This document shows positions 1-64,000 of a DNA stretch of 64,000 nt, piece after piece. A program made the translations under genes and the position numbers. The DNA is taken from the NCBI GenBank assembly GCA_965247265.1, contig OZ252002.1, forward strand, positions 1,882,964 through 1,946,963. The letters run 5' to 3'. Numbering within the stretch: position 1 is the first letter of the stretch; each line of letters begins with the position of its first letter. The DNA comes from Gammaproteobacteria bacterium. GTDB lineage: Bacteria > Pseudomonadota > Gammaproteobacteria > UBA4575. The notes under the pieces were generated by a model. The model was not told the DNA's origin, made no database searches, and saw only the letters and a program-made list of their open reading frames with translations.

Positions 1-910
1 GCAGTGCATTTCCACCACTGCGATGAATAGTGCTTGTTAGTTTAACCTTACTATTACCAATGACTGCCTTAGTGGTTAAATTAAAGTAATCACTGGTTAC
101 GCTTAGATTTAAAACATCAATGGTAATGCCTTGTAAAAGTGGATGTCTTAGAAAATCGATAGGCTGCTCATATGGATCATCTTCGCGGTCCTTCACCAAA
201 TCATTGGCCAATTCTAGTGCAATTTTCGGGCTTAGACTTGCTAAAACTTCGGCTGATGCGGTATTAAGATTCAATGCCACATTGGCAGGTAACGTTGTGA
301 CATGAGGAAGCAAAATATTATAAGTATCCTGATCAAACCCTTTCACAAGGCGTAATTCTGAAATATCTGCCATGAGCTGATCGGCCGGTAAGTAAGCAAA
401 TTCCAATCCTATATAAATGTCTCGCTCTGCACCATCTGGACCCGCTGGGTTCACATCCTCGTCAATCCAATCAATAATGGCATCCACCAAACCTGGGTTT
501 AATTCAAGCAAGCTTAATAAACGTGATACGCGCTGTTTCATCGTTTCATCTACTTTTTTGTCTTTAATCAAACTGTTTAAATTAATTTTCCCCTGTGCAT
601 CTTCAATTTTTCCAATGATATATCCGCCCGGTAGTTCAAAAGGGGGAAGTTCAATGGCCCAATCTTCATCTAGACCATCGTAGCTACTGTTTTCCAGATC
701 ACGAGCAAGAATGGCTTGCGTCCATTGTTCAGCACCTTTTGCATAGGCCCATGCTTGGCTACTGTTAATCATATTTTCAGTTCGCCGCATATCTAATTGA
801 TAATTGGCGGCAATTGTCGTAGCCGCTGTTGCAGCAATGGCTAAAACAAGTATAGCTGTGATGGCTGCAACACCTTTATGTCTTTTAAAATTAAAAGTTT
901 TTTGTTTCAT
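1..910 (-). CDS. gspK: Type II secretion system protein GspK (partial, continues beyond window start)
   Basis: Minus-strand frame from ATG at 908-910 translates MKQKTFNFKRHKGVAAITAILVLAIAATAA... with an N-terminal TM helix and GspK-like body. The ATGA start overlaps the gspJ stop. No stop codon before position 1. Confidence 0.75.
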   Translation of the reverse strand, partial: MKQKTFNFKRHKGVAAITAILVLAIAATAATTIAANYQLDMRRTENMINSSQAWAYAKGAEQWTQAILARDLENSSYDGLDEDWAIELPPFELPGGYIIGKIEDAQGKINLNSLIKDKKVDETMKQRVSRLLSLLELNPGLVDAIIDWIDEDVNPAGPDGAERDIYIGLEFAYLPADQLMADISELRLVKGFDQDTYNILLPHVTTLPANVALNLNTASAEVLASLSPKIALELANDLVKDREDDPYEQPIDFLRHPLLQGITIDVLNLSVTSDYFNLTTKAVIGNSKVKLTSTIHRSGGNAL

Positions 911-1521
911 ATTGGTGCTGCAAAAACTCTTTTAATTTCGTCCCAGGGTTCCACTTTAATAGTGACTTCTAAAGCCTTGGGGATATTTACCTGATTTAGG
1001 TTACTATTTAAAGGCGGCCACGTCGTATGCCACTGGTTACTTTGATCAAGATAGCGCATGTTCCACGATTCAACGTTATTTAAAAGTTCTGTTTCAAAAT
1101 ATTCTTCTGCAATGGTGCCATCTAATTGTGCCCAGGTGTATCGAGTAAGTGTGTTTTCTGAAGCCTCATAGCTAATTCTTTGTAGCCGGCTACGAACAAG
1201 ATTTGCAGGATTTCTCCAACCAGAATGCGTAAAGCTTATTGCTTTATCCTCATCACCCACCAAAGCATGTTGTAAGTCACCATACTGATTTCGTACAGAT
1301 CGATTTATAATTTGTCCCATATCGCGCTCAATATATCGAAACGTCATCTGTAGATTCTTTAATCGAATCGCTGATTCTTGAAGGTGTTCTTGGCTATCTA
1401 AAACACGATTTAAACCTCCGTATGCCAGTACACTAACAACGGCAAAAATGGCAATTACAACTACCATTTCAATCAAAGTAAAACCTAAATAATTATTTGT
1501 AGTGTGAGCGCGTATAATCAT
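907..1521 (-). CDS. gspJ: Type II secretion minor pseudopilin GspJ
   Basis: 204 aa. Prepilin-type N-terminus GFTLIEMVVVIAIFAV. Position in gsp operon between gspI and gspK. Confidence 0.85.
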   Translation of the reverse strand: MIIRAHTTNNYLGFTLIEMVVVIAIFAVVSVLAYGGLNRVLDSQEHLQESAIRLKNLQMTFRYIERDMGQIINRSVRNQYGDLQHALVGDEDKAISFTHSGWRNPANLVRSRLQRISYEASENTLTRYTWAQLDGTIAEEYFETELLNNVESWNMRYLDQSNQWHTTWPPLNSNLNQVNIPKALEVTIKVEPWDEIKRVFAAPI

Positions 1522-1526
1522 AAAAT

Positions 1527-1910
1527 TTAGTTAGGCACATGCAGTAAACTAGTTAAGGCTGCATAGCTTTGTGCGTCTTTGTCTTTATCCATCCGCACTG
1601 ATATTTCTACGCGTTTAGTATCAGGATCTTCAGTACCGTCAATTTTTCTTGTCCAATACCACGTTAAACCTGCTAATTTTTCACTACCATCCGTAAATCC
1701 TATTTTTGGTTTAGCAGCGGTAAGTTCAATCTCAGCCATTTGGTTTTGTGCGACCCAATAGGCAAATGTTTTGTCTCGCAAATAAGCAGAATTAACAGTC
1801 GTAGAGGCTACGGTTTTGATTACAGCGGCCATCCCAAGTGCAATGATGGTTAACGCGACCATTACTTCTAAAAGTGTAAATCCTAAATAATGTTTTTGAG
1901 GAATTCGCAT
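1527..1910 (-). CDS. gspI: Type II secretion minor pseudopilin GspI
   Basis: 127 aa. Prepilin N-terminus GFTLLEVMVALTIIAL. Operon position. Confidence 0.85.
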   Translation of the reverse strand: MRIPQKHYLGFTLLEVMVALTIIALGMAAVIKTVASTTVNSAYLRDKTFAYWVAQNQMAEIELTAAKPKIGFTDGSEKLAGLTWYWTRKIDGTEDPDTKRVEISVRMDKDKDAQSYAALTSLLHVPN

Positions 1911-1914
1911 GATT

Positions 1915-2421
1915 TTAATTTACTGCTGCAAATTCTAATGCACCATTTTCTGCAATTTTTAAACGATAGGTATGATCGATCTTGTCTGTGATATTCACAT
2001 AAAAAGGTGTAATTGAACCATCAGAAAGAATATAAACCTGCGGCTTTACATCATCATCTTGCGCATAGGTAACTTTTATTCCTTCTAAAAACAATTTGAA
2101 CTCCAACCCTTCGGGCAAAGTGCGCTCACGCAAAAGGTTGTCATCAGTGACGGGTATCCAGCTAGTTTCTTCTTGATTTTCTGAGTCTAAGTGATAAAAC
2201 GAATAGCTCGTACGTGTAAATACAACACCAAACTCCTCAGAGTTGAATATTGCCTGCTCTTTAGCTAAATCTAATAATGCAGCCAGTTGTTGAGACTTTT
2301 GCTCGAGTCTTTTTCCTTGATTGTCACCAAGGGTAATAGTTGCCGCGGCTACAATCATTCCAATAATGAAAATTACAACCAGCAACTCTATTAACGTAAA
2401 TCCTCGAGATATATAGAACAT
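1915..2421 (-). CDS. gspH: Type II secretion minor pseudopilin GspH
   Basis: 168 aa. N-terminus GFTLIELLVVIFIIGMI. Operon position. Confidence 0.8.
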   Translation of the reverse strand: MFYISRGFTLIELLVVIFIIGMIVAAATITLGDNQGKRLEQKSQQLAALLDLAKEQAIFNSEEFGVVFTRTSYSFYHLDSENQEETSWIPVTDDNLLRERTLPEGLEFKLFLEGIKVTYAQDDDVKPQVYILSDGSITPFYVNITDKIDHTYRLKIAENGALEFAAVN

Positions 2422-2423
2422 AT

Positions 2424-2867
2424 TTAATTCAGGTCAGCAATTGACATATCCTTACTCATTTCTTCACCACCTACTTTTCCGTCAGCTCCAAATGAAAATA
2501 AATCGAAAGCAGTTCCTGATGATCCTGGAATCGCATATTGATATTCATTACCCCAAGGGTCTTTCGGAAGACTGCGAAGGTAACCACCTTGTTTCCAGTT
2601 TTTAGGCTCAGGCGCACCTAGTGGTTGTGTCACGAGGGCTTGTAATCCTTGTTCTGTAGAGGGGTAGTTGAAGTTATCTAATTTATATAAATTTAACGAT
2701 GCTTCAATTGCTCGAATGTCATTTGCAACTCTCACAATTTTGGCATCATCGGTGCGTTGCATCACTCTTGGTGCAACCATGGCGGCTAGCAATCTAATAA
2801 TTACGACTACAACAACAATCTCAATTAAGGTAAAGCCGTGAGTGCGGCTACGTGCATATCTAGACAT
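2424..2867 (-). CDS. gspG: Type II secretion major pseudopilin GspG
   Basis: 147 aa. HGFTLIEIVVVVVII prepilin peptidase site and conserved GspG body. Confidence 0.9.
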   Translation of the reverse strand: MSRYARSRTHGFTLIEIVVVVVIIRLLAAMVAPRVMQRTDDAKIVRVANDIRAIEASLNLYKLDNFNYPSTEQGLQALVTQPLGAPEPKNWKQGGYLRSLPKDPWGNEYQYAIPGSSGTAFDLFSFGADGKVGGEEMSKDMSIADLN

Positions 2868-3100
2868 TTATTTCTCTCTTAGTTATTAACTCGCTGATTA
2901 TTAATGATAAATACTTTAAAATTGTAACAAGAACTTGATTGCCACATGTCCTTCGATAGTCTTTATTGGTTAGGTTAGGCAGATGATTGGCAAAATTAGT
3001 TTACTGTATATTTAACTATAAATTATAAATAGTATAATTAAATACAGTAAGTTATATAACAATATTAAAGTAGGCTAGCTCACTTAAACAGTAGCCGTTT

Positions 3101-4318
3101 TTACTGTCCAACCATTTGGTTTAAATTAAAGATTGGCATCAATATGGCCATTACAATGGCAAGTACAAATACACCCATAAACACAATAATCATAGGTTCG
3201 AGCAGCTTCAATGTGGTGTTAATAATCATATTCAATTCACGCTCTTGCTGAGAGGCGGCACGGTCTAACATATCTTCTAAATTTCCACTTTGTTCGCCAC
3301 TTGCAATTAGGTGCAATGTCATAGGTGGAAAATGGCCTGAGCGTTCCAATGACGTGTGAATATTTGCGCCTTCACTAACACTTACAGCAGCTTCCTGAAC
3401 AGCTTGACGCATGGGCCGGTTGATGATTACTTCAGTAGCAATACGTAGTGAATCGAGTACAGGTACGCCAGAAGCTGTCATGATACTTAAGGTTCGTGCA
3501 AAGCGTGCTGTATTGAGTCCACGTGTGAGCTTTCCAATAATAGGAAGGCCTAAATAAAATTTTTGAACTTTTGCTCGAAATAGTTCACTTTTCATCGAGC
3601 GTTGAAACAGAACTATCGCAATTATTATAGCGATCAAAATAAAAATTCCATAGGAAATTAGAAAGTCACTTGTTGCAATCAAAATGGTAGTGGGTAATGG
3701 GAGCTCTTGACCCATATCTGTAAACACGTTTACAACTTTTGGTACAACAATCGTGACGAGTAAAACTACGACTGCAAGCGCAATTATTAGAAGTACGATT
3801 GGATAGAATAACGCACCAATTACACTTTGTTGTGTTTCTTGCCGAGATTCCGTGTAATCGGCTAGGCGTTTCAGAACGGCATCAAGGTGGCCTGATTTTT
3901 CTCCAGCTGAAACTGTAGCGCGGTACATCTCTGGAAATGCAGATGGGAATTCGTTCAATGCTTTTTCAAGCGAGAATCCTTCTGTAACACGTGATCGCAC
4001 GCCCATGATAATGCTCGACACACGAGGTTTTTCCGTGTGTTTAGCAACAATACGTAAGGATTCTTCGAGGGGAGTGCCCGAATTAACGAGCGTTGCAAGT
4101 TGGCGAGTAAATAATGCCAGATCAGTTGAACTAAACCCTCGTTTAAATAGTCTGCTTACAGATACTTTAGCTTGTCGTTCTTTTACTTGCGCAATTGCAA
4201 GTGGATCAAATCCTTTGGAACGTAGCTGTTGTCTAGCAGAACGCGGACTATCGCCTTCAATGACATCGTTTTTTTCACGGCCGTGACTGTCTAATGCGGT
4301 ATATTCAAATGCAGGCAT
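3101..4318 (-). CDS. gspF: Type II secretion inner-membrane platform protein GspF
   Basis: 405 aa. Two GspF repeat domains with three TM segments. Between gspG and gspE. Confidence 0.9.
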   Translation of the reverse strand: MPAFEYTALDSHGREKNDVIEGDSPRSARQQLRSKGFDPLAIAQVKERQAKVSVSRLFKRGFSSTDLALFTRQLATLVNSGTPLEESLRIVAKHTEKPRVSSIIMGVRSRVTEGFSLEKALNEFPSAFPEMYRATVSAGEKSGHLDAVLKRLADYTESRQETQQSVIGALFYPIVLLIIALAVVVLLVTIVVPKVVNVFTDMGQELPLPTTILIATSDFLISYGIFILIAIIIAIVLFQRSMKSELFRAKVQKFYLGLPIIGKLTRGLNTARFARTLSIMTASGVPVLDSLRIATEVIINRPMRQAVQEAAVSVSEGANIHTSLERSGHFPPMTLHLIASGEQSGNLEDMLDRAASQQERELNMIINTTLKLLEPMIIVFMGVFVLAIVMAILMPIFNLNQMVGQ

Positions 4319-4341
4319 GAGAGGATATGGATGTTAGTCAC

Positions 4342-5879
4342 TTAAATGACAATATCTTCTTTCGTTACGCGCATCACTTCTTCTAGCGTAGTGTCTCCTT
4401 CAAGCACTAAGCGCACTCCGTCTTGACGAATGCTATGTGTATGCAGATGTGCATATTTTTCTAGCTCTTGTTCTGCGCCCACATCATGAATCATTGTGCG
4501 CATGTTCTCATCGATGGATACCAATTCATAAATTCCTGATCTACCTGAATAGCCAGTACTGTTACAGGCATTGCATGAGCCTGGTGAATAAATAATGGGC
4601 GCATCATTCATTGCTACACCTGCTTGCGCCATTCTTAGTTGCTCATATTCCACTGAACTTGCGGTATGTGAAATTTTGCACTCATCGCACAACACCCGCA
4701 CTAATCTTTGCGCCAATACCGCGACGAGGACTGAAGCTAATAAGAAGGGTTCAACCCCCATGTCACGCATACGAGTGATAGCACCGACTGCTGTATTCGT
4801 ATGCAAGGTAGAGAACACCATATGCCCGTTAAACTTGCTTGCACTGCAATTTGCGCTGTTTCAAAATCACGAATCTCACCAACCATCACAACATCAGGGT
4901 CTTGGCGCAAAATAGCACGCAGACCTCGTGCAAAGGTCATGTCTACCTTTTGATTTACTTGAGTTTGCCCAATGCCATCTATGAAATATTCAATAGGATC
5001 TTCAACTGTCAGTATATTGCGTTTTTTATCATTAATTTCACTTAATGCTGCATATAGCGTTGTGGTTTTTCCTGATCCTGTTGGGCCGGTTACCAACACG
5101 ATACCATGTTGTTTTTCTATCGATAATTTAATCTTTTTGTGAATTTCAGACTGCATGCCGAGGTGACTTAAATCTAAACGCCCTGCTTGTTTATCTAGCA
5201 AGCGCAACACCACACGCTCTCCATGCCCAGAGGGTAGGGTCGATACACGTACATCTACGGGTCGTCCGGCAATGCGCAATGATATTCGACCATCTTGCGG
5301 TAAGCGTTTCTCAGCAATATCAAGTTGTGCCATAACCTTTATTCGCGAAACAACTAATGCACCAAGATTCCTTGGTGGTTGCAAAACTTCACGCAATACA
5401 CCATCAACACGCATGCGAACTGATAATCGAGATTCAAATGATTCAATGTGAATATCAGATGCATTCTCTTTAACGGCCTGTGTTAACAAAGCATTAATTA
5501 AACGAATAATTGGAGCATCATCGTCTGCGTCCATTAAATCTTGGGGTTCAGGTAGTGCTTCGGCAAGGCTTTCTAAATCAAGGTCATCTTCGAAACTTTC
5601 CATCATGGCGAGTGCGCCTGATGCGCTTTCGTCGTAAAGCTGCGTGAGCAATTCATCAAACTCTTCGTCTGATAAGGTGCGGATGTTTAATGGCTTGCCA
5701 ACAAAACGTCTGGCTTCTGCTAAGGATGGGGGTTTAACATCTGGACGCTGAAATATCATTACACGCCCATTGATTTCATTTCCAATTAGAATGCCATGCC
5801 GTTTGGCAAAACTAAATGGCGGCCTACGGACTTCGCGAGGTGCAAATGATGGTTGTGCTTTCTCGGCTTCCATGGTCAA
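4342..5879 (-). pseudogene. gspE: Type II secretion ATPase GspE, disrupted by a 1-nt deletion
   Basis: N-terminal ORF 4737-5879 ends ...AVQASLTG then leaves frame. C-terminal ORF 4342-4821 starts [16 protein letters not shown], the conserved His box. Walker [10 protein letters not shown] is present, as is the tetracysteine motif CDECK...CNAC. A missing C at about 4828 (ggcatatgg where ggccatatgg is expected) joins the halves. Confidence 0.8.
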
Positions 5880-5887
5880 TTGAATTT

Positions 5888-7997
5888 TTACTCAACAATA
5901 ATTACATCAGAATCAGAAGGTATAGAAACGTTTTCAACTTCAACTTCTTCTAATTCAACATTTTGACCATCTTCAACAGGCATGGTTTCAACTACAGGTG
6001 TTAGTTCTAAAAGTTGATCAACCGATACAGTTGGGCTTACCGAACCGCCGCCAGGTATTTGTGTAACGAGTTCATCAAGATCGGGGAATAATGTTGCACC
6101 TTCTTTAATTAGGCCGCGATCATCAAGTTTTGCATCTAATTGTCTGGCTTGGAGATACTTATACTTAGAATTGGTTGCTAAGCTGCCTAGAGCTTCATCA
6201 CGAATAATAATTGGATGAATAAACACCATTAAGTTTTGTTTATCTTTTGTTGTGGTTGTAATTTTGAACAAGTGCCCTAACAGCGGTATGTCGCCTAATA
6301 ATGGAACCTTTTGTACTACGTCACGATATGTATCTTCAATTAATCCACCTAACACAATTGTTTGCTGGTCTCTTACAAGCACACTTGTTTTTATTGCGCG
6401 TTTATTTGTAATCAGATCGGTTGCAACAGTTGAACTCGACAGGGTAGAGGCTTCTTGTTCAATATCTAGCTGGACACTATCTCCTTCATTAATTTGGGGC
6501 GTAATGCGCAACGTTATCCCTACATCTTGACGCTCAATGGTTTGAAACGGATTAACAGAGGTATCCGTACCAGATCCTGTGTTGGTGAATGAGCCTGTTA
6601 CAAACGGAACATTTTGAGCAACCACAATTTCAGCCTCTTCGTTATCAAGTGTCAAAATAGAAGGTGTTGATAAAATATTGGTCGCCGCATCTACTTCTAA
6701 GGCGCGTAATATCGCTGCCCAACGATCTTTACCACTTCTCTTTGCAGCGCCAGCAAAAAAACCATTGCCAATCCCTGTAATCGTATCGACAACTTCATCT
6801 GCAAAAAGACTGGGCAAAGTAAGATTGCTGTCCAGAAATCCAACAGCGGGAGTACCACTTCCTGATCTGTCTGTGGGCACATATGCAAATTGGAAACCTA
6901 GGTCTTTGGCAAGGCCTGTGCTGACTTCTGCAATGATTGCATCGACCAAGACTTGTGCACGGCGAATATCAAGTTGTTTGATGATACGGCGCAGACTTTC
7001 GAATTTTGCAGGGGATGCGGTAATAATTAATGCATTGGTAGTTTCATCGGCTTGAATATCGACATCTGAATTTTGAGCAAATGTTGTGACAGTTCCACCT
7101 TGTTGCTGTTCGCCTTGGGCTTCAAATTGAGTAATGCCCAGTAATATGGGTGCAAGCTCGGCTGCTTTGGCATACTTTAAGTAGACAACTTGCGAGTTGC
7201 CGCCGCCTTCAAGTGGGGTGTCTAAATGTGCAATTAACCCGCGAATTCTTAAACGTGCTGCGTTATCTCCTGACAACAAAATACTGTTGGAACGTTCATC
7301 TGCTGCAAGCGTAGCTTGACCCGGCACTTGTCCACCTTGTGCGTCTTTACGGTTAAGTGAATTGATAATTTGTACCACTTCATTTGCGGACGCGTGTTGA
7401 AGTGGCACGACTTCAATTTCTTGGCTATAGGGCCGGTCGATACGACCAATAATTGTAATTAAGCGATGTATATTTGCAGCACGGTCTGAGATCACGAGCA
7501 CATTACTACTAGGGTAGGCTGCGAGATGCCCTTGTTGAGGAACAAGGGGGCGTAGAATAGGTACCATCTGAGCAAGCAGGTACATTCTTTATAGAAATAA
7601 CGCGTGTGACGAGCTCATCACCGGTGCCTTGCTAATCACCACTCGCTGTTGCAACAGGTCCTTGCTTAGCATTTACATCTGGTAGGATTTTTACAATTTC
7701 ACCTACTTGTACTGCTGCATAGCCATGAACTTGTAAAACGGAGAGAAATACTTGATACACCTCTTCACGGTCCATGGGTCGTGCAGATATCACAGTGGCC
7801 TTAGCTTTTACGCGAGGATCTACTACAAAGTTTCTATCTGTAGCCGCCGCAACCGTTTCTATAAATGATCGTATATCGGCATCTTTGAGATTCAGCGTCA
7901 CACCTGTTTCAGCAAGCGATGTACTGAAAATTACAAAACATGCAGTAGCAATGCATATTAATTTACAAATCTTAGATTTTAAAAACATATATTTCAT
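5888..7997 (-). pseudogene. gspD: Type II secretion secretin GspD, disrupted by an in-frame TAG plus a frameshift between the N0 and N1 domains
   Basis: ORF 7632-7997 encodes a signal peptide plus secretin N0 domain (VTLNLKDADIRSFIETVAAATDRNFVVDPRVKAKATVIS). It ends at a TAG, after which the same frame continues GDELVTRVISIKNV. The body of the secretin (5888-7585, 565 aa, N1-N3 and secretin domain) is in another frame. Confidence 0.8.
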
Positions 7998-8148
7998 ATA
8001 GTTATGGCATTTTATTAAGATAAAATGGTATGAATAATGTATTGCCGTGCGATATACCCTTACTTAAAGTAAGCAAAGTATTTATACATGATATTTCCTT
8101 ATAAGACATAACGTTAAATCTCTGTGATCAGTATTCCTAGACTAACGG

Positions 8149-9039
8149 CTATTGAGTTAAATCCTGAAACAGTGTCAATTCAGTTCCTTCACGAATAACA
8201 ACCATTGTAATCTCATCGGCAGTGGCTAGCGTTTGTAGCGCTTTGGGACCCTTATCGGGTTGATCCAAAGGGATACCATTAAAATTGATGACAACGTCAC
8301 CAGGTTGGAAGCCCAGCGCATAAAACATATCTGGATTTTTACTTGGGATGACCTTGTAGCCTTGGAATTCACCGGTTTCTTCATTTTTCTCAGGTGTAGC
8401 ACGGATGAATTCAGTGAGTCGAGTTGGGTTTTTCATGACTTCTTGGCGAAATTGCCCGAGTGATTCAAAGTCACCACGAGCCTGTGTTGCCTGTGGTTGT
8501 GGTGTGGATCGAGGCGTTGCTACAGGCTCATTTCCAAAACCCTTGGCATTCGCTTTAGGCAGGCGCAGCGTTTCCATGCGAATATCGCGCTCTAAAATAA
8601 CACGGTCGGGATACACAGCATGCAATGTTGCACCACCAGGAATATCATCACCGAGTGAATAGTGTTTTACCTTGTTTGCCCCGCTTGAAATAATGGCATA
8701 GCCATATTCTTTATTACCAGCCAGGACACCTAATAATTTTAGGTTCAGTGTTGTGTCAGGCGCGTTCTCCACTTTTTTAGATGCATTGGGTATGACTTTT
8801 CCCATGATGTGCATTTGAGCAACATTGCGATCATAGTTTGGCCGGGGTTGTGGCTTAGCAGGGTTGGTGGCTGCTGTTGGGGCTGTAGCCGTAACTGTAT
8901 CGACGCCTGAATTAAAAAAGCTCAAAAATACCTTTACCAAAGTGATAATAATTAAGGCAATTAAGGCTAGATTAACCAGACGTGGTAGCTTCGTCTCTAT
9001 TTGAGGCCAAAGCGTATTAAATGAAGCCGCGAATTCCAT
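8149..9039 (-). CDS. gspC: Type II secretion protein GspC (N-terminal TM, C-terminal PDZ-like domain)
   Basis: 296 aa. TM helix near the N-terminus. The C-terminal region GFQPGDVVINFNGIPL...EITMVVIREGTELTL is PDZ-like. Lies upstream of gspD. Confidence 0.65.
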   Translation of the reverse strand: MEFAASFNTLWPQIETKLPRLVNLALIALIIITLVKVFLSFFNSGVDTVTATAPTAATNPAKPQPRPNYDRNVAQMHIMGKVIPNASKKVENAPDTTLNLKLLGVLAGNKEYGYAIISSGANKVKHYSLGDDIPGGATLHAVYPDRVILERDIRMETLRLPKANAKGFGNEPVATPRSTPQPQATQARGDFESLGQFRQEVMKNPTRLTEFIRATPEKNEETGEFQGYKVIPSKNPDMFYALGFQPGDVVINFNGIPLDQPDKGPKALQTLATADEITMVVIREGTELTLFQDLTQ

Positions 9040-9202
9040 AAAATTTAGTCGTTTGCGTCCTTATTTCCTGACTATGATTTTTCAATTAGGATTAGAGTTA
9101 TAAAATGTTTCATTTTACTTGACAGCAAAACCATGGTTAGCGTAACTTGCGCCGGCTCTAATGATTAAGTATTTCCCTAACCGAGTTAACTTTTTCACTA
9201 TT

Positions 9203-9278
9203 GTCCCCATCGTCTAGAGGCCTAGGACATCGCCCTTTCACGGCGACAACAGGGGTTCGAATCCCCTTGGGGACGCCA
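9203..9278 (+). tRNA. tRNA-Glu (anticodon UUC)
   Basis: gtccccatcgtctagaggcctaggacatcgccctTTCacggcgacaacaggggttcgaatccccttggggacgcca. Near-identical in architecture to the E. coli tRNA-Glu cloverleaf, anticodon loop CTTTCAC. Confidence 0.9.
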
Positions 9279-9384
9279 ATAAAATCAATAATTTATAATA
9301 ATATCCAGCTCTATAATTCAAACACGGGTAATAAACGGGTAAATTTCCCGATTTATTATTTCTATTTCTTTAGGCATAAATCGA

Positions 9385-9615
9385 ATGACAGAGCTATTCG
9401 AAAAACTAAAATTTGAGCTCTCAAATAAGTATTACCGCTCTAGACGTAACCTAATACTGGCAAGTTCTTTCGCAATTTTTTGTCTTCTTGCGGATGTTTC
9501 TCGCAATGAGATAAGACCAGGTTTCTCAGCAGTAGCAGTGATTGGACGAGAATTTATGATTCCTGTATTTCTTATCGTAATAATTTCCTATTTCTGGTTT
9601 TGTCCTGCCCTCTAA
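9385..9615 (+). CDS. hypothetical small membrane protein
   Basis: 76-aa ORF with a hydrophobic C-terminal half. No recognisable motif. AT-rich and lies between the tRNA and the IS remnant. Confidence 0.2.
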   Translation: MTELFEKLKFELSNKYYRSRRNLILASSFAIFCLLADVSRNEIRPGFSAVAVIGREFMIPVFLIVIISYFWFCPAL

Positions 9616-9689
9616 ACTTGAATCGGTTTTGAATGCGAGACTTTCATAAATAGTCCTTCCCCAAAAGCTGGGCCAGGCTTTATGCGACA

Positions 9690-10815
9690 TTCTGACTTAA
9701 ATTTGCCTGTTTTTCTGCCCGTTCCCGGTGCGCTTCAGCGAAAACTCCACCGGTGTTTTGTAACCCAGCTGGCTGTACGGCCTTTCGTGATTATGCATCT
9801 CTCTCCATCGGTAAATCTTGATCCGTGCATCGTCCAAAGACAAGCACCAGTTCCGGTTCGAACATTCCAGCCTCACACGGGCATTCAATGCCTCGATCAA
9901 CGCATTGCCCGCGGGCTTTCCAGGGCGTGATAAGTCCAGCGTCACACCGTTGGCATAGGCCCACAAGTCCACTTCTTTCGACACGAACCCCAGGCCACTG
10001 TCGTCTGCTCCCTGAATCGTACGCGGGATCTCGTACTCCCGGGTAGCCCGCTCCAGGGTGTGTACCACATCATAGCCCGTATACCTGCGGCGCACCTCCA
10101 TCGCAGGACTTACACGAGTAAAGTGATCCACTATCTTAACACCCTCAGCCTCTGGCCATCCAAGGTCTGGGCCGCCATACAATCCATGCTCCAGCAGTCA
10201 TTCTGGAAACGGACCGGGGTAATACGTGCTTTCCGCAGTTTCTCCTGCACTCGCCGCCGTGGGCGTTTGTGCCGCACCTGCAGCCCCATCTCGCAGTACA
10301 ATCGATAGACCTGCTTGCGACACTGACCGCCCACAGCCTTCCCGACGTAACAACGCATGTATGCGTAGATACCCGTACCGGGTGCGGGTGGGTCCGCGCA
10401 ATGTCCCGGATCCGCTACTTCAATGCCACCTGTTCCACCTTGCGTGACCGGTACAGCCAGGTCTATCGCGGCAAATACACCCCCTCGCAAGCCCGCCTGG
10501 CACTCACCCCAAAACCATCCATCCACCCGGCGCGCCAACTCCCTCATGCGCGCAGGCCTTAAAGCTTTTTTCGGATCACCTCCTACAGCATGTGACGGTC
10601 CAGGCTCAAGTCCGCCACCCTCTGCTTCAATCAATGGTTCTCAACCTCCAGCTTCTTCAACCGGCGTACCTCTGAAGACGCCAATCCCCCAAACTTCTTC
10701 TTTCACCGGTAACATGTCTGCTCCGAAATCCCCACCTCCGTGACACCCATACCGCCCTCATGCTGGTGCAGCGCATAGGCAATCTGCTCCTCGCTAAACT
10801 GCGACTTCTTCATGC
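9690..10815 (-). mobile_element. Degraded IS3-family insertion sequence (orfA/orfB remnants with multiple frameshifts and stops)
   Basis: The minus strand from 10812 encodes MKKSQFSEEQIAYALHQHEGGMGVTEV..., an IS3-family OrfA HTH start, interrupted by stops. The ORF at 10131-10634 and the ORF at 9697-10182 carry the IS3 OrfB integrase-core (DDE) homology (…KTPVEFSLKRTG). The element is GC-rich relative to the flanks. Exact ends are not determined. Confidence 0.75.
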
Positions 10816-11258
10816 AAAAACATCCTTCCCCTACAAGGACATCTTAACGAGATTTTTCGCACTATGCCTGGTTCAGTTTACGGGGAGAAGACCAATCATC
10901 ATCTTTTTCCTGTTCTTAGATTTGTGTCAGATTCTGGGTTTACCCACAAGAAGAAGCTTTTATGTTCATGGGCAGCATTACAATGCTCAAGACATACGGC
11001 CTGCACAATGGGTTTAGACCTAAATTGCCGATCACATTTGTCAGTGATGATTGGAACGTTGTTTTCGTGTGCCTTGGTCCATGCTCCTGAATTTCGCAAT
11101 AAAATTTTTCTGGGGCAATTCAGTTGTGAACAATGCCTTTTTATTTACTTTCCTCCTTGTAGCGAGTTTGCTCTGAGCTACATCCAATATTTGTGGTAGC
11201 CTTTAATATGTAAAGGTGTACAGTACACCGCACACCAATCCGGGAAAGTCAATATATT

Positions 11259-12359
11259 ATGCAGATGCTACCGCTAGCTATTGCCCTAGCCGCCAGCTCT
11301 GTATTTGGCTTTGCTGGCTTTGAGGCGGATGCCGCCTCAAAAACAATTGAGATTGATGGTGAAACCGTTGCATGCGTCGACCGGACTGTGCAATCCCAGA
11401 TGGCGGTTGTAGACGCCCACGTACATTTTCGCCCGTTCGGCGGCAAGGCTCTGCCGTTTGAGGAGGTAGTTCAGTATCTTGAAAAAGCTGGTGTACGATT
11501 CGTGACTGTATATGGTATCGGCCAGATGCTACCAGTGTCATCATCATGTACATACTATCTCGACTGTCCCGGAACACCGGTAATGCCTACTTTAAAGAAT
11601 GACTTTTTTAACGCCGTCAATTACATCACTAAGGGTTCAGGTACGGTCCACATAACATTATCTATGAGTTTCCCAGACCTCACCCAGCCGGAAACTGTGC
11701 TCGATGGTATACGGTTGCTGGATAAGGAGTTTCCTGGGGTGTTCAAGTGGATGGGTGAAGTCAACCTGGTTAAGCAGGCGCTCTTTGGTAATCACCGTCT
11801 TGCCGTTCCCATGACTAAGATTGAGAAATGGGCACCGTTCATGGCTGAACTGCGCAAACGCGACATGCCTATCTCCATTCACTCGGACCTGGGAAGTAAC
11901 GAGGAACCAACTCGTTACTTGCCTTGGATCGAAGAGGTGTTGCGTCTGTACCCTGACAACAAGATCATCTGGATGCATCTTGGTTTGTCGCGGGAACTTA
12001 CCATAATCGACGTCAACAACCATATCGCGGTTCTGCAGTCGCTACTAGACCGCTATCCAAATCTGATGCTTGACATTGCTTGGCGAGTGATTGATGACAA
12101 CTACTTCTCAGACCCCAAGTTACGTGTGCAGTACGTGCCGTTCCTGAACACCTACTCTGACCGCATTTTACCCGGATCAGACTTTGTTGCGTCCATCAAT
12201 AAGAACTTCGAGGTGTATCAGGAGGAACTTGAAGTCACCAGTCGGATTATCCGCTACCTCGATAACGATGCGTTCCGGAATATTGCCCTCGGCGAGAACT
12301 ACTTCAGGCTGCTTGGTCTAGATGAGAAAGCACCTGTAGTGTGCTCTCGCCCTGATTGA
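11259..12359 (+). CDS. secreted metal-dependent amidohydrolase (amidohydrolase-2 / TIM-barrel hydrolase family)
   Basis: 366 aa. Signal peptide. HxH metal motif VDAHVHF near the N-terminus of the mature protein, with later His and Asp residues typical of the family. GC-richer than the surrounding DNA. Confidence 0.7.
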   Translation: MQMLPLAIALAASSVFGFAGFEADAASKTIEIDGETVACVDRTVQSQMAVVDAHVHFRPFGGKALPFEEVVQYLEKAGVRFVTVYGIGQMLPVSSSCTYYLDCPGTPVMPTLKNDFFNAVNYITKGSGTVHITLSMSFPDLTQPETVLDGIRLLDKEFPGVFKWMGEVNLVKQALFGNHRLAVPMTKIEKWAPFMAELRKRDMPISIHSDLGSNEEPTRYLPWIEEVLRLYPDNKIIWMHLGLSRELTIIDVNNHIAVLQSLLDRYPNLMLDIAWRVIDDNYFSDPKLRVQYVPFLNTYSDRILPGSDFVASINKNFEVYQEELEVTSRIIRYLDNDAFRNIALGENYFRLLGLDEKAPVVCSRPD

Positions 12360-12514
12360 AGTCGATTCACTCAAAATTGCTGCACAAGTTTGGACCCATA
12401 AACTTGCTATGTTAAATGACTGACTTGATACATCTCATACCCACACACCCTTAAAATGATTAATATTTGTACAGATGTATAATGGCGAAAGCCGTTTAAA
12501 ATCAGTCAGATAGT

Positions 12515-12546
12515 TGGTGGATCTCATAGGATTCGAACCTATGACC
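12515..12546 (-). other. tRNA 3'-end fragment (T-arm plus acceptor 3' strand plus CCA), possibly an att-site remnant
   Basis: The minus strand reads ggtcATAGGTTCGAATCCTATgagatccACCA: a perfect 5-bp T-stem, a TTCGAAT loop, 7 nt of acceptor, a discriminator A and CCA. No matching 5' acceptor strand (ggatctc) lies upstream, so this is a fragment and not a gene. Confidence 0.45.
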
Positions 12547-13254
12547 ATTGAGTTGAAAAACCATTAAATAACCCTTTAAAATTAATATCTTACAAGTTTT
12601 TTTTGATTCTTCAATACCGTGTACCGTTAATCCGCCGATAGTCCCAGTTTTGTGGATCTTTTCGTTGTCTTTTACATAGTCAAATGGGAGTCAGCCTTGA
12701 TTGTTTCGAGCCTTTGGGTCTATACCGGCCCGTATAGGATGCCCCTCTACTATTAAATCTGAAGCAGTAGTTCACTGCGTTTTTTTTGATAATGTAAAAG
12801 TTTCCACAATATGATTGATCTTCTGGCTCAAACTCTTTCCCAATACGCGTCAGTTGGCGAAACGCTAACACAGATAACGGTCCAACTTAAAGAAAGTGTG
12901 TGAAGAACGCTTTGATTTAAGCGATCGTATGCAGTCACAGCTTGCAGAGACCAGTACAAACACAATGAACACGAAGCTTACAGAACAAGTCTGGTGATGC
13001 GGCCTCATGTCAAAGCCTCCGATCCAAAAACTTGGCGACACCTGGCAACCGGATTTGAATTGTTGTTGCCCTATAGAGGGCCGGTGGCTGGCGAAACTCT
13101 GCGCGCCTGCATCCCCGCTATGTGGTCACTCAGGAAGTACCTTTTGTTCAACCAGAATTGCCACTGAAAAATGTTTGCTTATGAGCAATGAACCAAAATG
13201 ACAGCCCTCTCACTGGCCCGCCATGTCCACACTTTAGACACAATCATAGCAATC

Positions 13255-13632
13255 CTACCAATTTAACAATTCTGATTCAGTCGGTTCGATCTGAGCCGCA
13301 AGATCTGATGTAATAAATTCTAGCATTTGCGCAAGTCTTCGGCGCACAATTGAATCGTTTTTATCCAAACCTAAAGCTAATGCCTCACGGTACATAACCT
13401 CTTCACGAATTTGCTGATTAATAAGGCCTTTTAATTCGGCTTGAGAAGATAGGCGTTGCCACCTTTTTTTCCATATAGCATTCAAGCGATCGATATCTGC
13501 GATAGAGAAGATTATGCGATTGTCACTATTATTAGTATCAACATCATTATTGATCAAAGAATATGTGACAAAAAGCAATCCTCCGATCACCAAAAAATGT
13601 AATAGCGGCTCACGCAACCATTTTTTTAACAA
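13255..13632 (-). pseudogene. Truncated periplasmic PPIase-like (SurA/PpiD N-terminal-domain family) protein, N-terminal 125 aa only
   Basis: MLKKWLREPLLHFLVIGGLLFV... TM anchor, followed by a conserved region (IREEVMYREALALGLDKNDSIVRRRLAQMLEF). The ORF ends where homologues continue for >100 aa further. Confidence 0.45.
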
Positions 13633-13662
13633 GCTTGTTCTCCGAAGTTAGGAGTTAATAAT

Positions 13663-13926
13663 TTAGTTGAATACTAAAATGAAAGACGACCGGCCCGCAG
13701 CGCAAGATTGCTCACCATAATAATCAATGAACATCATTCCTTCTTTGGCGATACGATCAATATTAGGCGTGTGATAGCCCATTAAGCCTATGCTATAGGC
13801 ACTGACATTGGTTTGACCAATATCATCCCCCCAGATGACTAAGATATTAGGTTTATCTGCTGCTGACGCTGTTATTGAGAAAATTGAAACGAATAGAATT
13901 AAACACAATTTGTTTAGCGTTATCAC
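13663..13926 (-). pseudogene. Sulfatase N-terminal fragment
   Basis: 87-aa ORF with a signal peptide, [13 protein letters not shown], and a C-x-A-x-R-S formylglycine-type motif (SCAAGRSS). The rest of the ~500-aa enzyme is absent. Confidence 0.45.
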
Positions 13927-14235
13927 AGTATCCCCCGATGTTTATAAATAGATGAACATGTTCTTATGTTTAGTGTATATAACAACATTTTTTTCTAATG
14001 TAGTACTTATCTAAATGTAGGTAATTACTGCTAAATTTGATGTTAGTTAGAGTATTTATATAATAAATTCTTTTATATTCAGATATTAACAATAAATACT
14101 TAAATTTTTACCTTATTATTTTAATCCTACAGCTGCCAAAAGCATGTCTGTGATGAGGTGGAATATCTATGATAAATCAGAATCATAAGTATACTTAGTC
14201 GTTAAGGTTGTTGGGTTCTTAAAATAAAAATAAAA

Positions 14236-14580
14236 ATGCAATTAGCAAATTTCAAACGACTGCGTGTCTTAATCCCTTTAGTATTTGTCACAGTACTTAT
14301 AGTCGTTTCAGTTGTCGTATTTCATCCTTCGTTTCAAAGGAAAATGCTACTCGATTATGTCGTACCACATGTCAGTGCACTGAGTTTTGACCTCGTCCAC
14401 ATCACACCCTGGTCGATGGATATCGAAAATTTAGCCATCGAGTATGAAGGTGGTCACTTCCAAATTGGAAAGGGTGCAATCAGATATTGTGGTTTGGTGA
14501 TAAAGGGCAAGCAAAAGAGCACAGCCAATAATTTTGATTATTCAGACAAATATAAGAACGTTATAAAAACTACCATATAA
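14236..14580 (+). CDS. hypothetical membrane-anchored protein
   Basis: 114 aa with an N-terminal TM helix. No recognisable domain. Confidence 0.3.
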   Translation: MQLANFKRLRVLIPLVFVTVLIVVSVVVFHPSFQRKMLLDYVVPHVSALSFDLVHITPWSMDIENLAIEYEGGHFQIGKGAIRYCGLVIKGKQKSTANNFDYSDKYKNVIKTTI

Positions 14581-14585
14581 GCATA

Positions 14586-15864
14586 ATGAACAAACCACTT
14601 TTAAAAGGGTACGGACTATCTATATTGCTCATTGCTGCGGGTTTTATACTTGCGTATCAATTTGTCGAACCTGCGCCGCCCAATCAATTAATTATGGCTA
14701 CTGGGAGCAAAACAGGTGCCTATCATAGTTTTGGCTTGGCGTTACAAAAAGTGCTTGCAGAAGATGGCATTGAACTGGAGTTGCGAAATTCTGATGGCAG
14801 TATGGAAAATGCAATGTTCATTGCAGATGGGACTGTCGATATATCAATCATTCAGGGTGGAACGCCTTTGTCTAAAATCGATAGAGGTGAAGAAATTCGA
14901 TCGCTTGGTAGTCTTTATTATGAGCCGATGTGGTTGTTTCACAAAATCAATCCACCACCACAAACCTTGCAACAGTTATCTCGTTTTCGAGTAAACAAAG
15001 GTAAAGAAGGGAGTGGAACGCTCCAACTCGTTAATGAGTTACCTAATCTGAATGATATGACCGAAGATAAGTTTTCTATGCTTGGTAATGCAGAGGCAAG
15101 TGAAGCGCTTGTAGCAGGAAAGTTAGATGCTGCATTCATAGTAAGCGGGGAAAAGTCTAAAGATGTTCAGAAGTTATTTGCAGCCAAAGATGTTGCAATT
15201 ATGGATTTTCCTCGTGCTGAAGCCTACCATTTACATCGCCGATATTTGTCAGTCCTTAAGTTACCGCCTGGTGGAATTGACATGGCAGATAATCGACCAG
15301 CTTTTGAACGCAGTCTAATTGCTGTGACTGCAGTTCTTGTTGCGCATGAAGATTTACATCCTGCGTTGGTAGATTTATTGCTGATGGCATCAAAGCGTAT
15401 TGTGGATAAACCCTGGCTTGTTTAACAAAAAAGGCCAATTTCCTTCTGGTAAATACCTATCTATTCCATTAGATAAAGATGCGGAACGAATTCATAAACG
15501 TGGACCATCATTTTTGCAACGCTATCTCCCATTTTGGGCGGCCACATTAGTGGATAGAATGATACTTATGCTAGTACCATTGATAGCAATTGTATTCCCT
15601 TTATTTAAAATTTTTCCACCTGTCTATCGTTGGCGAGTACGGTCACGTATTTATCGTTGGTATGCAGACTTGAAAAATATTGAAGTGAGACTCAATAAAG
15701 AAGAGTCAAGCAAAGATTTAATTAATGCAATTCAAGAACTCGAAAGCGAAGTCAAGCAGGTTGAAACACCATTATCTTATTCTGATGAGCTTTATCATTT
15801 GCGCAGTCATATTGACTTGGTATATGCGCGCATTAAAGAACGCGATGAGACTGGATACTTATAA
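14586..15864 (+). pseudogene. TAXI-family (TRAP-associated) periplasmic solute-binding protein with a C-terminal TM/coiled-coil extension, frameshifted
   Basis: ORF 14586-15425 has a TAXI-like body. ORF 15400-15864 in another frame continues with the conserved ...PGLFNKKGQFPSGKYLSIPLDKDAERIHKRGPSFLQRYLPFWAA... region and a TM helix. The two frames overlap by 26 nt. Confidence 0.55.
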
Positions 15865-16288
15865 GAATCTATTGAAATTAAAGTATTTAAAGTATAAAAA
15901 TAGTGTCTAGTAAAAATATTTTTTACTGCAGCATAAAACAAACAACATTTTTAAAGGATAAAACATGAGAACGTTGTTCACATTTAGCATTATTACTTTG
16001 ATGCTTATTACTGGCACTGCAATTGCTGAGAAAAAGCTTACACAAAAAGGTGCTGCAACCACTCACAGTCAGGTGAGCGATTGGTTGCTGCTAGTGAAGA
16101 ACGGTCAAATGCTAAAATCAAGGTAGGCGAGGGTGGTGAAGCATACAAAGGAACGCTTGACTATTGGTCTATAATAATAAGCAATCGGCTTTCAACTCAC
16201 GCTAAATAAGCATTTCAAAAACTATAAATATTATCCTCGTACGTATATTATGGCATACGAGGATTCATAAATTATTGAGAAATATCGT

Positions 16289-16781
16289 ATGAGAATATTA
16301 ATTTTATTATCTATGTCTGCGTTTTTATTTAGTTATGCAATAGTATCTGTAGCGCAAGATTTTTTCGTCTACCCATCAAAAGGCCAGTCATCGGAGCAAA
16401 CCGAAAAAGATAAATTTGAATGTTACGGTTGGGCCAAAAATGAAACCGGATTTGATCCAATTCAAACACCGACTGCAACTCGACCGCCTCCGCAAAAAGA
16501 GCAAGAAAAAGTAGGTGCTGCAGGCGGTGCTGTTGGCGGTGCAATAGTGGGCGGAGCGATAAGCGGCCTACTAGGTGGTGATGTTGAAGCCGGTGCAGCA
16601 GCAGGTGCTGTTGGAGGCGGTTTATTTGGCGGCGTGCGTAGAAGCGGACCAAAAAAAACGTGAGGCAGCGGCCCAACAACAATGGGAACAGGAACAAATG
16701 CAAAAATATGCGGGCGGACGAAATGCCTACAATCGTGCCTATGTCGCATGTTTAGAAGCACGTGGTTACTCGGTAAAATAG
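16289..16781 (+). CDS. Glycine-zipper family secreted/lipoprotein, reading frame broken at an A8 homopolymer
   Basis: Signal peptide, then FECYGWAKNETGFDP, then a Gly/Ala zipper (GAAGGAVGGAIVGGAISGLLGG...). The frame shifts at aaaaaaaa (16651-16658). The second frame ends ...NAYNRAYVACLEARGYSVK, which is typical of the family. Confidence 0.6.
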
Positions 16782-16793
16782 CAGGAGAAAAAT

Positions 16794-17177
16794 ATGAATA
16801 TGTCAATACGAATTTTAATAATATTGATGTTGATACTCAATACAACATTGATCCATGCCAATGAAATTGACTCCTCAAAACCTTTAGTCTGTGCAATAGT
16901 AGAAGTTATAGATTGTGGCGTGAAGGGTGATTGCGAACCGGTTGATCCCGAATTTGTAAATTTACCCAATATTTTTAAAGTCGATACGGAAAGTAAAGTA
17001 CTGCACAGTGGAGAACGCAAAACAAAAATTGATCATGTCACAAAAAATAAACAGGTAACCAGTGATGATAACAAAGCATGGTCTTTTGTGTTGTCTAACA
17101 ATACAGGCAAATTTACAGGTGCCATAGCTGCCTATGATTATGGCTTTCTCTTATTTGGATCATGCATCGTTGATTAA
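16794..17177 (+). CDS. hypothetical secreted protein
   Basis: 127 aa, signal peptide, four Cys residues. No recognisable family. Confidence 0.35.
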   Translation: MNMSIRILIILMLILNTTLIHANEIDSSKPLVCAIVEVIDCGVKGDCEPVDPEFVNLPNIFKVDTESKVLHSGERKTKIDHVTKNKQVTSDDNKAWSFVLSNNTGKFTGAIAAYDYGFLLFGSCIVD

Positions 17178-17323
17178 TTAGATTTTTAGATCACTAGCTC
17201 ATTGACCTTGAAGGTTGTTAATTTTATGTATGATGAGAGATTTTAATACTTACAGTTCATATATTTTTTACTCATTCAAATTTTGAGCTCCATGCATGAA
17301 ACATTCGTTTCCAGTATGCGTTT

Positions 17324-18510
17324 ATGCATAAAACACTTCTAATACTATTAATTTCAATACTTTGTTCGGCATGTGCAAGTATTAGTCGTGGCATTACTGA
17401 AGGCGTACTTAGTAGTAAAAATCAGGACTTAGTGGATGAGCGCGAATGCAATATACGCGGAACTAAATTTGATGGTCTCGATTCATCTTTTAATACACAA
17501 GGGAAAAGCCCTACATTAAAAGTATTAATGGTGCATGGTATTGGTGAGCATCTTCCCGGGTATTCAACCCGCATGGCTGAAAATTTAGCAACAGCCTTAA
17601 ATTTAAATGTTGGGAGCGCACGTTTTAAAGAAATTGACATAGTAGCAGGCCGATTTCCAAATGAAAATCTTGGAAAATTACGTATTGACCGTTACATAAA
17701 TCAGGAAGAGTCACAAGAAATGCTCTTTTATGAGCTGACTTGGTCGCCAATTGCTAAAAAAGAGAAAGATATTCTTGCCTATGATAACTCTGGTGAACAT
17801 TCGTTTCGTCGTGCCAACATTAACAACATCATGAAACCTTATATGAACAGTCATGTATCGGATCCACTTATTTATCTTGGTGCATCGCAAGAAAAAATAC
17901 AGGTATCTGTCATTACTTCAATATGCTGGATGATGAGCCGCGACTGGAAAGAAATCGATGAACATACACAAGGGCGGTGTGTAGCCGAACACACCAAATA
18001 TAATAAAGTATTAGATGATGAATTTGCTTTTATTACTCACAGCATGGGGAGTCGAATCGTCACAGATTCTTTTCAGGCGCTAATTCAGTACTTAGATAAT
18101 GAATTACAAACCAATTGCCGCTATTACAACTTGGCCGTGATAATCCTGAAGTGACCAATCAACATGAGGAATATTGTATGTCGGATGGAGAAAATTATGA
18201 CAAACGTTTCTTCAAAGAACTTACCGTTGTGGCATTTAGTGACCCGAATGACATAGTAAGTTATGACGTGCCACCCAAATTTGTTGATGAATATATGGAT
18301 TCCAGGCTATGCGTGAACTTAATTAACATCACAATAAATATCGCGCACGTAAAAGAACTTTTTGGATTAGGCTCATTCGCTAACCCATGTTTCGCACATC
18401 GACAATATGATAATGATGAGCGGGTAGTCGGAATTATTTCACACGGGCTACACGATCAGAATATTGCAGCTGTAGTAAAAGAACGCTGCGAATATCAAGA
18501 AACGAGATAA
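17324..18510 (+). pseudogene. Lipoprotein alpha/beta-hydrolase (lipase-like, GxSxG = THSMGS), frameshifted
   Basis: ORF 17324-18154 has a lipobox LCSAC and the nucleophile elbow ITHSMGSRIV. ORF 18115-18510 in a different frame carries candidate Asp and His catalytic residues (DPNDIV, HGLHD). Confidence 0.5.
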
Positions 18511-18718
18511 ATATATTTAACTTTATATAAGTAATATAACAATTTGTAATTAATACATGTTCTATTAATCAATCAATCATTGAGGCAAATTAGACACATC
18601 ATGTATCTAAAATGGATGACGCAACAATAACGTTTAATTTGCTAAAGTCAAAACATTAGCTGTTGCTAATATATGATTTTGTAATTTCCTAGCATTATTT
18701 CTATTTGGAGCTGTTGAT

Positions 18719-19333
18719 ATGTCTAGTGCACCCGAATCAATTTCCCCTAATTCCTGCGACATGGAAGCCTTAAATCAATGGTTTGATGAACGATTAGAGC
18801 AAAAGCTGCAGGAACGAGACGAAGCAAAAATTCCGCAACTTTCATTGATTGTCACAAAAGGCACAATGGATATGGCGTATCCGCCCTTTATTCTGGCTTC
18901 AACCGCTGCAGCGTTAGATTGGGAAGTATCCTGTTTTTTTACCTTCTATGGCTTAAATTTACTTAAGAAAAACCTTGATCTAGAAATTTCCCCACTGGGT
19001 AATCCTGCTATGCCAATGAAAATGCCATTTGGACCTGATTGGTTTCAGAACATTAAATGGGATATACCGAATGCGTTAAGCAGCAATATCCCAGGATTTG
19101 AAAAATTTGCGACCACAATGATGAAGCAAACGCTTAAAAACAAGGGTGTGGCAAGTGTTCAGGAGTTACGCGAGCTAAGCGTTGAAGCCGATGTAAAACT
19201 CATCGCTTGTCAAATGACGGTAGATTTATTCGGTTATAGTAAAGATGAGTTTATTGATGATGTGTCTGAATGGGTAGGTGCAGCTTCATTTTTACCTGCC
19301 GCTCAAAAGTCTGATATCTGCTTGTTCATTTGA
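18719..19333 (+). CDS. DsrE/DsrF-like (DsrE2-type) sulfur-transfer family protein
   Basis: 204 aa. Motifs TMDMAYPPFILASTAAA, FFTFYGLNLLKK and conserved Cys in IACQMTVDLFG match the DsrE2 family signature (FFTFWGL...C-x-M). Confidence 0.6.
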   Translation: MSSAPESISPNSCDMEALNQWFDERLEQKLQERDEAKIPQLSLIVTKGTMDMAYPPFILASTAAALDWEVSCFFTFYGLNLLKKNLDLEISPLGNPAMPMKMPFGPDWFQNIKWDIPNALSSNIPGFEKFATTMMKQTLKNKGVASVQELRELSVEADVKLIACQMTVDLFGYSKDEFIDDVSEWVGAASFLPAAQKSDICLFI

Positions 19334-19893
19334 ACAAAGTATTTTTTTCTATTTGTTGCGCACTGTTTTTGTGTTCATTGGTCCATGGAGAAGATATTGA
19401 TGAGCAACTCTTTGCTAGTAAAGACGCCACGCAACACCTTGCTCGCCAACTAAGAAGCAAGCTGATAAGCAGCTTAGAAGAAAGTGGTGCGGTTAATTCA
19501 ATCAGTGTATGCAATACAGAAGCTTTTAAAATATCAGCGGAGTTGTCTAAAAAATATAACGGCAAGGTCAGCCGCACTTCATTAAAAATTCGCAATCCAG
19601 AGAATAAACCCGATACTTGGGAACGTAACACGCTATTAGAATTTGAAAATCAGAAACAAGCAGGTACCGATACTTCTCAATTAGAATCATATAAGGTCAT
19701 TAAAAATGATAACGGAAAATGGTTTCGCTATTTGAAAGCCATTCCAACCGGTGATGTGTGTTTAATGTGTCATGGTGAGCATATTGCACCGGATGTTGAA
19801 GATAAAATAAAGACTTTATATCCAAATGATTTAGCAACAGGTTATGAAGTAGGGGACATTCGCGGTGCGTTTACCATCAAGCTACGCATGTAA
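19330..19893 (+). CDS. Secreted c-type haem protein, DUF3365 (Tll0287-like PAS-fold) family
   Basis: 187 aa. Signal peptide and a single C-terminal CLMCHG haem-binding motif, as in DUF3365 proteins. Confidence 0.6.
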   Translation: MNKVFFSICCALFLCSLVHGEDIDEQLFASKDATQHLARQLRSKLISSLEESGAVNSISVCNTEAFKISAELSKKYNGKVSRTSLKIRNPENKPDTWERNTLLEFENQKQAGTDTSQLESYKVIKNDNGKWFRYLKAIPTGDVCLMCHGEHIAPDVEDKIKTLYPNDLATGYEVGDIRGAFTIKLRM

Positions 19894-19916
19894 TTTGCTT
19901 TTGTTTTAATACATAA

Positions 19917-19943
19917 AAGAAGGGGCTCTAAGAGCCCCTTTTT
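19917..19943. terminator. Bidirectional rho-independent terminator between convergent genes
   Basis: aaaagaaGGGGCTCtaaGAGCCCCttttt. 7-bp GC stem with flanking A- and T-runs on both strands. Confidence 0.65.
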
Positions 19944-19963
19944 AATGTGATATTGTTAAATAG

Positions 19964-21247
19964 TTATCCAAACATTTCTGCAGTCATGTTGTTAAACCAG
20001 CTGTAAGCATAGTGCACTTCTCGCTTACGTGCTTCTGCTGACGCATCTGCTGGAGTAAGTCCTCCACCGAGTTTCTCAATCGCTGAACGATCACCTTTAA
20101 GCTTGTACACCGCAACAACGGATATGCCGTAATCAGGTGCAATTATGCTGTAACAAGCATTTGCATAGGATGGTGTTGGTGGCTCTTTGCCGTTTAACAT
20201 ACTCACAACGGCTGCTGCACAAACTTTCGCTTCTGTACTGGCAGCATAACCCGATTTTGGAAGACCAGTTGCAATACTTGCATCACCGATAACATGAATA
20301 CCTTTATGTTTTTTGGATTCAAATGTTCCAAGATCAACTGGACACCAACCCGAATCATCAGTAAGGCCTGCATCGATAGCAATTTGCGCTGCATTTTGTG
20401 GTGGAATGATATTGGCAACTGCTACTTTATAGTCATCAAAATCTGTGCTGACCGTCATATCTTTTGTATTTACACGTTTAACACCACCACCCGTATCTGC
20501 GCCGGCAACCCATTCAATCATGTCCCCATAAACATCTTTATAGCCTTGCATGAACAATCCTTGCTTAGAAAATTTATCTTTTGCATCAAGGATCATAATT
20601 TTTGATTTAGGCTTGTTGTGTTTCAAATAATGTGCAATTAGTGCAGCACGCTCATAGGGTCCTGGAGGACAGCGGAATGGATTTCCTGGTGGAGCTAAAA
20701 CGACTAGGCCTCCATCATCCATAGCTTCGAGCTGACTTCGCAACAATGCAGTTTGTGCACCAGCAATCCATGCATGAGGCATAACTTCAGAAGCTGCTTC
20801 ATCATAACCTTCAATTGCACCCCACTTGAATGCAATACCAGGTGACATTACTAAACGGTCATATTCAAGCGTAGTACCACCGGCAGTGGTTATTTTTTTG
20901 CTTTCTGCATCAATGGCTGTGGCTTTGTCTTGTACAAGCTTAATACCATGATCTGCAAGTTTATCGTAGCCAAATTTGATGGTTGAAATATCGCGATCAC
21001 CACCAATTACTTCATTACTCATAAAGCATGTATGATGATGTGCTTCTGATTCTACGATTGTCACTTCTGTAGAAGAATCTCCCTTAGCAATATACTTCGC
21101 GGCAATCATTCCACCTACACCACCACCAATTACAACGACACGATGTTTTGCTGCACAGGCGATATGTGGGAAACCAAGACCTACAGTAGTAGCGGCAAAA
21201 CTACTGCCCGTAACTTTTAAAAATTCTCTTCTTGTAACTTTCGACAT
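19964..21247 (-). CDS. fccB: Flavocytochrome c sulfide dehydrogenase, flavoprotein subunit
   Basis: 427 aa. Tat signal RREFLK. FAD dinucleotide-binding motif VVVIGGGVGGMIAAKYI. Lies directly upstream of a dihaem cytochrome gene. Confidence 0.85.
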   Translation of the reverse strand: MSKVTRREFLKVTGSSFAATTVGLGFPHIACAAKHRVVVIGGGVGGMIAAKYIAKGDSSTEVTIVESEAHHHTCFMSNEVIGGDRDISTIKFGYDKLADHGIKLVQDKATAIDAESKKITTAGGTTLEYDRLVMSPGIAFKWGAIEGYDEAASEVMPHAWIAGAQTALLRSQLEAMDDGGLVVLAPPGNPFRCPPGPYERAALIAHYLKHNKPKSKIMILDAKDKFSKQGLFMQGYKDVYGDMIEWVAGADTGGGVKRVNTKDMTVSTDFDDYKVAVANIIPPQNAAQIAIDAGLTDDSGWCPVDLGTFESKKHKGIHVIGDASIATGLPKSGYAASTEAKVCAAAVVSMLNGKEPPTPSYANACYSIIAPDYGISVVAVYKLKGDRSAIEKLGGGLTPADASAEARKREVHYAYSWFNNMTAEMFG

Positions 21248-21277
21248 TTTTATGACTCCTAACTTAAACCTGTGCGA

Positions 21278-21943
21278 TCAATTTTGATTGCCATAGAACT
21301 GAATTAAATCAACAGTAGCCCCTTCTTTATGTGCCTCATGCATTTCTTCCATTTTCTTTTTCATCTTCTTAGGCATGGCTCTGTTACCATCGAAATAATC
21401 AGCCATGGTGTAGTCTAGATAGGGCAGCCATTGACCTGCTAAAACACCTGCATCGTCTTCTGCAGATCCTCCACCATCTTCATGGCACTTTTCACAAAAT
21501 TTATCATGTCGTTTTGCGCCGGTTTTTGCTTTACCAGCATCGGCATCTTGATCTGCTGTTTGAAACGGCATTTCAGCAAAGTGTTTAGCAATAAGCTTAA
21601 GTTCTTCTACTGAATAACCCTGTGCAATTCGATTCATTACTGTTGAAAATCTGGGGAAATATTCTACCTCTTCAAGATCTGGATCAGCTTCAATGGCTTC
21701 TTCAGCTTTATCTTCATCGTCACCAAATTTATATGCCAACATTGCGCCAATAATATAAATTTCAGACATTCCAGATATTGTAGGTATTGCTGGTCCTTCG
21801 CTGACCCCGCTTGGTCCATGACAACCCAGGCAGGTGTTTGAAAGCATAGATGGGCTCGCTGTCCCTTCAGCCCATGCAGTATTCAGAGATAATAATCCAA
21901 TTACACTTAATATAAGTGATTGACGGATGAGTTTGTAAAACAT
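21278..21943 (-). CDS. fccA: Flavocytochrome c dihaem cytochrome subunit
   Basis: 221 aa. Signal peptide. Two CXXCH motifs (CLGCHG, CEKCHE). Adjacent to fccB. Confidence 0.7.
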   Translation of the reverse strand: MFYKLIRQSLILSVIGLLSLNTAWAEGTASPSMLSNTCLGCHGPSGVSEGPAIPTISGMSEIYIIGAMLAYKFGDDEDKAEEAIEADPDLEEVEYFPRFSTVMNRIAQGYSVEELKLIAKHFAEMPFQTADQDADAGKAKTGAKRHDKFCEKCHEDGGGSAEDDAGVLAGQWLPYLDYTMADYFDGNRAMPKKMKKKMEEMHEAHKEGATVDLIQFYGNQN

Positions 21944-22056
21944 AGCTGTCCTCCGCTTTGAGTTAAATTCTTGTTATGTCTTTTATTTAACTGATTTTTA
22001 ATTCTTATTTATAAATGTTAACACAGTAATTTATTGGCTTTTAGAGCTGATTTCAT

Positions 22057-22596
22057 TTACTTTTTAAACGCAACTTCTTCTTCTAAATACGGTTCATCGG
22101 GCTCTTCATGAGCAACACCTTTATGGCAATCGATACAGGTTTTGCCGCTAGTTTCTATTTTTTTGTGTTTTTTGCGTGCTGATCTGTCCTGTTCTTCTAA
22201 ATCCATCGCTGCTACCGTGTGGCAAGACTTGCATTCACGAGAATCCGTAGCTTCCATACGATTCCATACTGCATTCGCCATTTGCCAGCGATGGTCTTCA
22301 AATTTTTCTTCAGTATCGATGGTACCCAGAATTTCATGCCAAACATCTTTTGCAGCGCGAAGTTTTGCATAGAGTTTAGGGCCAAGATTATGCGGCACAT
22401 GACAATCTGAACAATTCGCGCGAACACCTGAAATATTGGAATAGTGGAGGCTTTCCATCCATTCTTGTTTTACCCATTGCATGGAATGGCAAGACGTACA
22501 AAAATCTGTTGAATTAGTGGCTTCCAATGAAAGAGATGATCCTATAGCCGCAGCAAATCCTACAATCAACATCAATACGATAACTATTATTTTCAT
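22057..22596 (-). CDS. NapC/NirT/CymA-family membrane-anchored tetrahaem cytochrome c
   Basis: 179 aa. N-terminal TM helix. Four CXXCH motifs (CTSCHS, CSDCHV, CKSCHT, CIDCHK) with family-typical spacing. Confidence 0.8.
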   Translation of the reverse strand: MKIIVIVLMLIVGFAAAIGSSLSLEATNSTDFCTSCHSMQWVKQEWMESLHYSNISGVRANCSDCHVPHNLGPKLYAKLRAAKDVWHEILGTIDTEEKFEDHRWQMANAVWNRMEATDSRECKSCHTVAAMDLEEQDRSARKKHKKIETSGKTCIDCHKGVAHEEPDEPYLEEEVAFKK

Positions 22597-23033
22597 GGGG
22601 TTTAAATGAAAAATATCTTATATACGATTTAATTATTTAATTATTTAATTTTTTAAATTGGTGATGCTAATCAGTTTGCCTATAACATTAATTGATTGTG
22701 CCACTGCGCGGCAACCATACCAAGCCTTGAAGGAATAAATACCAATGTCGAGGTTGAAAATGGTAGGACGACTTTAATTAATTTACACTTATTTACCAGC
22801 TGAATACGTATGATTACTGCTATGACATCGGCATAAGCAGTAGCTGCATGAATTAGTTTATAATAATATAGATTAATAACATTAAGTAACTAACTGTTAT
22901 ATATATAGATAAAGTATTTGTTATAGGTATAAGTAAATTAACTGGATTAGTATTTATTAATATTATAATATAGTGTAAATAGTGGCCGTCCGCTTACTCC
23001 AGACAATAAAAATCAATCAAAGACCTAATGTAA

Positions 23034-24350
23034 ATGAAACCATTAATAATACTGTTATTCGTAATCGGATTTGGAATCTGGATGATTGCTACAGGGTCTG
23101 CAGATATTTTTTTAACTACCACAGACTCATCTGCTGAAGTCGTCAGTGAGGACAGCAGCAAAGAATCAAGCATTACAGATAATGCTGAGCCTATTCAAGA
23201 AATAGAAAGCTCAACGCTTGAAGAGATTAGCGCTGAGACTTTATTAGTGGCAGAAAATGATGTCATTGAAAATGACTCAGAAAGTATAAATGAAGCTCAA
23301 TATTCTGAAAAAGACACATATAATACTAAAAATACCTTAGCAGAGGATGATTTAGATTCACTGGGTTCTGATACGAGTGAAGTAACTGATGAGCCAACTA
23401 TTGTTGCAGAAGCTAATACTGCTGCAGAAACTACTACAACTGAATCAAACCAAGAATCTTCAGATAGCACGCCATCAACAACAATCCCGCCCACTAATCC
23501 ACATTTGGGTAGTATGTGGATGTCGCCTATGCAAAACCCCATGAATAATTTTTGGATGAATCCAATGTTCAATATGATGATGCAGATGATGGGGCCTATG
23601 ATGAATCCCGCAATGTATATGAATCCCATGAGCATAATGAATCATCCCATTAATGCCATGACCCAAGCGCAAAGCATGGATTACATGATGCGCTCAATGG
23701 ATCCACATTTACTATTTGGAATGTTTGGACAAACAAGTGAAGGCTATAAAAACGGTGAAGTGCCTGACCAACTTCCAGTCGTCACAATCCCCGGATTTCC
23801 TACTCAAACTTATCAAAATTGGCCTAGAAATAAAGTATCTCCTGGTGTTTCGCGCGAAGCTAAGAAAAACGCATTTCAAACAATGATGGGAATAAGCCCG
23901 CTTTCCATGCGAGACATGCTAGGAATAATTACGGATAAAGTTCCTGTTGCGGAAGATGTCACTTGGGATGATGCCGTTGAAGCTATGAAACTTCGCGCCA
24001 ATGAAGTTAATTTTAAATTTGTCGGATCAAGCCCCCTATGGAAAGAAATTGAAGCCGTTACTGGCGAGCCTTCAGCACGAGTTGAGATGTTTCGGTTCTG
24101 TGATGCTGCCGTGGCACGAAAGATTTTAGATGAAATCCCAGAGTTTATTGTGTTTCTTCCCTGCAAAATTGCGTTGATTGAAGATGGAGATGGAAAACTT
24201 TGGGTCATGACACTTGATTGGGATGTGAGTTGGTTGGACTTTGCACAGAATCCGAATAATCATTTAGCAAAGGATTTACGTGAAGACGCAACACGAATTA
24301 GGGAAAACATGCGCTACATTATGGAAGGGGCCGCAACCGGTGACTTTTAG
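23034..24350 (+). CDS. Secreted modular protein: signal/TM, acidic Ser/Thr/Glu-rich linker, Met-rich NPM-repeat segment, C-terminal DUF302 domain
   Basis: 438 aa. The Met-rich block is SMWMSPMQNPMNNFWMNPMFNMMMQMMGPMMNPAMYMNPMSIMNHP...SMDYMMRSMDPH. The C-terminal FRFCDAAVARKILDEIPEFIVFLPCKIALIEDGDGKLWVMTLDWD matches the DUF302 (TT1751-like) motif (CNP..A...LPC..V). Confidence 0.6.
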   Translation: MKPLIILLFVIGFGIWMIATGSADIFLTTTDSSAEVVSEDSSKESSITDNAEPIQEIESSTLEEISAETLLVAENDVIENDSESINEAQYSEKDTYNTKNTLAEDDLDSLGSDTSEVTDEPTIVAEANTAAETTTTESNQESSDSTPSTTIPPTNPHLGSMWMSPMQNPMNNFWMNPMFNMMMQMMGPMMNPAMYMNPMSIMNHPINAMTQAQSMDYMMRSMDPHLLFGMFGQTSEGYKNGEVPDQLPVVTIPGFPTQTYQNWPRNKVSPGVSREAKKNAFQTMMGISPLSMRDMLGIITDKVPVAEDVTWDDAVEAMKLRANEVNFKFVGSSPLWKEIEAVTGEPSARVEMFRFCDAAVARKILDEIPEFIVFLPCKIALIEDGDGKLWVMTLDWDVSWLDFAQNPNNHLAKDLREDATRIRENMRYIMEGAATGDF

Positions 24351-24411
24351 TGAGTGTTATTCATATTCATAAACTTATATTTGAAAACTATACACGACAG
24401 AGGTAATTAAA

Positions 24412-25101
24412 ATGTTCTTACGACAAAAGTTAATCCAATTATTTGCGGGTGCATTGATAATTGTTATTGCAGGTGCCACGAGCTTACAAGCAGAAGATGC
24501 GAGCTCTGCATCTACAGGCATGACACCTGCCATGCAAAAGGCCATGGACCCAAATGTTTGGACAAACATGATGGCAATGATGATGAATCCAGAAAAGGCA
24601 ATGTCTATGGAATCGTGTGCAGAATGTCATGACGGTGAAGATGTGGCGCGCTATCAAAAAGATTTTGGCCCAATGATGGAAGCCATGAAGCCAATGATGA
24701 GTATGATGAATCCTCATATGATGACCTCCATGATGAACCCTATGATGGGCATGATGAACCCTATGATGGGCATGATGAACCCTATGATGGGCATGATGAA
24801 CCCTATGATGGGCATGATGAACCCTATGATGGGTGGCATGATGAACCCTATGATGGGTGGCATGATGAACCCTATGATGGGTGGCATGATGAACCCTATG
24901 ATGGGTGGCATGATGAACCCCATGACCATGATGAACATGATGTATCCGATGATGGGAATGATGGGCCCAATGATGGGAATGGGTGGCATGGGTAATCCAA
25001 TGATGGGTGGCAACCCAATGGGACAAATGATGGACCCTAAACAATATGAGAATTGGTTTAACGAAATGATGAAAGGCTTTACACCACAAGCACAAAAGTA
25101 A
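24412..25101 (+). CDS. Secreted methionine-rich tandem-repeat protein with one CXXCH motif
   Basis: 229 aa. Signal peptide, then SMESCAECHDGEDV (CXXCH), then MMNPMMG x5 and MMNPMMGG x4 repeats. Shares the MDPNVWTNMM and C-terminal QYENWF motifs with the two neighbouring genes. Confidence 0.6.
   Translation: MFLRQKLIQLFAGALIIVIAGATSLQAEDASSASTGMTPAMQKAMDPNVWTNMMAMMMNPEKAMSMESCAECHDGEDVARYQKDFGPMMEAMKPMMSMMNPHMMTSMMNPMMGMMNPMMGMMNPMMGMMNPMMGMMNPMMGGMMNPMMGGMMNPMMGGMMNPMMGGMMNPMTMMNMMYPMMGMMGPMMGMGGMGNPMMGGNPMGQMMDPKQYENWFNEMMKGFTPQAQK
24730..24935 (+). repeat. Intragenic tandem repeat: about five 21-bp units followed by about four 24-bp units
   Basis: atgatgaaccctatgatgggc is repeated about 5 times, then atgatgaaccctatgatgggtggc about 4 times, all in frame. 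Confidence 0.9.
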
Positions 25102-25134
25102 TCAGATAATATTCTCTATCTACTATCAAACAAT

Positions 25135-25650
25135 ATGGGCGTAAAAAAATTACTTACACAAGCAATTTTTGTAGTGCCCATCTTGGCCATTATTACAGTG
25201 CCGGTGATATTGCATTTTAAAAGTCAAAGTACTACGCCAGCAGAGAATAATAATGCTGGCCCAACTTATCAAAACAATCTTTCTACACACAGTTTCACAA
25301 ATACAATTTCTTCTGCTCAGGCATATGATAAATTCGCAATTCCTGAACCATTCTCTGCTGCAAATTCAACTTTAGGGCTGACGTATGCCATGACTAAATC
25401 CATGGATCCGAATACGTGGATGAAGATGATGATGAATATGATGAATCCAGCCATGATGACTCAAATGATGCACCAGATGATGCAAATTCCCACTAAAATG
25501 ATGGTGCCTTTCATGAATAATGGATTCAGTATGGGCCCGGCTATGTTACCGCAATCACATGCGATGGGCTCTGCACCAAATATAATGACCCCTGCACAAT
25601 ATAAAGATTGGTACACAAAGCAACAGAATAAGCTTAACAATGTCAAATAA
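25135..25650 (+). CDS. Secreted methionine-rich protein, paralogous to the two upstream genes
   Basis: 171 aa. N-terminal TM/signal. SMDPNTWMKMMMNMMNPAMMTQMMHQMMQIP block. C-terminal PAQYKDWY resembles PKQYENWF of the preceding gene. Confidence 0.5.
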   Translation: MGVKKLLTQAIFVVPILAIITVPVILHFKSQSTTPAENNNAGPTYQNNLSTHSFTNTISSAQAYDKFAIPEPFSAANSTLGLTYAMTKSMDPNTWMKMMMNMMNPAMMTQMMHQMMQIPTKMMVPFMNNGFSMGPAMLPQSHAMGSAPNIMTPAQYKDWYTKQQNKLNNVK

Positions 25651-25814
25651 CAGTATTAGCAAATTATACTGGTTAAATAATTATTAACTATAACGTGCAT
25701 GAATTTTTTGCTCTTACTTTGATCATGCGCTACACAAAATTTATTGGTTCAATGTACATAATATTAAGCACTGGTATAATCCGCCAGCTTTATTGACGCA
25801 CTTTAGAATATTAC

Positions 25815-26960
25815 ATGGAAGAATTGTCTAACCTTCATTTAATCGCCTTACTAGGCTTTGTGATAGCTATGGTGTTTGGCTTTATTGGAAATAAAACCCA
25901 CTTTTGTTCCATGGGAGCGATAAGTGATGTGGTGAATATGGGTTCAAAAGGACGTTTAGGCGCTTGGTTTTTAGCAATAGGCGTCGCAATTTTAGGTGCA
26001 CAGTTTTTGTTCATACGTGGATTGGTAGATCTGAATTCATCAGTTTATCTTGCACCAAATTTATACATATTAAGTTACATCCTTGGTGGAATAATATTTG
26101 GCATCGGAATGACCCTGGCGGCAGGCTGTGGACAGCGCAATTTGGTTAGGCTGGGAGGCGGAAACTTAAAAGCGCTTGTTGTTGTCATTGTTTTAGGTGT
26201 GACCGCATATATGACAATGCGCGGAATTTTGGCAGTGGTACGTTTAAATTGGGTGTATGCCGTGAACTCTGATTTGACTACGTATGGAATTAATGACCAA
26301 GGCTTATTTAGTTCCCTTGGTGCATTATTTAATCTTGAAAATACTAACTTGCTCAGAAAAATTGGTGGATTCTTAATTGCGTTTGGTTTTATTGCCTATG
26401 CATTTAAACAAAAAGAATTTAGATCAAGTGTTGACAATATGCTAGCTGGATTTGTAATTGGTGGATGCGTCATTGCCGCATGGTTTGTAACAGGTTATAT
26501 CGGTCAGGACGACTTTGATCCAGTTACTCCTCAAGGCATGGCATTTATTGGGCCAACGGGTAATACAATAAGCTATTTAATGACATTTACAGGTGCCGAA
26601 ATTAATTTCGGTATCGCCGTTGCAATGGGGATGATTGCAGGTTCATTTTTGTATGCAGCTCTTTCTGGTAACTTCCGTATTGAAACATTCAGCAATAAAT
26701 CTGAAATGGTAAGTCATTTAATTGGTGCGGTATTGATGGGATTTGGTGGTGTACTTTCATTCGGATGCACCATAGGGCAGGGTGTGACGGGAATGTCTAC
26801 GTTAGCAATGGGATCTATTTTAGCGTTGATCTCTATTATTTTTGGATGTGCGCTTACAATGAAGATTCAATACCACATGCTGGACGAGAAGGGATTTACA
26901 GTTGCATTAGTATCTGCACTAAAAGAGTTACTTACACCTTGGAATAAAGAAGCTGCTTAG
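25815..26960 (+). CDS. YeeE/YedE-family sulfur-compound (thiosulfate) transporter
   Basis: 381 aa, polytopic. Two internally repeated halves, each with a conserved Cys-containing G-C-x-x-G region (AAGCGQRN, SFGCTIGQG). Confidence 0.8.
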   Translation: MEELSNLHLIALLGFVIAMVFGFIGNKTHFCSMGAISDVVNMGSKGRLGAWFLAIGVAILGAQFLFIRGLVDLNSSVYLAPNLYILSYILGGIIFGIGMTLAAGCGQRNLVRLGGGNLKALVVVIVLGVTAYMTMRGILAVVRLNWVYAVNSDLTTYGINDQGLFSSLGALFNLENTNLLRKIGGFLIAFGFIAYAFKQKEFRSSVDNMLAGFVIGGCVIAAWFVTGYIGQDDFDPVTPQGMAFIGPTGNTISYLMTFTGAEINFGIAVAMGMIAGSFLYAALSGNFRIETFSNKSEMVSHLIGAVLMGFGGVLSFGCTIGQGVTGMSTLAMGSILALISIIFGCALTMKIQYHMLDEKGFTVALVSALKELLTPWNKEAA

Positions 26961-26987
26961 TAAAACGAGAATATAAGCATCTATCTT

Positions 26988-27302
26988 TTATTTTATTTCT
27001 GCTTCGCCGCTGCCTGACTCACCTTTATTGTCTGTCCAGGTGATTTTGACAACATCACCCGCTTTACCACCATCAAATTCAAATGACCAGTAAGGGTTTT
27101 TTGAAATTCCTGTTCCCCAGTCTGCAGAGATAATCACTTCGCCATTTAATTCTGCTTTAACTTCTTTAATAAAATGGGCAGATATTAGCTCACCCGTGTC
27201 TTTGTCTTTTCGACTACCAGATTCCATTTCGTGATACATAATAGTTTTAACAGTTGTCACGCCATCTTTAATTTTTGCTCTAATTTTCATTTCTTCAGCC
27301 AT
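26988..27302 (-). CDS. soxZ: Thiosulfate oxidation carrier protein SoxZ
   Basis: 104 aa. SoxZ-like sequence and size. Lies immediately downstream of soxY. Confidence 0.85.
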   Translation of the reverse strand: MAEEMKIRAKIKDGVTTVKTIMYHEMESGSRKDKDTGELISAHFIKEVKAELNGEVIISADWGTGISKNPYWSFEFDGGKAGDVVKITWTDNKGESGSGEAEIK

Positions 27303-27321
27303 CGAATTATTCCTTCATCTT

Positions 27322-27780
27322 TTATACACAACCGCCAGCAGTAACTTTAACAACACTCTTGCTAGCGTATAACTTGCCGTCAGCTTTAACGATGGCAACT
27401 ACATTAGATGTTTCACGCAATTTAATGCGAGTTGATACAAACGGTTTAGATTTTCCATGAAAATAAAATCGTGAAATCCAAGGTCTTGGATTTTTATCTC
27501 CAAATATACTAATCCACTCTACATTCCCTAAATCTGTTGAAACTTTTACCGGTACGGTTGCACCATTTTCAGCGATTTCGGGTGCATCTAGTGTTACATG
27601 CCCATCAAGTAATTCCTGATCGCCTACGAGCCCTTTTAAGGATGCTTCATATTCTGTCTCGTCAAACGCCGCAGAAGGCCATTCTGCGATCGCAACGCGA
27701 GAAAGAATTCCAGTACTTAATGCTGCAAAGAGACTTGTATAAGCACTATGTTGAATAAATTTTCTTCGTGAAATTTTCAT
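27322..27780 (-). CDS. soxY: Thiosulfate oxidation carrier protein SoxY
   Basis: 152 aa. Tat/Sec signal MKISRRKFIQHS. C-terminal ...VTAGGCV with the carrier Cys in a Gly-Gly-Cys context. Confidence 0.8.
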   Translation of the reverse strand: MKISRRKFIQHSAYTSLFAALSTGILSRVAIAEWPSAAFDETEYEASLKGLVGDQELLDGHVTLDAPEIAENGATVPVKVSTDLGNVEWISIFGDKNPRPWISRFYFHGKSKPFVSTRIKLRETSNVVAIVKADGKLYASKSVVKVTAGGCV

Positions 27781-27948
27781 AATTCCCTCATTAGATTATC
27801 GGAATTTTAATTAACTTTTTATTTTAAATATTAATGTTTTACAGAATACTCCTATGACAGTTCTTAATTATTCAAATTCTATGTATTTTTATAATTGTAA
27901 TAATTTAAATGTTATACCACACCTAAGTATCTGCTCGTAAGTGCCTAG

Positions 27949-28614
27949 CTAAAATTTTGAGGCTAGATCAGATAATGTGTTAATCTCAATATCTGCCATA
28001 AAAGGTAAACGCTCGGGTTTGCGTTCATAACGATTAATCCACACTGAGTAAAACCCATATGCGACTGCTCCAGCAATATCCCATGAATTTGAAGAAATAA
28101 AGCTTATTTTACTGCGTGGTAAAGCCAGTTGTTCTTCTACAAATTCGTAAACTGCAGGGGAGGGCTTATAAGCCTTTATTTGTTCGGTTGAATAAATACC
28201 ATTAAACAAGTGGTCGACCTCAGCATGCTTTAGAGATGTTGCTAATTTCTGCGGGGATCCATTAGATAAAACCGCAGTTACAATTCCTTTGTCTTTAATT
28301 GTTTGCAACGCATCTTTAACGTCTGGATAAGCCGCTAAATTTGCATGTGCCTGGAGAATATTATTTTTGATATTGTCATCTTCTATCCCATATACATCGC
28401 ATGCAAAATCAAGTGCTGACTTTGTAATTTTCCCATAGCTTGTAAATTTGTTCATCAAGCTCAATTGAGAAGAGTATTGGAGACGTTTCGCCCGCCATAG
28501 CTTATATATTACCAACGCATTTTCACCGAGCTGATCGCGATATTCTTCAAAGGGCAAATAGGTATCCAAAACGGCTCCATAGGCATTGAATACGCATGCT
28601 TTTATCTTACTCAC
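27949..28614 (-). CDS. Haloacid dehalogenase type II (HAD superfamily)
   Basis: 221 aa. HAD motifs (N-terminal Asp region, YKPSPAVYE, SSNSWDIAGA). Confidence 0.75.
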   Translation of the reverse strand: MSKIKACVFNAYGAVLDTYLPFEEYRDQLGENALVIYKLWRAKRLQYSSQLSLMNKFTSYGKITKSALDFACDVYGIEDDNIKNNILQAHANLAAYPDVKDALQTIKDKGIVTAVLSNGSPQKLATSLKHAEVDHLFNGIYSTEQIKAYKPSPAVYEFVEEQLALPRSKISFISSNSWDIAGAVAYGFYSVWINRYERKPERLPFMADIEINTLSDLASKF

Positions 28615-29041
28615 TGATTTTCTTTCCTTAGACTGGCACTCACGTATTTACATTAGATTGGAATGCGTGAGAGGTATAAATATTAATATCTGCTAATATT
28701 CTTATTTATTTGTGTTAATTCCCATATTCCTAATGAGATGTACAACTCAACGTGTCGTAATACGTTTATATATTTGCTTTTCTAGCTAACTTGAAATAAG
28801 CATTGATAGGTTCAGGGCAACTATTTGTTTAATCACTAGTAGTATCTTAGAGCTTTTAAAGCTTGGTAAGAATCTCAAATACAGGTTGTAATCGCTAAGG
28901 ATTGATAAAATTTGTAAAGTCACACTAATAGCTGACGCTGTATTAACTTCGCATAATATATATTATGTTAAAATTTAAATATTCACTAATACTAGATTAC
29001 TCGCCTCTTATCCTAAAATATAACATCAGTGGGTTTCTCAC

Positions 29042-29788
29042 TTAGAATTTATATTTAGAACGATATCCTACAGCTACACGAAAACTTGTGTCTGGATAAT
29101 ATATGAAACCAACATTCCATCCATACCCCCAGTCATCACCCTCTACTTTTGAAAAACCTTCTGATACACCAAGTATCGTAGGACCATTTGATATAGCCTG
29201 GCTCAGAGTTGCATCTGCATACTGTGCACTGAACCCTATCCTTATTGATAATGCATCGCTCATCTTATAAGCCAAAAGATGGATTTAAATTGACTGTGAG
29301 CAATTCTGATCAACTGCATGAAAACCGCCCAACCCATTCCCGATTATAATCCGTTTTGAGGCCATATGGAGCCATTACTGCAAAACCGTATTTCAGATTA
29401 TCGGTTGTTAGGTCCGTTACAAAATATAAACTTGGTACAAATAATAATGAGCTACCATCTTTATTACTTCCAGTTCTAGGACTATTTATAATTAGTGGAG
29501 GAAAACATTGTGTAGAGCCCTCATTTGAAAACGACCTTTCCCGTCAACGAAATAGCCGGTAAGTTGAACTTGTGTACCATGTTGTAGCGTAATGCCTGCA
29601 GTATTGTAAAAAGCCATCGACAAGTCATCACCAATTACCCCGAATCCTGCAAAAGCGCGCTCTAAACCTGTTCCACTTTGCTCGCTAATTTGAAATCCAG
29701 CACTATACACGTTTGACGTATTTAAGATTACGATACTTGCAATAAGAAAAATATGCAGTTCCCTCTTAATCAGGCATCTTCGTTTCAT
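29042..29788 (-). pseudogene. FadL/OmpP1-family outer-membrane transporter remnant (N-terminal and internal fragments only)
   Basis: ORF 29492-29788 has a signal peptide plus AGFQISEQSGTGLERAFAGF...FYNTAGI, the FadL N-terminal hatch. ORF 29042-29275 is an internal barrel segment. About 750 nt remain of a roughly 1.3-kb gene, in several frames. Confidence 0.55.
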
Positions 29789-29967
29789 GGCATAATTTTA
29801 ACTATTGGCAAATTTATTTTTATTGTAACGTGAGTATATTTTGTTTTTTAACATATATAACAATGAGTAATATTAAAAATGATATTTATTATGATCTGTT
29901 GTTACTGTGAATTTATTGAGCTAAATATGGTTGCAAATTATAAATTTTATTTTCCTATACACATTTC

Positions 29968-30642
29968 ATGCTAAAGCTGTCAATTATTATCCCTGCGCTT
30001 AATGAAGCGCAATTCTTATCTGAGCATCGTAATTTTTTCAAATCCTTATTAAGAGAAGGCCATGAAATCATAATCGTCGATGCTGGCAGTGTAGATAATT
30101 CTGTCCAGATTGCACGTTCAGTTTTGTGTGAAACATTTATTACAAAAGCCTCTCGTGGCTATCAAATGAATTTTGGCGCCATGAAAAGCAAAAACGACAC
30201 TTTATTATTTTTGCATGCAGATACCCTTCTACCAAAATCTGCCCCAGCTTTAATTTCGAACGCATTGACTCGCAGTGATAAGCACTGGGGTCGTTTTAAT
30301 GTCTCATTCAACAATTCAAGCCTGATATTTAGTGTTGTTGCGTGGTTTATGAATAAACGAAGTTGCCTGACCGGTATTGTCACGGGTGATCATGCTATTT
30401 TTGTTAACCGAGACATTTATAATCGCTGCGGAGGATTTGCAGATATTCCAGTCATGGAAGATATTGATATAAGCACACGTTTAAAAACGTTTTCGATGCC
30501 AATATGTATACAAAACTCAGTTATTACTTCATCTAGAAAGTGGGAAACTCAAGGCTTGATGAGAACAATTATAAAGATGTGGACCTTGAGATTCCTTTAT
30601 TTCTGCGGTATACCAGCGCAAAATATTGAAAAATTATATTAG
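29968..30642 (+). CDS. Family-2 glycosyltransferase of the rSAM/selenodomain-associated transferase 2 type
   Basis: 224 aa. LSIIIPALNEAQFL GT2 N-terminus and DxD-type region. Overlaps the start of a DUF2064 gene, as in the conserved pair. Confidence 0.65.
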   Translation: MLKLSIIIPALNEAQFLSEHRNFFKSLLREGHEIIIVDAGSVDNSVQIARSVLCETFITKASRGYQMNFGAMKSKNDTLLFLHADTLLPKSAPALISNALTRSDKHWGRFNVSFNNSSLIFSVVAWFMNKRSCLTGIVTGDHAIFVNRDIYNRCGGFADIPVMEDIDISTRLKTFSMPICIQNSVITSSRKWETQGLMRTIIKMWTLRFLYFCGIPAQNIEKLY

Positions 30643-30649
30643 TCATACT

Positions 30650-31306
30650 ATGGATGTTAAAACTTTAATATGTTTCTGCAAATATCCGAACCCTGGATTT
30701 GTGAAATCTCGTCTATCTAAAGATGTTGGCAATTTACAAGCATCAAATATATATAAAATAATTTTAGAACATACTATACAGAATATTTGCACTAATGAAT
30801 TTAAGGTCGAGTTGTATTGTTACCCAAATACAGAACATTCTTTTTTTAATTACCTAAAAGATAAATATAAAGTAAGTTTACATTGTCAGGTTGGAGATGA
30901 CTTAGGAATACGCATGTGTAACGCGTTTAATGAGTGCCTTAAAAATAACTTAAAGGTTGTGTTAATTGGTTCGGATTGTGTTGAACTTACCAGTGCATAT
31001 ATCGCTAATGCATTTCAGGAACTTGGAAATGGCAGTAATATTGTACTTGGGCCTACCTATGATGGCGGTTATGCGTTAATAGGCCTTTATCAAGTAGATA
31101 AATCCTTGTTTAAAAATATATCTTGGAGCACAGATAAGGTATTAGAACAAACAAAAGAATGTATTATACATAACAATTGGTCTTGTACGTTTCTACACAA
31201 AATACGTGATATCGATACAATTTCAGACTATAGGTATTTTTGCAGTCACAAAACATATTCTCATTTATTTTCAAGTATCAAAAAGGAAAATAATTTAGCC
31301 TGCTAG
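30650..31306 (+). CDS. DUF2064 protein (rSAM/selenodomain-associated transferase 1 type)
   Basis: About 218 aa. ICFCKYPNPGFVKSRL...VLIGSDCVELT...LGPTYDGGYALIG matches the DUF2064 nucleotidyltransferase-like pattern. The start was chosen at the MDVKTL methionine. Confidence 0.65.
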   Translation: MDVKTLICFCKYPNPGFVKSRLSKDVGNLQASNIYKIILEHTIQNICTNEFKVELYCYPNTEHSFFNYLKDKYKVSLHCQVGDDLGIRMCNAFNECLKNNLKVVLIGSDCVELTSAYIANAFQELGNGSNIVLGPTYDGGYALIGLYQVDKSLFKNISWSTDKVLEQTKECIIHNNWSCTFLHKIRDIDTISDYRYFCSHKTYSHLFSSIKKENNLAC

Positions 31307-32293
31307 CGCTACATCGCTACTATCCGAAACAAAATTAGCGGCTTCGTTAATTATTTCCAATCCAGCATTCTTTTTATAAACGTTTTCACTCAAATATCTA
31401 CGCCATGCTTTTGCGCCAGGCTTGCCGCTGAACAATCCAAAAAGGTGACGCACAAATGTTTTTAAAGGAACTCCATTCTCTAATTGCCGCTGCACATACT
31501 CTTTGTACAAATTTAGTACTTGATCTCTTGATAATTGATCACTAGGACTATCAAATATAAGTGCGTCTACATCTGCTAAAAAAAACGGATTATCATAAAT
31601 CTCTCTACCAACCATTACTCCATCTAAATAATTTAAATGATTTTGAATTTCATTCATGTCATCAATTCCGCCATTGATTATAATTTTTAAAGTCGGATAT
31701 TCTTCTTTAAGTCTATACACGTAATCATAACGAAGAGGTGGAATAGTTCGATTTTCCTTTGGGCTCAATCCCGACAAATAGGCTTTTCTAGCATGTACTA
31801 TTATGGTCTTGCAGCCTGCCCTAGCTATTATTTCTACAAACCTACTCAAGGTTTCGTATTCGTCTTGATCATCTACACCAATGCGAGTTTTTACTGTTAC
31901 ATCAATATCGGCGGTATTGGAAATGGCTTTTATACAGTCTGCAACAATCGTTGGTTCTAGCATTAAACATGCACCAAACTTTCCCGACTGAACTCTTTCA
32001 CTTGGACAGCCAACATTGATATTTACTTCATCAAAACTGAAATCGCTTGCAAACTCTGCACATTTTCCCATCTCAATAGGATTGCTTCCCCCTAACTGCA
32101 ATGCAATGGGATGCTCACATGCTTCAAATTGTAGCGTGCGATCACGATCACCATAGATTAACGCGCCTGTAGTAATCATTTCTGTATATAGCATGCTGTG
32201 TTTCGTTAAGAGTCTAGCTAAATAACGAAAGTGACGATCTGTACAACGCAACATGGGCGCGATACAAAATTGGTGTGCATTATGTGATTGCAT
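31295..32293 (-). CDS. dusA: tRNA-dihydrouridine synthase A
   Basis: 332 aa. PMLRCTDRHFRYL, GGSNP, NINVGCP and the Dus TIM-barrel/FMN motifs. Confidence 0.9.
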   Translation of the reverse strand: MQSHNAHQFCIAPMLRCTDRHFRYLARLLTKHSMLYTEMITTGALIYGDRDRTLQFEACEHPIALQLGGSNPIEMGKCAEFASDFSFDEVNINVGCPSERVQSGKFGACLMLEPTIVADCIKAISNTADIDVTVKTRIGVDDQDEYETLSRFVEIIARAGCKTIIVHARKAYLSGLSPKENRTIPPLRYDYVYRLKEEYPTLKIIINGGIDDMNEIQNHLNYLDGVMVGREIYDNPFFLADVDALIFDSPSDQLSRDQVLNLYKEYVQRQLENGVPLKTFVRHLFGLFSGKPGAKAWRRYLSENVYKKNAGLEIINEAANFVSDSSDVALAG

Positions 32294-32338
32294 TAAAAAT
32301 TCTTCAGCAGGAGATAATCATAAACAAATTATTTACTA

Positions 32339-33733
32339 TTAAGTCGAATATTGCTGTTGCAAGTATTCGACAACAGCTCGCAATCCCATTGCCTCACCAC
32401 CTTTTTGCCTACCCGATCTTGTGCGCGTGTTCCAAGCCATTACATCAAAATGAACCCAGCGCATTGTTTCAGGCACAAACTCTTTAAGAAACAAGGCAGC
32501 TGTAATTGAACCACCAAAACCGCTTGTAGCGCAGTTTGAAATGTCTGCAATATCACTATTCAGCATATAGCGATATGGTTTATGTAGCGGTAGTTGCCAA
32601 ATTGGATCATTTGCAATTTTTGAAGCTGAATTGAGTCCATCTGCAACAGATTCATCATTGGTAAAAAATGCCGGAATTTCAGTTCCTAGTGCAACCCGTG
32701 CTGCACCTGTAAGTGTTGCGAAATCGATGATTAAATCTGGCGTATCTTCAGAAGCCCTGGTGATTGCATCACATAAAATCAAGCGACCTTCAGCATCAGT
32801 ATTATCAATCTCAATTGTTTTAGCGCTTCTTGATGTTAAAACATCGCCCGGTCTGTACGCATTCCCTGAAATGGCATTTTCGACCGTTGGAATTAGTACG
32901 TGAAGATGAATTGGCAAATTCAAGTCCATTATTGCTGAGGCGAGGCCCAAAGCATGTGCAGCACCTCCCATATCTTTTTTCATCAACCGCATTCCTTGCG
33001 AAGATTTAATATCTAAACCCCCGCTATCAAATGAAACACCCTTGCCTATCAACGCAATTTTTGGATGGTTTGGTTTTCCCCATTTCCATTGAATTAATCG
33101 TGGCGGATGAATACTTGCACGTCCTACTGCATGTACAACAGGATAGTTTTCTTTTAGAAGGTCTTCGCCTATACATATTTCTAATTTTACTTGATGTTGC
33201 TGTGCTAATGTTTCGCATTGCTCGTGTATATGTTGAGGTTGCATATCTGATGCAGGTGTATTCACTAAATCACGGACTAAAGTAATAGCCTTAAGTAAAG
33301 TTACTACGAAATCTTTGTTACTTGCTCTATCTATTGATAGTCTACAAAGCTTGCTTTTAGCCTTTTTATATTGCTGAAATTTATATGCTCCCATTCCCCA
33401 ACCAATAAGATATGAATCGATATCAGAACTTTCAGTAAGTGATGAAATGTGATAGTCCCCTTCTGGAAGCGAACCAGGACAATTTCCTAACGCCCATATT
33501 GAATTTTCATGCTCTGAAATTGCCAGTACACTACCCAACTTTCCTTGCGCATTTGGAATGCATAAGTGATGATTAGACTTAGGTTCAAAACCTGAGGACT
33601 GTAACCAGTTTTGTAATAATTCTGATTGTTCGCGCAACCATTTTTTATAGTCAGCTCGAGATATGATTTTAATCGGTGTACTTTTTGCACTAATCCCTTC
33701 ATAAAAATTTTGCATCACTTCAGTGCTAGCCAT
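32339..33733 (-). CDS. M17 leucyl aminopeptidase family protein
   Basis: 464 aa. NTDAEGRL signature and surrounding metal ligands. Confidence 0.85.
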   Translation of the reverse strand: MASTEVMQNFYEGISAKSTPIKIISRADYKKWLREQSELLQNWLQSSGFEPKSNHHLCIPNAQGKLGSVLAISEHENSIWALGNCPGSLPEGDYHISSLTESSDIDSYLIGWGMGAYKFQQYKKAKSKLCRLSIDRASNKDFVVTLLKAITLVRDLVNTPASDMQPQHIHEQCETLAQQHQVKLEICIGEDLLKENYPVVHAVGRASIHPPRLIQWKWGKPNHPKIALIGKGVSFDSGGLDIKSSQGMRLMKKDMGGAAHALGLASAIMDLNLPIHLHVLIPTVENAISGNAYRPGDVLTSRSAKTIEIDNTDAEGRLILCDAITRASEDTPDLIIDFATLTGAARVALGTEIPAFFTNDESVADGLNSASKIANDPIWQLPLHKPYRYMLNSDIADISNCATSGFGGSITAALFLKEFVPETMRWVHFDVMAWNTRTRSGRQKGGEAMGLRAVVEYLQQQYST

Positions 33734-33793
33734 TAAGTTCCTCGCAAACGTCTAAAAGAAATATAAAAATAATTATAGTAACAATATTTAATT

Positions 33794-34708
33794 ATGACTG
33801 AGCATGCCATATCCATTAGCGGGCTTTGTAAAACCTATCGTAATCAGGTCAAAGCATTGGACAATATCGATCTACAGGTAATAAACGGAGATTTTTTTGC
33901 CCTACTGGGGCCTAATGGGGCTGGAAAATCCACGCTAATTGGCATAATAACATCTTTAATTAATAAGACCGCAGGAAAAGTACATGTAATAGGGTTTGAT
34001 ATCGACACCCACTTTTCCCAGGCTAAAAACAATATTGGTTTGGTACCGCAAGAATTTAATTTCAATAATTTTGAGCCGTTACTTGAGATAGTAAAAAATC
34101 AGGCTGGCTATTTTGGATTAAGCAGCTCTAACGCTAAAGAAGCAGCAGAACATTGTCTAGAAAAATTAGGCTTATGGGAAAAACGTAAAGAAACGCCAAG
34201 AGAGCTATCAGGTGGCATGAAACGCAGGCTCATGATTGCACGCGCGCTGGTGCATAACCCAAATTTACTAATTTTAGACGAACCAACCGCAGGGGTTGAT
34301 ATTGAGATTAGGCGATCTGTGTGGGAGTTAATGCAAAAATTCAACGATGAAGGGAAAACAATTATTCTAACCACACATTACCTTGAAGAGGCTGAACGTC
34401 TTTGTAGAAATATTGCAATCATTGATCAAGGTAAAATAATTGTAGACACATCCATGCGAGAGCTTTTAGATAAACTAATAGAAGAAAGCTTTATTTTATA
34501 CTTGCAGCACCCGCTTAAAAAACATTTAGATCTTGCCAATTATAACCATAAAGTCGTAGACAAAAAAACAATTGAAGTAACACTGTCTAACAATAAAACA
34601 TTATATGAATTATTTAATGACTTGAACCAGCAAGGGATAATGGTTTTAAGTATAAAAAATAAATCAAATCGATTAGAAGAATTATTTCTCAAGCTCACAA
34701 GAAGTTAA
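33794..34708 (+). CDS. ABC-2 type exporter ATP-binding protein
   Basis: 304 aa. Walker A GPNGAGKST, signature LSGGMKRR, Walker B ILDEPT. Confidence 0.9.
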   Translation: MTEHAISISGLCKTYRNQVKALDNIDLQVINGDFFALLGPNGAGKSTLIGIITSLINKTAGKVHVIGFDIDTHFSQAKNNIGLVPQEFNFNNFEPLLEIVKNQAGYFGLSSSNAKEAAEHCLEKLGLWEKRKETPRELSGGMKRRLMIARALVHNPNLLILDEPTAGVDIEIRRSVWELMQKFNDEGKTIILTTHYLEEAERLCRNIAIIDQGKIIVDTSMRELLDKLIEESFILYLQHPLKKHLDLANYNHKVVDKKTIEVTLSNNKTLYELFNDLNQQGIMVLSIKNKSNRLEELFLKLTRS

Positions 34709-34721
34709 AGTTATTTTCGCT

Positions 34722-35495
34722 ATGACATTTACTAAGCAACTTGTCTCACTACAAACTATTGTAATTAAAGAGGTGCTTCGATTTTCTCGAATTTGGATTC
34801 AAACCATTCTACCGTCTGCGATTACTGTTTCGCTTTACTTCGTAATTATGGGCACTTTTATTGGCTCACAAATTAATGATATAGATGGTTATTCCTATAT
34901 AGAGTTTATTGCGCCAGGGCTTATCATGATGGGAATAATTACGAATTCATACGCCAACGCAGTTTCATCATTTTACAGTTCTAAGTTTCAACGCCATATT
35001 GAAGAGATGCTTGTGTCTCCTATGCCTAATTACATCATAATACTTGGCTTTATGCTTGGCGGCATTGCGCGAGGCATCACTGTGGGAATTGTGGTGACGT
35101 TTGTCTCTTTTTTATTTACGGACCTACAAATTCATAGTTTAAGCATTGTATTATTAACTTCTACACTAACAGCTGCCCTATTCTCACTCGCTGGAATCAT
35201 AAATGGCATCTATGCTAAAAGTTTTGACGATATTTCAATCATACCTACTTTCGTATTAACGCCTTTAACATACCTTGGAGGGATATTTTTCAGCATTGAA
35301 ATGTTGCCAGAATTTTGGCAAAAGGTTTCCTTGGCTAACCCAATTTTATATATGATCAATAGCTTCAGGAGGGGATTACTGGGTGTGTCAGATGTTAGTT
35401 TTGCCACATCAATATCTGTAATTCTTGCATTTTTAACTGTGCTATTTTTGTTATGTCTTTATTTGCTAAATAAAGGAATTGGCATACGTAACTAG
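34722..35495 (+). CDS. ABC-2 type exporter permease
   Basis: 257 aa with six predicted TM segments. Directly downstream of the ATPase. Confidence 0.85.
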   Translation: MTFTKQLVSLQTIVIKEVLRFSRIWIQTILPSAITVSLYFVIMGTFIGSQINDIDGYSYIEFIAPGLIMMGIITNSYANAVSSFYSSKFQRHIEEMLVSPMPNYIIILGFMLGGIARGITVGIVVTFVSFLFTDLQIHSLSIVLLTSTLTAALFSLAGIINGIYAKSFDDISIIPTFVLTPLTYLGGIFFSIEMLPEFWQKVSLANPILYMINSFRRGLLGVSDVSFATSISVILAFLTVLFLLCLYLLNKGIGIRN

Positions 35496-35502
35496 TTGGT
35501 TA

Positions 35503-36795
35503 CTATTTGCTATTTGCAGCAGCAGGTCCACGTACAATTGTATCTTCCAACACGACTACATTATTATCTGTCGTATCATTAACATCGGGCGTTCCGTTTA
35601 ATAACGCAGATGTATCCATGTGAAATAACATTTTGTATGGTCCAAATGCTAGCTTATCACCATCTTTGAGAACGCATTTCTTTATTCGCTTACCGTTTAC
35701 AAATGTTCCATTCGTACTGATAAGATCGCTTATGAAGTAATTATTTTGAAATCGAAGAATTTTTGCGTGATGACCACTAACCATATCATCTTGCAGAAAT
35801 ATATCATTTGTTTCAATTCTGCCAATTGTAGTGATGTCATCAGATATAAAATACTCACTAACACTTTCATCATTCATAACATCTACTAACTTAGCTGTAG
35901 GATTAAAATCTATTGCTGTTGTTGGTTTGCCTTTTAAAGACTGTATTCCTATTCGTTCTTCATAAGGAACCCACTGTAATTCACTCACTGCTTCCATAAT
36001 AATATTTTCATTTACCACGGTTTTTTCTTCGACAAATGCGCAGATGAGCGCGGTATCACAAAGTGTATTGATAAGTCGTGGTATTCCACCTGTATAGCGA
36101 TGTATTGCGGGAATACAGTCACTGTTGATTAGTGAATATTTGGCATCAAATACACTCTTTTTCTTTTGCAGCCCTGCAATTTCAAGTCTGTGGTTAATGT
36201 AATGATCAATATCATCTTTATCAAGGGCAGACAAGTGGAACCTAAAACGAATACGCTGCACAAGTTGTTCCATACCTGGCGCATCAAGTAAATTTTTTAA
36301 TTCGAGCTGCCCCACAAGTATTAGATTAAGAATTCTTTCCTGTTCTGTCTCCATCCCTGTAAGCATGCGTAATTCTTCCAACACACGTTTACTTAAATTC
36401 TGCGCCTCATCAATGATTAATATGACTTGACGCCCATGTGCATATTGTTCAACTAAAAATTTATTAAGAATACTGATGAGTTCTACCTTACCTGCATTAA
36501 ACGCTTCTAAGCCTAATTCAAGCAAAATAGCTTGGAAAAATTCAATTTCATTTAGCTGAGTTTGATAAATACGTGCAATGAGGACATCCTCATTCACACT
36601 ACGTAATAATTGTTGAATGAGCGTTGTTTTACCAGAACCTATTTCCCCAGTAATGACTACAAAACCATCACGATTCCATACGGTATACTCCATATAAGAT
36701 TTCGCACGCGCATGCGCTTTGCTTAGATACAGAAAATCTGCATCGGGCGTCAGCTGAAATGGCTGCTGCTCCAACCCAAAATGTTGTAAGTACAT
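35503..36795 (-). CDS. ExeA/GspA-like AAA ATPase fused to a C-terminal FHA domain
   Basis: 430 aa. N-terminal MYLQHFGLEQQPF...GEIGSGKTTL (ExeA-type P-loop). The C-terminal TIGRIETNDIFLQDDMVSGHHAKI...SDLISTNGTFVNGKRI is a canonical FHA fold signature. Confidence 0.65.
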   Translation of the reverse strand: MYLQHFGLEQQPFQLTPDADFLYLSKAHARAKSYMEYTVWNRDGFVVITGEIGSGKTTLIQQLLRSVNEDVLIARIYQTQLNEIEFFQAILLELGLEAFNAGKVELISILNKFLVEQYAHGRQVILIIDEAQNLSKRVLEELRMLTGMETEQERILNLILVGQLELKNLLDAPGMEQLVQRIRFRFHLSALDKDDIDHYINHRLEIAGLQKKKSVFDAKYSLINSDCIPAIHRYTGGIPRLINTLCDTALICAFVEEKTVVNENIIMEAVSELQWVPYEERIGIQSLKGKPTTAIDFNPTAKLVDVMNDESVSEYFISDDITTIGRIETNDIFLQDDMVSGHHAKILRFQNNYFISDLISTNGTFVNGKRIKKCVLKDGDKLAFGPYKMLFHMDTSALLNGTPDVNDTTDNNVVVLEDTIVRGPAAANSK

Positions 36796-37023
36796 CCTTA
36801 ATTACGACTCTTATATCGAGATCTAATTCTAGCTTTTTTAAGTTTCACTACTATTTATATGAAGATTATAAGGTTTTTATGGATTGATCTAGGCGATGCA
36901 ATTCACAGAATTCTCAAAAATGTGTATCTACCCGCCTCTCAGATAATGACTTATGAACCAGATAACGGTTAGCCAATTGCAAAATCCCTATAGTTAGTCT
37001 AAGGATTTCTTAGGAGTATTGCT

Positions 37024-37179
37024 ATGGATAAGCAACCCGAAGAGCTATATGAGGACAAAGTAAATGCGGGCCGTGGTGTCGCTAAAGACCTAGATACCGA
37101 GTCCAATTCAATTAATTTGGATGATAAATCCGCAGAAAACGACCGTCCTGATGATCGAGCTCGAAAAGCTGGTTACTGA
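37024..37179 (+). CDS. possible small acidic protein (51 aa)
   Basis: MDKQPEELYEDKVNAGRGVAKDLDTESNSINLDDKSAENDRPDDRARKAGY in an otherwise empty 400-bp gap. Below the length cutoff of the ORF track. No other support. Confidence 0.2.
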   Translation: MDKQPEELYEDKVNAGRGVAKDLDTESNSINLDDKSAENDRPDDRARKAGY

Positions 37180-37192
37180 ATTAAATAACGCT

Positions 37193-38551
37193 TTAAACAG
37201 CTAATCGCTCAATATTCATTTTCATACCAAATTTAGGCCGCATTGTTGTTGCAGCGTGTGGCTCTATTTTATGGCCTGGAGTGAGGCTTAGCCTATATCG
37301 CTGAGCTATCAGCGCGACGATCAGCTTGCTTTGCATAATTGCCAGATAAGAACCAATACAACTTCTATGCCCCGCCCCAAAGGGCAGATATGCAAATCGC
37401 GACCTCCCTACAGAGCGATCTTTTGTAAACCGGTCTGGATCAAACTCATATGGATTTTCCCAGTATTCAGGAAGCCGGTGAGTTGCATAAAAAGAGATAG
37501 TAACTGTCACACCTTTTGGCACGGTATATCCACCTACAGTATTTTTTACTAAAGCAACGCGAGACACAGAGTGAATAGATGAATAGAGACGCAAAGACTC
37601 TCTTATAACATTTTCAGTGTAATTTAATTTGTTTAGCAACTCTGCTGTTGGAATTTTTTTGCCTAACACATTATCTACTTCTTGATACACGCGTTGTCTA
37701 ATTTCAGGATGCTGATCAAGTGCATACATTGTCCAACATAAAGAAGTTGCCGTAGTTTCAAAAGCCGCAACAAATAATGTCAACATTTGATCTCTGTAAG
37801 CACGTTTGTTTTTCTTTATTGATTTTCTAGCATTGCCATCATTTATTAAATGCTTTAAAAACCCTACATCTTGTTCAATGATGCCTGGATAGTCATCTAA
37901 TAAATCGTATACACTTGAATTTAGTTGTTTTAATGCACGTCGAAAATTAAGTTCCCTTTTTATATTCTTTGTTTTGAAGAAATTGCTTTTTGTGTCAGTC
38001 ATTTCTGGCCAGTTCAATCGAATTTGATTATAGATATTAAAAATATCCGCGGCTCGAGATTCGTATCCACGTCCCATTACCCAAACACCTGCGAGTAATT
38101 GAGTTAACAGATTGAATTGATATTCGAGCTCAAGAGGTTTATCGCTCTCAACATTAGTATCCCAGTTATCAATAAACGATTTTGCTAAATCCGCAATCCA
38201 GTCTACTTGAGGCTGTAATGATTTTGCTGTGAATTTTGGTTGAGCATGCATGCGTTGTTGTTTCCAAATGTCCAATTCGCTTAACAACATGCCCTCACCC
38301 AGTACCATACGTATTTGTTTATAATGTGTACTTTTACGGTAATGATCTGAATTGTCGACAAGCAATTCTTTTATGAACTTTGGCTCTGTTACTAAATAGA
38401 AACTGTAGGAGCCCATATTAACGCAAGCTATTCCACCATATTCTTTTGCAACATCTTCAAGAAATTGCATGGGATTTCGACGCATATCAGGCAGGCAACC
38501 TGTACTGCCATCACCTTTGGGCCCGGGCGGCATAATTAAATCTTGCATCAA
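37193..38551 (-). CDS. Cytochrome P450
   Basis: 452 aa. Haem-thiolate signature FGAGHRSCIG, ExxR (ESLR) and the I-helix AAFETTA. Confidence 0.9.
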   Translation of the reverse strand: MMQDLIMPPGPKGDGSTGCLPDMRRNPMQFLEDVAKEYGGIACVNMGSYSFYLVTEPKFIKELLVDNSDHYRKSTHYKQIRMVLGEGMLLSELDIWKQQRMHAQPKFTAKSLQPQVDWIADLAKSFIDNWDTNVESDKPLELEYQFNLLTQLLAGVWVMGRGYESRAADIFNIYNQIRLNWPEMTDTKSNFFKTKNIKRELNFRRALKQLNSSVYDLLDDYPGIIEQDVGFLKHLINDGNARKSIKKNKRAYRDQMLTLFVAAFETTATSLCWTMYALDQHPEIRQRVYQEVDNVLGKKIPTAELLNKLNYTENVIRESLRLYSSIHSVSRVALVKNTVGGYTVPKGVTVTISFYATHRLPEYWENPYEFDPDRFTKDRSVGRSRFAYLPFGAGHRSCIGSYLAIMQSKLIVALIAQRYRLSLTPGHKIEPHAATTMRPKFGMKMNIERLAV

Positions 38552-38575
38552 ACTAGAAATGTATAGTGATTTCTA

Positions 38576-39004
38576 TTAATGACTCGCGCCTTGCTGGCAA
38601 GACTCATTATCACAGATGCCATAAATTATTAGAGAATGATCGGAGATACGAAAGCCATTTTCATTAGCAATTTCTTTCTGCCTAGTTTCAATTGATTCGT
38701 CAAAAAACTCAACAATTTTTCCACACTTTACACATATAAGATGATCATGGTGTTTTCCTCGTTCCAGCTCAAATACTGCTTGACCTGTTTCAAAATGATG
38801 ACGGATTACCAAACCCGCACCCTCAAATTGTGTAAGCACCCTATAAATTGTTGCTAATCCAATTTCTTCACCTGCATCAAGTAAAACGCGGTAAATATCT
38901 TCTGCACTTAAATGTCTTTTAGCAGAATTCTCTAAAATTTCTAATATTTTCATACGAGGCAACGTGACTTTAAGCCCTGCTCTTTTTAAATCCTGATTTT
39001 CCAA
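38576..39004 (-). CDS. fur: Fur-family metalloregulator
   Basis: 142 aa. HHDHLICVKCGKIVEF metal site and an N-terminal winged helix. Confidence 0.8.
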   Translation of the reverse strand: MENQDLKRAGLKVTLPRMKILEILENSAKRHLSAEDIYRVLLDAGEEIGLATIYRVLTQFEGAGLVIRHHFETGQAVFELERGKHHDHLICVKCGKIVEFFDESIETRQKEIANENGFRISDHSLIIYGICDNESCQQGASH

Positions 39005-39021
39005 TGAAATGCCTATCTAAT

Positions 39022-39420
39022 TTAATAATCGTAATAATTTTTTTGCTTTGAATATTCGAGGCTTCTAACCAAGCCTTTTACGGCTTGCTCATATGTATGG
39101 CTCGTATTGGCAAAGCAATTGTCACGTAACCATGTTTCTAAATCAGATACAGATTTTTTATGAACAATGCTATATGTATCTTCCGAATTATAATTATGTG
39201 CTGTGATATAGCCTGATAACCAAGTTCGATAATACGCTCGTCCCTCGTAATCTGCATCTATATAACTGATGCAAGAGTCTTTACCAATGCCCGATACTAA
39301 ATATCGCCCTGCCATATCAGCTGCAAATAGCCATCCTGAAATAACAAGGCATAATAAGAAAACACCAAATATTTTTGTTTTAAAAAATAATAGTGGTGAA
39401 AATTTAGACATGGTACGCAT
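39022..39420 (-). CDS. hypothetical membrane-anchored protein
   Basis: Likely start at MRTMSKFSPLLFF (39420), since the longer ORF would run through an upstream terminator hairpin. One TM helix. No recognisable domain. Confidence 0.35.
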   Translation of the reverse strand: MRTMSKFSPLLFFKTKIFGVFLLCLVISGWLFAADMAGRYLVSGIGKDSCISYIDADYEGRAYYRTWLSGYITAHNYNSEDTYSIVHKKSVSDLETWLRDNCFANTSHTYEQAVKGLVRSLEYSKQKNYYDY

Positions 39421-39472
39421 TATTTTAAAGACCGAAATTAAAATTCGGAATGTAGTGTACCCATGAAAAATA

Positions 39473-39505
39473 AAACCCGCCACGGCGGGCGGGTTTATAT
39501 ATGCC
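39473..39505 (-). terminator. Rho-independent terminator (minus-strand sense)
   Basis: aaacccgcc-acggcg-ggcgggttt, a 9-bp stem, followed on the minus strand by tttatttttt. Confidence 0.5.
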
Positions 39506-39952
39506 TTTCTTTGCGTGAAAACTTTAGCGTTTATACGTTTTAATTGATGACCCAACTAGAGGAGAAAGGGCTGCTAAATATTCTCTACACTAGGCTGATG
39601 GTTACTAGAAGTATTTTATATAGTTATTGCTCCTTCTGGATTCTCTTACTCGCCTCTCAACGTTTCAGAGATCTTTGAAACCACCAGACGCTAAATTACC
39701 ACACCTATTTACAAAGAGGTACATTAAAAATGAAGTTAAGTTACTTGATGTATAAATAGATTTTCCGTTTATAATAAAAATTATCATAATATCAATTATT
39801 TATATCATTTATATAATTTTAAATATATTTAAACTATGTATAGTATTGAATTTAATATAGAATTAGTCTGCACATAAAAATTGCTCAAATACTATACAAA
39901 CCAGCGGTGATATAAATTTTAAGACGTTCTAAAAACAAATTATTAATTAACG

Positions 39953-40448
39953 TTAGATGACCTGCCAGCCTCCACCAAGTGCTTTATATAACTGTACAAC
40001 AGAGTTGATATATTGCTGTAGCACATCGGATTCAGCCAGCTCAGCATTAAATAACGTTCTCTCTGTATCAAGAACTTCTAAATAATCTACAAATCCGCTG
40101 TCATAACGTGCGCGGGAGAGGCGTGCAGCATTGTGCGCCGCTTTAACCTGTCTGGCGCGTGCAGCATGTTCATTTTTATAGGTGCGTATTGCAACGAGTG
40201 CGTCTTCCACATCACGCAATGAGCGTTGAAATGTTTGCTTTTGAACTACTTCCAATTACTAATTTTTCACCTTGATTTAAGGTAAATACAAATCCAATTA
40301 TAGACCCGCCAACAACAGCAAAAACGCCATGTCTTTGAACATCAACATCACGTAGTATTGTGGTTGATGGATTTCCCAGCCAGGGCTTCTTCTTGGGTGG
40401 ACGAACGATGCTGCTGTTAATATCCATATAGTCTAGTCCTAATTTCAT
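39953..40448 (-). pseudogene. NodT/OprM-family outer-membrane efflux factor remnant (C-terminal ~100 aa plus a short N-terminal piece)
   Basis: ORF 39953-40255 matches the C-terminus of the family (...RYDSGFVDYLEVLDTERTLFNAELAESDVLQQYINSVVQLYKALGGGW). The ~350 aa in between are missing, and no RND pump or adaptor genes are adjacent. Confidence 0.55.
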
Positions 40449-40684
40449 TAATCCATACGATATGCAAGGTATACAGTTATTATCTAGTTACCAACCTTCG
40501 AGTATTTTACAGTATCCATTCTCTAATTGAGAAACTATTGGCTGCCAATTAGATTAAAAAATTTGTAAGCTCATCTAGTATTTTGCTAACTATGTGATGT
40601 TTATCTCACTGGCCTAATATTTTATAAAAACTAATCTATGCGCATTGTTACTTATATTTTATTTCTACATACCACACTGTATTT

Positions 40685-41167
40685 TTGCTAGTTATGAGAA
40701 ATTTACCAATTTGTTTAAAAAGCATATGCATTGCAATTGGATTTTTATCACTAAATGCTGTTTACAGCGAAAGCGAAACTCAACCTAATGTCCGTAACAC
40801 ACACTGGTACGACACTCTTGAGCAAGTAAAAGAAAATGAAACAGCAGAATTTGTTGAGCATAGTCAAGTGCTTGTTGAGTATGATAGCGGCAAACCAATA
40901 TATTTTGACTCTGAAGAAGATGTGCTTGCGTATAAAGACACTTTCCATACAAAACCTATTATTTTAGCTTATCATTTTGATTCAATATGCAAACAACTAT
41001 ATTTTGTAAAATATATAATCAATGACGTACTTTCTTCAGATGATGCAAATGAAATAGCCAAATATTTAGAAAACAGATTTGCCATAAAATTGCAGCGCGA
41101 ACAGTTAGACGATGAAATGACCCTGGATATTCCTACTATGGGAATGCACTGGAAAGACAAATATTAG
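40685..41167 (+). CDS. hypothetical secreted protein
   Basis: 160 aa with a signal peptide. No recognisable family. Confidence 0.35.
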   Translation: MLVMRNLPICLKSICIAIGFLSLNAVYSESETQPNVRNTHWYDTLEQVKENETAEFVEHSQVLVEYDSGKPIYFDSEEDVLAYKDTFHTKPIILAYHFDSICKQLYFVKYIINDVLSSDDANEIAKYLENRFAIKLQREQLDDEMTLDIPTMGMHWKDKY

Positions 41168-41745
41168 TATTTGGAATGAGCGTGAAGATTTAAAATTCAC
41201 GGAAATATCTTTTTCGTCAATTGACTTTGAATAATCATGTCCTGCAAAAGATGCTTTATATGAAAATAAATCGCATTCAGAAAATTGAATTAGCCAAGGG
41301 TAATGTGTAATTGATACTTAGTAGTTTAATTTGCTTGTGATTGCAGCTTAAATCCGCACACGCCATTAATCAAATTTTCATAACCTCTTAAAGATCATTT
41401 GTGTGTGATACACTCATTAATCAGTAAACTATATACAAACAAATGGTTGGTATTTGTTATGTGGTTTAAACGCAAAAAGCCTAAGTGAATAATCAAAGCT
41501 AAAGTAAATGAAATTGATCGACGCCAATCAGGTGATCGACGTTCGTTTAGTTCGCAGTCTCAATTTCCCTTAAAAGATAGTGACGGCAAATTAATTAATA
41601 AAGACCGGCGCTCAGCGCCAGATCGGCGCATTGCAAATATTCAAGCCCAAGAACATCACGTTCATATAATTAAAAACAAATCTAAGACTAGTTAGCCGAC
41701 AAGCGACAGCTCAATCGCGCGTGTAGATTCAACATTGGCCATTCA

Positions 41746-42183
41746 CTAATTAGTTTTCATCATATTTAAATGACCCAGTTGTTTCATAGATGTGTAATTG
41801 TCCCATTCCATCCATGCTTCAACAATAATGCTATCTTCAATACGATAGATTGCGAGGTATTCAATATCCATGTCTTTACATGTAACTGGATATGACCCCA
41901 TTTTTCCAAGTTGTGTCCCTTTAAAATGATGCCGTGCAGCAACTTTATCCCCTTCTGCCACTAAATCTAATATTTTTTCTTTAAACTTAGGAAAAATGCT
42001 CTCTTGAGTTTGGAAAAATTGGATTAATTCTTCGCGGCTTTTAACGCCAGGATCACCCGCAGCATAACTATGTCGTATAAAGTGCGGTGATATAACAGTG
42101 TCTAACTTAGACCAATTGCGTTCATTGATGGCATGGACAAATGCATATACTAGTGCCTTGTTATTTTCTGCCTTATCAACCAT
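41746..42183 (-). CDS. SnoaL-like / ester cyclase (NTF2-like fold) protein
   Basis: 145 aa. LVYAFVHAINERNWSKLDTVISPHFIRH... is typical of SnoaL-like polyketide-cyclase-family proteins. Confidence 0.6.
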   Translation of the reverse strand: MVDKAENNKALVYAFVHAINERNWSKLDTVISPHFIRHSYAAGDPGVKSREELIQFFQTQESIFPKFKEKILDLVAEGDKVAARHHFKGTQLGKMGSYPVTCKDMDIEYLAIYRIEDSIIVEAWMEWDNYTSMKQLGHLNMMKTN

Positions 42184-42300
42184 ACATCTATCTTAATGCG
42201 ATGTAGCTAATAGTTAAATTTTTCTGAAGGATGCAACTATTTAATTAGCAGACATTCCGTTTACATAGTGCGTATAGAAGGTGACTAGGCACGGGGTCAA

Positions 42301-42337
42301 CTCAGTACCGTATTTCTACCGAGGGATTTCAAGTCCG
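42301..42337. repeat. Direct repeat copy A (about 30 nt, 2 mismatches to copy B)
   Basis: cagtaccGTATTTCTACCGAGGGATTTcAAGTcCGA versus copy B GTATTTCTACCGAGGGATTTtAAGTtCGA. Confidence 0.7.
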
Positions 42338-42493
42338 AATAACTTAATAATATAGTTTAGAGTACTTATTTATCTAGTTGATTAATTAATTGAATATAAG
42401 GAATGATAATAGTGCCATTTTGAATATGCACAGGTAATAGTGCCCCTATTCTACCCCTGACTTACCTACAACTGAGGTTCTATCAATTTGATG

Positions 42494-42715
42494 CTAGGAC
42501 GAATGAATGTCCTGATCTGCATCCCATGCGACGTGCATGAATAAGGGGTTCCTTTTTTCCTTTGTAAATAATTCGTCGCGACTGCGCGTGACGATAGGGC
42601 CACTATCAAGTTGAATGCGAAAGCTCTCTATGATGTTTCCGCGTTTTATCACTTCAATTATTTTGCCATGTGATTTACTAAGAACATCTTTGACTCGAAT
42701 TCCAAGAAAGATCAT
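42494..42715 (-). CDS. hypothetical protein, enclosed by the direct repeats
   Basis: 73-aa ORF. No recognisable domain. Confidence 0.3.
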   Translation of the reverse strand: MIFLGIRVKDVLSKSHGKIIEVIKRGNIIESFRIQLDSGPIVTRSRDELFTKEKRNPLFMHVAWDADQDIHSS

Positions 42716-42867
42716 GATATTTGCCTCTAGTCAAAATATCGTAATAATTAGACAGCGAACCTTACTCTACTAATACAGCAACTATTTTGGCAATTTCAAA
42801 GATAAATAGGCTATTTTTTACGATAGCCTATTAAACAAGCCTAAATATATGTTTTATTAAGTGGTGC

Positions 42868-42925
42868 CGGTGACGGAATCGAACCGGCACAGTATTTCTA
42901 CCGAGGGATTTTAAGTTCGATTCCC
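42868..42925. repeat. Direct repeat copy B, preceded by a perfect 8-bp hairpin (gtgccggt-gacggaatcga-accggcac)
   Basis: Copy B lies at 42890-42919. Immediately 5' is a hairpin whose minus-strand reading, ...gtgccggTTCGATTccgtcaccggcACCA, resembles a tRNA acceptor/T-arm minihelix ending in ACCA. Confidence 0.6.
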
Positions 42926-43532
42926 TACCCTTTGTAATCAACAACTTATAAAGCATTAACAGATGCTTATGGTTTGCAGTTCGTCGCTAACTTTAATGAA
43001 TTGTTGTGCTTATTTGCAGTCATTTACGCCAAAATTACGCCACAAATGTGGGTCGTTATCGATTATTTAAGGTCGCCGCATCATTTGATCTATTGCACCT
43101 GAAACATAATCATCAAGATAGCCGTCCGCCATAACTAGGCGTCAAATACCCCATCTTTTTCAAATAGCGAATATCAATACGTCGGCATTTCTCAACAGTC
43201 GTTTTTCGACTCAAACGAAACCTACGACCTGAATTAACACCGCCCACAACTGTTGTATAACAAAGAAATTATTGATTTATATATAATTAATTTGTTTTGT
43301 TTTCACTAACTCCTATTTGTTATCTGTTGTAATTTTTGTGACTATTTGCTAGTTAGTGCACAAAAATTGCACCTAATTAAACGAAATGTCTGCTTTCGGC
43401 AATATGCGGACATAACGCCATGCATCATCGGCAGAAAAAAGCAGAGCGGCGATTTTTGCAGTCCAAGTACATGTGATTGTTAGGCTTTTTGTATTATCCA
43501 GCGTAACCACATGATTATGGATATAAGTGTTT

Positions 43533-44321
43533 TTACAATTTATTACAAAACGTAAACAGCACATTTTCATCCAACCATTTAACCTTATCTGGATCAGAAA
43601 AGATTTTTTGTATATTCTCTTCAAATTCTAGTAATGCGGCACGAAACTCATCACCTGAATAAAGAGAAAATGTTGAATAATGCTTGCCTTCAGCTTGGCT
43701 TATGAGTTGTTTTAAGGATGAATTACGCTTGAACTGAAAAAAACGTATACTTTCCAATCTTGCGGAAACAATTTGATCATTCAAGTTATCCACCTGTGCG
43801 ATTTCCAAAAGCCTGTTTTCCTTTTCCGTAAATTTCGGAAAATATTTTCCCCAGACACTTTGTCTGTTTTGATTTTGTAAACGGGTGTAGATAAAAATAC
43901 GCCCGTTGTTATTAAGAACTTTGCTTGCATTTTCAACAAATGTAGGCAGTGAAAAATGGTGTATTGCATTAAAGCTGCTGACAAAATCAAGTGAACCAGG
44001 GGAAATATCCATTTTCTCCGCATCCATTACTTTTGTGGTAAAACTGCTTTGTCCATGGATTCTAAGATATTTTTCTGTCTCATCCACCATTGCCTTGTTG
44101 AGGTCCGTGCAAGTAAGATGAAGGTCAGGTATTTTTTGCAACATCAGCAAGTCGTATCGCCCACTACCGCAACCAATATCAACCCCTCTAATGGTTTCTT
44201 TACCGCTTAACTGCTCTTTTATGTAGTCAATTAGCTCTGGATCAGTTGTGCGCAACTCATTGTACGAAGCAGAGATTTCGTTAAAATGTTGAGTCATGTC
44301 TCGCATTATCAGTCTCCACAA
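43533..44321 (-). CDS. Class I SAM-dependent methyltransferase
   Basis: 262 aa. Motif I VDIGCGSGRYDLLMLQK and a post-I acidic residue. Confidence 0.8.
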   Translation of the reverse strand: MWRLIMRDMTQHFNEISASYNELRTTDPELIDYIKEQLSGKETIRGVDIGCGSGRYDLLMLQKIPDLHLTCTDLNKAMVDETEKYLRIHGQSSFTTKVMDAEKMDISPGSLDFVSSFNAIHHFSLPTFVENASKVLNNNGRIFIYTRLQNQNRQSVWGKYFPKFTEKENRLLEIAQVDNLNDQIVSARLESIRFFQFKRNSSLKQLISQAEGKHYSTFSLYSGDEFRAALLEFEENIQKIFSDPDKVKWLDENVLFTFCNKL

Positions 44322-44763
44322 TTGATGAATTCTTCTGTTAAACGATGAAGAATCATTCAGCTATCTTGAGTATAAAACTGGATGTTTCCGTTGGTAGCCT
44401 AATATTTTAATACAGAGCACTTTTGCTTAGTTATCACACTATGCGTGTAGAATCTGCGATATTCCTCATTAACGTGCACTAATATTAATTAAATAGTGAT
44501 ATCTGAGTATTTCTGCATGAATATCCCATATATTTGGTTAATATTGCTAAGTCCGCTTTGGGTCATTAGCAGTCATTAAACATTAAGTAGCAATTTATTT
44601 GGATATGCAATCAACCTTGGCGGATGATAACCACACCACAACGTCGGCACTTTGCTTTCTCGATATTGCCTACGGCGCCAAACCCGAAGGGTTGTATCGA
44701 TAACGACATAAAATTCCTCCCCCCGCCCCACGGCCTCCAGGACAGTGCGGATAACACGTTCAA

Positions 44764-45978
44764 TCAGGGGGATCCCGAGGATGGGGATGAGAGGCTTGCT
44801 GTCACCCCTTTGCTTGCAGCAGGCTGCCTTTGCCCGCTGCGATGATCAGGCACTTCATGCACTCTCCCCAGTTTATTATTGATAAAGGCTTCTGTCATAC
44901 GATGGGCTTCATCATCAGTGAACTGCCGTGACGGATGTTTGCAGAAATAGGCCGATGGTGCTTCCAGTACGCCACTCTGGCCCCGGTCCAATGCCAGCTT
45001 GGCACAACGAATCATATCGATGGCCACGCCCGCCGAGTTGGGCGAATCCTCCACCGACAGACGCATCTCGAGATTCATTGGTATGTCGCCAAACAGTTTG
45101 CCTTCCATGCGCACGAAGGCGATCTTGTTGTCATTCTGCCAGGGTACATAGTCACTGGGACCGACATGGATATTGTCGTCGTCTAAACGGCGGTCGGTCA
45201 CGGCCTGCACCGCCTCGGTCTTGGATTCCTTTTTGGAAGCCAGACGGTGGCGGTTCAGCATGTTTAGAAAGTCGGTATTGCCGCCAGTATTAAGTTGATA
45301 GGTGCGTTCCAGCTTAACCCCTCGTTTGGCAAATAGGTCAGTCAGTACGCGGTGGGTAATGGTTGCCCCCAACTGGGATTTAATATCATCGCCGATAAGG
45401 GGCAGTCCGGCCTCTTTAAAATGATCTGCCCACGCTCCTTCAGGATCGCTGGCGATGAAGACCGGGATATTGTTGACAAAGGCCAAACCGGCCTTCAATG
45501 CGCAGCCGGCATAAAACCGGGTCGCCTCCTCAGAGCCGACAGGCAAATAGTTCACCAGGACTTCCGCACCGGATTCCTTGAGCGCTTTGATAATTTCTTC
45601 TTCCGCAGGCTCTGGTTCATCGGCCAGAATAAAAGTACGTTTTTCGTCGTAATTTTTCATGTGGTCCGAAAACCCGTCGAGGATTCTGCCCATCCGTACA
45701 GTGACACCGGATTCAGGGAGTTCAGAACAGAAAACCGTCGTGCAGTTGGGTGGGGAATAAATGGCCTCGTGCACATCGACGCCGACTTTTCGCTGGTCGG
45801 TATCGAAGGCCGCGACGACCTCTATGTCGCCGGGTTTGTATCCGCCAATCTCCCAATGCATCAGACCGATGGCCTCCAGCGGCGTCTTTTCCCGATAGTA
45901 GTGGAGGCCCTGTATTAAAGAGCTCGCACAGTTTCCAATCCCGATGATTGCAATCTTAATCTTATTCAAATTCATCAC
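44764..45978 (-). CDS. myo-Inositol-1-phosphate synthase (bacterial/archaeal type) with a read-through C-terminal extension
   Basis: 404 aa. N-terminal Rossmann IKIAIIGIGNCASSLIQG plus the central and C-terminal MIPS regions. The last ~30 aa (LGRVHEVPDHRSGQRQPAAS...) look like read-through into GC-rich non-homologous DNA. The locus is strongly GC-richer than its surroundings. Confidence 0.75.
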   Translation of the reverse strand: MMNLNKIKIAIIGIGNCASSLIQGLHYYREKTPLEAIGLMHWEIGGYKPGDIEVVAAFDTDQRKVGVDVHEAIYSPPNCTTVFCSELPESGVTVRMGRILDGFSDHMKNYDEKRTFILADEPEPAEEEIIKALKESGAEVLVNYLPVGSEEATRFYAGCALKAGLAFVNNIPVFIASDPEGAWADHFKEAGLPLIGDDIKSQLGATITHRVLTDLFAKRGVKLERTYQLNTGGNTDFLNMLNRHRLASKKESKTEAVQAVTDRRLDDDNIHVGPSDYVPWQNDNKIAFVRMEGKLFGDIPMNLEMRLSVEDSPNSAGVAIDMIRCAKLALDRGQSGVLEAPSAYFCKHPSRQFTDDEAHRMTEAFINNKLGRVHEVPDHRSGQRQPAASKGVTASLSSPSSGSP

Positions 45979-46451
45979 TTGCCTCTCATTATTGTTGTGT
46001 TTAGCTAACTGCTATCTTGTCGAAGATAGCATACTCGCGATCACTACCCCGTATGCCGGCAAAAATGGCGCCAACTTTTTTTGCTGCTGGCACCCCAGCC
46101 CAGATCTGCGCCGCGAAAGGTGGTCAGAGTTGGTCCTTTCATCTCAAGGAGTTGTTCTTGATCAATAACCACAGTTTAAATGTGGATTAAAACGCTTAAA
46201 TTATTTTAATAAATTAATTTAGATATAGATTTTATCTAATTGTTTTTGAATGGAGCCGGGGCCGGAGCCATAAAGAATGGATAAGCTTTTGTTTTTAAGA
46301 ATGATGCACGGATGTGCATACTAGCTATACCCCCAAACATACCCCCAATATAGAAAAATCATTGGCTCATGAAAATGAATGTCTGACAACGTTTCATAAT
46401 AATCTAAGGGATAGCTTTTTGAACAAATAGTGACTGGGGAGACAATAATCT

Positions 46452-47237
46452 ATGGCAAATTCTTGGGAAACTGATAACTGTGCTTCTATGCAGGCACACT
46501 ATGCGGTTTATTTAATTCCGCAAGCAGCAGCTCTTTGGTGTGGCATACCTGAAGATCAAGTTCCAACAATCCTCAAGGAAGCTAAGCAACTTACGCCAAC
46601 AGGACTAGGTAGAAGCATCTGGACACACCGAAATGTCCCGTGCATTGAGCCCCGAAGTCGGGCTATAGCAGAAACCATTGAACATAATTTACTACCGCAT
46701 GGTAGAGAGGATGCTCAGACTGTTAGTAGTGGTGAACATGTAGCCTATGAACGCAGGCATTTTTTTGGACGCGATCTTAGAGAGTGGATGGAAAAAGCTT
46801 TCCCAAATGAAAAACCTGCTTTCCTTTTTGATGACATTGAACGAAATACTCATTCTGCTATCAGTGCAGATGCTTACAGGGCATTGAAAGCCGAACGGGA
46901 CGCGCTACAAAAACGTATTGAAAATGCAACTGAATCCTATAAAAAGCTCAGACAGGAGAAGGAATCCATTGAAACGGAGCGTGATTCGCTAAAGACAAAG
47001 GTAGAAAACTTGGGTGTTCCTGGGGAACGAGCCGAGTCTACCTACCAGAACATTATTGCCGCACTTTTGGATTGTATTGCGGGCAGTCTTCCTAACATTG
47101 AAAAACACCCTTCATTTGAAAGTGAAGCAAAATTGATTGATGCAATAGAAGCTCACTACCGTGGCTATGGTGGCTTATCAAAAAGCAACCTATCTCGCAA
47201 ATTTCCCGAGGCCAAGAAAGCCCTTCAGTCCAAGTAG
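46452..47237 (+). CDS. hypothetical protein with a coiled-coil segment
   Basis: 261 aa. No recognisable domain. Sits at the edge of an integrase/AlpA module. Confidence 0.4.
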   Translation: MANSWETDNCASMQAHYAVYLIPQAAALWCGIPEDQVPTILKEAKQLTPTGLGRSIWTHRNVPCIEPRSRAIAETIEHNLLPHGREDAQTVSSGEHVAYERRHFFGRDLREWMEKAFPNEKPAFLFDDIERNTHSAISADAYRALKAERDALQKRIENATESYKKLRQEKESIETERDSLKTKVENLGVPGERAESTYQNIIAALLDCIAGSLPNIEKHPSFESEAKLIDAIEAHYRGYGGLSKSNLSRKFPEAKKALQSK

Positions 47238-47339
47238 TTCAGCAACTGCGTCCCTGACCCGCTGCAATTGCGGTGTTGCACGAGAGTCATTCCATAACAA
47301 TCTGTAACCATGTTCAACAACGCGCCAGGAGGTGCATAC

Positions 47340-47537
47340 ATGGCTACAAAAATTCTACGACTTCCATCTGTAAAACAACAAACAGGATTATCACGCTCTA
47401 CTATCTATCTTCGTGTTAAAGAAGAGAAATTCCCAACTCCAGTGTCCTTGGGTGGTAGGGCTGTAGGTTGGGTAGAAACTGAAATACAAGAATGGCCTGA
47501 AGAACAGATTAGTGCAAGCCGCAATGATTCTGAATAA
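47340..47537 (+). CDS. AlpA-family phage-type transcriptional regulator/excisionase-like protein
   Basis: MATKILRLPSVKQQTGLSRSTIYLRVKEEKFPTPVSLGGRAVGWVETEIQEW is the canonical AlpA HTH pattern. Confidence 0.7.
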   Translation: MATKILRLPSVKQQTGLSRSTIYLRVKEEKFPTPVSLGGRAVGWVETEIQEWPEEQISASRNDSE

Positions 47538-47554
47538 TTTCTGAATCGCAATTC

Positions 47555-47998
47555 ATGAAGAAACGCAGGCCAAATCCACGGTTGGTAAAAATTCATCGTA
47601 ATTACACAGTGGAGGAAATATCAAACCTATATGGTATTCACAAAAACACAGTTAGGCAGTGGATAAAACGAGGGTTACCCATCTGTGATGATAAACGACC
47701 AATGCTAATTCTGGGCAAGGATTTGTACAGTTACCTTTTGAAGCAACGAAACAAAAATAAGCAGCCATGTGGACCGGGCGAAATTTATTGTGTGCGATGT
47801 CGTACAACAAAATCTCCAGCTGGTGATATGGCTGATTATCAGGAGCTTACACCAACACAAGGTAATTTAATCGGCATCTGCCCTACTTGTGACGCAATGA
47901 TTTATAGACGAGTCAGTTTGAGAAAAATGGAAGCCGTAAAAGGTTTATTGGAAATTAATTTACCGCAAGCATCTCAACACATAAGTGAGAGCAGTTAG
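47555..47998 (+). CDS. HTH plus zinc-ribbon protein of an integrative element
   Basis: 147 aa. EEISNLYGIHKNTVRQWIKRG HTH and paired Cys pairs (CGPGEIYCVRC...CPTC). Confidence 0.45.
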   Translation: MKKRRPNPRLVKIHRNYTVEEISNLYGIHKNTVRQWIKRGLPICDDKRPMLILGKDLYSYLLKQRNKNKQPCGPGEIYCVRCRTTKSPAGDMADYQELTPTQGNLIGICPTCDAMIYRRVSLRKMEAVKGLLEINLPQASQHISESS

Positions 47999-48011
47999 TC
48001 CTCCGTAAACA

Positions 48012-49139
48012 GTGACTTTAACTAATGTGGTGAATACTATGAAAAATTACAACCCAAATAATGAACGTATTAAACGTAAATATTTTATATTTACTAAAGA
48101 AGCAAAGCGTCAAAATGAAGCTACAATTGACGCAATAGCAAAAGCTATGAATAGATTTGAAGTGTACACAAAGTTTCGTGACTTTAAGGCATTTCACTAC
48201 GAACAGGCCATTGCCTTCAAGAAACATTTATCTGAACAGAAAAATCAACAAACAGGTAAGAATTTAAGCAAGGCCACGCTAAGTACGACACTTGGACATA
48301 TAAAGCGTTTTTTTCAATGGCTCTCAGAGCAGCCTGGCTATAAATCCCGTATATCCTATTCAGAGGCCGAGTATTTCAATTTATCTGAAAAAGACGCACG
48401 TATTGCCACAGCTCATAGGACCAAGCCAGTACCCACACTTGATCAAATCAAACATGTCATCGATTCAATGTCAGGAGATTCTGACATAACACAAAGAAAT
48501 CGCGCGATAATTGCTTTTACGATCCTGACTGGAGCAAGAGACAGTGCTATTGCTTCATTGAAATTAAAACACATAGATTTTACATCTGGATACGTATTTC
48601 AGGACGCTAGAGAAGTACGTACAAAATTTAGCAAAACGTTTAATACGTATTTTTTCCCGGTCGGCGATGAAATTCGTCAAATTGTAGAAGTCTGGGTAAC
48701 ACACTTAATTGAGGATTTACTATTTAGTCATGACGATCCTATGTTTCCTTCAACACAAGTATCTGTCGGCGAAAACCAGTTATTTGAAGCAGTTGGGATT
48801 ACGCGAGAACATTGGAGTAATTCGTCGCCTATACGCAAAATATTTAAAGATGCTTTTACAAATGCTGGTCTGCCCTATTTCAACCCACACAGTTTTAGGA
48901 ATACCCTTTCTATGTTCGGTCAATCTGTCTGCAAAACACCAGAGGACTTTAAAGCATGGAGTCAAAATCTTGGACATGATGATGTTATGACTACATTTAT
49001 TAGCTACGGTGAAGTTCCAAATCAGCGTCAGGCTGAGATTATTCATGGCATGGGGTCAATACCTACTCAAACTAACCATCCTGATATTGAACTACTTGCG
49101 AATGCTATAGCTAGAGAATTGCGTAATTCATCATGCTAG
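48012..49139 (+). CDS. Tyrosine site-specific recombinase (phage integrase family)
   Basis: 375 aa. Catalytic-domain residues in the ...HSFRNTLSMFG... and ...GHDDVMTTFISYG... context are consistent with the R..HxxR..Y arrangement. Confidence 0.8.
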   Translation: MTLTNVVNTMKNYNPNNERIKRKYFIFTKEAKRQNEATIDAIAKAMNRFEVYTKFRDFKAFHYEQAIAFKKHLSEQKNQQTGKNLSKATLSTTLGHIKRFFQWLSEQPGYKSRISYSEAEYFNLSEKDARIATAHRTKPVPTLDQIKHVIDSMSGDSDITQRNRAIIAFTILTGARDSAIASLKLKHIDFTSGYVFQDAREVRTKFSKTFNTYFFPVGDEIRQIVEVWVTHLIEDLLFSHDDPMFPSTQVSVGENQLFEAVGITREHWSNSSPIRKIFKDAFTNAGLPYFNPHSFRNTLSMFGQSVCKTPEDFKAWSQNLGHDDVMTTFISYGEVPNQRQAEIIHGMGSIPTQTNHPDIELLANAIARELRNSSC

Positions 49140-49283
49140 AAGGGGCAACTTTTGGGGCTACTCGCAAATTGAAAACTACACATTTCATTGAATATCAAAT
49201 ATTTATATAACTAACTCGATTGATGCTAGATCAACAACATATACCACATAAGTTCGAATTAAGAGACTAAAGGAGCAACTAAA

Positions 49284-49605
49284 ATGACTGAAAAACTCGA
49301 ACTCTCAAGAGGCAGCGGCAATGTATTCCGTGATTTTGGTTATGCAAATGCAGATGTTGAACAACTTAAATCACAACTGGCCGCAGAAATTATCCGTGAG
49401 CTTGATAAAAAAAGCTTTGTCTGTACGAAAAGCTGGCACTTTAACCGGCTTTGCAGCTGCTGATATCTCACGAATTCGCAAAGCCGACCTTGGCCGTTTT
49501 ACCATCGATAGACTGGTAAAACTTTTAGGCCGGTTAAATCGCAAAGTTGAAATTAAAGTTTCCCATATGCTTACGGCTGAAGCTGACGCACATGCGAGCG
49601 CTTAA
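49284..49605 (+). pseudogene. HigA-like XRE-family antitoxin/regulator, frame broken at an A7 run. No toxin partner present
   Basis: MTEKLELSRGSGNVFRDFGYANADVEQLKSQLAAEIIRELDKK in frame 1, continuing ...SVRKAGTLTGFAAADISRIRKADLGRFTIDRLVKLLGRLNRKVEIKV in frame 2 after gataaaaaaagc (49407-49413). Confidence 0.55.
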
Positions 49606-49701
49606 TAAAATTCAATACTAACTGCCACCAGAAAAACGTGTTATTTTCCGTAAAAAACATTATCCGACAATATTAAACAGAAGTATTTATTTTGTAACTA
49701 A

Positions 49702-51980
49702 TTAACAATGACCAGCAATCTTTAATGATTTTTCAACGTAATCTTGTAGTTCACCACTATCAATTAATACGCCATCTCTTGGTTGTCCATCGTCGTGATG
49801 ATATCGTCTACAATACTCATTTATTTCCTCTAGCTCTTCATGCAATTCCCAGAGTATGTGACCGCCACCAATCTCTTTAATTTTTTCTACTATGCTACCA
49901 AGTGCATCATTGTTACCAAAATGCCTTGGGTAAGCCAATTTGCAATACCCTTCTAAAACTATTCTCAATTTTTTAATAATCTCACCTTCATCGCCTGATC
50001 CATCTGATAAATATTCCAGTAACGCATCGATATCTTTGTGATATGTCCATTTAAGCGCCTCTTCAATGTCCCATTCCGTGATCATTGTATTTTTTTCTTG
50101 CACGCGTGTTAATTGAAGTGTTTTTTGTTGTCCTGGACTTAAACGTTCCCAAAGCAACCCCAAAAAGTTGGGATCATGAGATAAGACGATAACTTGTTTA
50201 CATCGTTCACCACATTTTTTTATTTGATATACAGTTTGAGACTGTCTAAAACGGTCTAAACTCGTAAAAGGATCATCAAAAATTATAATTTTATTAGATT
50301 TCTCGTCATCTTGTTCAATCTGAGCCAAAAAAAATGCCAAAGCAAGAGTGCTTCTATCACCAGAACTCAAAGTATTTTTAAAACTGGGTTCACTTAATGG
50401 AGTTCTTTCGTCCCCTAGTTTTATAGGCCGATCGTTAATAATAATGTGATAGCTAGAGCTGGCTACACCGCCTGCAAAAGTATGTGATGTTTTGCCAATT
50501 CTGAAACCTGCGTTTATTTTCCTTAGATATTCATTAATAATGTTTTCGTAATCCCTTACTACGTTATTGCTATGATTTTTTAAGGCAGTTTTCTTCTCTT
50601 CTTTTTCATGATCTAAAATATTTTTTTCTGTAATAAGATCACTATATTCTGAACATGCTTCTACTACCTCTTTTTCATGGCGCTTTTTTGTTGCTATTAG
50701 TAATATAAATTCGTTTTCAACGGTTTCTAAAAGTGCACCCTCTACTTCTTCTTTCTTTAAACTGATGTTTTTGTTAGAAGCAATAATACTTGCATTATAG
50801 GCATCTATTATTGTCCCTAACTCTAATAGATTAGATAATGCGTCTGAATACGTATTGTCTGTTTTAATCTCTTCAAGAGGCGATTGAACTTTTTTCTTTA
50901 GCAAATTTAATGTTATTTCTCTATATGCTTGGAGAACTTTTTCAATATCTAATTTTTCATTTATTTTGGGTAATTCAATTTCGCAATATTCCTGCCAAAA
51001 TTCACATTTACTTACATTTTTTTCTATTTCCGCTGTAATCTCAGATATTACTCTGTCGCTAAACCCTATTTGTATTTTGCTACTTTTCCCATTTATCGAT
51101 GCCTTTAATTCATTATACGCATCGCTAAAATGTGTTTTATAAGCATCTATAAGTGCTATCCCCTCTGTACTCTGTCCACAGAAGCTACATGCATCATCTT
51201 TTAAATATTTTAAGCCGTCTGATAACCATGTTTCACCTGATTCATCCATGTTATGTTTAGCTAAATGTGCACTAAGCATGATTTCTGCGTCACTACTAAC
51301 CCCCTCAATACCTTTTGATAGAATATCTGTAAAATCGTTATCTATCTTAGGTAATTCTATTGTTTTTAATAATTGCTTCTTTTGTATAACATCAGATATT
51401 TTTAAAGATGCTAGTTCTTTTTCTATTTTTTAATTTTCTGTTCTATATTTTCATCTGCTTCAAGTTTCAAAAAATCATTCAGGTTAATACGTTCTTGAAA
51501 AAAGGCGGAAACTGCAGTTCTAGCCTCAGCAATTTCCCTATTTTTCTCTCTAACTTCGCCATCAATTTCATTAATACGTCGCGCTATAGAGACACCTTCT
51601 TTTCCAACAATAACCTCAGCAAGATTTTTTCGTTGTTCTGTACCAATAATTTCACCAGAAAAAACATTGTCTGAAATAAATGTATTATCAAAAATTTCTA
51701 TTTCATTGATGTTATCTGTCCAAATACCGTTTTCAAATCTTATATTGCCAGTGTCAAATAAAATATTTACTTCTGGTTGATCTTGTATCCCTAACGTTTT
51801 GCGACCAAATATATGATTACAATCATTAGTTTTAAGTGATCTTAAGATTGCACATAAGGTTGTTTTCCCGCGTCCATTTTCAGCAAATATAAGATTGTAA
51901 TCTCTAAGTGTTACATCGCCAGCCGAATTAGAATTCAAAAAACGACCAATATTTTTTATGCTTACAAATTTAGATAACAT
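49702..51980 (-). pseudogene. Large P-loop ATPase of the ABC/SMC-like AAA_13 type, frameshifted
   Basis: ORF 51423-51980 has N-terminal Walker A ENGRGKTTL. ORF 49702-51279 contains long coiled-coil stretches and the C-terminal D-loop/Walker B IIIFDDPFTSLD. The roughly 140-nt junction is out of frame. Confidence 0.55.
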
Positions 51981-51990
51981 TTAAAATCTC

Positions 51991-53279
51991 TTAAAAATCT
52001 CCATCATCCCCGATATTTTTATCTGGCCCAGCTATCGCGATTAGCTCCAGTCCTTCAATTTCTTGAATGGCTTTACCTGCAATGCCCTGAAGATCACCAT
52101 ACATACCAACTGTTGATTCAATAACACCCTGAATCTGAGCTTCGCGTTTAGCCCATAAACGCATTGTTGATTTGCGTTCCTTATCCAAATCCGTTTGCAT
52201 ATCCGTAAATTTTTCAACAATGGCTTCAATGCGATGTCTGAACTTAGGCCCTGTTAAATACTGATAAACAAGTTCCATTTTTGTTTCTTGACCTTCCTGT
52301 GCTAGTCGAGTATTCGCAACTTCAATGAGCGATTGGCGAAGCGTAATTGCAAGTGGCATTGCATAGCGTGGCTGTGTAATACAGATGCCATCAATATTTC
52401 CAAATGTTTCAAGTTCTTTGGGGAGTGCATTAGACACAAGTACAGCAATCACTGCATTTGCTGCACGTCGATCCCCTCTTAGCTTTGCAAGCCAGCCATC
52501 ACTCCAGTTTTTTGTTCTTTTAGACTCCCAAAGAATCGCACCACAAACTTGGCCTGTTTGTGAAACAACTGCTTGTAACACATCACCACCAAACTCGCCT
52601 TTTGCAACCGGTTCTATGTTATCAAATGGAAACTTGGTTTTTAGATTTGTCTCAAGCTCTAATTCAAGCGCTTCGCCTTGTAGCTGTTGAGAGCCCTGCT
52701 CTGCTTTTCTTTTTAAATCTTCAATTTGCCGCTGCATGGAAGCGATTTGTTCTTCCTTTTCGGTAACCCTTAGTTTAAGGTCCTCTTCCGCTTCTAGTTT
52801 TGCTTTTTTATGAACTTCTCCAAGGGATGCCTGAATACGCTTTTCTGCGGTAAGATCAAGTTCACGTTTTGCATCGTCTAATTCTCGTTCCTTACGGAGT
52901 AGATCTGCCTGAGCCTTCTGAGCTTCTTCTAGCTTTTTGTCTCGTTGTTTAAAACTTCTTGTAATTCTTCTACTTGTTTTGTTTTATTTTGTATATCTGT
53001 TGTCGCAGCCAATTTTGCTTTCTTCGCTTCTTCCTGAGCGATAGCAGCACGCTCAGTTTTTAATTTTTCAGCAACTTGTTCATCTATAGCCTTCCGTGCA
53101 TCGGCAACTGCTCTTTGTTGAGCACGCAATTCTGCTTCGCGTTTTGAGATATCAGATTCTTTTTCAGCAATCTTCTTTTCGTATTCTGTACGAACAGATT
53201 GAATAAGTGGTGCAGCAAGTGATTCTGTTAGTTTGATCTCTGTTTTACAGCTAGGGCAGACGATTGTTGGTTCTGTCAT
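51991..53279 (-). pseudogene. DUF2130-family protein, frameshifted
   Basis: ORF 52929-53279 encodes an N-terminal zinc-ribbon CPSCKTEIKL followed by a Lys/Glu/Ala coiled coil. ORF 51991-52737 carries the conserved C-terminal domain. The 190 nt between them are in another frame. Confidence 0.5.
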
Positions 53280-53532
53280 AATTGAGCCTTGCTACTAAAT
53301 AATTGTCGATGTTAAATCCCACATATAGGTTATCAATTTTCGTTTAACTTGCCGTAGATATAATGGTCCACTTTTGTCCTGATAGCCGCCGGCTTACGAT
53401 CAGGGGCGTAAAAATCCATCCTTCCGATTTCCTTTTATTCGGAATTGAAATCCGTAGCTGTATCGCACGCGTCATCTATTCAGATCTTTACATACTATCC
53501 ATTTCGGCACTTATAATTATATTCAGGTACTA

Positions 53533-54561
53533 TTAGACTCCTTCAGTCTCAGATAACAGCCCGCATTTACCATAGGCCTGCAATAAGCGGAACGTGTCAT
53601 AACCGTTTATCAGACAGAACAATCGTGGATGGCCTATCTGCTGTGCATAGGCGCGCATCATTCCACGCACCGGCGGCGTGATCTCATGGCAATGCTGCAA
53701 GACTAGAAGATCGGCAGGTTCGGCGAATAGTCGGTCTATCTGATTTCCATTTTTTCCAAGATCAGCAACTGTCATTGGATGGAACTTGGCAGGCCCTTTG
53801 AGCAAAAAGGCTACCGAAATACGTTTCCCATCAATCATTACACGGCTTGTAAACAGATCGGATTTTTCACCACCCCAGTCTTTCGGCACAGTCGGTTCTC
53901 TGATGATCTCAGCGAGAGAAGCCTTGACCTCCGCCTCGGGAATATCACGCAGATACTCAAGGTCTTTCTTCTTCCGCGACGGTACCAAGTTTTGTACCAG
54001 AGAAAAGTTGTCAATGCTGTCTATATGAACTTCTAGCCGGTTGTTCCAGTGTCCGCCAACTACACTATGAGGCCGAAAAAGATCTGGAATAGGATTGGCG
54101 ATCACCCAAGGTATAGCCTCGATTACAATATCAGTGATCCGAGTTGCTGCTCCAAGCACGAGCAACCGCTTTTGTCCAGAAAGCTCCGCCCATGCAGAAT
54201 TAGATGTCAGATGCTCATGATGAAACCGAAAACTGATTTTTTGACCCGGTCGAAATTCATCAAGCTTTGCATAGGCTTCGGCCATTGGGACAGAGTTGTG
54301 CTCTTTTCTTAATGCTTCGCTGACATGCGATAAACCTTTACAGTAATAGTTTGTGTAGTGAGTAAACATTGTATTCGGTCGAAGATTCCCGGTGACAAGC
54401 AACTGTCCGAGCGTTGGCGGATTGGCCGCTCGTAGCCACTCGGTTAGATGGTCCTTCATGATCGAGAGAACCATACTTTGCCGCAACGCATCTGCGTTCT
54501 TCCCAAGCGCGTCGATATCTTTTAGATCGGCTGCTATATTTTGGGCACCAACCAGTTCCAT
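53533..54561 (-). CDS. hypothetical protein (342 aa, GC-rich, within a mobile region)
   Basis: Intact long ORF. No motif I can assign. Composition differs sharply from the AT-rich flanks. Confidence 0.45.
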   Translation of the reverse strand: MELVGAQNIAADLKDIDALGKNADALRQSMVLSIMKDHLTEWLRAANPPTLGQLLVTGNLRPNTMFTHYTNYYCKGLSHVSEALRKEHNSVPMAEAYAKLDEFRPGQKISFRFHHEHLTSNSAWAELSGQKRLLVLGAATRITDIVIEAIPWVIANPIPDLFRPHSVVGGHWNNRLEVHIDSIDNFSLVQNLVPSRKKKDLEYLRDIPEAEVKASLAEIIREPTVPKDWGGEKSDLFTSRVMIDGKRISVAFLLKGPAKFHPMTVADLGKNGNQIDRLFAEPADLLVLQHCHEITPPVRGMMRAYAQQIGHPRLFCLINGYDTFRLLQAYGKCGLLSETEGV

Positions 54562-54992
54562 TACTCGTCGGACATTGAGATACCAGCATGTGAGATCATA
54601 ATCTACGGGGTATTATCTTGATTATTACTATTCATGACACCCGCGGTATATACCTAAAAAATGGCTTTAGCCACCTATAAAAGGGGTATGTTTCATTATT
54701 ACACAGACCCCTTTTACGCGTATTTGTGGGCTTGTTAAACAAGCTCAAGTCTGATTGCTCGTCTTAGTACAGATGCCGGCTTTTAAAATAGTATCGAGCT
54801 GAATTTAGAATTTTCATGGTGAAGAAATAAAGACTTTTACCTGTTTTTGCCGCTTTCCGTTAAATGAAAGTCTTTGAAAATTTAGAATTCTAACTTATAT
54901 TTTTATATTGCTAATTTTGGGGCAACTATGGGGGCATTTTTCAACAGTGAAGCAAATCAATACTATGTTACTCAACAGTTTATGGCATAAGT

Positions 54993-55985
54993 TTGATTGC
55001 CGCCGCCGAACGCAAAGCGAAAAAACAACATGATGTTGAGATTTATGAAAACCAATTCGCCAGCATTGTGCACGAATGGTTTGCAAAAAAATATACCAAC
55101 TTAAATCCAAGTTATGCCAAGCGTGTATGGCGTGCATTAGAGAAAGATATTCTTCCTTACATTGGAAAATTACCGATCACCAAAATTGACGGTCCTGCAC
55201 TACGCAAATGTTTAATGAAAATTGAAGAACGTGGCGCACATGAAACCGCGCATCGCACCTTACAAATCTGTGCACGCATTTATGGCTACGCGAATGCCTG
55301 CGGCTATTGCACTCATGATCCAACTCGCGGCATGAAAACCGTCCTCACCCCTGCAAAAACGGAACACTTCCCTGCCATTACCGACCCCAAACTCTTAGGT
55401 GAGTTATTACGTGCCATGGAGAGTTACGATTCACTCCTCACCCGCTCAGCCTTATTTGTGGGCGCCTATACCTTTGTGCGTCCGGGTAATTTACGCCAAG
55501 CCGAGTGGCAGGAAATTAGCTTGGAAGACAAGGTGTGGAAGATCCCTGCAGAGAAAATGAAACTTAAAAAACCGCATATCGTCCCGCTTGCGAATCAAGT
55601 GAAACGCATTTTTGAAGAACTTCATCCTCTCACCCATAAAAGTGACTACGTGTTTCCAAGTGTGCGCGATCGACGTCGTCCCATGAGTGAAGCCACAGTC
55701 AATGCAGCATTAAGACGCATGGGTTACGGCACAGATGAAATGACCGGGCACGGTTTTCGACACATCGCCTCCACATTATTAAATGAACAAGGCGTTTGGA
55801 ATGCCGATGCAATTGAGCGCCAACTTGCACATACCGATCGCAGTAAAATCAGAGCAACCTACGATCACTCGAACCACTTACCGGAGCGACGCAAAATAAT
55901 GCAAGCCTGGGCGGATTATCTTGATGGCTTGCGTACCGGGAACAATGTCGTGTCGTTCAATGAACTGAAAATGGCCAGTTCATAA
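54993..55985 (+). pseudogene. P4-type tyrosine integrase lacking its N-terminal ~100 aa
   Basis: The sequence begins inside the family at ...AAERKAKKQHD...FASIVHEWFAKK...LPITKIDGPALRK. The catalytic C-terminus HGFRHIASTLLNEQG...ERQLAHTD...Y is present. There is no ATG and no DUF4102-like arm-binding domain upstream; the frame opens just after a TGA. Confidence 0.7.
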
Positions 55986-55995
55986 AACAAGTACG

Positions 55996-56493
55996 TTGGC
56001 TGTGAGTCTTACGGAAGAGTTAGTCTGCATGAAAGTGGAAGAAGCAGCCTCTGGAAACGCAGAATCTGCACGATGGTGTATACAAGAATTTTGTAATTCA
56101 ATAAAAGCTGACGTCAATCCAGATTATTTATCCAATATGGATTCTTATAGTGCCCTTTCGGACCTTAAAGTTGACCCACAAATTCTTATTTATTTACACG
56201 CCTGCTTTGAATTACTGCTTGAAGATGATGAATTGGATGCAGCTTTAGTACTCGGTTTGAAACAAGGGTTATCAACAAATCCTGATAACGATCTGAATGT
56301 ACAGGATATTGGATTTTGTCAATCCATCATGGTCAAAGTGGCGCAAGAAGTACCGATCGAAAAAGCCTTAATGCTCACAGCGAAAGAATTTCATGTCAGT
56401 CAAAGCATACTAAAAGCAATTTGGCGCAATGCTAACAATAGGTTAACGACTGAAATGATGGCGGAATTTGAAAAACGTCTAGAGATTAGATAA
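55996..56493 (+). CDS. hypothetical protein
   Basis: 165 aa, acidic. No recognisable domain. Confidence 0.35.
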   Translation: MAVSLTEELVCMKVEEAASGNAESARWCIQEFCNSIKADVNPDYLSNMDSYSALSDLKVDPQILIYLHACFELLLEDDELDAALVLGLKQGLSTNPDNDLNVQDIGFCQSIMVKVAQEVPIEKALMLTAKEFHVSQSILKAIWRNANNRLTTEMMAEFEKRLEIR

Positions 56494-56584
56494 CTCTTTA
56501 ACAAATCCTCTTAACAGCATGTTTTAAATGAACTTCTACTTTACTACCATATGAGCATCTTGTTATTAATTCAAAGGTATTCAT

Positions 56585-56821
56585 ATGAAAAACCTACCCG
56601 ACACGGGATTTCTGAGAATCCAACAAATTATTGGTAATCCTAAAGCAACCCCGCCGATACTCGCTATTATTCCAATCGGTAAATCAACGTGGTGGCAAGG
56701 TGTAAAAACGGGCCGATTCCCTAAACCAATTAAGTTATTTGAACGTATTACGGTATGGCGCGCAGATGATATTCGCACCCTTCTTGAATCTTATGAGATA
56801 TTCTCGGATGCTGAATCATGA
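56585..56821 (+). CDS. AlpA-family phage-type transcriptional regulator
   Basis: FLRIQQIIGNPKATPPILAIIPIGKSTWWQGVKTGRFPKPIKLFERITVWRADDI is the AlpA HTH pattern. Confidence 0.7.
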   Translation: MKNLPDTGFLRIQQIIGNPKATPPILAIIPIGKSTWWQGVKTGRFPKPIKLFERITVWRADDIRTLLESYEIFSDAES

Positions 56822-57285
56822 GCAAACTAACCGATAAACAAAACGTATTTATTCAAGAATACTTGCTAGATCTAAATGCAACACAAGCTGCAATCCGTGC
56901 AGGATATAGTGTTAAAGCTGCTTCAGAAATTGGCTATGAGAACCTGAGAAAACCTCAGATTCAAAACAAACTTGAGGATCTAATAAATGAGAGAGCAAAT
57001 CGATTAGAAATTGATTCAGATTGGGTAGTTAAAGAACTAAGGGGTCTATACGAATTATGTAGAGTGCACAGAGAGTATTCTACTGCTCTTAAAGCCTTAG
57101 AATAGATGGGTAAACACCTTGGTATGTTTAGTGAAAAAGCAAATCCATCGAACAATGTGCAGTATATTTTATCAGACAGGCCAATGACTGAAGAGGAGTG
57201 GGAAGAAAATACTATAAGGATCCAGAATCTTCAAATAATCATTAGCGTAAATAGATATTTAGACATTTCTAATTGCACGAAATGA
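56818..57285 (+). pseudogene. Phage terminase small subunit (P27/Terminase_2 type) with an in-frame TAG
   Basis: The N-terminal FIQEYLLDLNATQAAIRAGYSVKAASEIGYENLRKPQI is the family hallmark. The frame reads ...KALE-TAG-MGKHLGMFSEK..., continuing the family sequence after the stop. Confidence 0.6.
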
Positions 57286-57310
57286 ATTATGTTTCCACTA
57301 GCAAAAAGTT

Positions 57311-58705
57311 TTAGGATGTTAAGTATGCTTGATATATCTCCGACGACTTCAGAATATAGCTTCGCCCTTCAACTACAAACCCATCCAACTTATGTTCTAT
57401 GGCAAATGATGAAAGATCATCTATTTTGTTTATAAATCCTTTACCATTGAAGTTCAGTGAAGTGTTGCATAAGACTCCGTAACCAGTACGTTTCTTGAAT
57501 GCTATTAACAAGTTGTACAAGTTTAGATTTGTCGCAGACGACACTGTCTGAATTCGAGCAGTTTTATTCACATGAGTAACTGCCGCTAGCGCATCCATCG
57601 TTACATTATAAGTATAAAGCATATGCGGACTCTCGTGGTTACAACCAAACCAACGTGCACCATCTTCTTCTAAACATACAGGAGCGATAAGGCGAAATTG
57701 CTCGCGCTGTTTGATCTCATTCAACCGCGTTTTAGTGCTTTCTCGGAATGGCGCAGCAAGAATTGAACGGTTACCTAAAGCGCGCGGCCCGATTTCATAT
57801 TTACCATTGACCCACCCAAGAATAAGGTCTTTTGCCAACATGTCGGCAATCATCTTGTCATCAGCTTCGTATAGGTCATACAGTTTCTCATTGAAAGACT
57901 CGGTTGTGTCGAATTACAGGCCTGAATAGACATTCCAATCGATTTCTGGATTACCTGTATAGTGAAACTGAGCATCAATGGCTGTCCCAATTGCAGAACC
58001 TGAATCGTTAGCAACGGGTGGCACGAAGACCTCTGGAAAAAGGCCCGATTCCTTCCATTTAGTGTTCCAGTCACAATTCAGACCACATCCACCAGCGATG
58101 ATCAGAGGAATTCTCTTATTCATGTTCGCTTTAGCGAATTGATAAAAAATATCAAAAATTTTGTCACTAAAAATACCTGCAAAATTCCGAAATTCTGGAT
58201 CATCTATCCCTACGTTGTAGTATCGCGAATGCTCAAGATCTTTGTACAAACTTAGTCGAATATGTGATGAACCCAATAGAAAGTCGATCAACTCAATCTC
58301 TTCTGAAGAAGGTGTGCTCCGATTCGAGAAAGAAGCTAAAGCCATAAGTTTCCCAGCATCTGAAAAGCGAGAAAAGGGTGCATTCTTTGGGAAGGTTGGA
58401 TCGGCCAAGCCGTAAATCGAGGTATAGCGATTACCAGGCTCATTCAGAACATTGGCAAGCAGTGTTATTTTCAGACTAGAATCAATTTCGTAGAAAGCTC
58501 CGATCGCACCTTCCCAAATTAACGCATAACAAGGATCACCTTTCGGTAGATTTGACATACCGAAAGCACAGAGTAAATGCGACCGCTCGTGAGATGACGA
58601 AAAATAGTGGACTGGCTTTCCTAAAAAGTGCCGTTTGTCTTGTATGATGTCATCCATAGTCAAGCCACGATAACCGACATAAGGTTGTGGCCCGAACAAC
58701 CTCAC
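57311..58705 (-). pseudogene. NodU/CmcH-family carbamoyltransferase, N-terminally truncated and with an in-frame TAA
   Basis: The body matches carbamoyltransferases (SHERSHLLCAFGMS = HxxxHxxxAF region, C-terminal domain). The ORF opens with a GTG and lacks about 70 N-terminal residues. A TAA at 57914-57916 is followed in frame by FDTTESFNEKLYDLYEADDKMIADM... Confidence 0.6.
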
Positions 58706-58714
58706 TCTGCATTT

Positions 58715-58735
58715 AAGTATGTCCGCTTTAGGTCG
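58715..58735 (-). promoter_or_regulatory. Conserved upstream motif copy 1 (minus-strand reading AAAGCGGACATACTTAAAT)
   Basis: About 10-20 nt upstream of the carbamoyltransferase ORF start. Shares AAAGCGGACAT..TTAA with copies 2 and 3. Confidence 0.5.
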
Positions 58736-58765
58736 TTAACGGTCATTAATAAATTGAGGCTATAT

Positions 58766-59170
58766 TTAGACTTGTGAGCGCAGTTCAACGGTGTTGCCTT
58801 CTGGATCTTTAATATAAACTGATCTGCCTGTACCTTGAGCACCATATCGATCAGAAAATTCACCAACGTCAATGCTGTGAGATTTGAGGTAGTTTCTTAT
58901 TTCTTCTTCACTGATCATCTTCAATTACAAACAAAAATGATCCATATTATTTTCTGTTTTACTGGGTGGCCCACCACCTAATTTTCCTATTTTACTTTCT
59001 ACTCTAACAAAATCTATTAAAGCATTCCCAGCTCTTAATTGTGTTATACCAAATTCTGGCGAAGATTCTCGCTCAACTTTACAACCTAAAACTCCGGTAT
59101 AGAAATCGAGCATTTCATTTATTTTTGAAGCTCGTAAAACTACATGATCAATTCCAACTATCTCAAACAT
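58766..59170 (-). pseudogene. VOC (glyoxalase/bleomycin-resistance) family protein with an in-frame TAA
   Basis: MFEIVGIDHVVLRASKINEMLDFYTGVLGC...HFCL, then TAA, then LKMISEEEIRNYLKSHSIDVGEFSDRYGAQGTGRSVYIKDPEGNTVELRSQV in the same frame. Confidence 0.6.
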
Positions 59171-59193
59171 AATTAGCTACTCCAACTTTAATT

Positions 59194-59221
59194 AAATGTC
59201 CGTCCGCTTTGGTTCGAAAGC
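59194..59221 (-). promoter_or_regulatory. Conserved upstream motif copy 2 (AAAGCGGACGGACATTTAATTAAA), with the small palindrome gctttggttcgaaagc
   Basis: About 35 nt upstream of the VOC start codon and just downstream of the DUF427 stop. Confidence 0.5.
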
Positions 59222-59246
59222 AGTCAAAGAATGTATACAATTATCT

Positions 59247-59528
59247 CTATTCAATAACTTCAACCCCACGCCAGAAAGCAACATATCCTTCAATATTCTT
59301 CACTTTATCTTTTGCGTCTGGATAACACCATGCAGAATCTTCGTTTTTCTCTCCGCGGACATTAATTGTGTAGTAGCTCGCTTGTCCTTTCCAGTAACAC
59401 GTAGTTTGTTTACTGCTTTTTTCTAAATACTCATAATTAACCGAGTCAGACGGAAAGTAGTAGAAAGTATCGACAATAATCGTTTCATCACTCTCTGCAA
59501 TAACTTCATTATTCCAAATTGCTTTCAT
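59247..59528 (-). CDS. DUF427 family protein
   Basis: 93 aa. ...FYYFPSDSVNYEYLEKSSKQTTCYWKGQASYY... matches the DUF427 pattern. Confidence 0.7.
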   Translation of the reverse strand: MKAIWNNEVIAESDETIIVDTFYYFPSDSVNYEYLEKSSKQTTCYWKGQASYYTINVRGEKNEDSAWCYPDAKDKVKNIEGYVAFWRGVEVIE

Positions 59529-59545
59529 AATTCATTTCTATATTA

Positions 59546-59566
59546 AATATGTCCGCTTTCGGCCAA
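59546..59566 (-). promoter_or_regulatory. Conserved upstream motif copy 3 (AAAGCGGACATATTTAATATA)
   Basis: About 20 nt upstream of the DUF427 start codon. Confidence 0.5.
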
Positions 59567-59607
59567 TAGAGACTATTCAACTTAATATTGTTGTTATATC
59601 ATAACAT

Positions 59608-59940
59608 TTGTATATGAAGCTTTATAAGTCACAAAAACTAATCATAGCCTACTTTGTGCTTGCGTTAGTTAGCACTCAATTCGTGTTGGCTCAGCATAGC
59701 GCAACCCATCTTGATTCTGATAGTCACTCTCAACAAGATAACGAGGATAGTAAAGGTGCCATTTGTCAAATTTGTGTTACTTCAAAAAATCTAGGTCAAG
59801 AATTTCTAGTTCAGTCACATTTATCATTTTCTGCATCTAAATCAAAACAACTTTCATCAAGCGTATTAAAGTACACTCCTCGATCAACTTGTAATAAGCC
59901 TTTTCGATCACAAGCGCCCCTACTCTTTTCTCTTAAATAA
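59608..59940 (+). CDS. hypothetical secreted protein
   Basis: 110 aa. Signal peptide, His/Asp/Ser-rich stretch, CQIC pair. Confidence 0.35.
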   Translation: MYMKLYKSQKLIIAYFVLALVSTQFVLAQHSATHLDSDSHSQQDNEDSKGAICQICVTSKNLGQEFLVQSHLSFSASKSKQLSSSVLKYTPRSTCNKPFRSQAPLLFSLK

Positions 59941-59971
59941 ACATTTTAATTAATTTTAAAGGGGGAAGATT

Positions 59972-61327
59972 ATGTCCAGATTATATTGCTGGGCGACTGT
60001 TTTTGCAGCAGTTGCCTTAATTACCTGTAGTCAAAATGTATTTTCAGCTGAAAATACAGATTTGATAAGTTTAAAAAATGAAATAGCTGAAATGCGAAAG
60101 CTCTATGAGCAAAAAACAATGCTCTTAGAACAGAAAGTATCGTCATTGCAGTCACAACAAGAGGAACTTAAAAAGCAAGAACCCGCTACTCAAGTAGCGC
60201 GAACTCCTGCGACTAGCCAACGTAGTATTGGCTCAAATGATTTCAATCCATCGATTAGCGCAATTCTGCAAGGGAAATATAATAGCTTTTCTAAACGAAA
60301 TTCTGAATTTTCAGGCTTTGCAGTGGGCGAAGAAGGTGAACGGTCATCAAAAGGATTTACGCTCGATGAGACCGAGATTAATCTTGCTGCAAGCATCGAT
60401 GACAAGTTCCGAGGAAGCTCAACTATTGCATTGGTGCAAGAAGATGGTACACAAGTAGAACTTGAAGAAGCATATATCGAAACCATTGGCCTGCCCTTTG
60501 GTGTTAGCGCAAAAGCGGGAAGATTTTTTGCATCCATTGGATACTTAAATGAATACCATAGCCATGCAGATGACTTCACGGATCGTCCATTACCGTATCG
60601 GGTATTTCTAAACAAACAATATAACGATGATGGAATTCAAGCCTCATGGATTGCACCTACAGATTTATACACTGAGCTAGGTTTTGGATTATTCCGCGGC
60701 GGTGATTTCCCCGGTGGTGGAGAAGGTGATTCTAATGTCGGTGCGTGGACTGCTTTTGGTCGCATTGGTGGTGATATAGGTGACAACTCTGCCTGGCGAT
60801 TGGGCTTATCAACATTACAAGTTGATGACTTAGAACGATCCAGCAATGAAGATGAATTAGATTTTGTCGGCGATAACAAAATGTATATCGTTGATGGTCG
60901 TTATATTTGGGCGCCCACGGGAAACAATCGTGAGAAGGAACTAATTCTGCAAGCAGAGTATATGCGTCGCGATGAAGATGGAATCTACGATGATTTAGCT
61001 GCGGGTTCTGGCCCTGTTTCGTATGATGAAGATCAATCTGGTTGGTATGCGCAAGGTATTTATAAGTTTCACCCACAATGGCGGTTAGGTGCACGCTACA
61101 GTCAACTTAACCCTGGCGATGTACCCACCGCATTAGTTGGAACAGCTTTGGATGATCAAAATCATGATCCGGAAAGTCTATCCTTGATGGCGGATTGGAC
61201 GAATAGCGAATTTGGTCGTTTGCGCTTGCAATACAACATGGAAGAGCTTGCAGATGACAATCGTGACCATCAAATCACTCTTCAATACATTATGAGCATG
61301 GGTGCACATGCCGCACATCCATTTTGA
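59972..61327 (+). CDS. Putative outer-membrane beta-barrel protein (N-terminal coiled coil, C-terminal Phe), possibly a metal-uptake porin
   Basis: 451 aa. Signal peptide, coiled-coil segment, alternating amphipathic beta-strand pattern, terminal ...HAAHPF. Immediately upstream of a znuA-like gene. Confidence 0.5.
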   Translation: MSRLYCWATVFAAVALITCSQNVFSAENTDLISLKNEIAEMRKLYEQKTMLLEQKVSSLQSQQEELKKQEPATQVARTPATSQRSIGSNDFNPSISAILQGKYNSFSKRNSEFSGFAVGEEGERSSKGFTLDETEINLAASIDDKFRGSSTIALVQEDGTQVELEEAYIETIGLPFGVSAKAGRFFASIGYLNEYHSHADDFTDRPLPYRVFLNKQYNDDGIQASWIAPTDLYTELGFGLFRGGDFPGGGEGDSNVGAWTAFGRIGGDIGDNSAWRLGLSTLQVDDLERSSNEDELDFVGDNKMYIVDGRYIWAPTGNNREKELILQAEYMRRDEDGIYDDLAAGSGPVSYDEDQSGWYAQGIYKFHPQWRLGARYSQLNPGDVPTALVGTALDDQNHDPESLSLMADWTNSEFGRLRLQYNMEELADDNRDHQITLQYIMSMGAHAAHPF

Positions 61328-61335
61328 GGTGAAGA

Positions 61336-62235
61336 ATGAATAAATATGTATTTTTTCTATTAATACTTTCATTTTTCCCAACGGCTTCTATAGCTAAATT
61401 AGACATTTTTGCGTGCGCTCCAGAATGGGGCGCACTTGCAAAAGAAATTGGTGGTGAAGAAGTTAAAGTATTTACTGCATCCAAGGCCTCGCAAGATATT
61501 CATCATCTTCGCGCAAAACCTAGTTTTTTAGCCAAAATGCGAAAAACAGGGCTTGTGTTTTGCACCGGCGCATCACTTGAGTCAGGATGGCTTCCTGTTC
61601 TTTTGCAAAAAGCCGGAAGCTCTAAAGTACAGGCAGGACAAGTGGGTCATTTACTTGCGAGTGAATACGTAGAAAGACTTGAACAAACCGAATCAGTAGA
61701 TCGCTCTATGGGTGATGTACATGGTGAAGGCAACCCTCATGTTCACTTAAATCCAAATAACTTAATCTTAATAGCAGATGAACTAGCGGAACGATTATCG
61801 ATACTTTCTCCTGATAAAGAGATGTATTTTTATAATAGGCTAGAAAACTTTAAGAAAAACTGGCAGCAATATATCGAGAATTGGAAACAAAAAGCTCAAT
61901 CTATAACTAATAAAAATGTAGTGGTATATCATCAAAATTGGATTTATTTACTGAATTGGTTAAATATAAATCGAGTTACCACGCTTGAACCTGTACCTGG
62001 CATTCCTCCACGTATTTCTCATTTAGAAAATGTTCTTGCATCCGTTAAAAACAAAGACATTACTGCAATATTGTTAACGCCCTATCAACAAAACAAAGCG
62101 GCTGCTTGGCTCTCTGAACATGCAAACATACCTGTGGTTACTCTTCCCTATACTGTTGGTGGGAGTAAAAATGCTACAGATTTGAAATCCTTATTTGATG
62201 AAACTCTGCATCTATTGCTTGAAGCGAGCGCGTGA
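61336..62235 (+). CDS. Metal (Zn/Mn) ABC transporter periplasmic binding protein, ZnuA/TroA-like
   Basis: 299 aa. Signal peptide. Conserved metal-site region GNPHVHLNP (compare DPHxWLxP). Confidence 0.75.
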   Translation: MNKYVFFLLILSFFPTASIAKLDIFACAPEWGALAKEIGGEEVKVFTASKASQDIHHLRAKPSFLAKMRKTGLVFCTGASLESGWLPVLLQKAGSSKVQAGQVGHLLASEYVERLEQTESVDRSMGDVHGEGNPHVHLNPNNLILIADELAERLSILSPDKEMYFYNRLENFKKNWQQYIENWKQKAQSITNKNVVVYHQNWIYLLNWLNINRVTTLEPVPGIPPRISHLENVLASVKNKDITAILLTPYQQNKAAAWLSEHANIPVVTLPYTVGGSKNATDLKSLFDETLHLLLEASA

Positions 62236-62996
62236 TTATGTCTGCTGATTTAATTATTTTATTGCTTCCTGCCTTTGTAGCTGGGTGTTTAGTTGCATCA
62301 ACACACGTGCCTCTTGGTATTGAAGTTTTAAAACGTGGAATTATTTTTATCGATCTAGCGATTGCACAAGTCGCGGCGATGGGTGTTGTGATTGGCCACG
62401 TGATTTTCCACAATTCAGGACAATTTCAATCACTTGCGCTTGCTTTAGTATTTGCCTTATTAGGGGGCGGATTATTTGCTTGGCTAGAATCAAAACAGTT
62501 TAAACATTTAGAAGCAATGATCGGCGCAGTTTTTGTAGTGAGTGCATCCATTACGATTCTTCTTCTTACCAAAGATCCTCATGGGATTGAAGCAATGGAA
62601 AAATTACTGGCCGGACAAGTGCTTTGGGTAAAATGGTGGCCAGATTTAGTCGTTACTTTAATCGTTTATTTAATGATTTTACTGGTCTGGTTTCGACGAA
62701 ATATGAATAATTCATCTTTATTTTATTTCATATTTCCAATTGTGGTTACTTTTTCAGTTCAGATCGCTGGTATTTATCTAGTGTTTGCAAGCTTGATCTT
62801 GCCCGCAATTGCTACCTGCCAAATTAGCGGGAAATCTAAGTTACTAAGTGGTTACGCTGTAGCATTGCTGAGCGTAACTCTAGGATTAGTTTTCGCAGTA
62901 TTCTTTGATCTTCCAACTGGGCCTATGATTGTATGCACATACTTTGTAATATCCATGTTGCTGCTTCTAAGTACTTATAGATTCATCAAAATTTGA
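62232..62996 (+). CDS. Metal ABC transporter permease, ZnuB-like (ABC-3 family)
   Basis: 254 aa, polytopic. Start overlaps the stop of the binding-protein gene. Confidence 0.75.
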   Translation: MIMSADLIILLLPAFVAGCLVASTHVPLGIEVLKRGIIFIDLAIAQVAAMGVVIGHVIFHNSGQFQSLALALVFALLGGGLFAWLESKQFKHLEAMIGAVFVVSASITILLLTKDPHGIEAMEKLLAGQVLWVKWWPDLVVTLIVYLMILLVWFRRNMNNSSLFYFIFPIVVTFSVQIAGIYLVFASLILPAIATCQISGKSKLLSGYAVALLSVTLGLVFAVFFDLPTGPMIVCTYFVISMLLLLSTYRFIKI

Positions 62997-63206
62997 TTGA
63001 TAATCCAATATGATTTATTTACAGATATTTCGGTACAAGGAAGTTCAAAGAAGTTTATCTACAGCCAGATAATTTGAGGGCCAGTATTGGGGCAAAATTG
63101 CATGTGATATTGAATTAAATCTATATAATTCAATTACATAAGTTAATTATCAAATAGCTACCGCCCCAGCTAAATGGCACTAATTTTGTTTTACTTATCC
63201 GGGAAT

Positions 63207-64000
63207 CTAGTCCACACCATCAATAAACGTTTCAACGAATGATTTTATCTTGCCAATAATGCGTTCTGTGATCGTGCCGCGTTCTTTGAGATTTGGACGC
63301 GTTTGCATGATGGCTATAACATCATCCCGTAATGGTGTTTTCTCGGTAAATAAATAATCGCCAATTACTTTTTGTAAGCCGTCAACATCAAGTTCCTCTG
63401 CCTCACTCAATTCTTGTACAGCTTTTTGCTTTTCTGTGTTCCAGTATTTCTCAAATGCTTCTCCTACATCGCCATCTTTGGGTATATCTGGGAAATGCTC
63501 TGCAATAAAGCGTTCGAAAAGTTCCTTTTTGCTGCGCAATTGCGTTTCAGAATCAAGAATACTAAGAATCGCTTTATGTTGTTTCTCCTGATCGGCTGGC
63601 TTGGCAGCCTGCATATTCTGCAATAGCGCAATGATATAGCTGACATTGATTTCATCTCGGTGAATCAACTCCAGCTCAAAATCTATATCATCAAGGACCG
63701 AGACTTTTTCCTTCTGTTGATTGGTTTTTACCTTGTCATACAAATCGAGACATTTGCTTTTGTAATCTTCAAAAAGTTGCTCATCCATAGCCAGATCATC
63801 AAAACTAAACTCAGTAAAACAGTTGAGTACGTTTTTAATGCGTATGATTTCTCGGAAAGCTTGGATAAAACTGGCTTCGTCTTCTTCAGTATGTAATTCG
63901 TTCACACTATCAACCGTCGGAGCAATTGATAGCAATTCTGCAACTGCCTCGGCAAACCGCTCAATGTATTTCTCATAGGGCTGCAAAGTGATTTCTTCAA
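63207..64000 (-). CDS. Type I restriction enzyme R subunit, C-terminal region (partial, gene continues past window end)
   Basis: C-terminal domain pattern of HsdR (DUF3387-like: ...FDDLAMDEQLFEDYKSKCLDLYDKV...). The ORF is open to the window edge. Confidence 0.55.
   Translation of the reverse strand, partial: EEITLQPYEKYIERFAEAVAELLSIAPTVDSVNELHTEEDEASFIQAFREIIRIKNVLNCFTEFSFDDLAMDEQLFEDYKSKCLDLYDKVKTNQQKEKVSVLDDIDFELELIHRDEINVSYIIALLQNMQAAKPADQEKQHKAILSILDSETQLRSKKELFERFIAEHFPDIPKDGDVGEAFEKYWNTEKQKAVQELSEAEELDVDGLQKVIGDYLFTEKTPLRDDVIAIMQTRPNLKERGTITERIIGKIKSFVETFIDGVD

What the first reader, a model, noticed from the sequence alone, without database searches (positions are those of the whole stretch)
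24730..24935. In-frame 21-bp and 24-bp tandem DNA repeats encoding MMNPMMG and MMNPMMGG
About five near-identical 21-bp units (atgatgaaccctatgatgggc) are followed by about four 24-bp units with an extra ggc (atgatgaaccctatgatgggtggc). Near-perfect nucleotide identity between units implies recent expansion and a locus prone to slipped-strand copy-number change. That would tune the number of Met motifs and could vary between strains or cells. The His-rich ORFs on the opposite strand are only the mirror image of this repeat.
Basis: seen in the sequence. Interest (0 to 1): 0.55.

Follow-up and report, generated by a model that had tools for sequence, protein, structure and literature searches.

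The report
Variable methionine repeat in sulfur-oxidation protein
A 180-bp run of exact 21-bp and 24-bp repeats lies in frame in a gene for an exported, one-third-methionine protein that sits with sulfur-oxidation genes; close relatives change the repeat number between strains, so the DNA behaviour is ordinary but the protein family is undescribed.

Summary
The repeat is real. There are four exact 21-bp units (24730-24813, MMNPMMG), then four exact 24-bp units (24814-24909, MMNPMMGG), with degenerate units on both sides. It lies in frame in ORF 24412-25101 (+), 229 aa and 32% Met. The protein has a signal peptide, a helical N-domain with an invariant CxxCH, a disordered linker that is 51% Met, and a conserved C-terminal helix.

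All synonymous sites are uniform across the units (P about 1e-8). Asn is always AAC, although 13 other genes in the window prefer AAT. This points to recent duplication, not codon bias.

No second genome of this species was found. In the sister species, four assemblies with 98.9-99.97% identical flanks carry four different alleles, and one synonymous codon has been homogenised across the array. Other lineages differ by whole units too. Every repeat period is a multiple of 3, so this is an in-frame coding minisatellite that changes linker length. It is not an on/off switch.

The opposite-strand His-rich ORF is a mirror image of the Met codons.

The gene is paired with a DUF302 gene in 42 of 44 loci and sits in sox/fcc/DsrE/YeeE neighbourhoods. 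It has no Pfam, NCBIfam or PDB relative. Its biochemical role (probable haem c, sulfur handling) is inferred, not shown.

The parts
24412..25101 (+). Gene carrying the repeat: 229-aa exported protein, 74 Met (32%). GAGG ribosome-binding site 9 nt upstream of the ATG.
   Evidence: More than 200 homologues. Third-codon-position excess of substitutions.
24412..24492 (+). Sec-type signal peptide, residues 1-27, ending SLQA|ED (A27 and E28 nearly invariant).
   Evidence: Read from the sequence; alignments. No dedicated signal-peptide predictor was available.
24514..24729 (+). Conserved helical N-domain (MQKxMDPNVW...CAxCH...VARYQKDFGPMMEAMKP...MMNPHMMTS).
   Evidence: AF2 pLDDT 82-91. Alignments. 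Only 47 clusters at 50% identity among 1.84 billion proteins.
24616..24630 (+). CAECH: CxxCH motif (C69, C72, H73), invariant in 88 of 88 aligned homologues. Probable covalent haem c attachment site.
   Evidence: Weak DUF1924 matches over this stretch in 7 of 26 members.
24703..24729 (+). Degenerate unit MMNPHMMTS just before the array. It is conserved in orthologues and marks the fixed 5' edge of the array.
24730..24813 (+). Four exact 21-bp units ATGATGAACCCTATGATGGGC (MMNPMMG).
24814..24909 (+). Four exact 24-bp units ATGATGAACCCTATGATGGGTGGC (MMNPMMGG). Same unit with one extra GGT codon.
24910..25029 (+). Truncated ninth unit, then a degenerate Met/Gly/Pro-rich tail of the disordered linker with mixed synonymous codons.
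   Evidence: AF2 pLDDT below 50 for residues 123-205.
25030..25080 (+). Conserved C-terminal helix, MDPKQYENWFNEMMKGF.
   Evidence: Alignment. AF2 helix 209-223, pLDDT about 80.
24484..25095 (-). His-rich antisense ORF (203 aa). It is an artefact of ATG read as CAT on the other strand and is not a gene.
23034..24350 (+). Partner gene: membrane-anchored protein with an acidic S/T/E-rich linker, its own Met-rich stretch and a C-terminal DUF302 domain. Immediately upstream in 42 of 44 orthologous loci.
25135..25650 (+). Membrane-anchored Met-rich paralogue (171 aa) that has lost the CxxCH segment.
25815..26960 (+). YeeE/YedE-type sulfur transporter (Sulf_transp), downstream on the same strand.
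26988..27780 (-). soxZ and soxY.
19964..22596 (-). Flavocytochrome c sulfide dehydrogenase (FccB, dihaem FccA) and a NapC/NirT tetrahaem cytochrome, transcribed divergently from the DUF302 gene.
18719..19333 (+). DsrE-like protein (DrsE_2), part of the recurring neighbourhood.

Best explanation
The feature is an in-frame coding minisatellite (VNTR). It encodes part of the intrinsically disordered, 51%-Met linker of an exported protein of an undescribed family. That family has a signal peptide, a helical N-domain with an invariant CxxCH, the Met/Gly/Pro/Asn linker, and a conserved C-terminal helix.

Units are gained and lost by replication slippage or unequal recombination between identical 21- and 24-bp units. 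The same process keeps the units homogenised (concerted evolution). Because every unit is a multiple of 3 bases, each event adds or removes 7-8 residues (4 Met) and never shifts the frame. The result is graded linker length, not on/off switching.

Shown: the repeat anatomy, the coding strand, the disorder prediction, the family and its synteny, and strain-level copy-number change in relatives.

Inferred: (i) this very locus is polymorphic. (ii) The CxxCH carries haem c (my estimate about 0.6). (iii) The protein works in the periplasm together with the adjacent DUF302 protein in sulfur oxidation or trafficking next to FccAB, SoxYZ, DsrE and YeeE. The uncharged thioether-rich linker would act through bulk composition as a multivalent soft surface, most likely for zero-valent sulfur or polysulfane (my estimate about 0.3). 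The confidence figure refers to the minisatellite/slippage explanation and the gene identity, not to steps (ii) and (iii).
For: Anatomy and significance:
- Exact 4 x 21 bp and 4 x 24 bp units, in frame.
- Uniform synonymous sites, P 4e-9 to 2e-8, against the codon bias of 13 other window genes.
- It is the only strong tandem repeat in 64 kb.

Instability in relatives:
- Sister-species strains with 98.9-99.97% identical flanks carry four different alleles, and a synonymous CCG/CCT change has spread over 7-8 units.
- Members of the same 90% clusters, and close species pairs, differ only by whole units: 297/292/287 aa by GMGMP; 244/226/216 aa; L022/L023 by 27 aa; L031/L035 by 33 aa.
- 11 of the 45 genes analysed have arrays of at least 3 copies at 95% identity or more, with lineage-specific units of 21-45 bp.
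- All TRF periods are multiples of 3.
- The CxxCH-to-C-motif distance ranges 80-266 aa.

Protein:
- AF2 gives a helical N-domain at pLDDT 82-91, residues 123-205 below 50, and a C-helix near 80.
- The linker is 51% M, 19% G, 12% P and 12% N, with no charged residue.
- C69, C72 and H73 are invariant in 88 sequences.

Context:
- DUF302 gene adjacent in 42/44 loci, SoxYZ in 34, DsrE-like in 37, YeeE in 30, FccAB plus NapC in 26.
- An isolated DrsE_2-DUF302-target-YeeE cluster in L037, and a divergent soxXYZA arrangement in L008.
- Even a minimal 140-aa relative has a DUF302 neighbour.
- DUF302 is already noted in the literature as a sox-cluster gene of unknown role (PMC5037610, PMC11034169).
Against: - No conspecific sequence was found, so polymorphism at this exact locus is extrapolated from relatives.
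- Some length differences between assemblies could be assembly or sequencing artefacts. L049, P0096 and P0126 carry frameshifts inside the arrays.
- Haem binding rests on the motif alone. No Pfam cytochrome family passes threshold (best DUF1924 E = 0.0016). There is no PDB sequence match and no Foldseek match for either model.
- Nothing measured here links the Met-rich linker to sulfur chemistry. The link is gene neighbourhood only.
Confidence: 0.78

Rival explanations
1. Cu(I)/Ag(I) sponge or chaperone. The Met-rich disordered region binds soft metal ions in the periplasm, as in SilE/PcoE or the Met-rich insert of CueO, and repeat number sets its capacity.
For: The protein is exported, disordered and very Met-rich, with continuous MxM and MxxM spacings. 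Met-rich periplasmic copper proteins and disordered metal sponges are well documented (PMC5008109, PMC12041951, PMC12509749; found).
Against: No cop, cus, pco or sil gene appears among the annotated neighbours in the window or in L008, L037 and L042. The 44 loci show sulfur genes instead. The linker has only one His, whereas SilE-type sites use His plus Met (my own knowledge). In a sulfide-oxidising periplasm, sulfide and polysulfide should outcompete thioether sites for Cu(I) (inference).
Confidence: 0.12
2. Sacrificial oxidant sink. The Met residues scavenge periplasmic oxidants and are re-reduced by MsrP/Q, as for MrpX of Azospira suillum.
For: MrpX is also a signal-peptide-bearing Met-rich periplasmic protein (PMC4436054). 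The oxic-sulfidic interface is an oxidant-rich habitat (inference).
Against: MrpX is 20% Met and 44% charged residues and lies in a yedY1Z1-mrpX operon under SigF. Here the linker has no charged residue. No molybdopterin YedY-like, YedZ-like or ECF sigma gene is among the annotated neighbours. The invariant CxxCH and the DUF302 pairing have no counterpart in MrpX.
Confidence: 0.08
3. Static array. The periodic peptide is selected as such, and the DNA identity reflects codon preference rather than ongoing expansion or contraction.
For: Twelve of 21 bases per unit are Met codons with no synonymous alternative, so identity looks stronger than it is. The same 21-bp unit occurs in a species only about 75% identical in flanking DNA.
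Against: The array uses AAC in 8 of 8 units although the 13 other window genes use AAT 77% of the time. The degenerate flanks of the same gene mix codons. Sister-species strains differ in unit number and have homogenised a synonymous change.
Confidence: 0.05
4. On/off contingency locus. Slippage in the repeat switches the gene off and on by frameshift.
For: Frameshifted versions exist in three assemblies (L049, P0096, P0126). The +3 frame of the arrays is open and reads an acidic D/E/H-rich tail.
Against: All units and all TRF periods in the 45 genes analysed are multiples of 3. The L049 frameshift is a 1-nt loss in a G run in a contig with a Flye-style name, which suggests a read error.
Confidence: 0.03
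5. Assembly artefact. The unit count in the window is wrong because the repeat was collapsed or expanded.
For: Repeats are a known source of assembly error, and short-read contigs break at these arrays (L050 ends inside one).
Against: The array is only 180 bp. It lies in a 2.76-Mb single contig, is exactly in frame, and has a clean two-block structure.
Confidence: 0.04

Closest known systems
In-frame coding VNTRs/minisatellites of bacterial exported proteins, e.g. the 24-bp Xr repeats of Staphylococcus aureus spa and MLVA loci (my own knowledge)
   Same: Head-to-tail units of tens of bases that are multiples of 3 and near-identical. Copy number differs between strains, so protein length changes without loss of frame. 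The repeats encode a low-complexity spacer.
   Different: The unit encodes an almost pure Met/Gly/Pro/Asn peptide in a periplasmic protein of a sulfur oxidiser, not a surface antigen or adhesin. There is no sign of host or immune selection.
SilE/PcoE disordered periplasmic metal sponges and the Met-rich insert of CueO (PMC5008109, PMC12041951)
   Same: Exported and intrinsically disordered. Function is thought to come from many weak Met ligands rather than a fold.
   Different: Almost no His, no metal-resistance neighbours, an invariant CxxCH domain, pairing with DUF302, and a tandem-repeat origin.
MrpX, the Met-rich periplasmic hypochlorite scavenger of Azospira suillum (PMC4436054)
   Same: Signal peptide, Met-rich, periplasmic, low complexity.
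   Different: MrpX is 20% Met and 44% charged and sits in a yedYZ operon under SigF. This protein is 32% Met overall (51% in the linker), has an uncharged linker, and sits with DUF302, sox and YeeE genes.
Small periplasmic c-type cytochromes, including the DUF1924 family
   Same: Exported, helical, with one invariant CxxCH. Weak DUF1924 similarity lies over the motif. A minimal relative lies just 3' of a class I cytochrome c gene with a 4-nt overlap.
   Different: No family passes threshold and no fold match was found. A 112-residue Met-rich disordered linker is not a cytochrome feature.
Sulfur globule proteins SgpA-D of purple sulfur bacteria (my own knowledge)
   Same: Sec-exported, small, repetitive low-complexity proteins of sulfur oxidisers, associated with periplasmic zero-valent sulfur.
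   Different: Sgps are Gly/Tyr-rich and not Met-rich, and have no CxxCH. Homology and localisation were not tested here.

Membership tests
Coding VNTR / minisatellite | Head-to-tail units of about 10-100 bp with high identity between units | tested here: met
   4 x 21 bp and 4 x 24 bp, all exact. TRF 97% matches, score 279.
Coding VNTR / minisatellite | Unit length is a multiple of 3 and lies in frame in an expressed ORF | tested here: met
   21 and 24 bp in frame with ORF 24412-25101. All TRF periods in the 45 genes analysed are multiples of 3. Expression itself was not tested.
Coding VNTR / minisatellite | Copy number differs between strains of one species | tested here: inconclusive
   Met in the sister species: four alleles in four assemblies with 98.9-99.97% identical flanks. 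Also met in three other lineages. No second genome of the window's own species was found.
Phase-variable contingency locus | Repeat change shifts the reading frame or alters the promoter to switch expression | tested here: not met
   Units are multiples of 3 and internal to the ORF.
c-type cytochrome | CxxCH haem attachment motif in an exported protein | tested here: met
   C69, C72 and H73 are invariant in 88 sequences. A signal peptide is present.
c-type cytochrome | Recognisable cytochrome c domain by profile or fold | tested here: inconclusive
c-type cytochrome | Covalently bound haem | not testable with these tools
   Needs haem staining or mass spectrometry of the protein.
SilE/PcoE-type or CueO-type Met-rich copper/silver binder | Genetic linkage to cop, cus, pco or sil genes, or to a multicopper oxidase | tested here: not met
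   Neighbours are DUF302, sox, fcc, DsrE and YeeE genes in 44 loci.
SilE/PcoE-type or CueO-type Met-rich copper/silver binder | Disordered, exported, Met-rich segment | tested here: met
   pLDDT below 50 for residues 123-205. Linker is 51% Met.
SilE/PcoE-type or CueO-type Met-rich copper/silver binder | Binds Cu(I)/Ag(I) | not testable with these tools
   Needs metal titration.
MrpX-type oxidant sink | Operon or regulon with periplasmic Met sulfoxide reductase YedYZ/MsrPQ | tested here: not met
   No such gene among the annotated neighbours in the window, L008 or L037. The rest of the genome was not seen.
Sulfur globule proteins (Sgp) | Homology to SgpA-D, or localisation on sulfur globules | not tested
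   No Sgp sequences or localisation data were available. The composition differs (Met-rich against Gly/Tyr-rich; my own knowledge).

The most novel reading that the evidence does not exclude
Three adjacent periplasmic proteins share uncharged Met-rich disordered segments: the membrane-anchored DUF302 protein, this soluble CxxCH protein, and the anchored paralogue. Together they could form a thioether-rich matrix at the outer face of the inner membrane. This matrix would capture or solubilise hydrophobic zero-valent sulfur or polysulfane made by FccAB/Sox and pass it, with a haem-linked redox step, to the YeeE-type importer and DsrE. That would be a new kind of sulfur-handling disordered protein, whose capacity is set by a fast-evolving coding minisatellite.
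Probability: 0.15. Interest if true: 0.8.

Novelty: new variant of a known kind. Interest (0 to 1): 0.45.

Why it matters
At the DNA level this is a textbook coding minisatellite, and it could serve as a strain-typing marker for an uncultured group of marine sulfur oxidisers.

The more useful result is the gene. It defines a small family: 47 clusters at 50% identity among 1.84 billion proteins, with no Pfam or NCBIfam model and no solved structure. The family combines an invariant CxxCH with one of the most Met-rich segments known to me. It is locked to a DUF302 gene, a domain repeatedly seen in sox clusters whose role has never been explained.

How periplasmic zero-valent sulfur is held and handed to the cytoplasm is an open question in sulfur oxidation. 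This DUF302 / Met-rich / YeeE / DsrE module is a concrete, testable candidate for part of that step.

Tried and rejected
Searches that gave nothing useful:
- Pfam and NCBIfam scans of the protein gave no family.
- A PDB profile search gave only a chance QueC hit, E 0.87.
- Foldseek against PDB gave nothing for the full-length model and only E > 4 noise for a minimal relative.

Attempts to find a second genome of the same species all failed:
- The exact-protein look-up had no record.
- The 90% clusters of four of the window's proteins (the target, FccB, the DUF302 protein and the paralogue) hold no other full-length member. The YeeE sequence is not in the collection.
- A degenerate DNA pattern for PHMMTSMMNPMMG in JGI metagenomes returned one contig of another species, matching its downstream paralogue.
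- The genome-contig scan did not return the window's own genome.

Literature searches found no description of this family. The terms were methionine-rich with sulfur-oxidizing, DUF302, sulfur globule and symbiont.

Readings rejected: the minus-strand His-rich ORF as a gene, frameshift phase variation, and codon bias as the cause of unit identity.

The organism could not be named. All relatives are unnamed Gammaproteobacteria or Thiotrichales MAGs plus the Olavius algarvensis Gamma 3 symbiont. The window holds no rRNA, only tRNA-Glu.

Full report
**Observation.**

Positions 24730-24813 hold four exact copies of ATGATGAACCCTATGATGGGC. Positions 24814-24909 hold four exact copies of the same unit with one extra GGT codon (ATGATGAACCCTATGATGGGTGGC). 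A ninth unit is truncated and differs (CCC) at 24910-24925. Degenerate Met-rich units lie on both sides, at 24703-24729 and to about 25020. TRF gives 97% matches and score 279, and no other tandem repeat of score 60 or more exists in the 64-kb window.

Four of the seven codons in each unit are ATG, so 12 of 21 bases cannot vary. The remaining synonymous sites are nevertheless uniform: Asn AAC 8/8, Pro CCT 8/8, and Gly uniform within each unit class. The same gene outside the array mixes AAT/AAC, CCA/CCT/CCC/CCG and GGT/GGC/GGA. Given the peptide, the probability of this uniformity is 4e-9 with the codon usage of 13 other window genes, or 2e-8 with the gene's own usage. AAC is the minority Asn codon in those genes, at 23%. 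The units are therefore copies of one another by descent, not convergent codon choice.

**The gene and its coding strand.**

The array lies in frame in ORF 24412-25101 (+), which encodes 229 aa with 74 Met. A GAGG lies 9 nt upstream of the start. The protein begins with a typical Sec signal peptide ending SLQA|ED.

Against ten orthologues, substitutions in the N-domain fall 104/68/237 on + strand codon positions 1/2/3. The + frame is always better conserved than any antisense frame.

**Protein architecture.**

A search of 5.8 billion proteins found more than 200 homologues with no Pfam domain. Alignments of 26 and 88 sequences show four parts:
- a conserved N-domain, MQKSMDPNVW..MMxMMM.P....C(A)xCH.GEDVARYQKDFGPMMEAMKP;
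- C69, C72 and H73 invariant within that domain;
- a central region that cannot be aligned and is made of Met, Gly, Pro and Asn;
- a conserved C-terminal motif, MDPKQYEQWF..MMKNF.

AlphaFold2 with the 88-sequence alignment gives helices at pLDDT 82-91 for residues about 39-100, below 50 for residues 123-205, and a C-terminal helix (209-223) near 80. The array encodes residues 107-166, so it forms the core of a disordered linker. That linker (residues 95-206) is 51% Met, 19% Gly, 12% Pro and 12% Asn, with no charged residue and one His.

**How the family evolved.**

A full HMMER scan of 1.84 billion cluster representatives with the 72-residue N-domain found only 47 clusters at E up to 1e-3. The family is therefore small.

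Its most distant members are about 140-aa proteins in which only 45-55 residues separate the CxxCH from the C-motif. In the orthologues studied here the same distance ranges from 80 to 266 residues, with 32-90 Met. The median is 125 and the window has 134. The Met-rich linker is thus an expansion of a short ancestral loop.

**Is the array dynamic?**

No second genome of the window's species could be found. The closest relative is about 73-76% identical in flanking DNA and has the same gene order. It is represented by four independent ENA assemblies whose flanks are 98.9-99.97% identical to each other.

At the same position, directly after the conserved MMNPHMM(T/S)S, these assemblies carry the same 21-bp unit in different numbers:

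| Assembly | 21-bp units | 30-bp MMGPMMNPMG units |
|---|---|---|
| L001 | 8 | 2 |
| L047 | 7, plus an inserted 9 bp | 2 |
| L048 | 8 | 3 |
| L049 | 4, plus 9 bp | about 3-4 |

There are further unit-sized differences downstream. All eight units of L001 use Pro CCG, whereas seven of eight in L048 use CCT. One synonymous change has therefore been spread through the array, which is the signature of concerted evolution by repeated contraction and expansion.

Other lineages behave the same way:
- In three other 90%-identity clusters, proteins 96.5-99.7% identical outside the gap differ only by whole units: 297/292/287 aa by GMGMP, and 244/226/216 aa.
- Species pairs L022/L023, L031/L035 and L008/L013 differ by 27, 33 and 14 + 52 residues of repeat.

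Eleven of the 45 genes analysed carry arrays of at least 3 copies at 95% identity or more, with lineage-specific units of 21, 27, 30, 36, 39, 42 or 45 bp. Every TRF period in the family is a multiple of 3.

Three of the four sister-species contigs are 228-438 kb long, and the arrays are only about 200 bp, so collapse during assembly is unlikely to explain the differences. Sequencing error does occur: L049 has a 1-nt loss in a G run that splits the gene, and P0096 and P0126 are frameshifted.

**Mechanism at the DNA level.**

The simplest account is replication slippage or unequal recombination between identical units. This is established knowledge for tandem repeats.

The clean two-block structure (4 x 21 bp, then 4 x 24 bp) fits a 3-bp GGT duplication in one unit followed by local amplification of that variant. 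Each step changes the protein by 7 or 8 residues (4 Met) and never breaks the frame. This is length variation, not phase variation.

Composition is conserved: Met is 34-46% of the stretch between the CxxCH and the C-motif across the family. Length is not conserved. The linker probably acts through bulk composition. Whether length is tuned or merely tolerated cannot be decided here.

**Genomic context.**

In the window the gene order is:
- DsrE-like (18719-19333);
- Tll0287-like;
- fccB and fccA, and a NapC/NirT cytochrome, on the minus strand;
- then, divergently, a DUF302 gene (23034-24350);
- the target gene;
- a Met-rich paralogue (25135-25650);
- a YeeE-type sulfur transporter (25815-26960);
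- then soxZ and soxY on the minus strand.

Across 44 orthologous loci from uncultured marine Gammaproteobacteria, the neighbours are as follows:

| Neighbour | Loci out of 44 |
|---|---|
| DUF302 gene ending just upstream | 42 |
| DsrE-like | 37 |
| SoxYZ | 34 |
| YeeE | 30 |
| FccAB plus NapC | 26 |

In L037 a four-gene cluster, DrsE_2-DUF302-target-YeeE, sits among unrelated tol-pal and queuosine genes. In L008 the DUF302-target pair is divergent from soxX-Y-Z-A-DsrE. A minimal 140-aa relative in a quite different neighbourhood still has a DUF302 gene next to it. The Olavius Gamma 3 copy overlaps the stop of a class I cytochrome c gene by 4 nt.

No copper-resistance, Msr or ECF sigma genes were seen among the neighbours. 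DUF302 genes are already recorded inside sox clusters of Acidithiobacillia and Sulfitobacter, with unknown function (PMC5037610, PMC11034169).

**What the protein probably does.**

The protein is shown to have a signal peptide, an invariant CxxCH, a predicted disordered Met-rich linker, tight linkage to DUF302, and a sulfur-oxidation neighbourhood. The rest is inferred.

- The CxxCH is most simply a haem c attachment site. The window encodes other multi-haem cytochromes, so maturation must be available. Seven of 26 members give sub-threshold hits to DUF1924 across the motif. In Allochromatium, DUF1924 is encoded beside a dihaem cytochrome c and a cytochrome b561.
- No profile or fold match confirms a cytochrome. 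I put haem binding at about 0.6.
- My preferred functional reading (about 0.3) is a periplasmic accessory of sulfur oxidation or import that works with the DUF302 protein. The uncharged thioether-rich linker would offer a multivalent soft, hydrophobic surface for zero-valent sulfur or polysulfane.
- Copper or silver binding (about 0.12) and an MrpX-like oxidant sink (about 0.08) are the main rivals. Both lack the expected gene neighbours. MrpX is compositionally different, at 20% Met and 44% charged.

**Comparison with known systems and novelty.**

As DNA, this is a coding VNTR of the kind known from spa and many MLVA loci (my own knowledge). It meets the anatomical criteria. It meets the polymorphism criterion only in relatives. 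It is not a contingency locus.

As a protein, it resembles Met-rich periplasmic disordered proteins such as SilE/PcoE, the CueO insert and MrpX. It fails their contextual criteria and adds a CxxCH domain and a DUF302 partner. I found no paper describing the family.

I therefore rate it a new variant of a known kind. The repeat behaviour is ordinary, and the gene family is a worthwhile, testable lead for sulfur-oxidation biology.

Noticed in passing
window 25135-25650 (+); compare L001 6991-7662: The downstream Met-rich gene is a membrane-anchored paralogue of the target. In the sister species and in at least seven other relatives it carries CxxCH (MCASCHQGEDLARYQKQFGPMM). The window copy lacks 153 bp (51 codons) including the motif. 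The gap is bounded by ATGAAnCC microhomology, which suggests an in-frame deletion between Met-rich microrepeats.
   Followed up: partly
window 23034-24350 (+): The DUF302 partner has an N-terminal membrane anchor, an acidic Ser/Thr/Glu-rich linker of about 150 aa, its own Met-rich stretch and an SMDP motif shared with the target. Sister-species strains differ by a 7-aa (VATDEET) and a 5-aa (MNMMS) indel, so its low-complexity parts also vary.
   Followed up: partly
window 24535-24560, 25030-25050, 25405-25425; DUF302 gene about 23760: A short motif, SMDPxxW / MDPxxY, recurs at the start of the N-domain, at the C-terminal helix, in the paralogue and in the DUF302 protein. It may be a shared docking or packing element.
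   Followed up: no
L049 3001-3794; proteins P0096, P0126: Some assemblies show the gene frameshifted inside the array. The +3 frame of Met-rich arrays has no stops and reads an Asp/Glu/His/Pro/Gly-rich tail. The L049 case is a 1-nt loss in a G run and is probably a read error, but real frameshift alleles are not excluded.
   Followed up: partly
L051 407-1653; L042 5597-6480: Minimal relatives of about 140-170 aa, without the expanded linker, keep informative neighbours. There is a DUF302 gene directly downstream in L051, and a class I cytochrome c gene overlapping by 4 nt upstream in the Olavius Gamma 3 symbiont.
   Followed up: partly
window 19330-19893 (+): A Tll0287-like protein is encoded between the DsrE-like gene and fccB, and recurs in 12 of 44 loci. 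From memory, Tll0287 is a PAS-like c-type haem protein in cyanobacteria.
   Followed up: no
window 10001-12000 and 44001-46000: GC content rises to 0.48-0.51 against a background of 0.35-0.43. These are not rRNA, since Rfam finds only tRNA-Glu at 9203-9278. The 11259-12359 ORF is an amidohydrolase. The cause was not examined.
   Followed up: no
window 14236-18510: Several ORFs of 114-276 aa upstream of the sulfur cluster have no Pfam match.
   Followed up: no

Follow-up and report, generated by a model that had tools for sequence, protein, structure and literature searches.

Why should three consecutive small genes of unrelated function share a conserved sequence ahead of their start codons? 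The question is raised by the minus strand of a 64-kb stretch of gammaproteobacterial DNA, hereafter the window, in which an intact gene for a 93-residue DUF427 protein (module 1, 59247..59528; Pfam PF04248, E = 5.6e-30) is followed by a VOC/glyoxalase-family pseudogene (module 2, 58766..59170; Pfam PF00903, Glyoxalase) and by a pseudogene of a NodU/CmcH-like carbamoyltransferase (module 3, 57311..58705; Pfam Carbam_trans_N and Carbam_trans_C). Translation of the VOC and carbamoyltransferase pseudogenes revealed one in-frame stop each, in agreement with the original prediction that two genes had been killed by single nonsense codons. That prediction described a motif of ~21 nt upstream of all three genes and offered several explanations: a common operator or promoter, a processing site, or a recombination site at the boundary of gene cassettes.

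A 28-nt inverted-repeat site in the window

Exact copies of the 9-mer GTCCGCTTT/AAAGCGGAC within this motif number four in the window, where 0.32 would be expected, and every one lies on the minus strand; none of 100 shuffled versions of the window reached four copies of AAAGCGGAC. When the four copies were aligned, conservation was seen to run upstream of AAAGCGGAC, to approximately 30 nt. The motif proved to form the right arm of a longer site, a 28-nt inverted repeat of 11-6-11 layout. The motif as first described is real, but the unit is longer than ~21 nt, a palindrome that extends upstream of AAAGCGGAC. Scoring over 28 nt against the consensus identified five sites in the window (c1 to c5) that match at 23 or more positions; shuffled windows held almost no sites at 21 or more.

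Three of the sites lie where the motif had been placed, on the minus strand and just upstream of the three gene starts. Site c1 (58719-58746; ATGACCGTTAA-CGACCT-AAAGCGGACAT, score 26/28) precedes the GTG start of the carbamoyltransferase ORF by 13 nt, and c2 (59196-59227; TTGACTGCTTT-CGAACC-AAAGCGGAC(GGAC)AT, score 23/28) precedes the VOC ATG by 25 nt. Both belong to the B type defined below. The third, c3 (59549-59576; ATAGTCTCTAT-TGGCCG-AAAGCGGACAT, score 24/28), is of the A type and lies 20 nt upstream of the DUF427 ATG. The right arm of c2 contains an internal 4-nt tandem duplication of GGAC, and c3 has an intact centre and right arm, with a left arm that matches at 7 of 11 positions only. 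GTTAAC in the first copy and TTCGAA in the second had been considered as signals in their own right; they reduce to single-base departures from consensus GCTAACGACC and TTTCGACCC, GTTAAC in c1 being the C-to-T variant of consensus GCTAAC. The site scan found none 3′ of the carbamoyltransferase stop codon.

The other two sites, missed in the original prediction, bracket a SAM-dependent methyltransferase gene (43533..44321, minus strand; Pfam Methyltransf_25/11/12) 14 kb from the other window sites. Upstream of this gene, at a distance of 228 nt, lies the B-type site c4 (44549-44576, minus strand; ATGACTGCTAA-TGACCC-AAAGCGGACTT, score 26/28), which is identical to c1 at 25 of 29 positions over an extended element. 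The A-type site c5 (43386-43413, minus strand; ATGTCCGCATA-TTGCCG-AAAGCAGACAT, score 24/28) follows 120 nt 3′ of the methyltransferase stop codon.

The closest relative, CP046178.1, is 94% identical at the amino acid level over the outer-membrane protein adjacent to the window modules. Its synteny with the window begins only at 59566/59567, inside the centre of c3, and no sites were found in 21 kb of its core DNA. Module DNA thus meets the conserved chromosome at site c3. The system in the window is a relic in decay, with three modules at the edge of a degraded genomic island. Two of its genes are dead, one site carries a 4-nt duplication and one half-site is fused to core DNA.

Two site types and their placement around genes

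To place the window sites in a wider context, one genome per species was scanned with the pattern GACYGYTWWYGAMCNAAAGCGGAC (~40 bits), which fits three of the four window copies. This yielded at least 121 exact matches in at least 105 genome stretches. Position-wise conservation over 411 sites bore out the 28-bp layout, with two 11-bp arms, overall ATGWCCGCTWW and AAAGCGGACAT, around a 6-bp centre. The sites fall into two types, A with the consensus ATGTCCGCTWT-TGGCCG-AAAGCGGACAT and B with the consensus ATGACCGCTWW-YGACCC-AAAGCGGACAT. A sites are absent from the search pattern, yet those neighbouring the matches have the same arms. Many Alphaproteobacteria have TGGCGC as the A-type centre and soil contigs have TGGCCC, and the B type shows a recurrent A.A mismatch at arm position 4. 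The two types are mostly paired as A-spacer-B units of 62–111 nt, which open with ATGTCCGC and close with GCGGACAT(T). A and B were also considered as a single site read in opposite directions, an idea that was discarded, as the arms do not fit. The central CC of A centres is ambiguous on both strands.

Conservation of the arms was compared with their capacity to pair. Across 135 distinct A sites, paired combinations filled 77.0% of cells, compared with 76.6% in column shuffles, and only the count of extra pair types stood out. The window copies, folded as single strands, fold weakly (−3.2 to −4.4 kcal/mol, z −0.6 to −1.65). With pairing no better than in shuffles, it is the sequence of the half-sites that seems to be conserved, not a structure under selection, and arms conserved in this way fit protein recognition of double-stranded half-sites. 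Intrinsic terminators were rejected as a candidate: a scan for them gave no match at the sites, the bases that follow GCGGACAT are mixed, and folding of the window copies is weak.

The sites are present in more than 225 loci of Alpha-, Beta- and Gammaproteobacteria and of soil and marine metagenomes. Among the matches listed, gammaproteobacterial carriers include Noviluteimonas, Lysobacter, Dyella, Pseudomonas, Halomonas, Woeseiaceae, Thiotrichales and many metagenome-assembled genomes (MAGs), alphaproteobacterial carriers include Sphingomonas, Phenylobacterium, Brevundimonas and Rhizomicrobium, and betaproteobacterial carriers include Burkholderiales and Nitrosomonadaceae. A reverse scan of metagenomes with an A-type pattern added at least 120 further loci, with B sites nearby. 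A few site-bearing contigs are binned in other groups, which may reflect binning error. All matches in Noviluteimonas caseinilytica fall within 2.768–2.800 Mb; in other genomes, the sites are spread over several distant regions. Plasmids gave ten partial matches (Pantoea, Klebsiella and Raoultella), and the two regions inspected had no annotation at the site. The pattern had no match in the E. coli genomes scanned, nor in the 2.9 million viral contigs of IMG/VR, and from the latter result we conclude that the sites are not phage-borne. No Rfam family matched the window region, at a permissive threshold, or six array loci, and the whole window returned tRNAs only. A search of the open-access literature by sequence strings and by topic found no description of the sites. 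The Br-REP1 and Br-REP2 repeats of Bradyrhizobium have different sequences, and the class-wide spread and low density of the sites argue against a DNA-uptake sequence.

Around genes, the sites follow a constant order on one strand: gene, A, spacer, B, gene. The collected loci span at most 8–21 kb each, and arrays of co-oriented single-gene units were found in L073, L078, L058/L069, L235, L238 and L240. In L073, 11 A-spacer-B units and a lone B site occur within 6.3 kb, every unit 3′ of a small co-oriented ORF, and L238 and L240 each hold at least 18 sites per 20 kb. Every intergenic gap in the long runs of small unrelated genes holds sites. The module genes mostly have no Pfam match or are of assorted function. 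Array starts (L010, L105 and L234) adjoin rpoD-tRNA, tRNA-Thr or housekeeping genes, with no intI or attI. Lone B-gene-A modules also occur outside arrays.

Polarity is pronounced. Among loci with three or more sites, all sites lie on one strand in 45 of 57 genome loci and in 48 of 70 metagenome loci, and the order A-then-B outnumbers B-then-A by 27 to 1. In low-GC loci, 66 of 85 A sites are located within 150 nt 3′ of a co-oriented ORF, with a median gap of 11 nt, and 15 A sites overlap the stop codon. B sites in these loci precede an ORF start in 69 of 99 cases (median 37 nt), a statistic biased by the search pattern. The proposal that the motif marks a module boundary is supported, and its position relative to gene ends is a set one.

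Such placement bears on the idea that the three genes of the window locus are co-regulated, be it through a common operator, a promoter or an RNA-processing signal. The motif lies 13–25 nt upstream of each start codon and is followed by an AT-rich stretch, and the spacers of low-GC A-spacer-B units elsewhere contain TTGGAA-17 nt-TAAAAT, all of which would suit a regulatory signal. Yet the same site follows stop codons, at hundreds of unrelated loci and across classes, and this cross-class spread, together with placement after stops as well as before starts, excludes an operator specific to the locus. A −10 element had been suspected in TTTAATATA, but a consensus scan of the minus strand, which carries the genes, found no sigma-70-like site between 57 and 60 kb. 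There is no terminator-like T run, folding is weak and two of the three genes are dead. Co-regulation of the window genes is thus very improbable.

Modules shared between loci and the search for an enzyme

The VOC gene is intact elsewhere, in 134-residue homologues with 80–91% identity, and occurs with a site on each side in five contexts with unrelated neighbours: the window; L232/L233, next to an MHYT-LytTR gene; L234, next to an rnc-era-recO-pdxJ block; L238/L239, next to a Peptidase_M23 module; and L240/L241, next to a second glyoxalase module. Nucleotide homology between the window and the other contexts is confined to 59234..58719, from c2 to the last base of c1, and for L232–L234 it stops exactly at 58719. 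The GGAC duplication of c2 is missing from the homologous sites upstream of VOC in L232, L233, L234 and L238. Hybrid centres were observed upstream of VOC, TGG|CCC in L233 and TGT|CCC in L232.

DUF427, with its flanking sites, was found in three contexts, the window, L235 and L236/L237, and the homologues share 80–83% amino acid identity. Those in L236/L237 have a full A site at the position equivalent to c3. A common leader, ATATTTAATATAGAAATGAATTATG, precedes the homologues in L235 and L236/L237 and accounts for the AT-rich tail of the motif at copy 3. None of the collected loci has a homologue of the window carbamoyltransferase, methyltransferase, SnoaL or inositol-phosphate synthase. Absence of the motif from orthologous loci had been named as evidence against the original prediction; sites are instead kept wherever the same genes occur in other genomes. 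The cassette-like organisation proposed for the window is likewise supported.

Where the shared segments end was resolved in a handful of module pairs, on which the following breakpoints rest. L013 and L028, 96% identical and from different MAGs, begin to match between positions 14 and 15 of a B site, and their partner site is a hybrid of an A left arm and a B right arm. L058 and L069 have the same B centre and right arm but not the same B left arm; on the opposite side, the sole nearby mismatch is in the A right arm. The segment common to L105 and L157 (98.7% identity) extends from the centre of an A site to that of a B site and contains a reversed ORF. Breaks between near-identical modules of different genomes fall within the 6-nt centre. 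Shared modules end at A and start in B, and the spacer and B left arm are not carried along, unlike a cassette with its attC site.

We searched for a recombinase linked to the sites. All-against-all clustering of ORFs from 105 loci yielded no family present in more than seven of them, and the recurrent families were housekeeping ones. An IntI-type integrase, which the original prediction had proposed to look for, was found neither in the window, where a recombinase gene (48012-49139) scored 25.9 against a cutoff of 265 (TIGR02249), nor in ~1.3 Mb of related sequence (231 loci; tblastn and phmmer with an IntI1 probe), which gave two weak fragments only. XerD, gamma-delta resolvase, IS608 TnpA and E. 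coli RAYT probes, also run with phmmer and tblastn, matched isolated, non-recurrent genes only. These comprised a FimB-like recombinase (L170), a P4-type integrase (L157), a resolvase (L019) and a tyrosine-recombinase fragment (L071). The same probes detected no RAYT or IS200-like transposase among the 231 loci. A 1.1-kb repeat unit of soil contigs was considered as a candidate transposase and rejected, as it encodes periplasmic binding-protein paralogues.

Taking these observations together, we think it somewhat more probable than not that the sites are joints of a non-integron gene-module system, recombined site-specifically by an enzyme encoded elsewhere. The sites would join small DNA modules, usually of a single gene, with A coming after the stop codon of the module gene and B before the next gene. 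From this reading, we infer the enzymology, the crossover point and the action of the enzyme in trans: conservative site-specific recombination would act on the sites and cross over within the 6-bp centre or at its edge, such that neither half-site parts from its flanking DNA and whatever lies between two centres travels together. A dimer of the enzyme, whose gene would lie elsewhere in the genome, would bind the arms, and arrays would grow via repeated insertion beside existing sites. The 11-6-11 geometry is that of Xer-type tyrosine-recombinase sites.

Several observations sit less easily with recombination of this kind. Modules of the form B-gene-A alone, and the arrangement gene-B-gene, do not arise from one simple insertion and count against it, as does the lack of a linked recombinase in the collected loci. 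The A and B centres differ (TGGCCG versus YGACCC), so that a strict tyrosine-recombinase exchange between A and B would meet heterology. Because all arms are alike, junctions inside sites could also come from homologous or microhomology-mediated exchange.

Among systems that stockpile single-gene cassettes in bacterial chromosomes, none but integrons is, to our knowledge, well understood. More tentatively, we propose that Alpha-, Beta- and Gammaproteobacteria from soil and the sea may share a widespread, IntI-independent system, parallel to integrons and mechanistically distinct from them, in which a recombinase encoded elsewhere would swap single genes between two 28-bp palindromic site types and so assemble dozens of modules into chromosomal arrays. 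If true, this would be a second cassette-like system, with different sites and a different enzyme, and would alter the reading of accessory-gene flow in environmental Proteobacteria. It would also explain runs of small orphan genes that are not flagged by integron finders, and offer a new site/recombinase pair as a tool. Even as REP-like elements, the sites would form a palindrome family of unusual breadth and strict polarity, outside current repeat catalogues and Rfam. The 28-nt consensus can be searched for in any genome at once.

Relation to repeats, integrons and Xer modules

The main rival to a recombination system is that the sites are REP/BIME-like intergenic palindromes: two hairpin types with a linker at gene 3′ ends, whose role would lie in mRNA stability, in transcription attenuation or in DNA topology. 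These would be spread by a transposase encoded elsewhere, or by none, and gene mobility would be a by-product of recombination between dispersed repeats. We consider this rather unlikely. The size, the palindromic form, the two variants, the linker and the placement 3′ of co-directional genes are all BIME-like, and several genomes have their sites scattered over regions far apart. For REPs, however, near-identical sequence in different bacterial classes would be unusual, as would a site orientation that strictly follows gene orientation with a 27:1 preference for A-then-B, the occupation of all intergenic gaps in long runs of small unrelated genes, and the same gene with its sites in five contexts. 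Compensatory change is weak, as is folding of the window copies, and the closest relative of the window genome has no sites in 21 kb of core DNA. No RAYT was found in the 231 loci. The sites have no GTAG tag; they are flanked by (C)GAATG or AAATG, with no GT[AG]G at the hairpin foot, which sets them apart from GTAG-type REPs.

A closer comparison is with the CGTC/TGTC-tagged REP superfamily described by Di Nocera et al. 2013 (PMC3733652), whose described features fit in part only. As characterised there, the superfamily predominates in Alphaproteobacteria, has no known dedicated transposase and includes the clustered dRS3 repeats of Neisseria (dRS3/NIME arrays); its members have an unpaired tag, an 8–9-bp stem starting from AT, a 4–5-nt loop, a CCA tail and head-to-head dimers. 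The resemblance covers the absence of a linked enzyme, the presence of two variants with linkers after co-directional genes, and a stem that starts with AT and is effectively 9 bp long. The dRS3 repeats, as clustered mosaics that are a target of recombination, are a further likeness. The loop length, unpaired tag, CCA tail and head-to-head dimers do not fit: our sites have TGTC within the stem, a centre of 6–10 nt rather than 4–5, and no CCA tail, and A and B share one orientation. More generally, the sites differ from REPs in that their order and orientation are fixed to genes, they are conserved across classes, and genes move with half-sites.

Integrons were the comparison implied by the original prediction. 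Like integron cassettes, the modules line up on one strand, each with a single small gene that mostly lacks a promoter and is functionally unrelated to the others, and imperfectly palindromic units of 60–110 nt stand between them. The same gene turns up in different arrays, and the content is typical of cassettes (VOC, DUF427, SNase and unknowns). The A-spacer-B unit could conceivably be a non-canonical attC site in a cluster lacking its integrase (CALIN), folding as one long imperfect hairpin (an outer stem, an internal loop, an inner stem with a mismatch and a variable loop) that an IntI encoded elsewhere recombines. The unit length of 62–111 nt, the arrays of co-oriented, mostly uncharacterised small ORFs and a two-stem layout, in which A-left pairs with B-right and A-right with B-left, are what such a site would have, as is the conserved A.A mismatch at arm position 4 of B. 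The attC core sequences, R″ (RYYYAAC) and R′ (GTTRRRY), are missing from the sites, though, and each unit consists of two complete 28-bp palindromes, with modules bounded at A as well as at B rather than at a single point on the 3′ side. Arrays start without intI or attI, no IntI was found in the window or in ~1.3 Mb of related loci, and lone B-gene-A modules occur. Canonical attC sites of Xanthomonadales are of another type, the aadA type, with a sequence unlike that of the window sites (PMC8352920). We therefore find an attC identity hardly credible, and the reading of the motif as an integron cassette boundary is not supported.

The pdif (XerC/XerD) modules of Acinetobacter plasmids, and IMEX, use 28-bp 11-6-11 sites that bracket small gene modules; pdif modules have no linked recombinase because the enzyme is chromosomal. 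The sites described here share with them the 28-bp 11-6-11 layout, the lack of a linked recombinase and the occurrence of modules in different contexts. Their arms are unrelated to the Xer consensus arms, GGTGCGCATAA for XerC and TTATGTTAAAT for XerD. They are also direct, in one orientation per array, whereas pdif sites alternate, and they are chromosomal, form long arrays, have two centre types and extend over many classes of Proteobacteria.

Variation and promoter-like spacers of the sites, and an inverted leader copy

In L073, L078, L074 and other low-GC loci retrieved for comparison, the spacer between the A site (after a stop codon) and the B site (before the next gene) carries a conserved GGTTGGAAT, followed after 17 nt by TAAAAT/TAATAT, which overlaps the first base of B. 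Such an arrangement is sigma-70-like, and transcription from it would begin inside B. Orthologous sites in two syntenic genomes (5949-5976 in both L232 and L233) differ at 5 of 28 positions, against roughly 93–95% identity in their flanks as judged by eye, and these sites seem either to evolve more quickly than the DNA around them or to be undergoing exchange. Within the window, GAAATGAATTATG, the DUF427 leader plus ATG, has a 13-nt perfect inverted copy (57279-57291 versus 59526-59538) located just beyond the carbamoyltransferase stop codon. This copy may be what remains of a module in inverted orientation, or a chance match, of which about 0.15 would be expected.

Integrases and other recombinase genes

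The three modules adjoin the remnant of an island (window 54993-57105), which consists of an AlpA-like gene, a fragment of a terminase small subunit and a P4-type integrase truncated at its N terminus. A homologue of this integrase (E 9e-77) is found in L157 (1498-2748), with an A site 157 nt downstream, and another, in an 88%-related genome (L111, 7545-8477), sits at the same chromosomal spot as that of the window. At window 47555-49139, 3.4 kb from c4 (the B-type site upstream of the methyltransferase gene), an excisionase-like HTH gene precedes one for a 375-aa XerC/D-like tyrosine recombinase; judged by its NCBIfam score, this recombinase is not an integron integrase.

Paralogous periplasmic binding-protein genes of ~1.1 kb occur in runs in the soil metagenome contigs L170 (1-11932), L174 and L136, each gene bracketed by sites with the centres TGACCC and TGGCCC. 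L170 also encodes a 196-aa FimB-like tyrosine recombinase (4926-5516), which is faced by two oppositely oriented runs of these genes.

High-GC, defence-like and tRNA-like sequences

Immediately upstream of c4 is a myo-inositol-1-phosphate synthase gene (window 44764-45978) that is probably foreign DNA, with a GC content of about 52% versus 38% for the genome. Window 10001-11000 has 55% GC over 1 kb, again versus 38% for the genome, with strong negative GC skew. An AAA_13 ATPase gene broken into two ORFs, probably a pseudogene, stands beside a DUF2130 gene (window 49702-51980 and 51991-52737), a pair that looks defence-like.

On the minus strand at window 42852-43047 we observed a ~190-nt element whose end resembles the 3′ part of tRNA-Leu(UAA), from the anticodon arm through a long variable arm and the T arm to CCA; ARAGORN and Rfam called no tRNA there. 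A shorter fragment of the element lies near 42300-42345, and two copies with 87% identity to the ~190-nt element are found inside the module array of L013 (208-398 and 4681-4877). The element is preceded by an A site in both genomes, and resembles an att-type tRNA fragment belonging to an integrative element that is interleaved with the modules.
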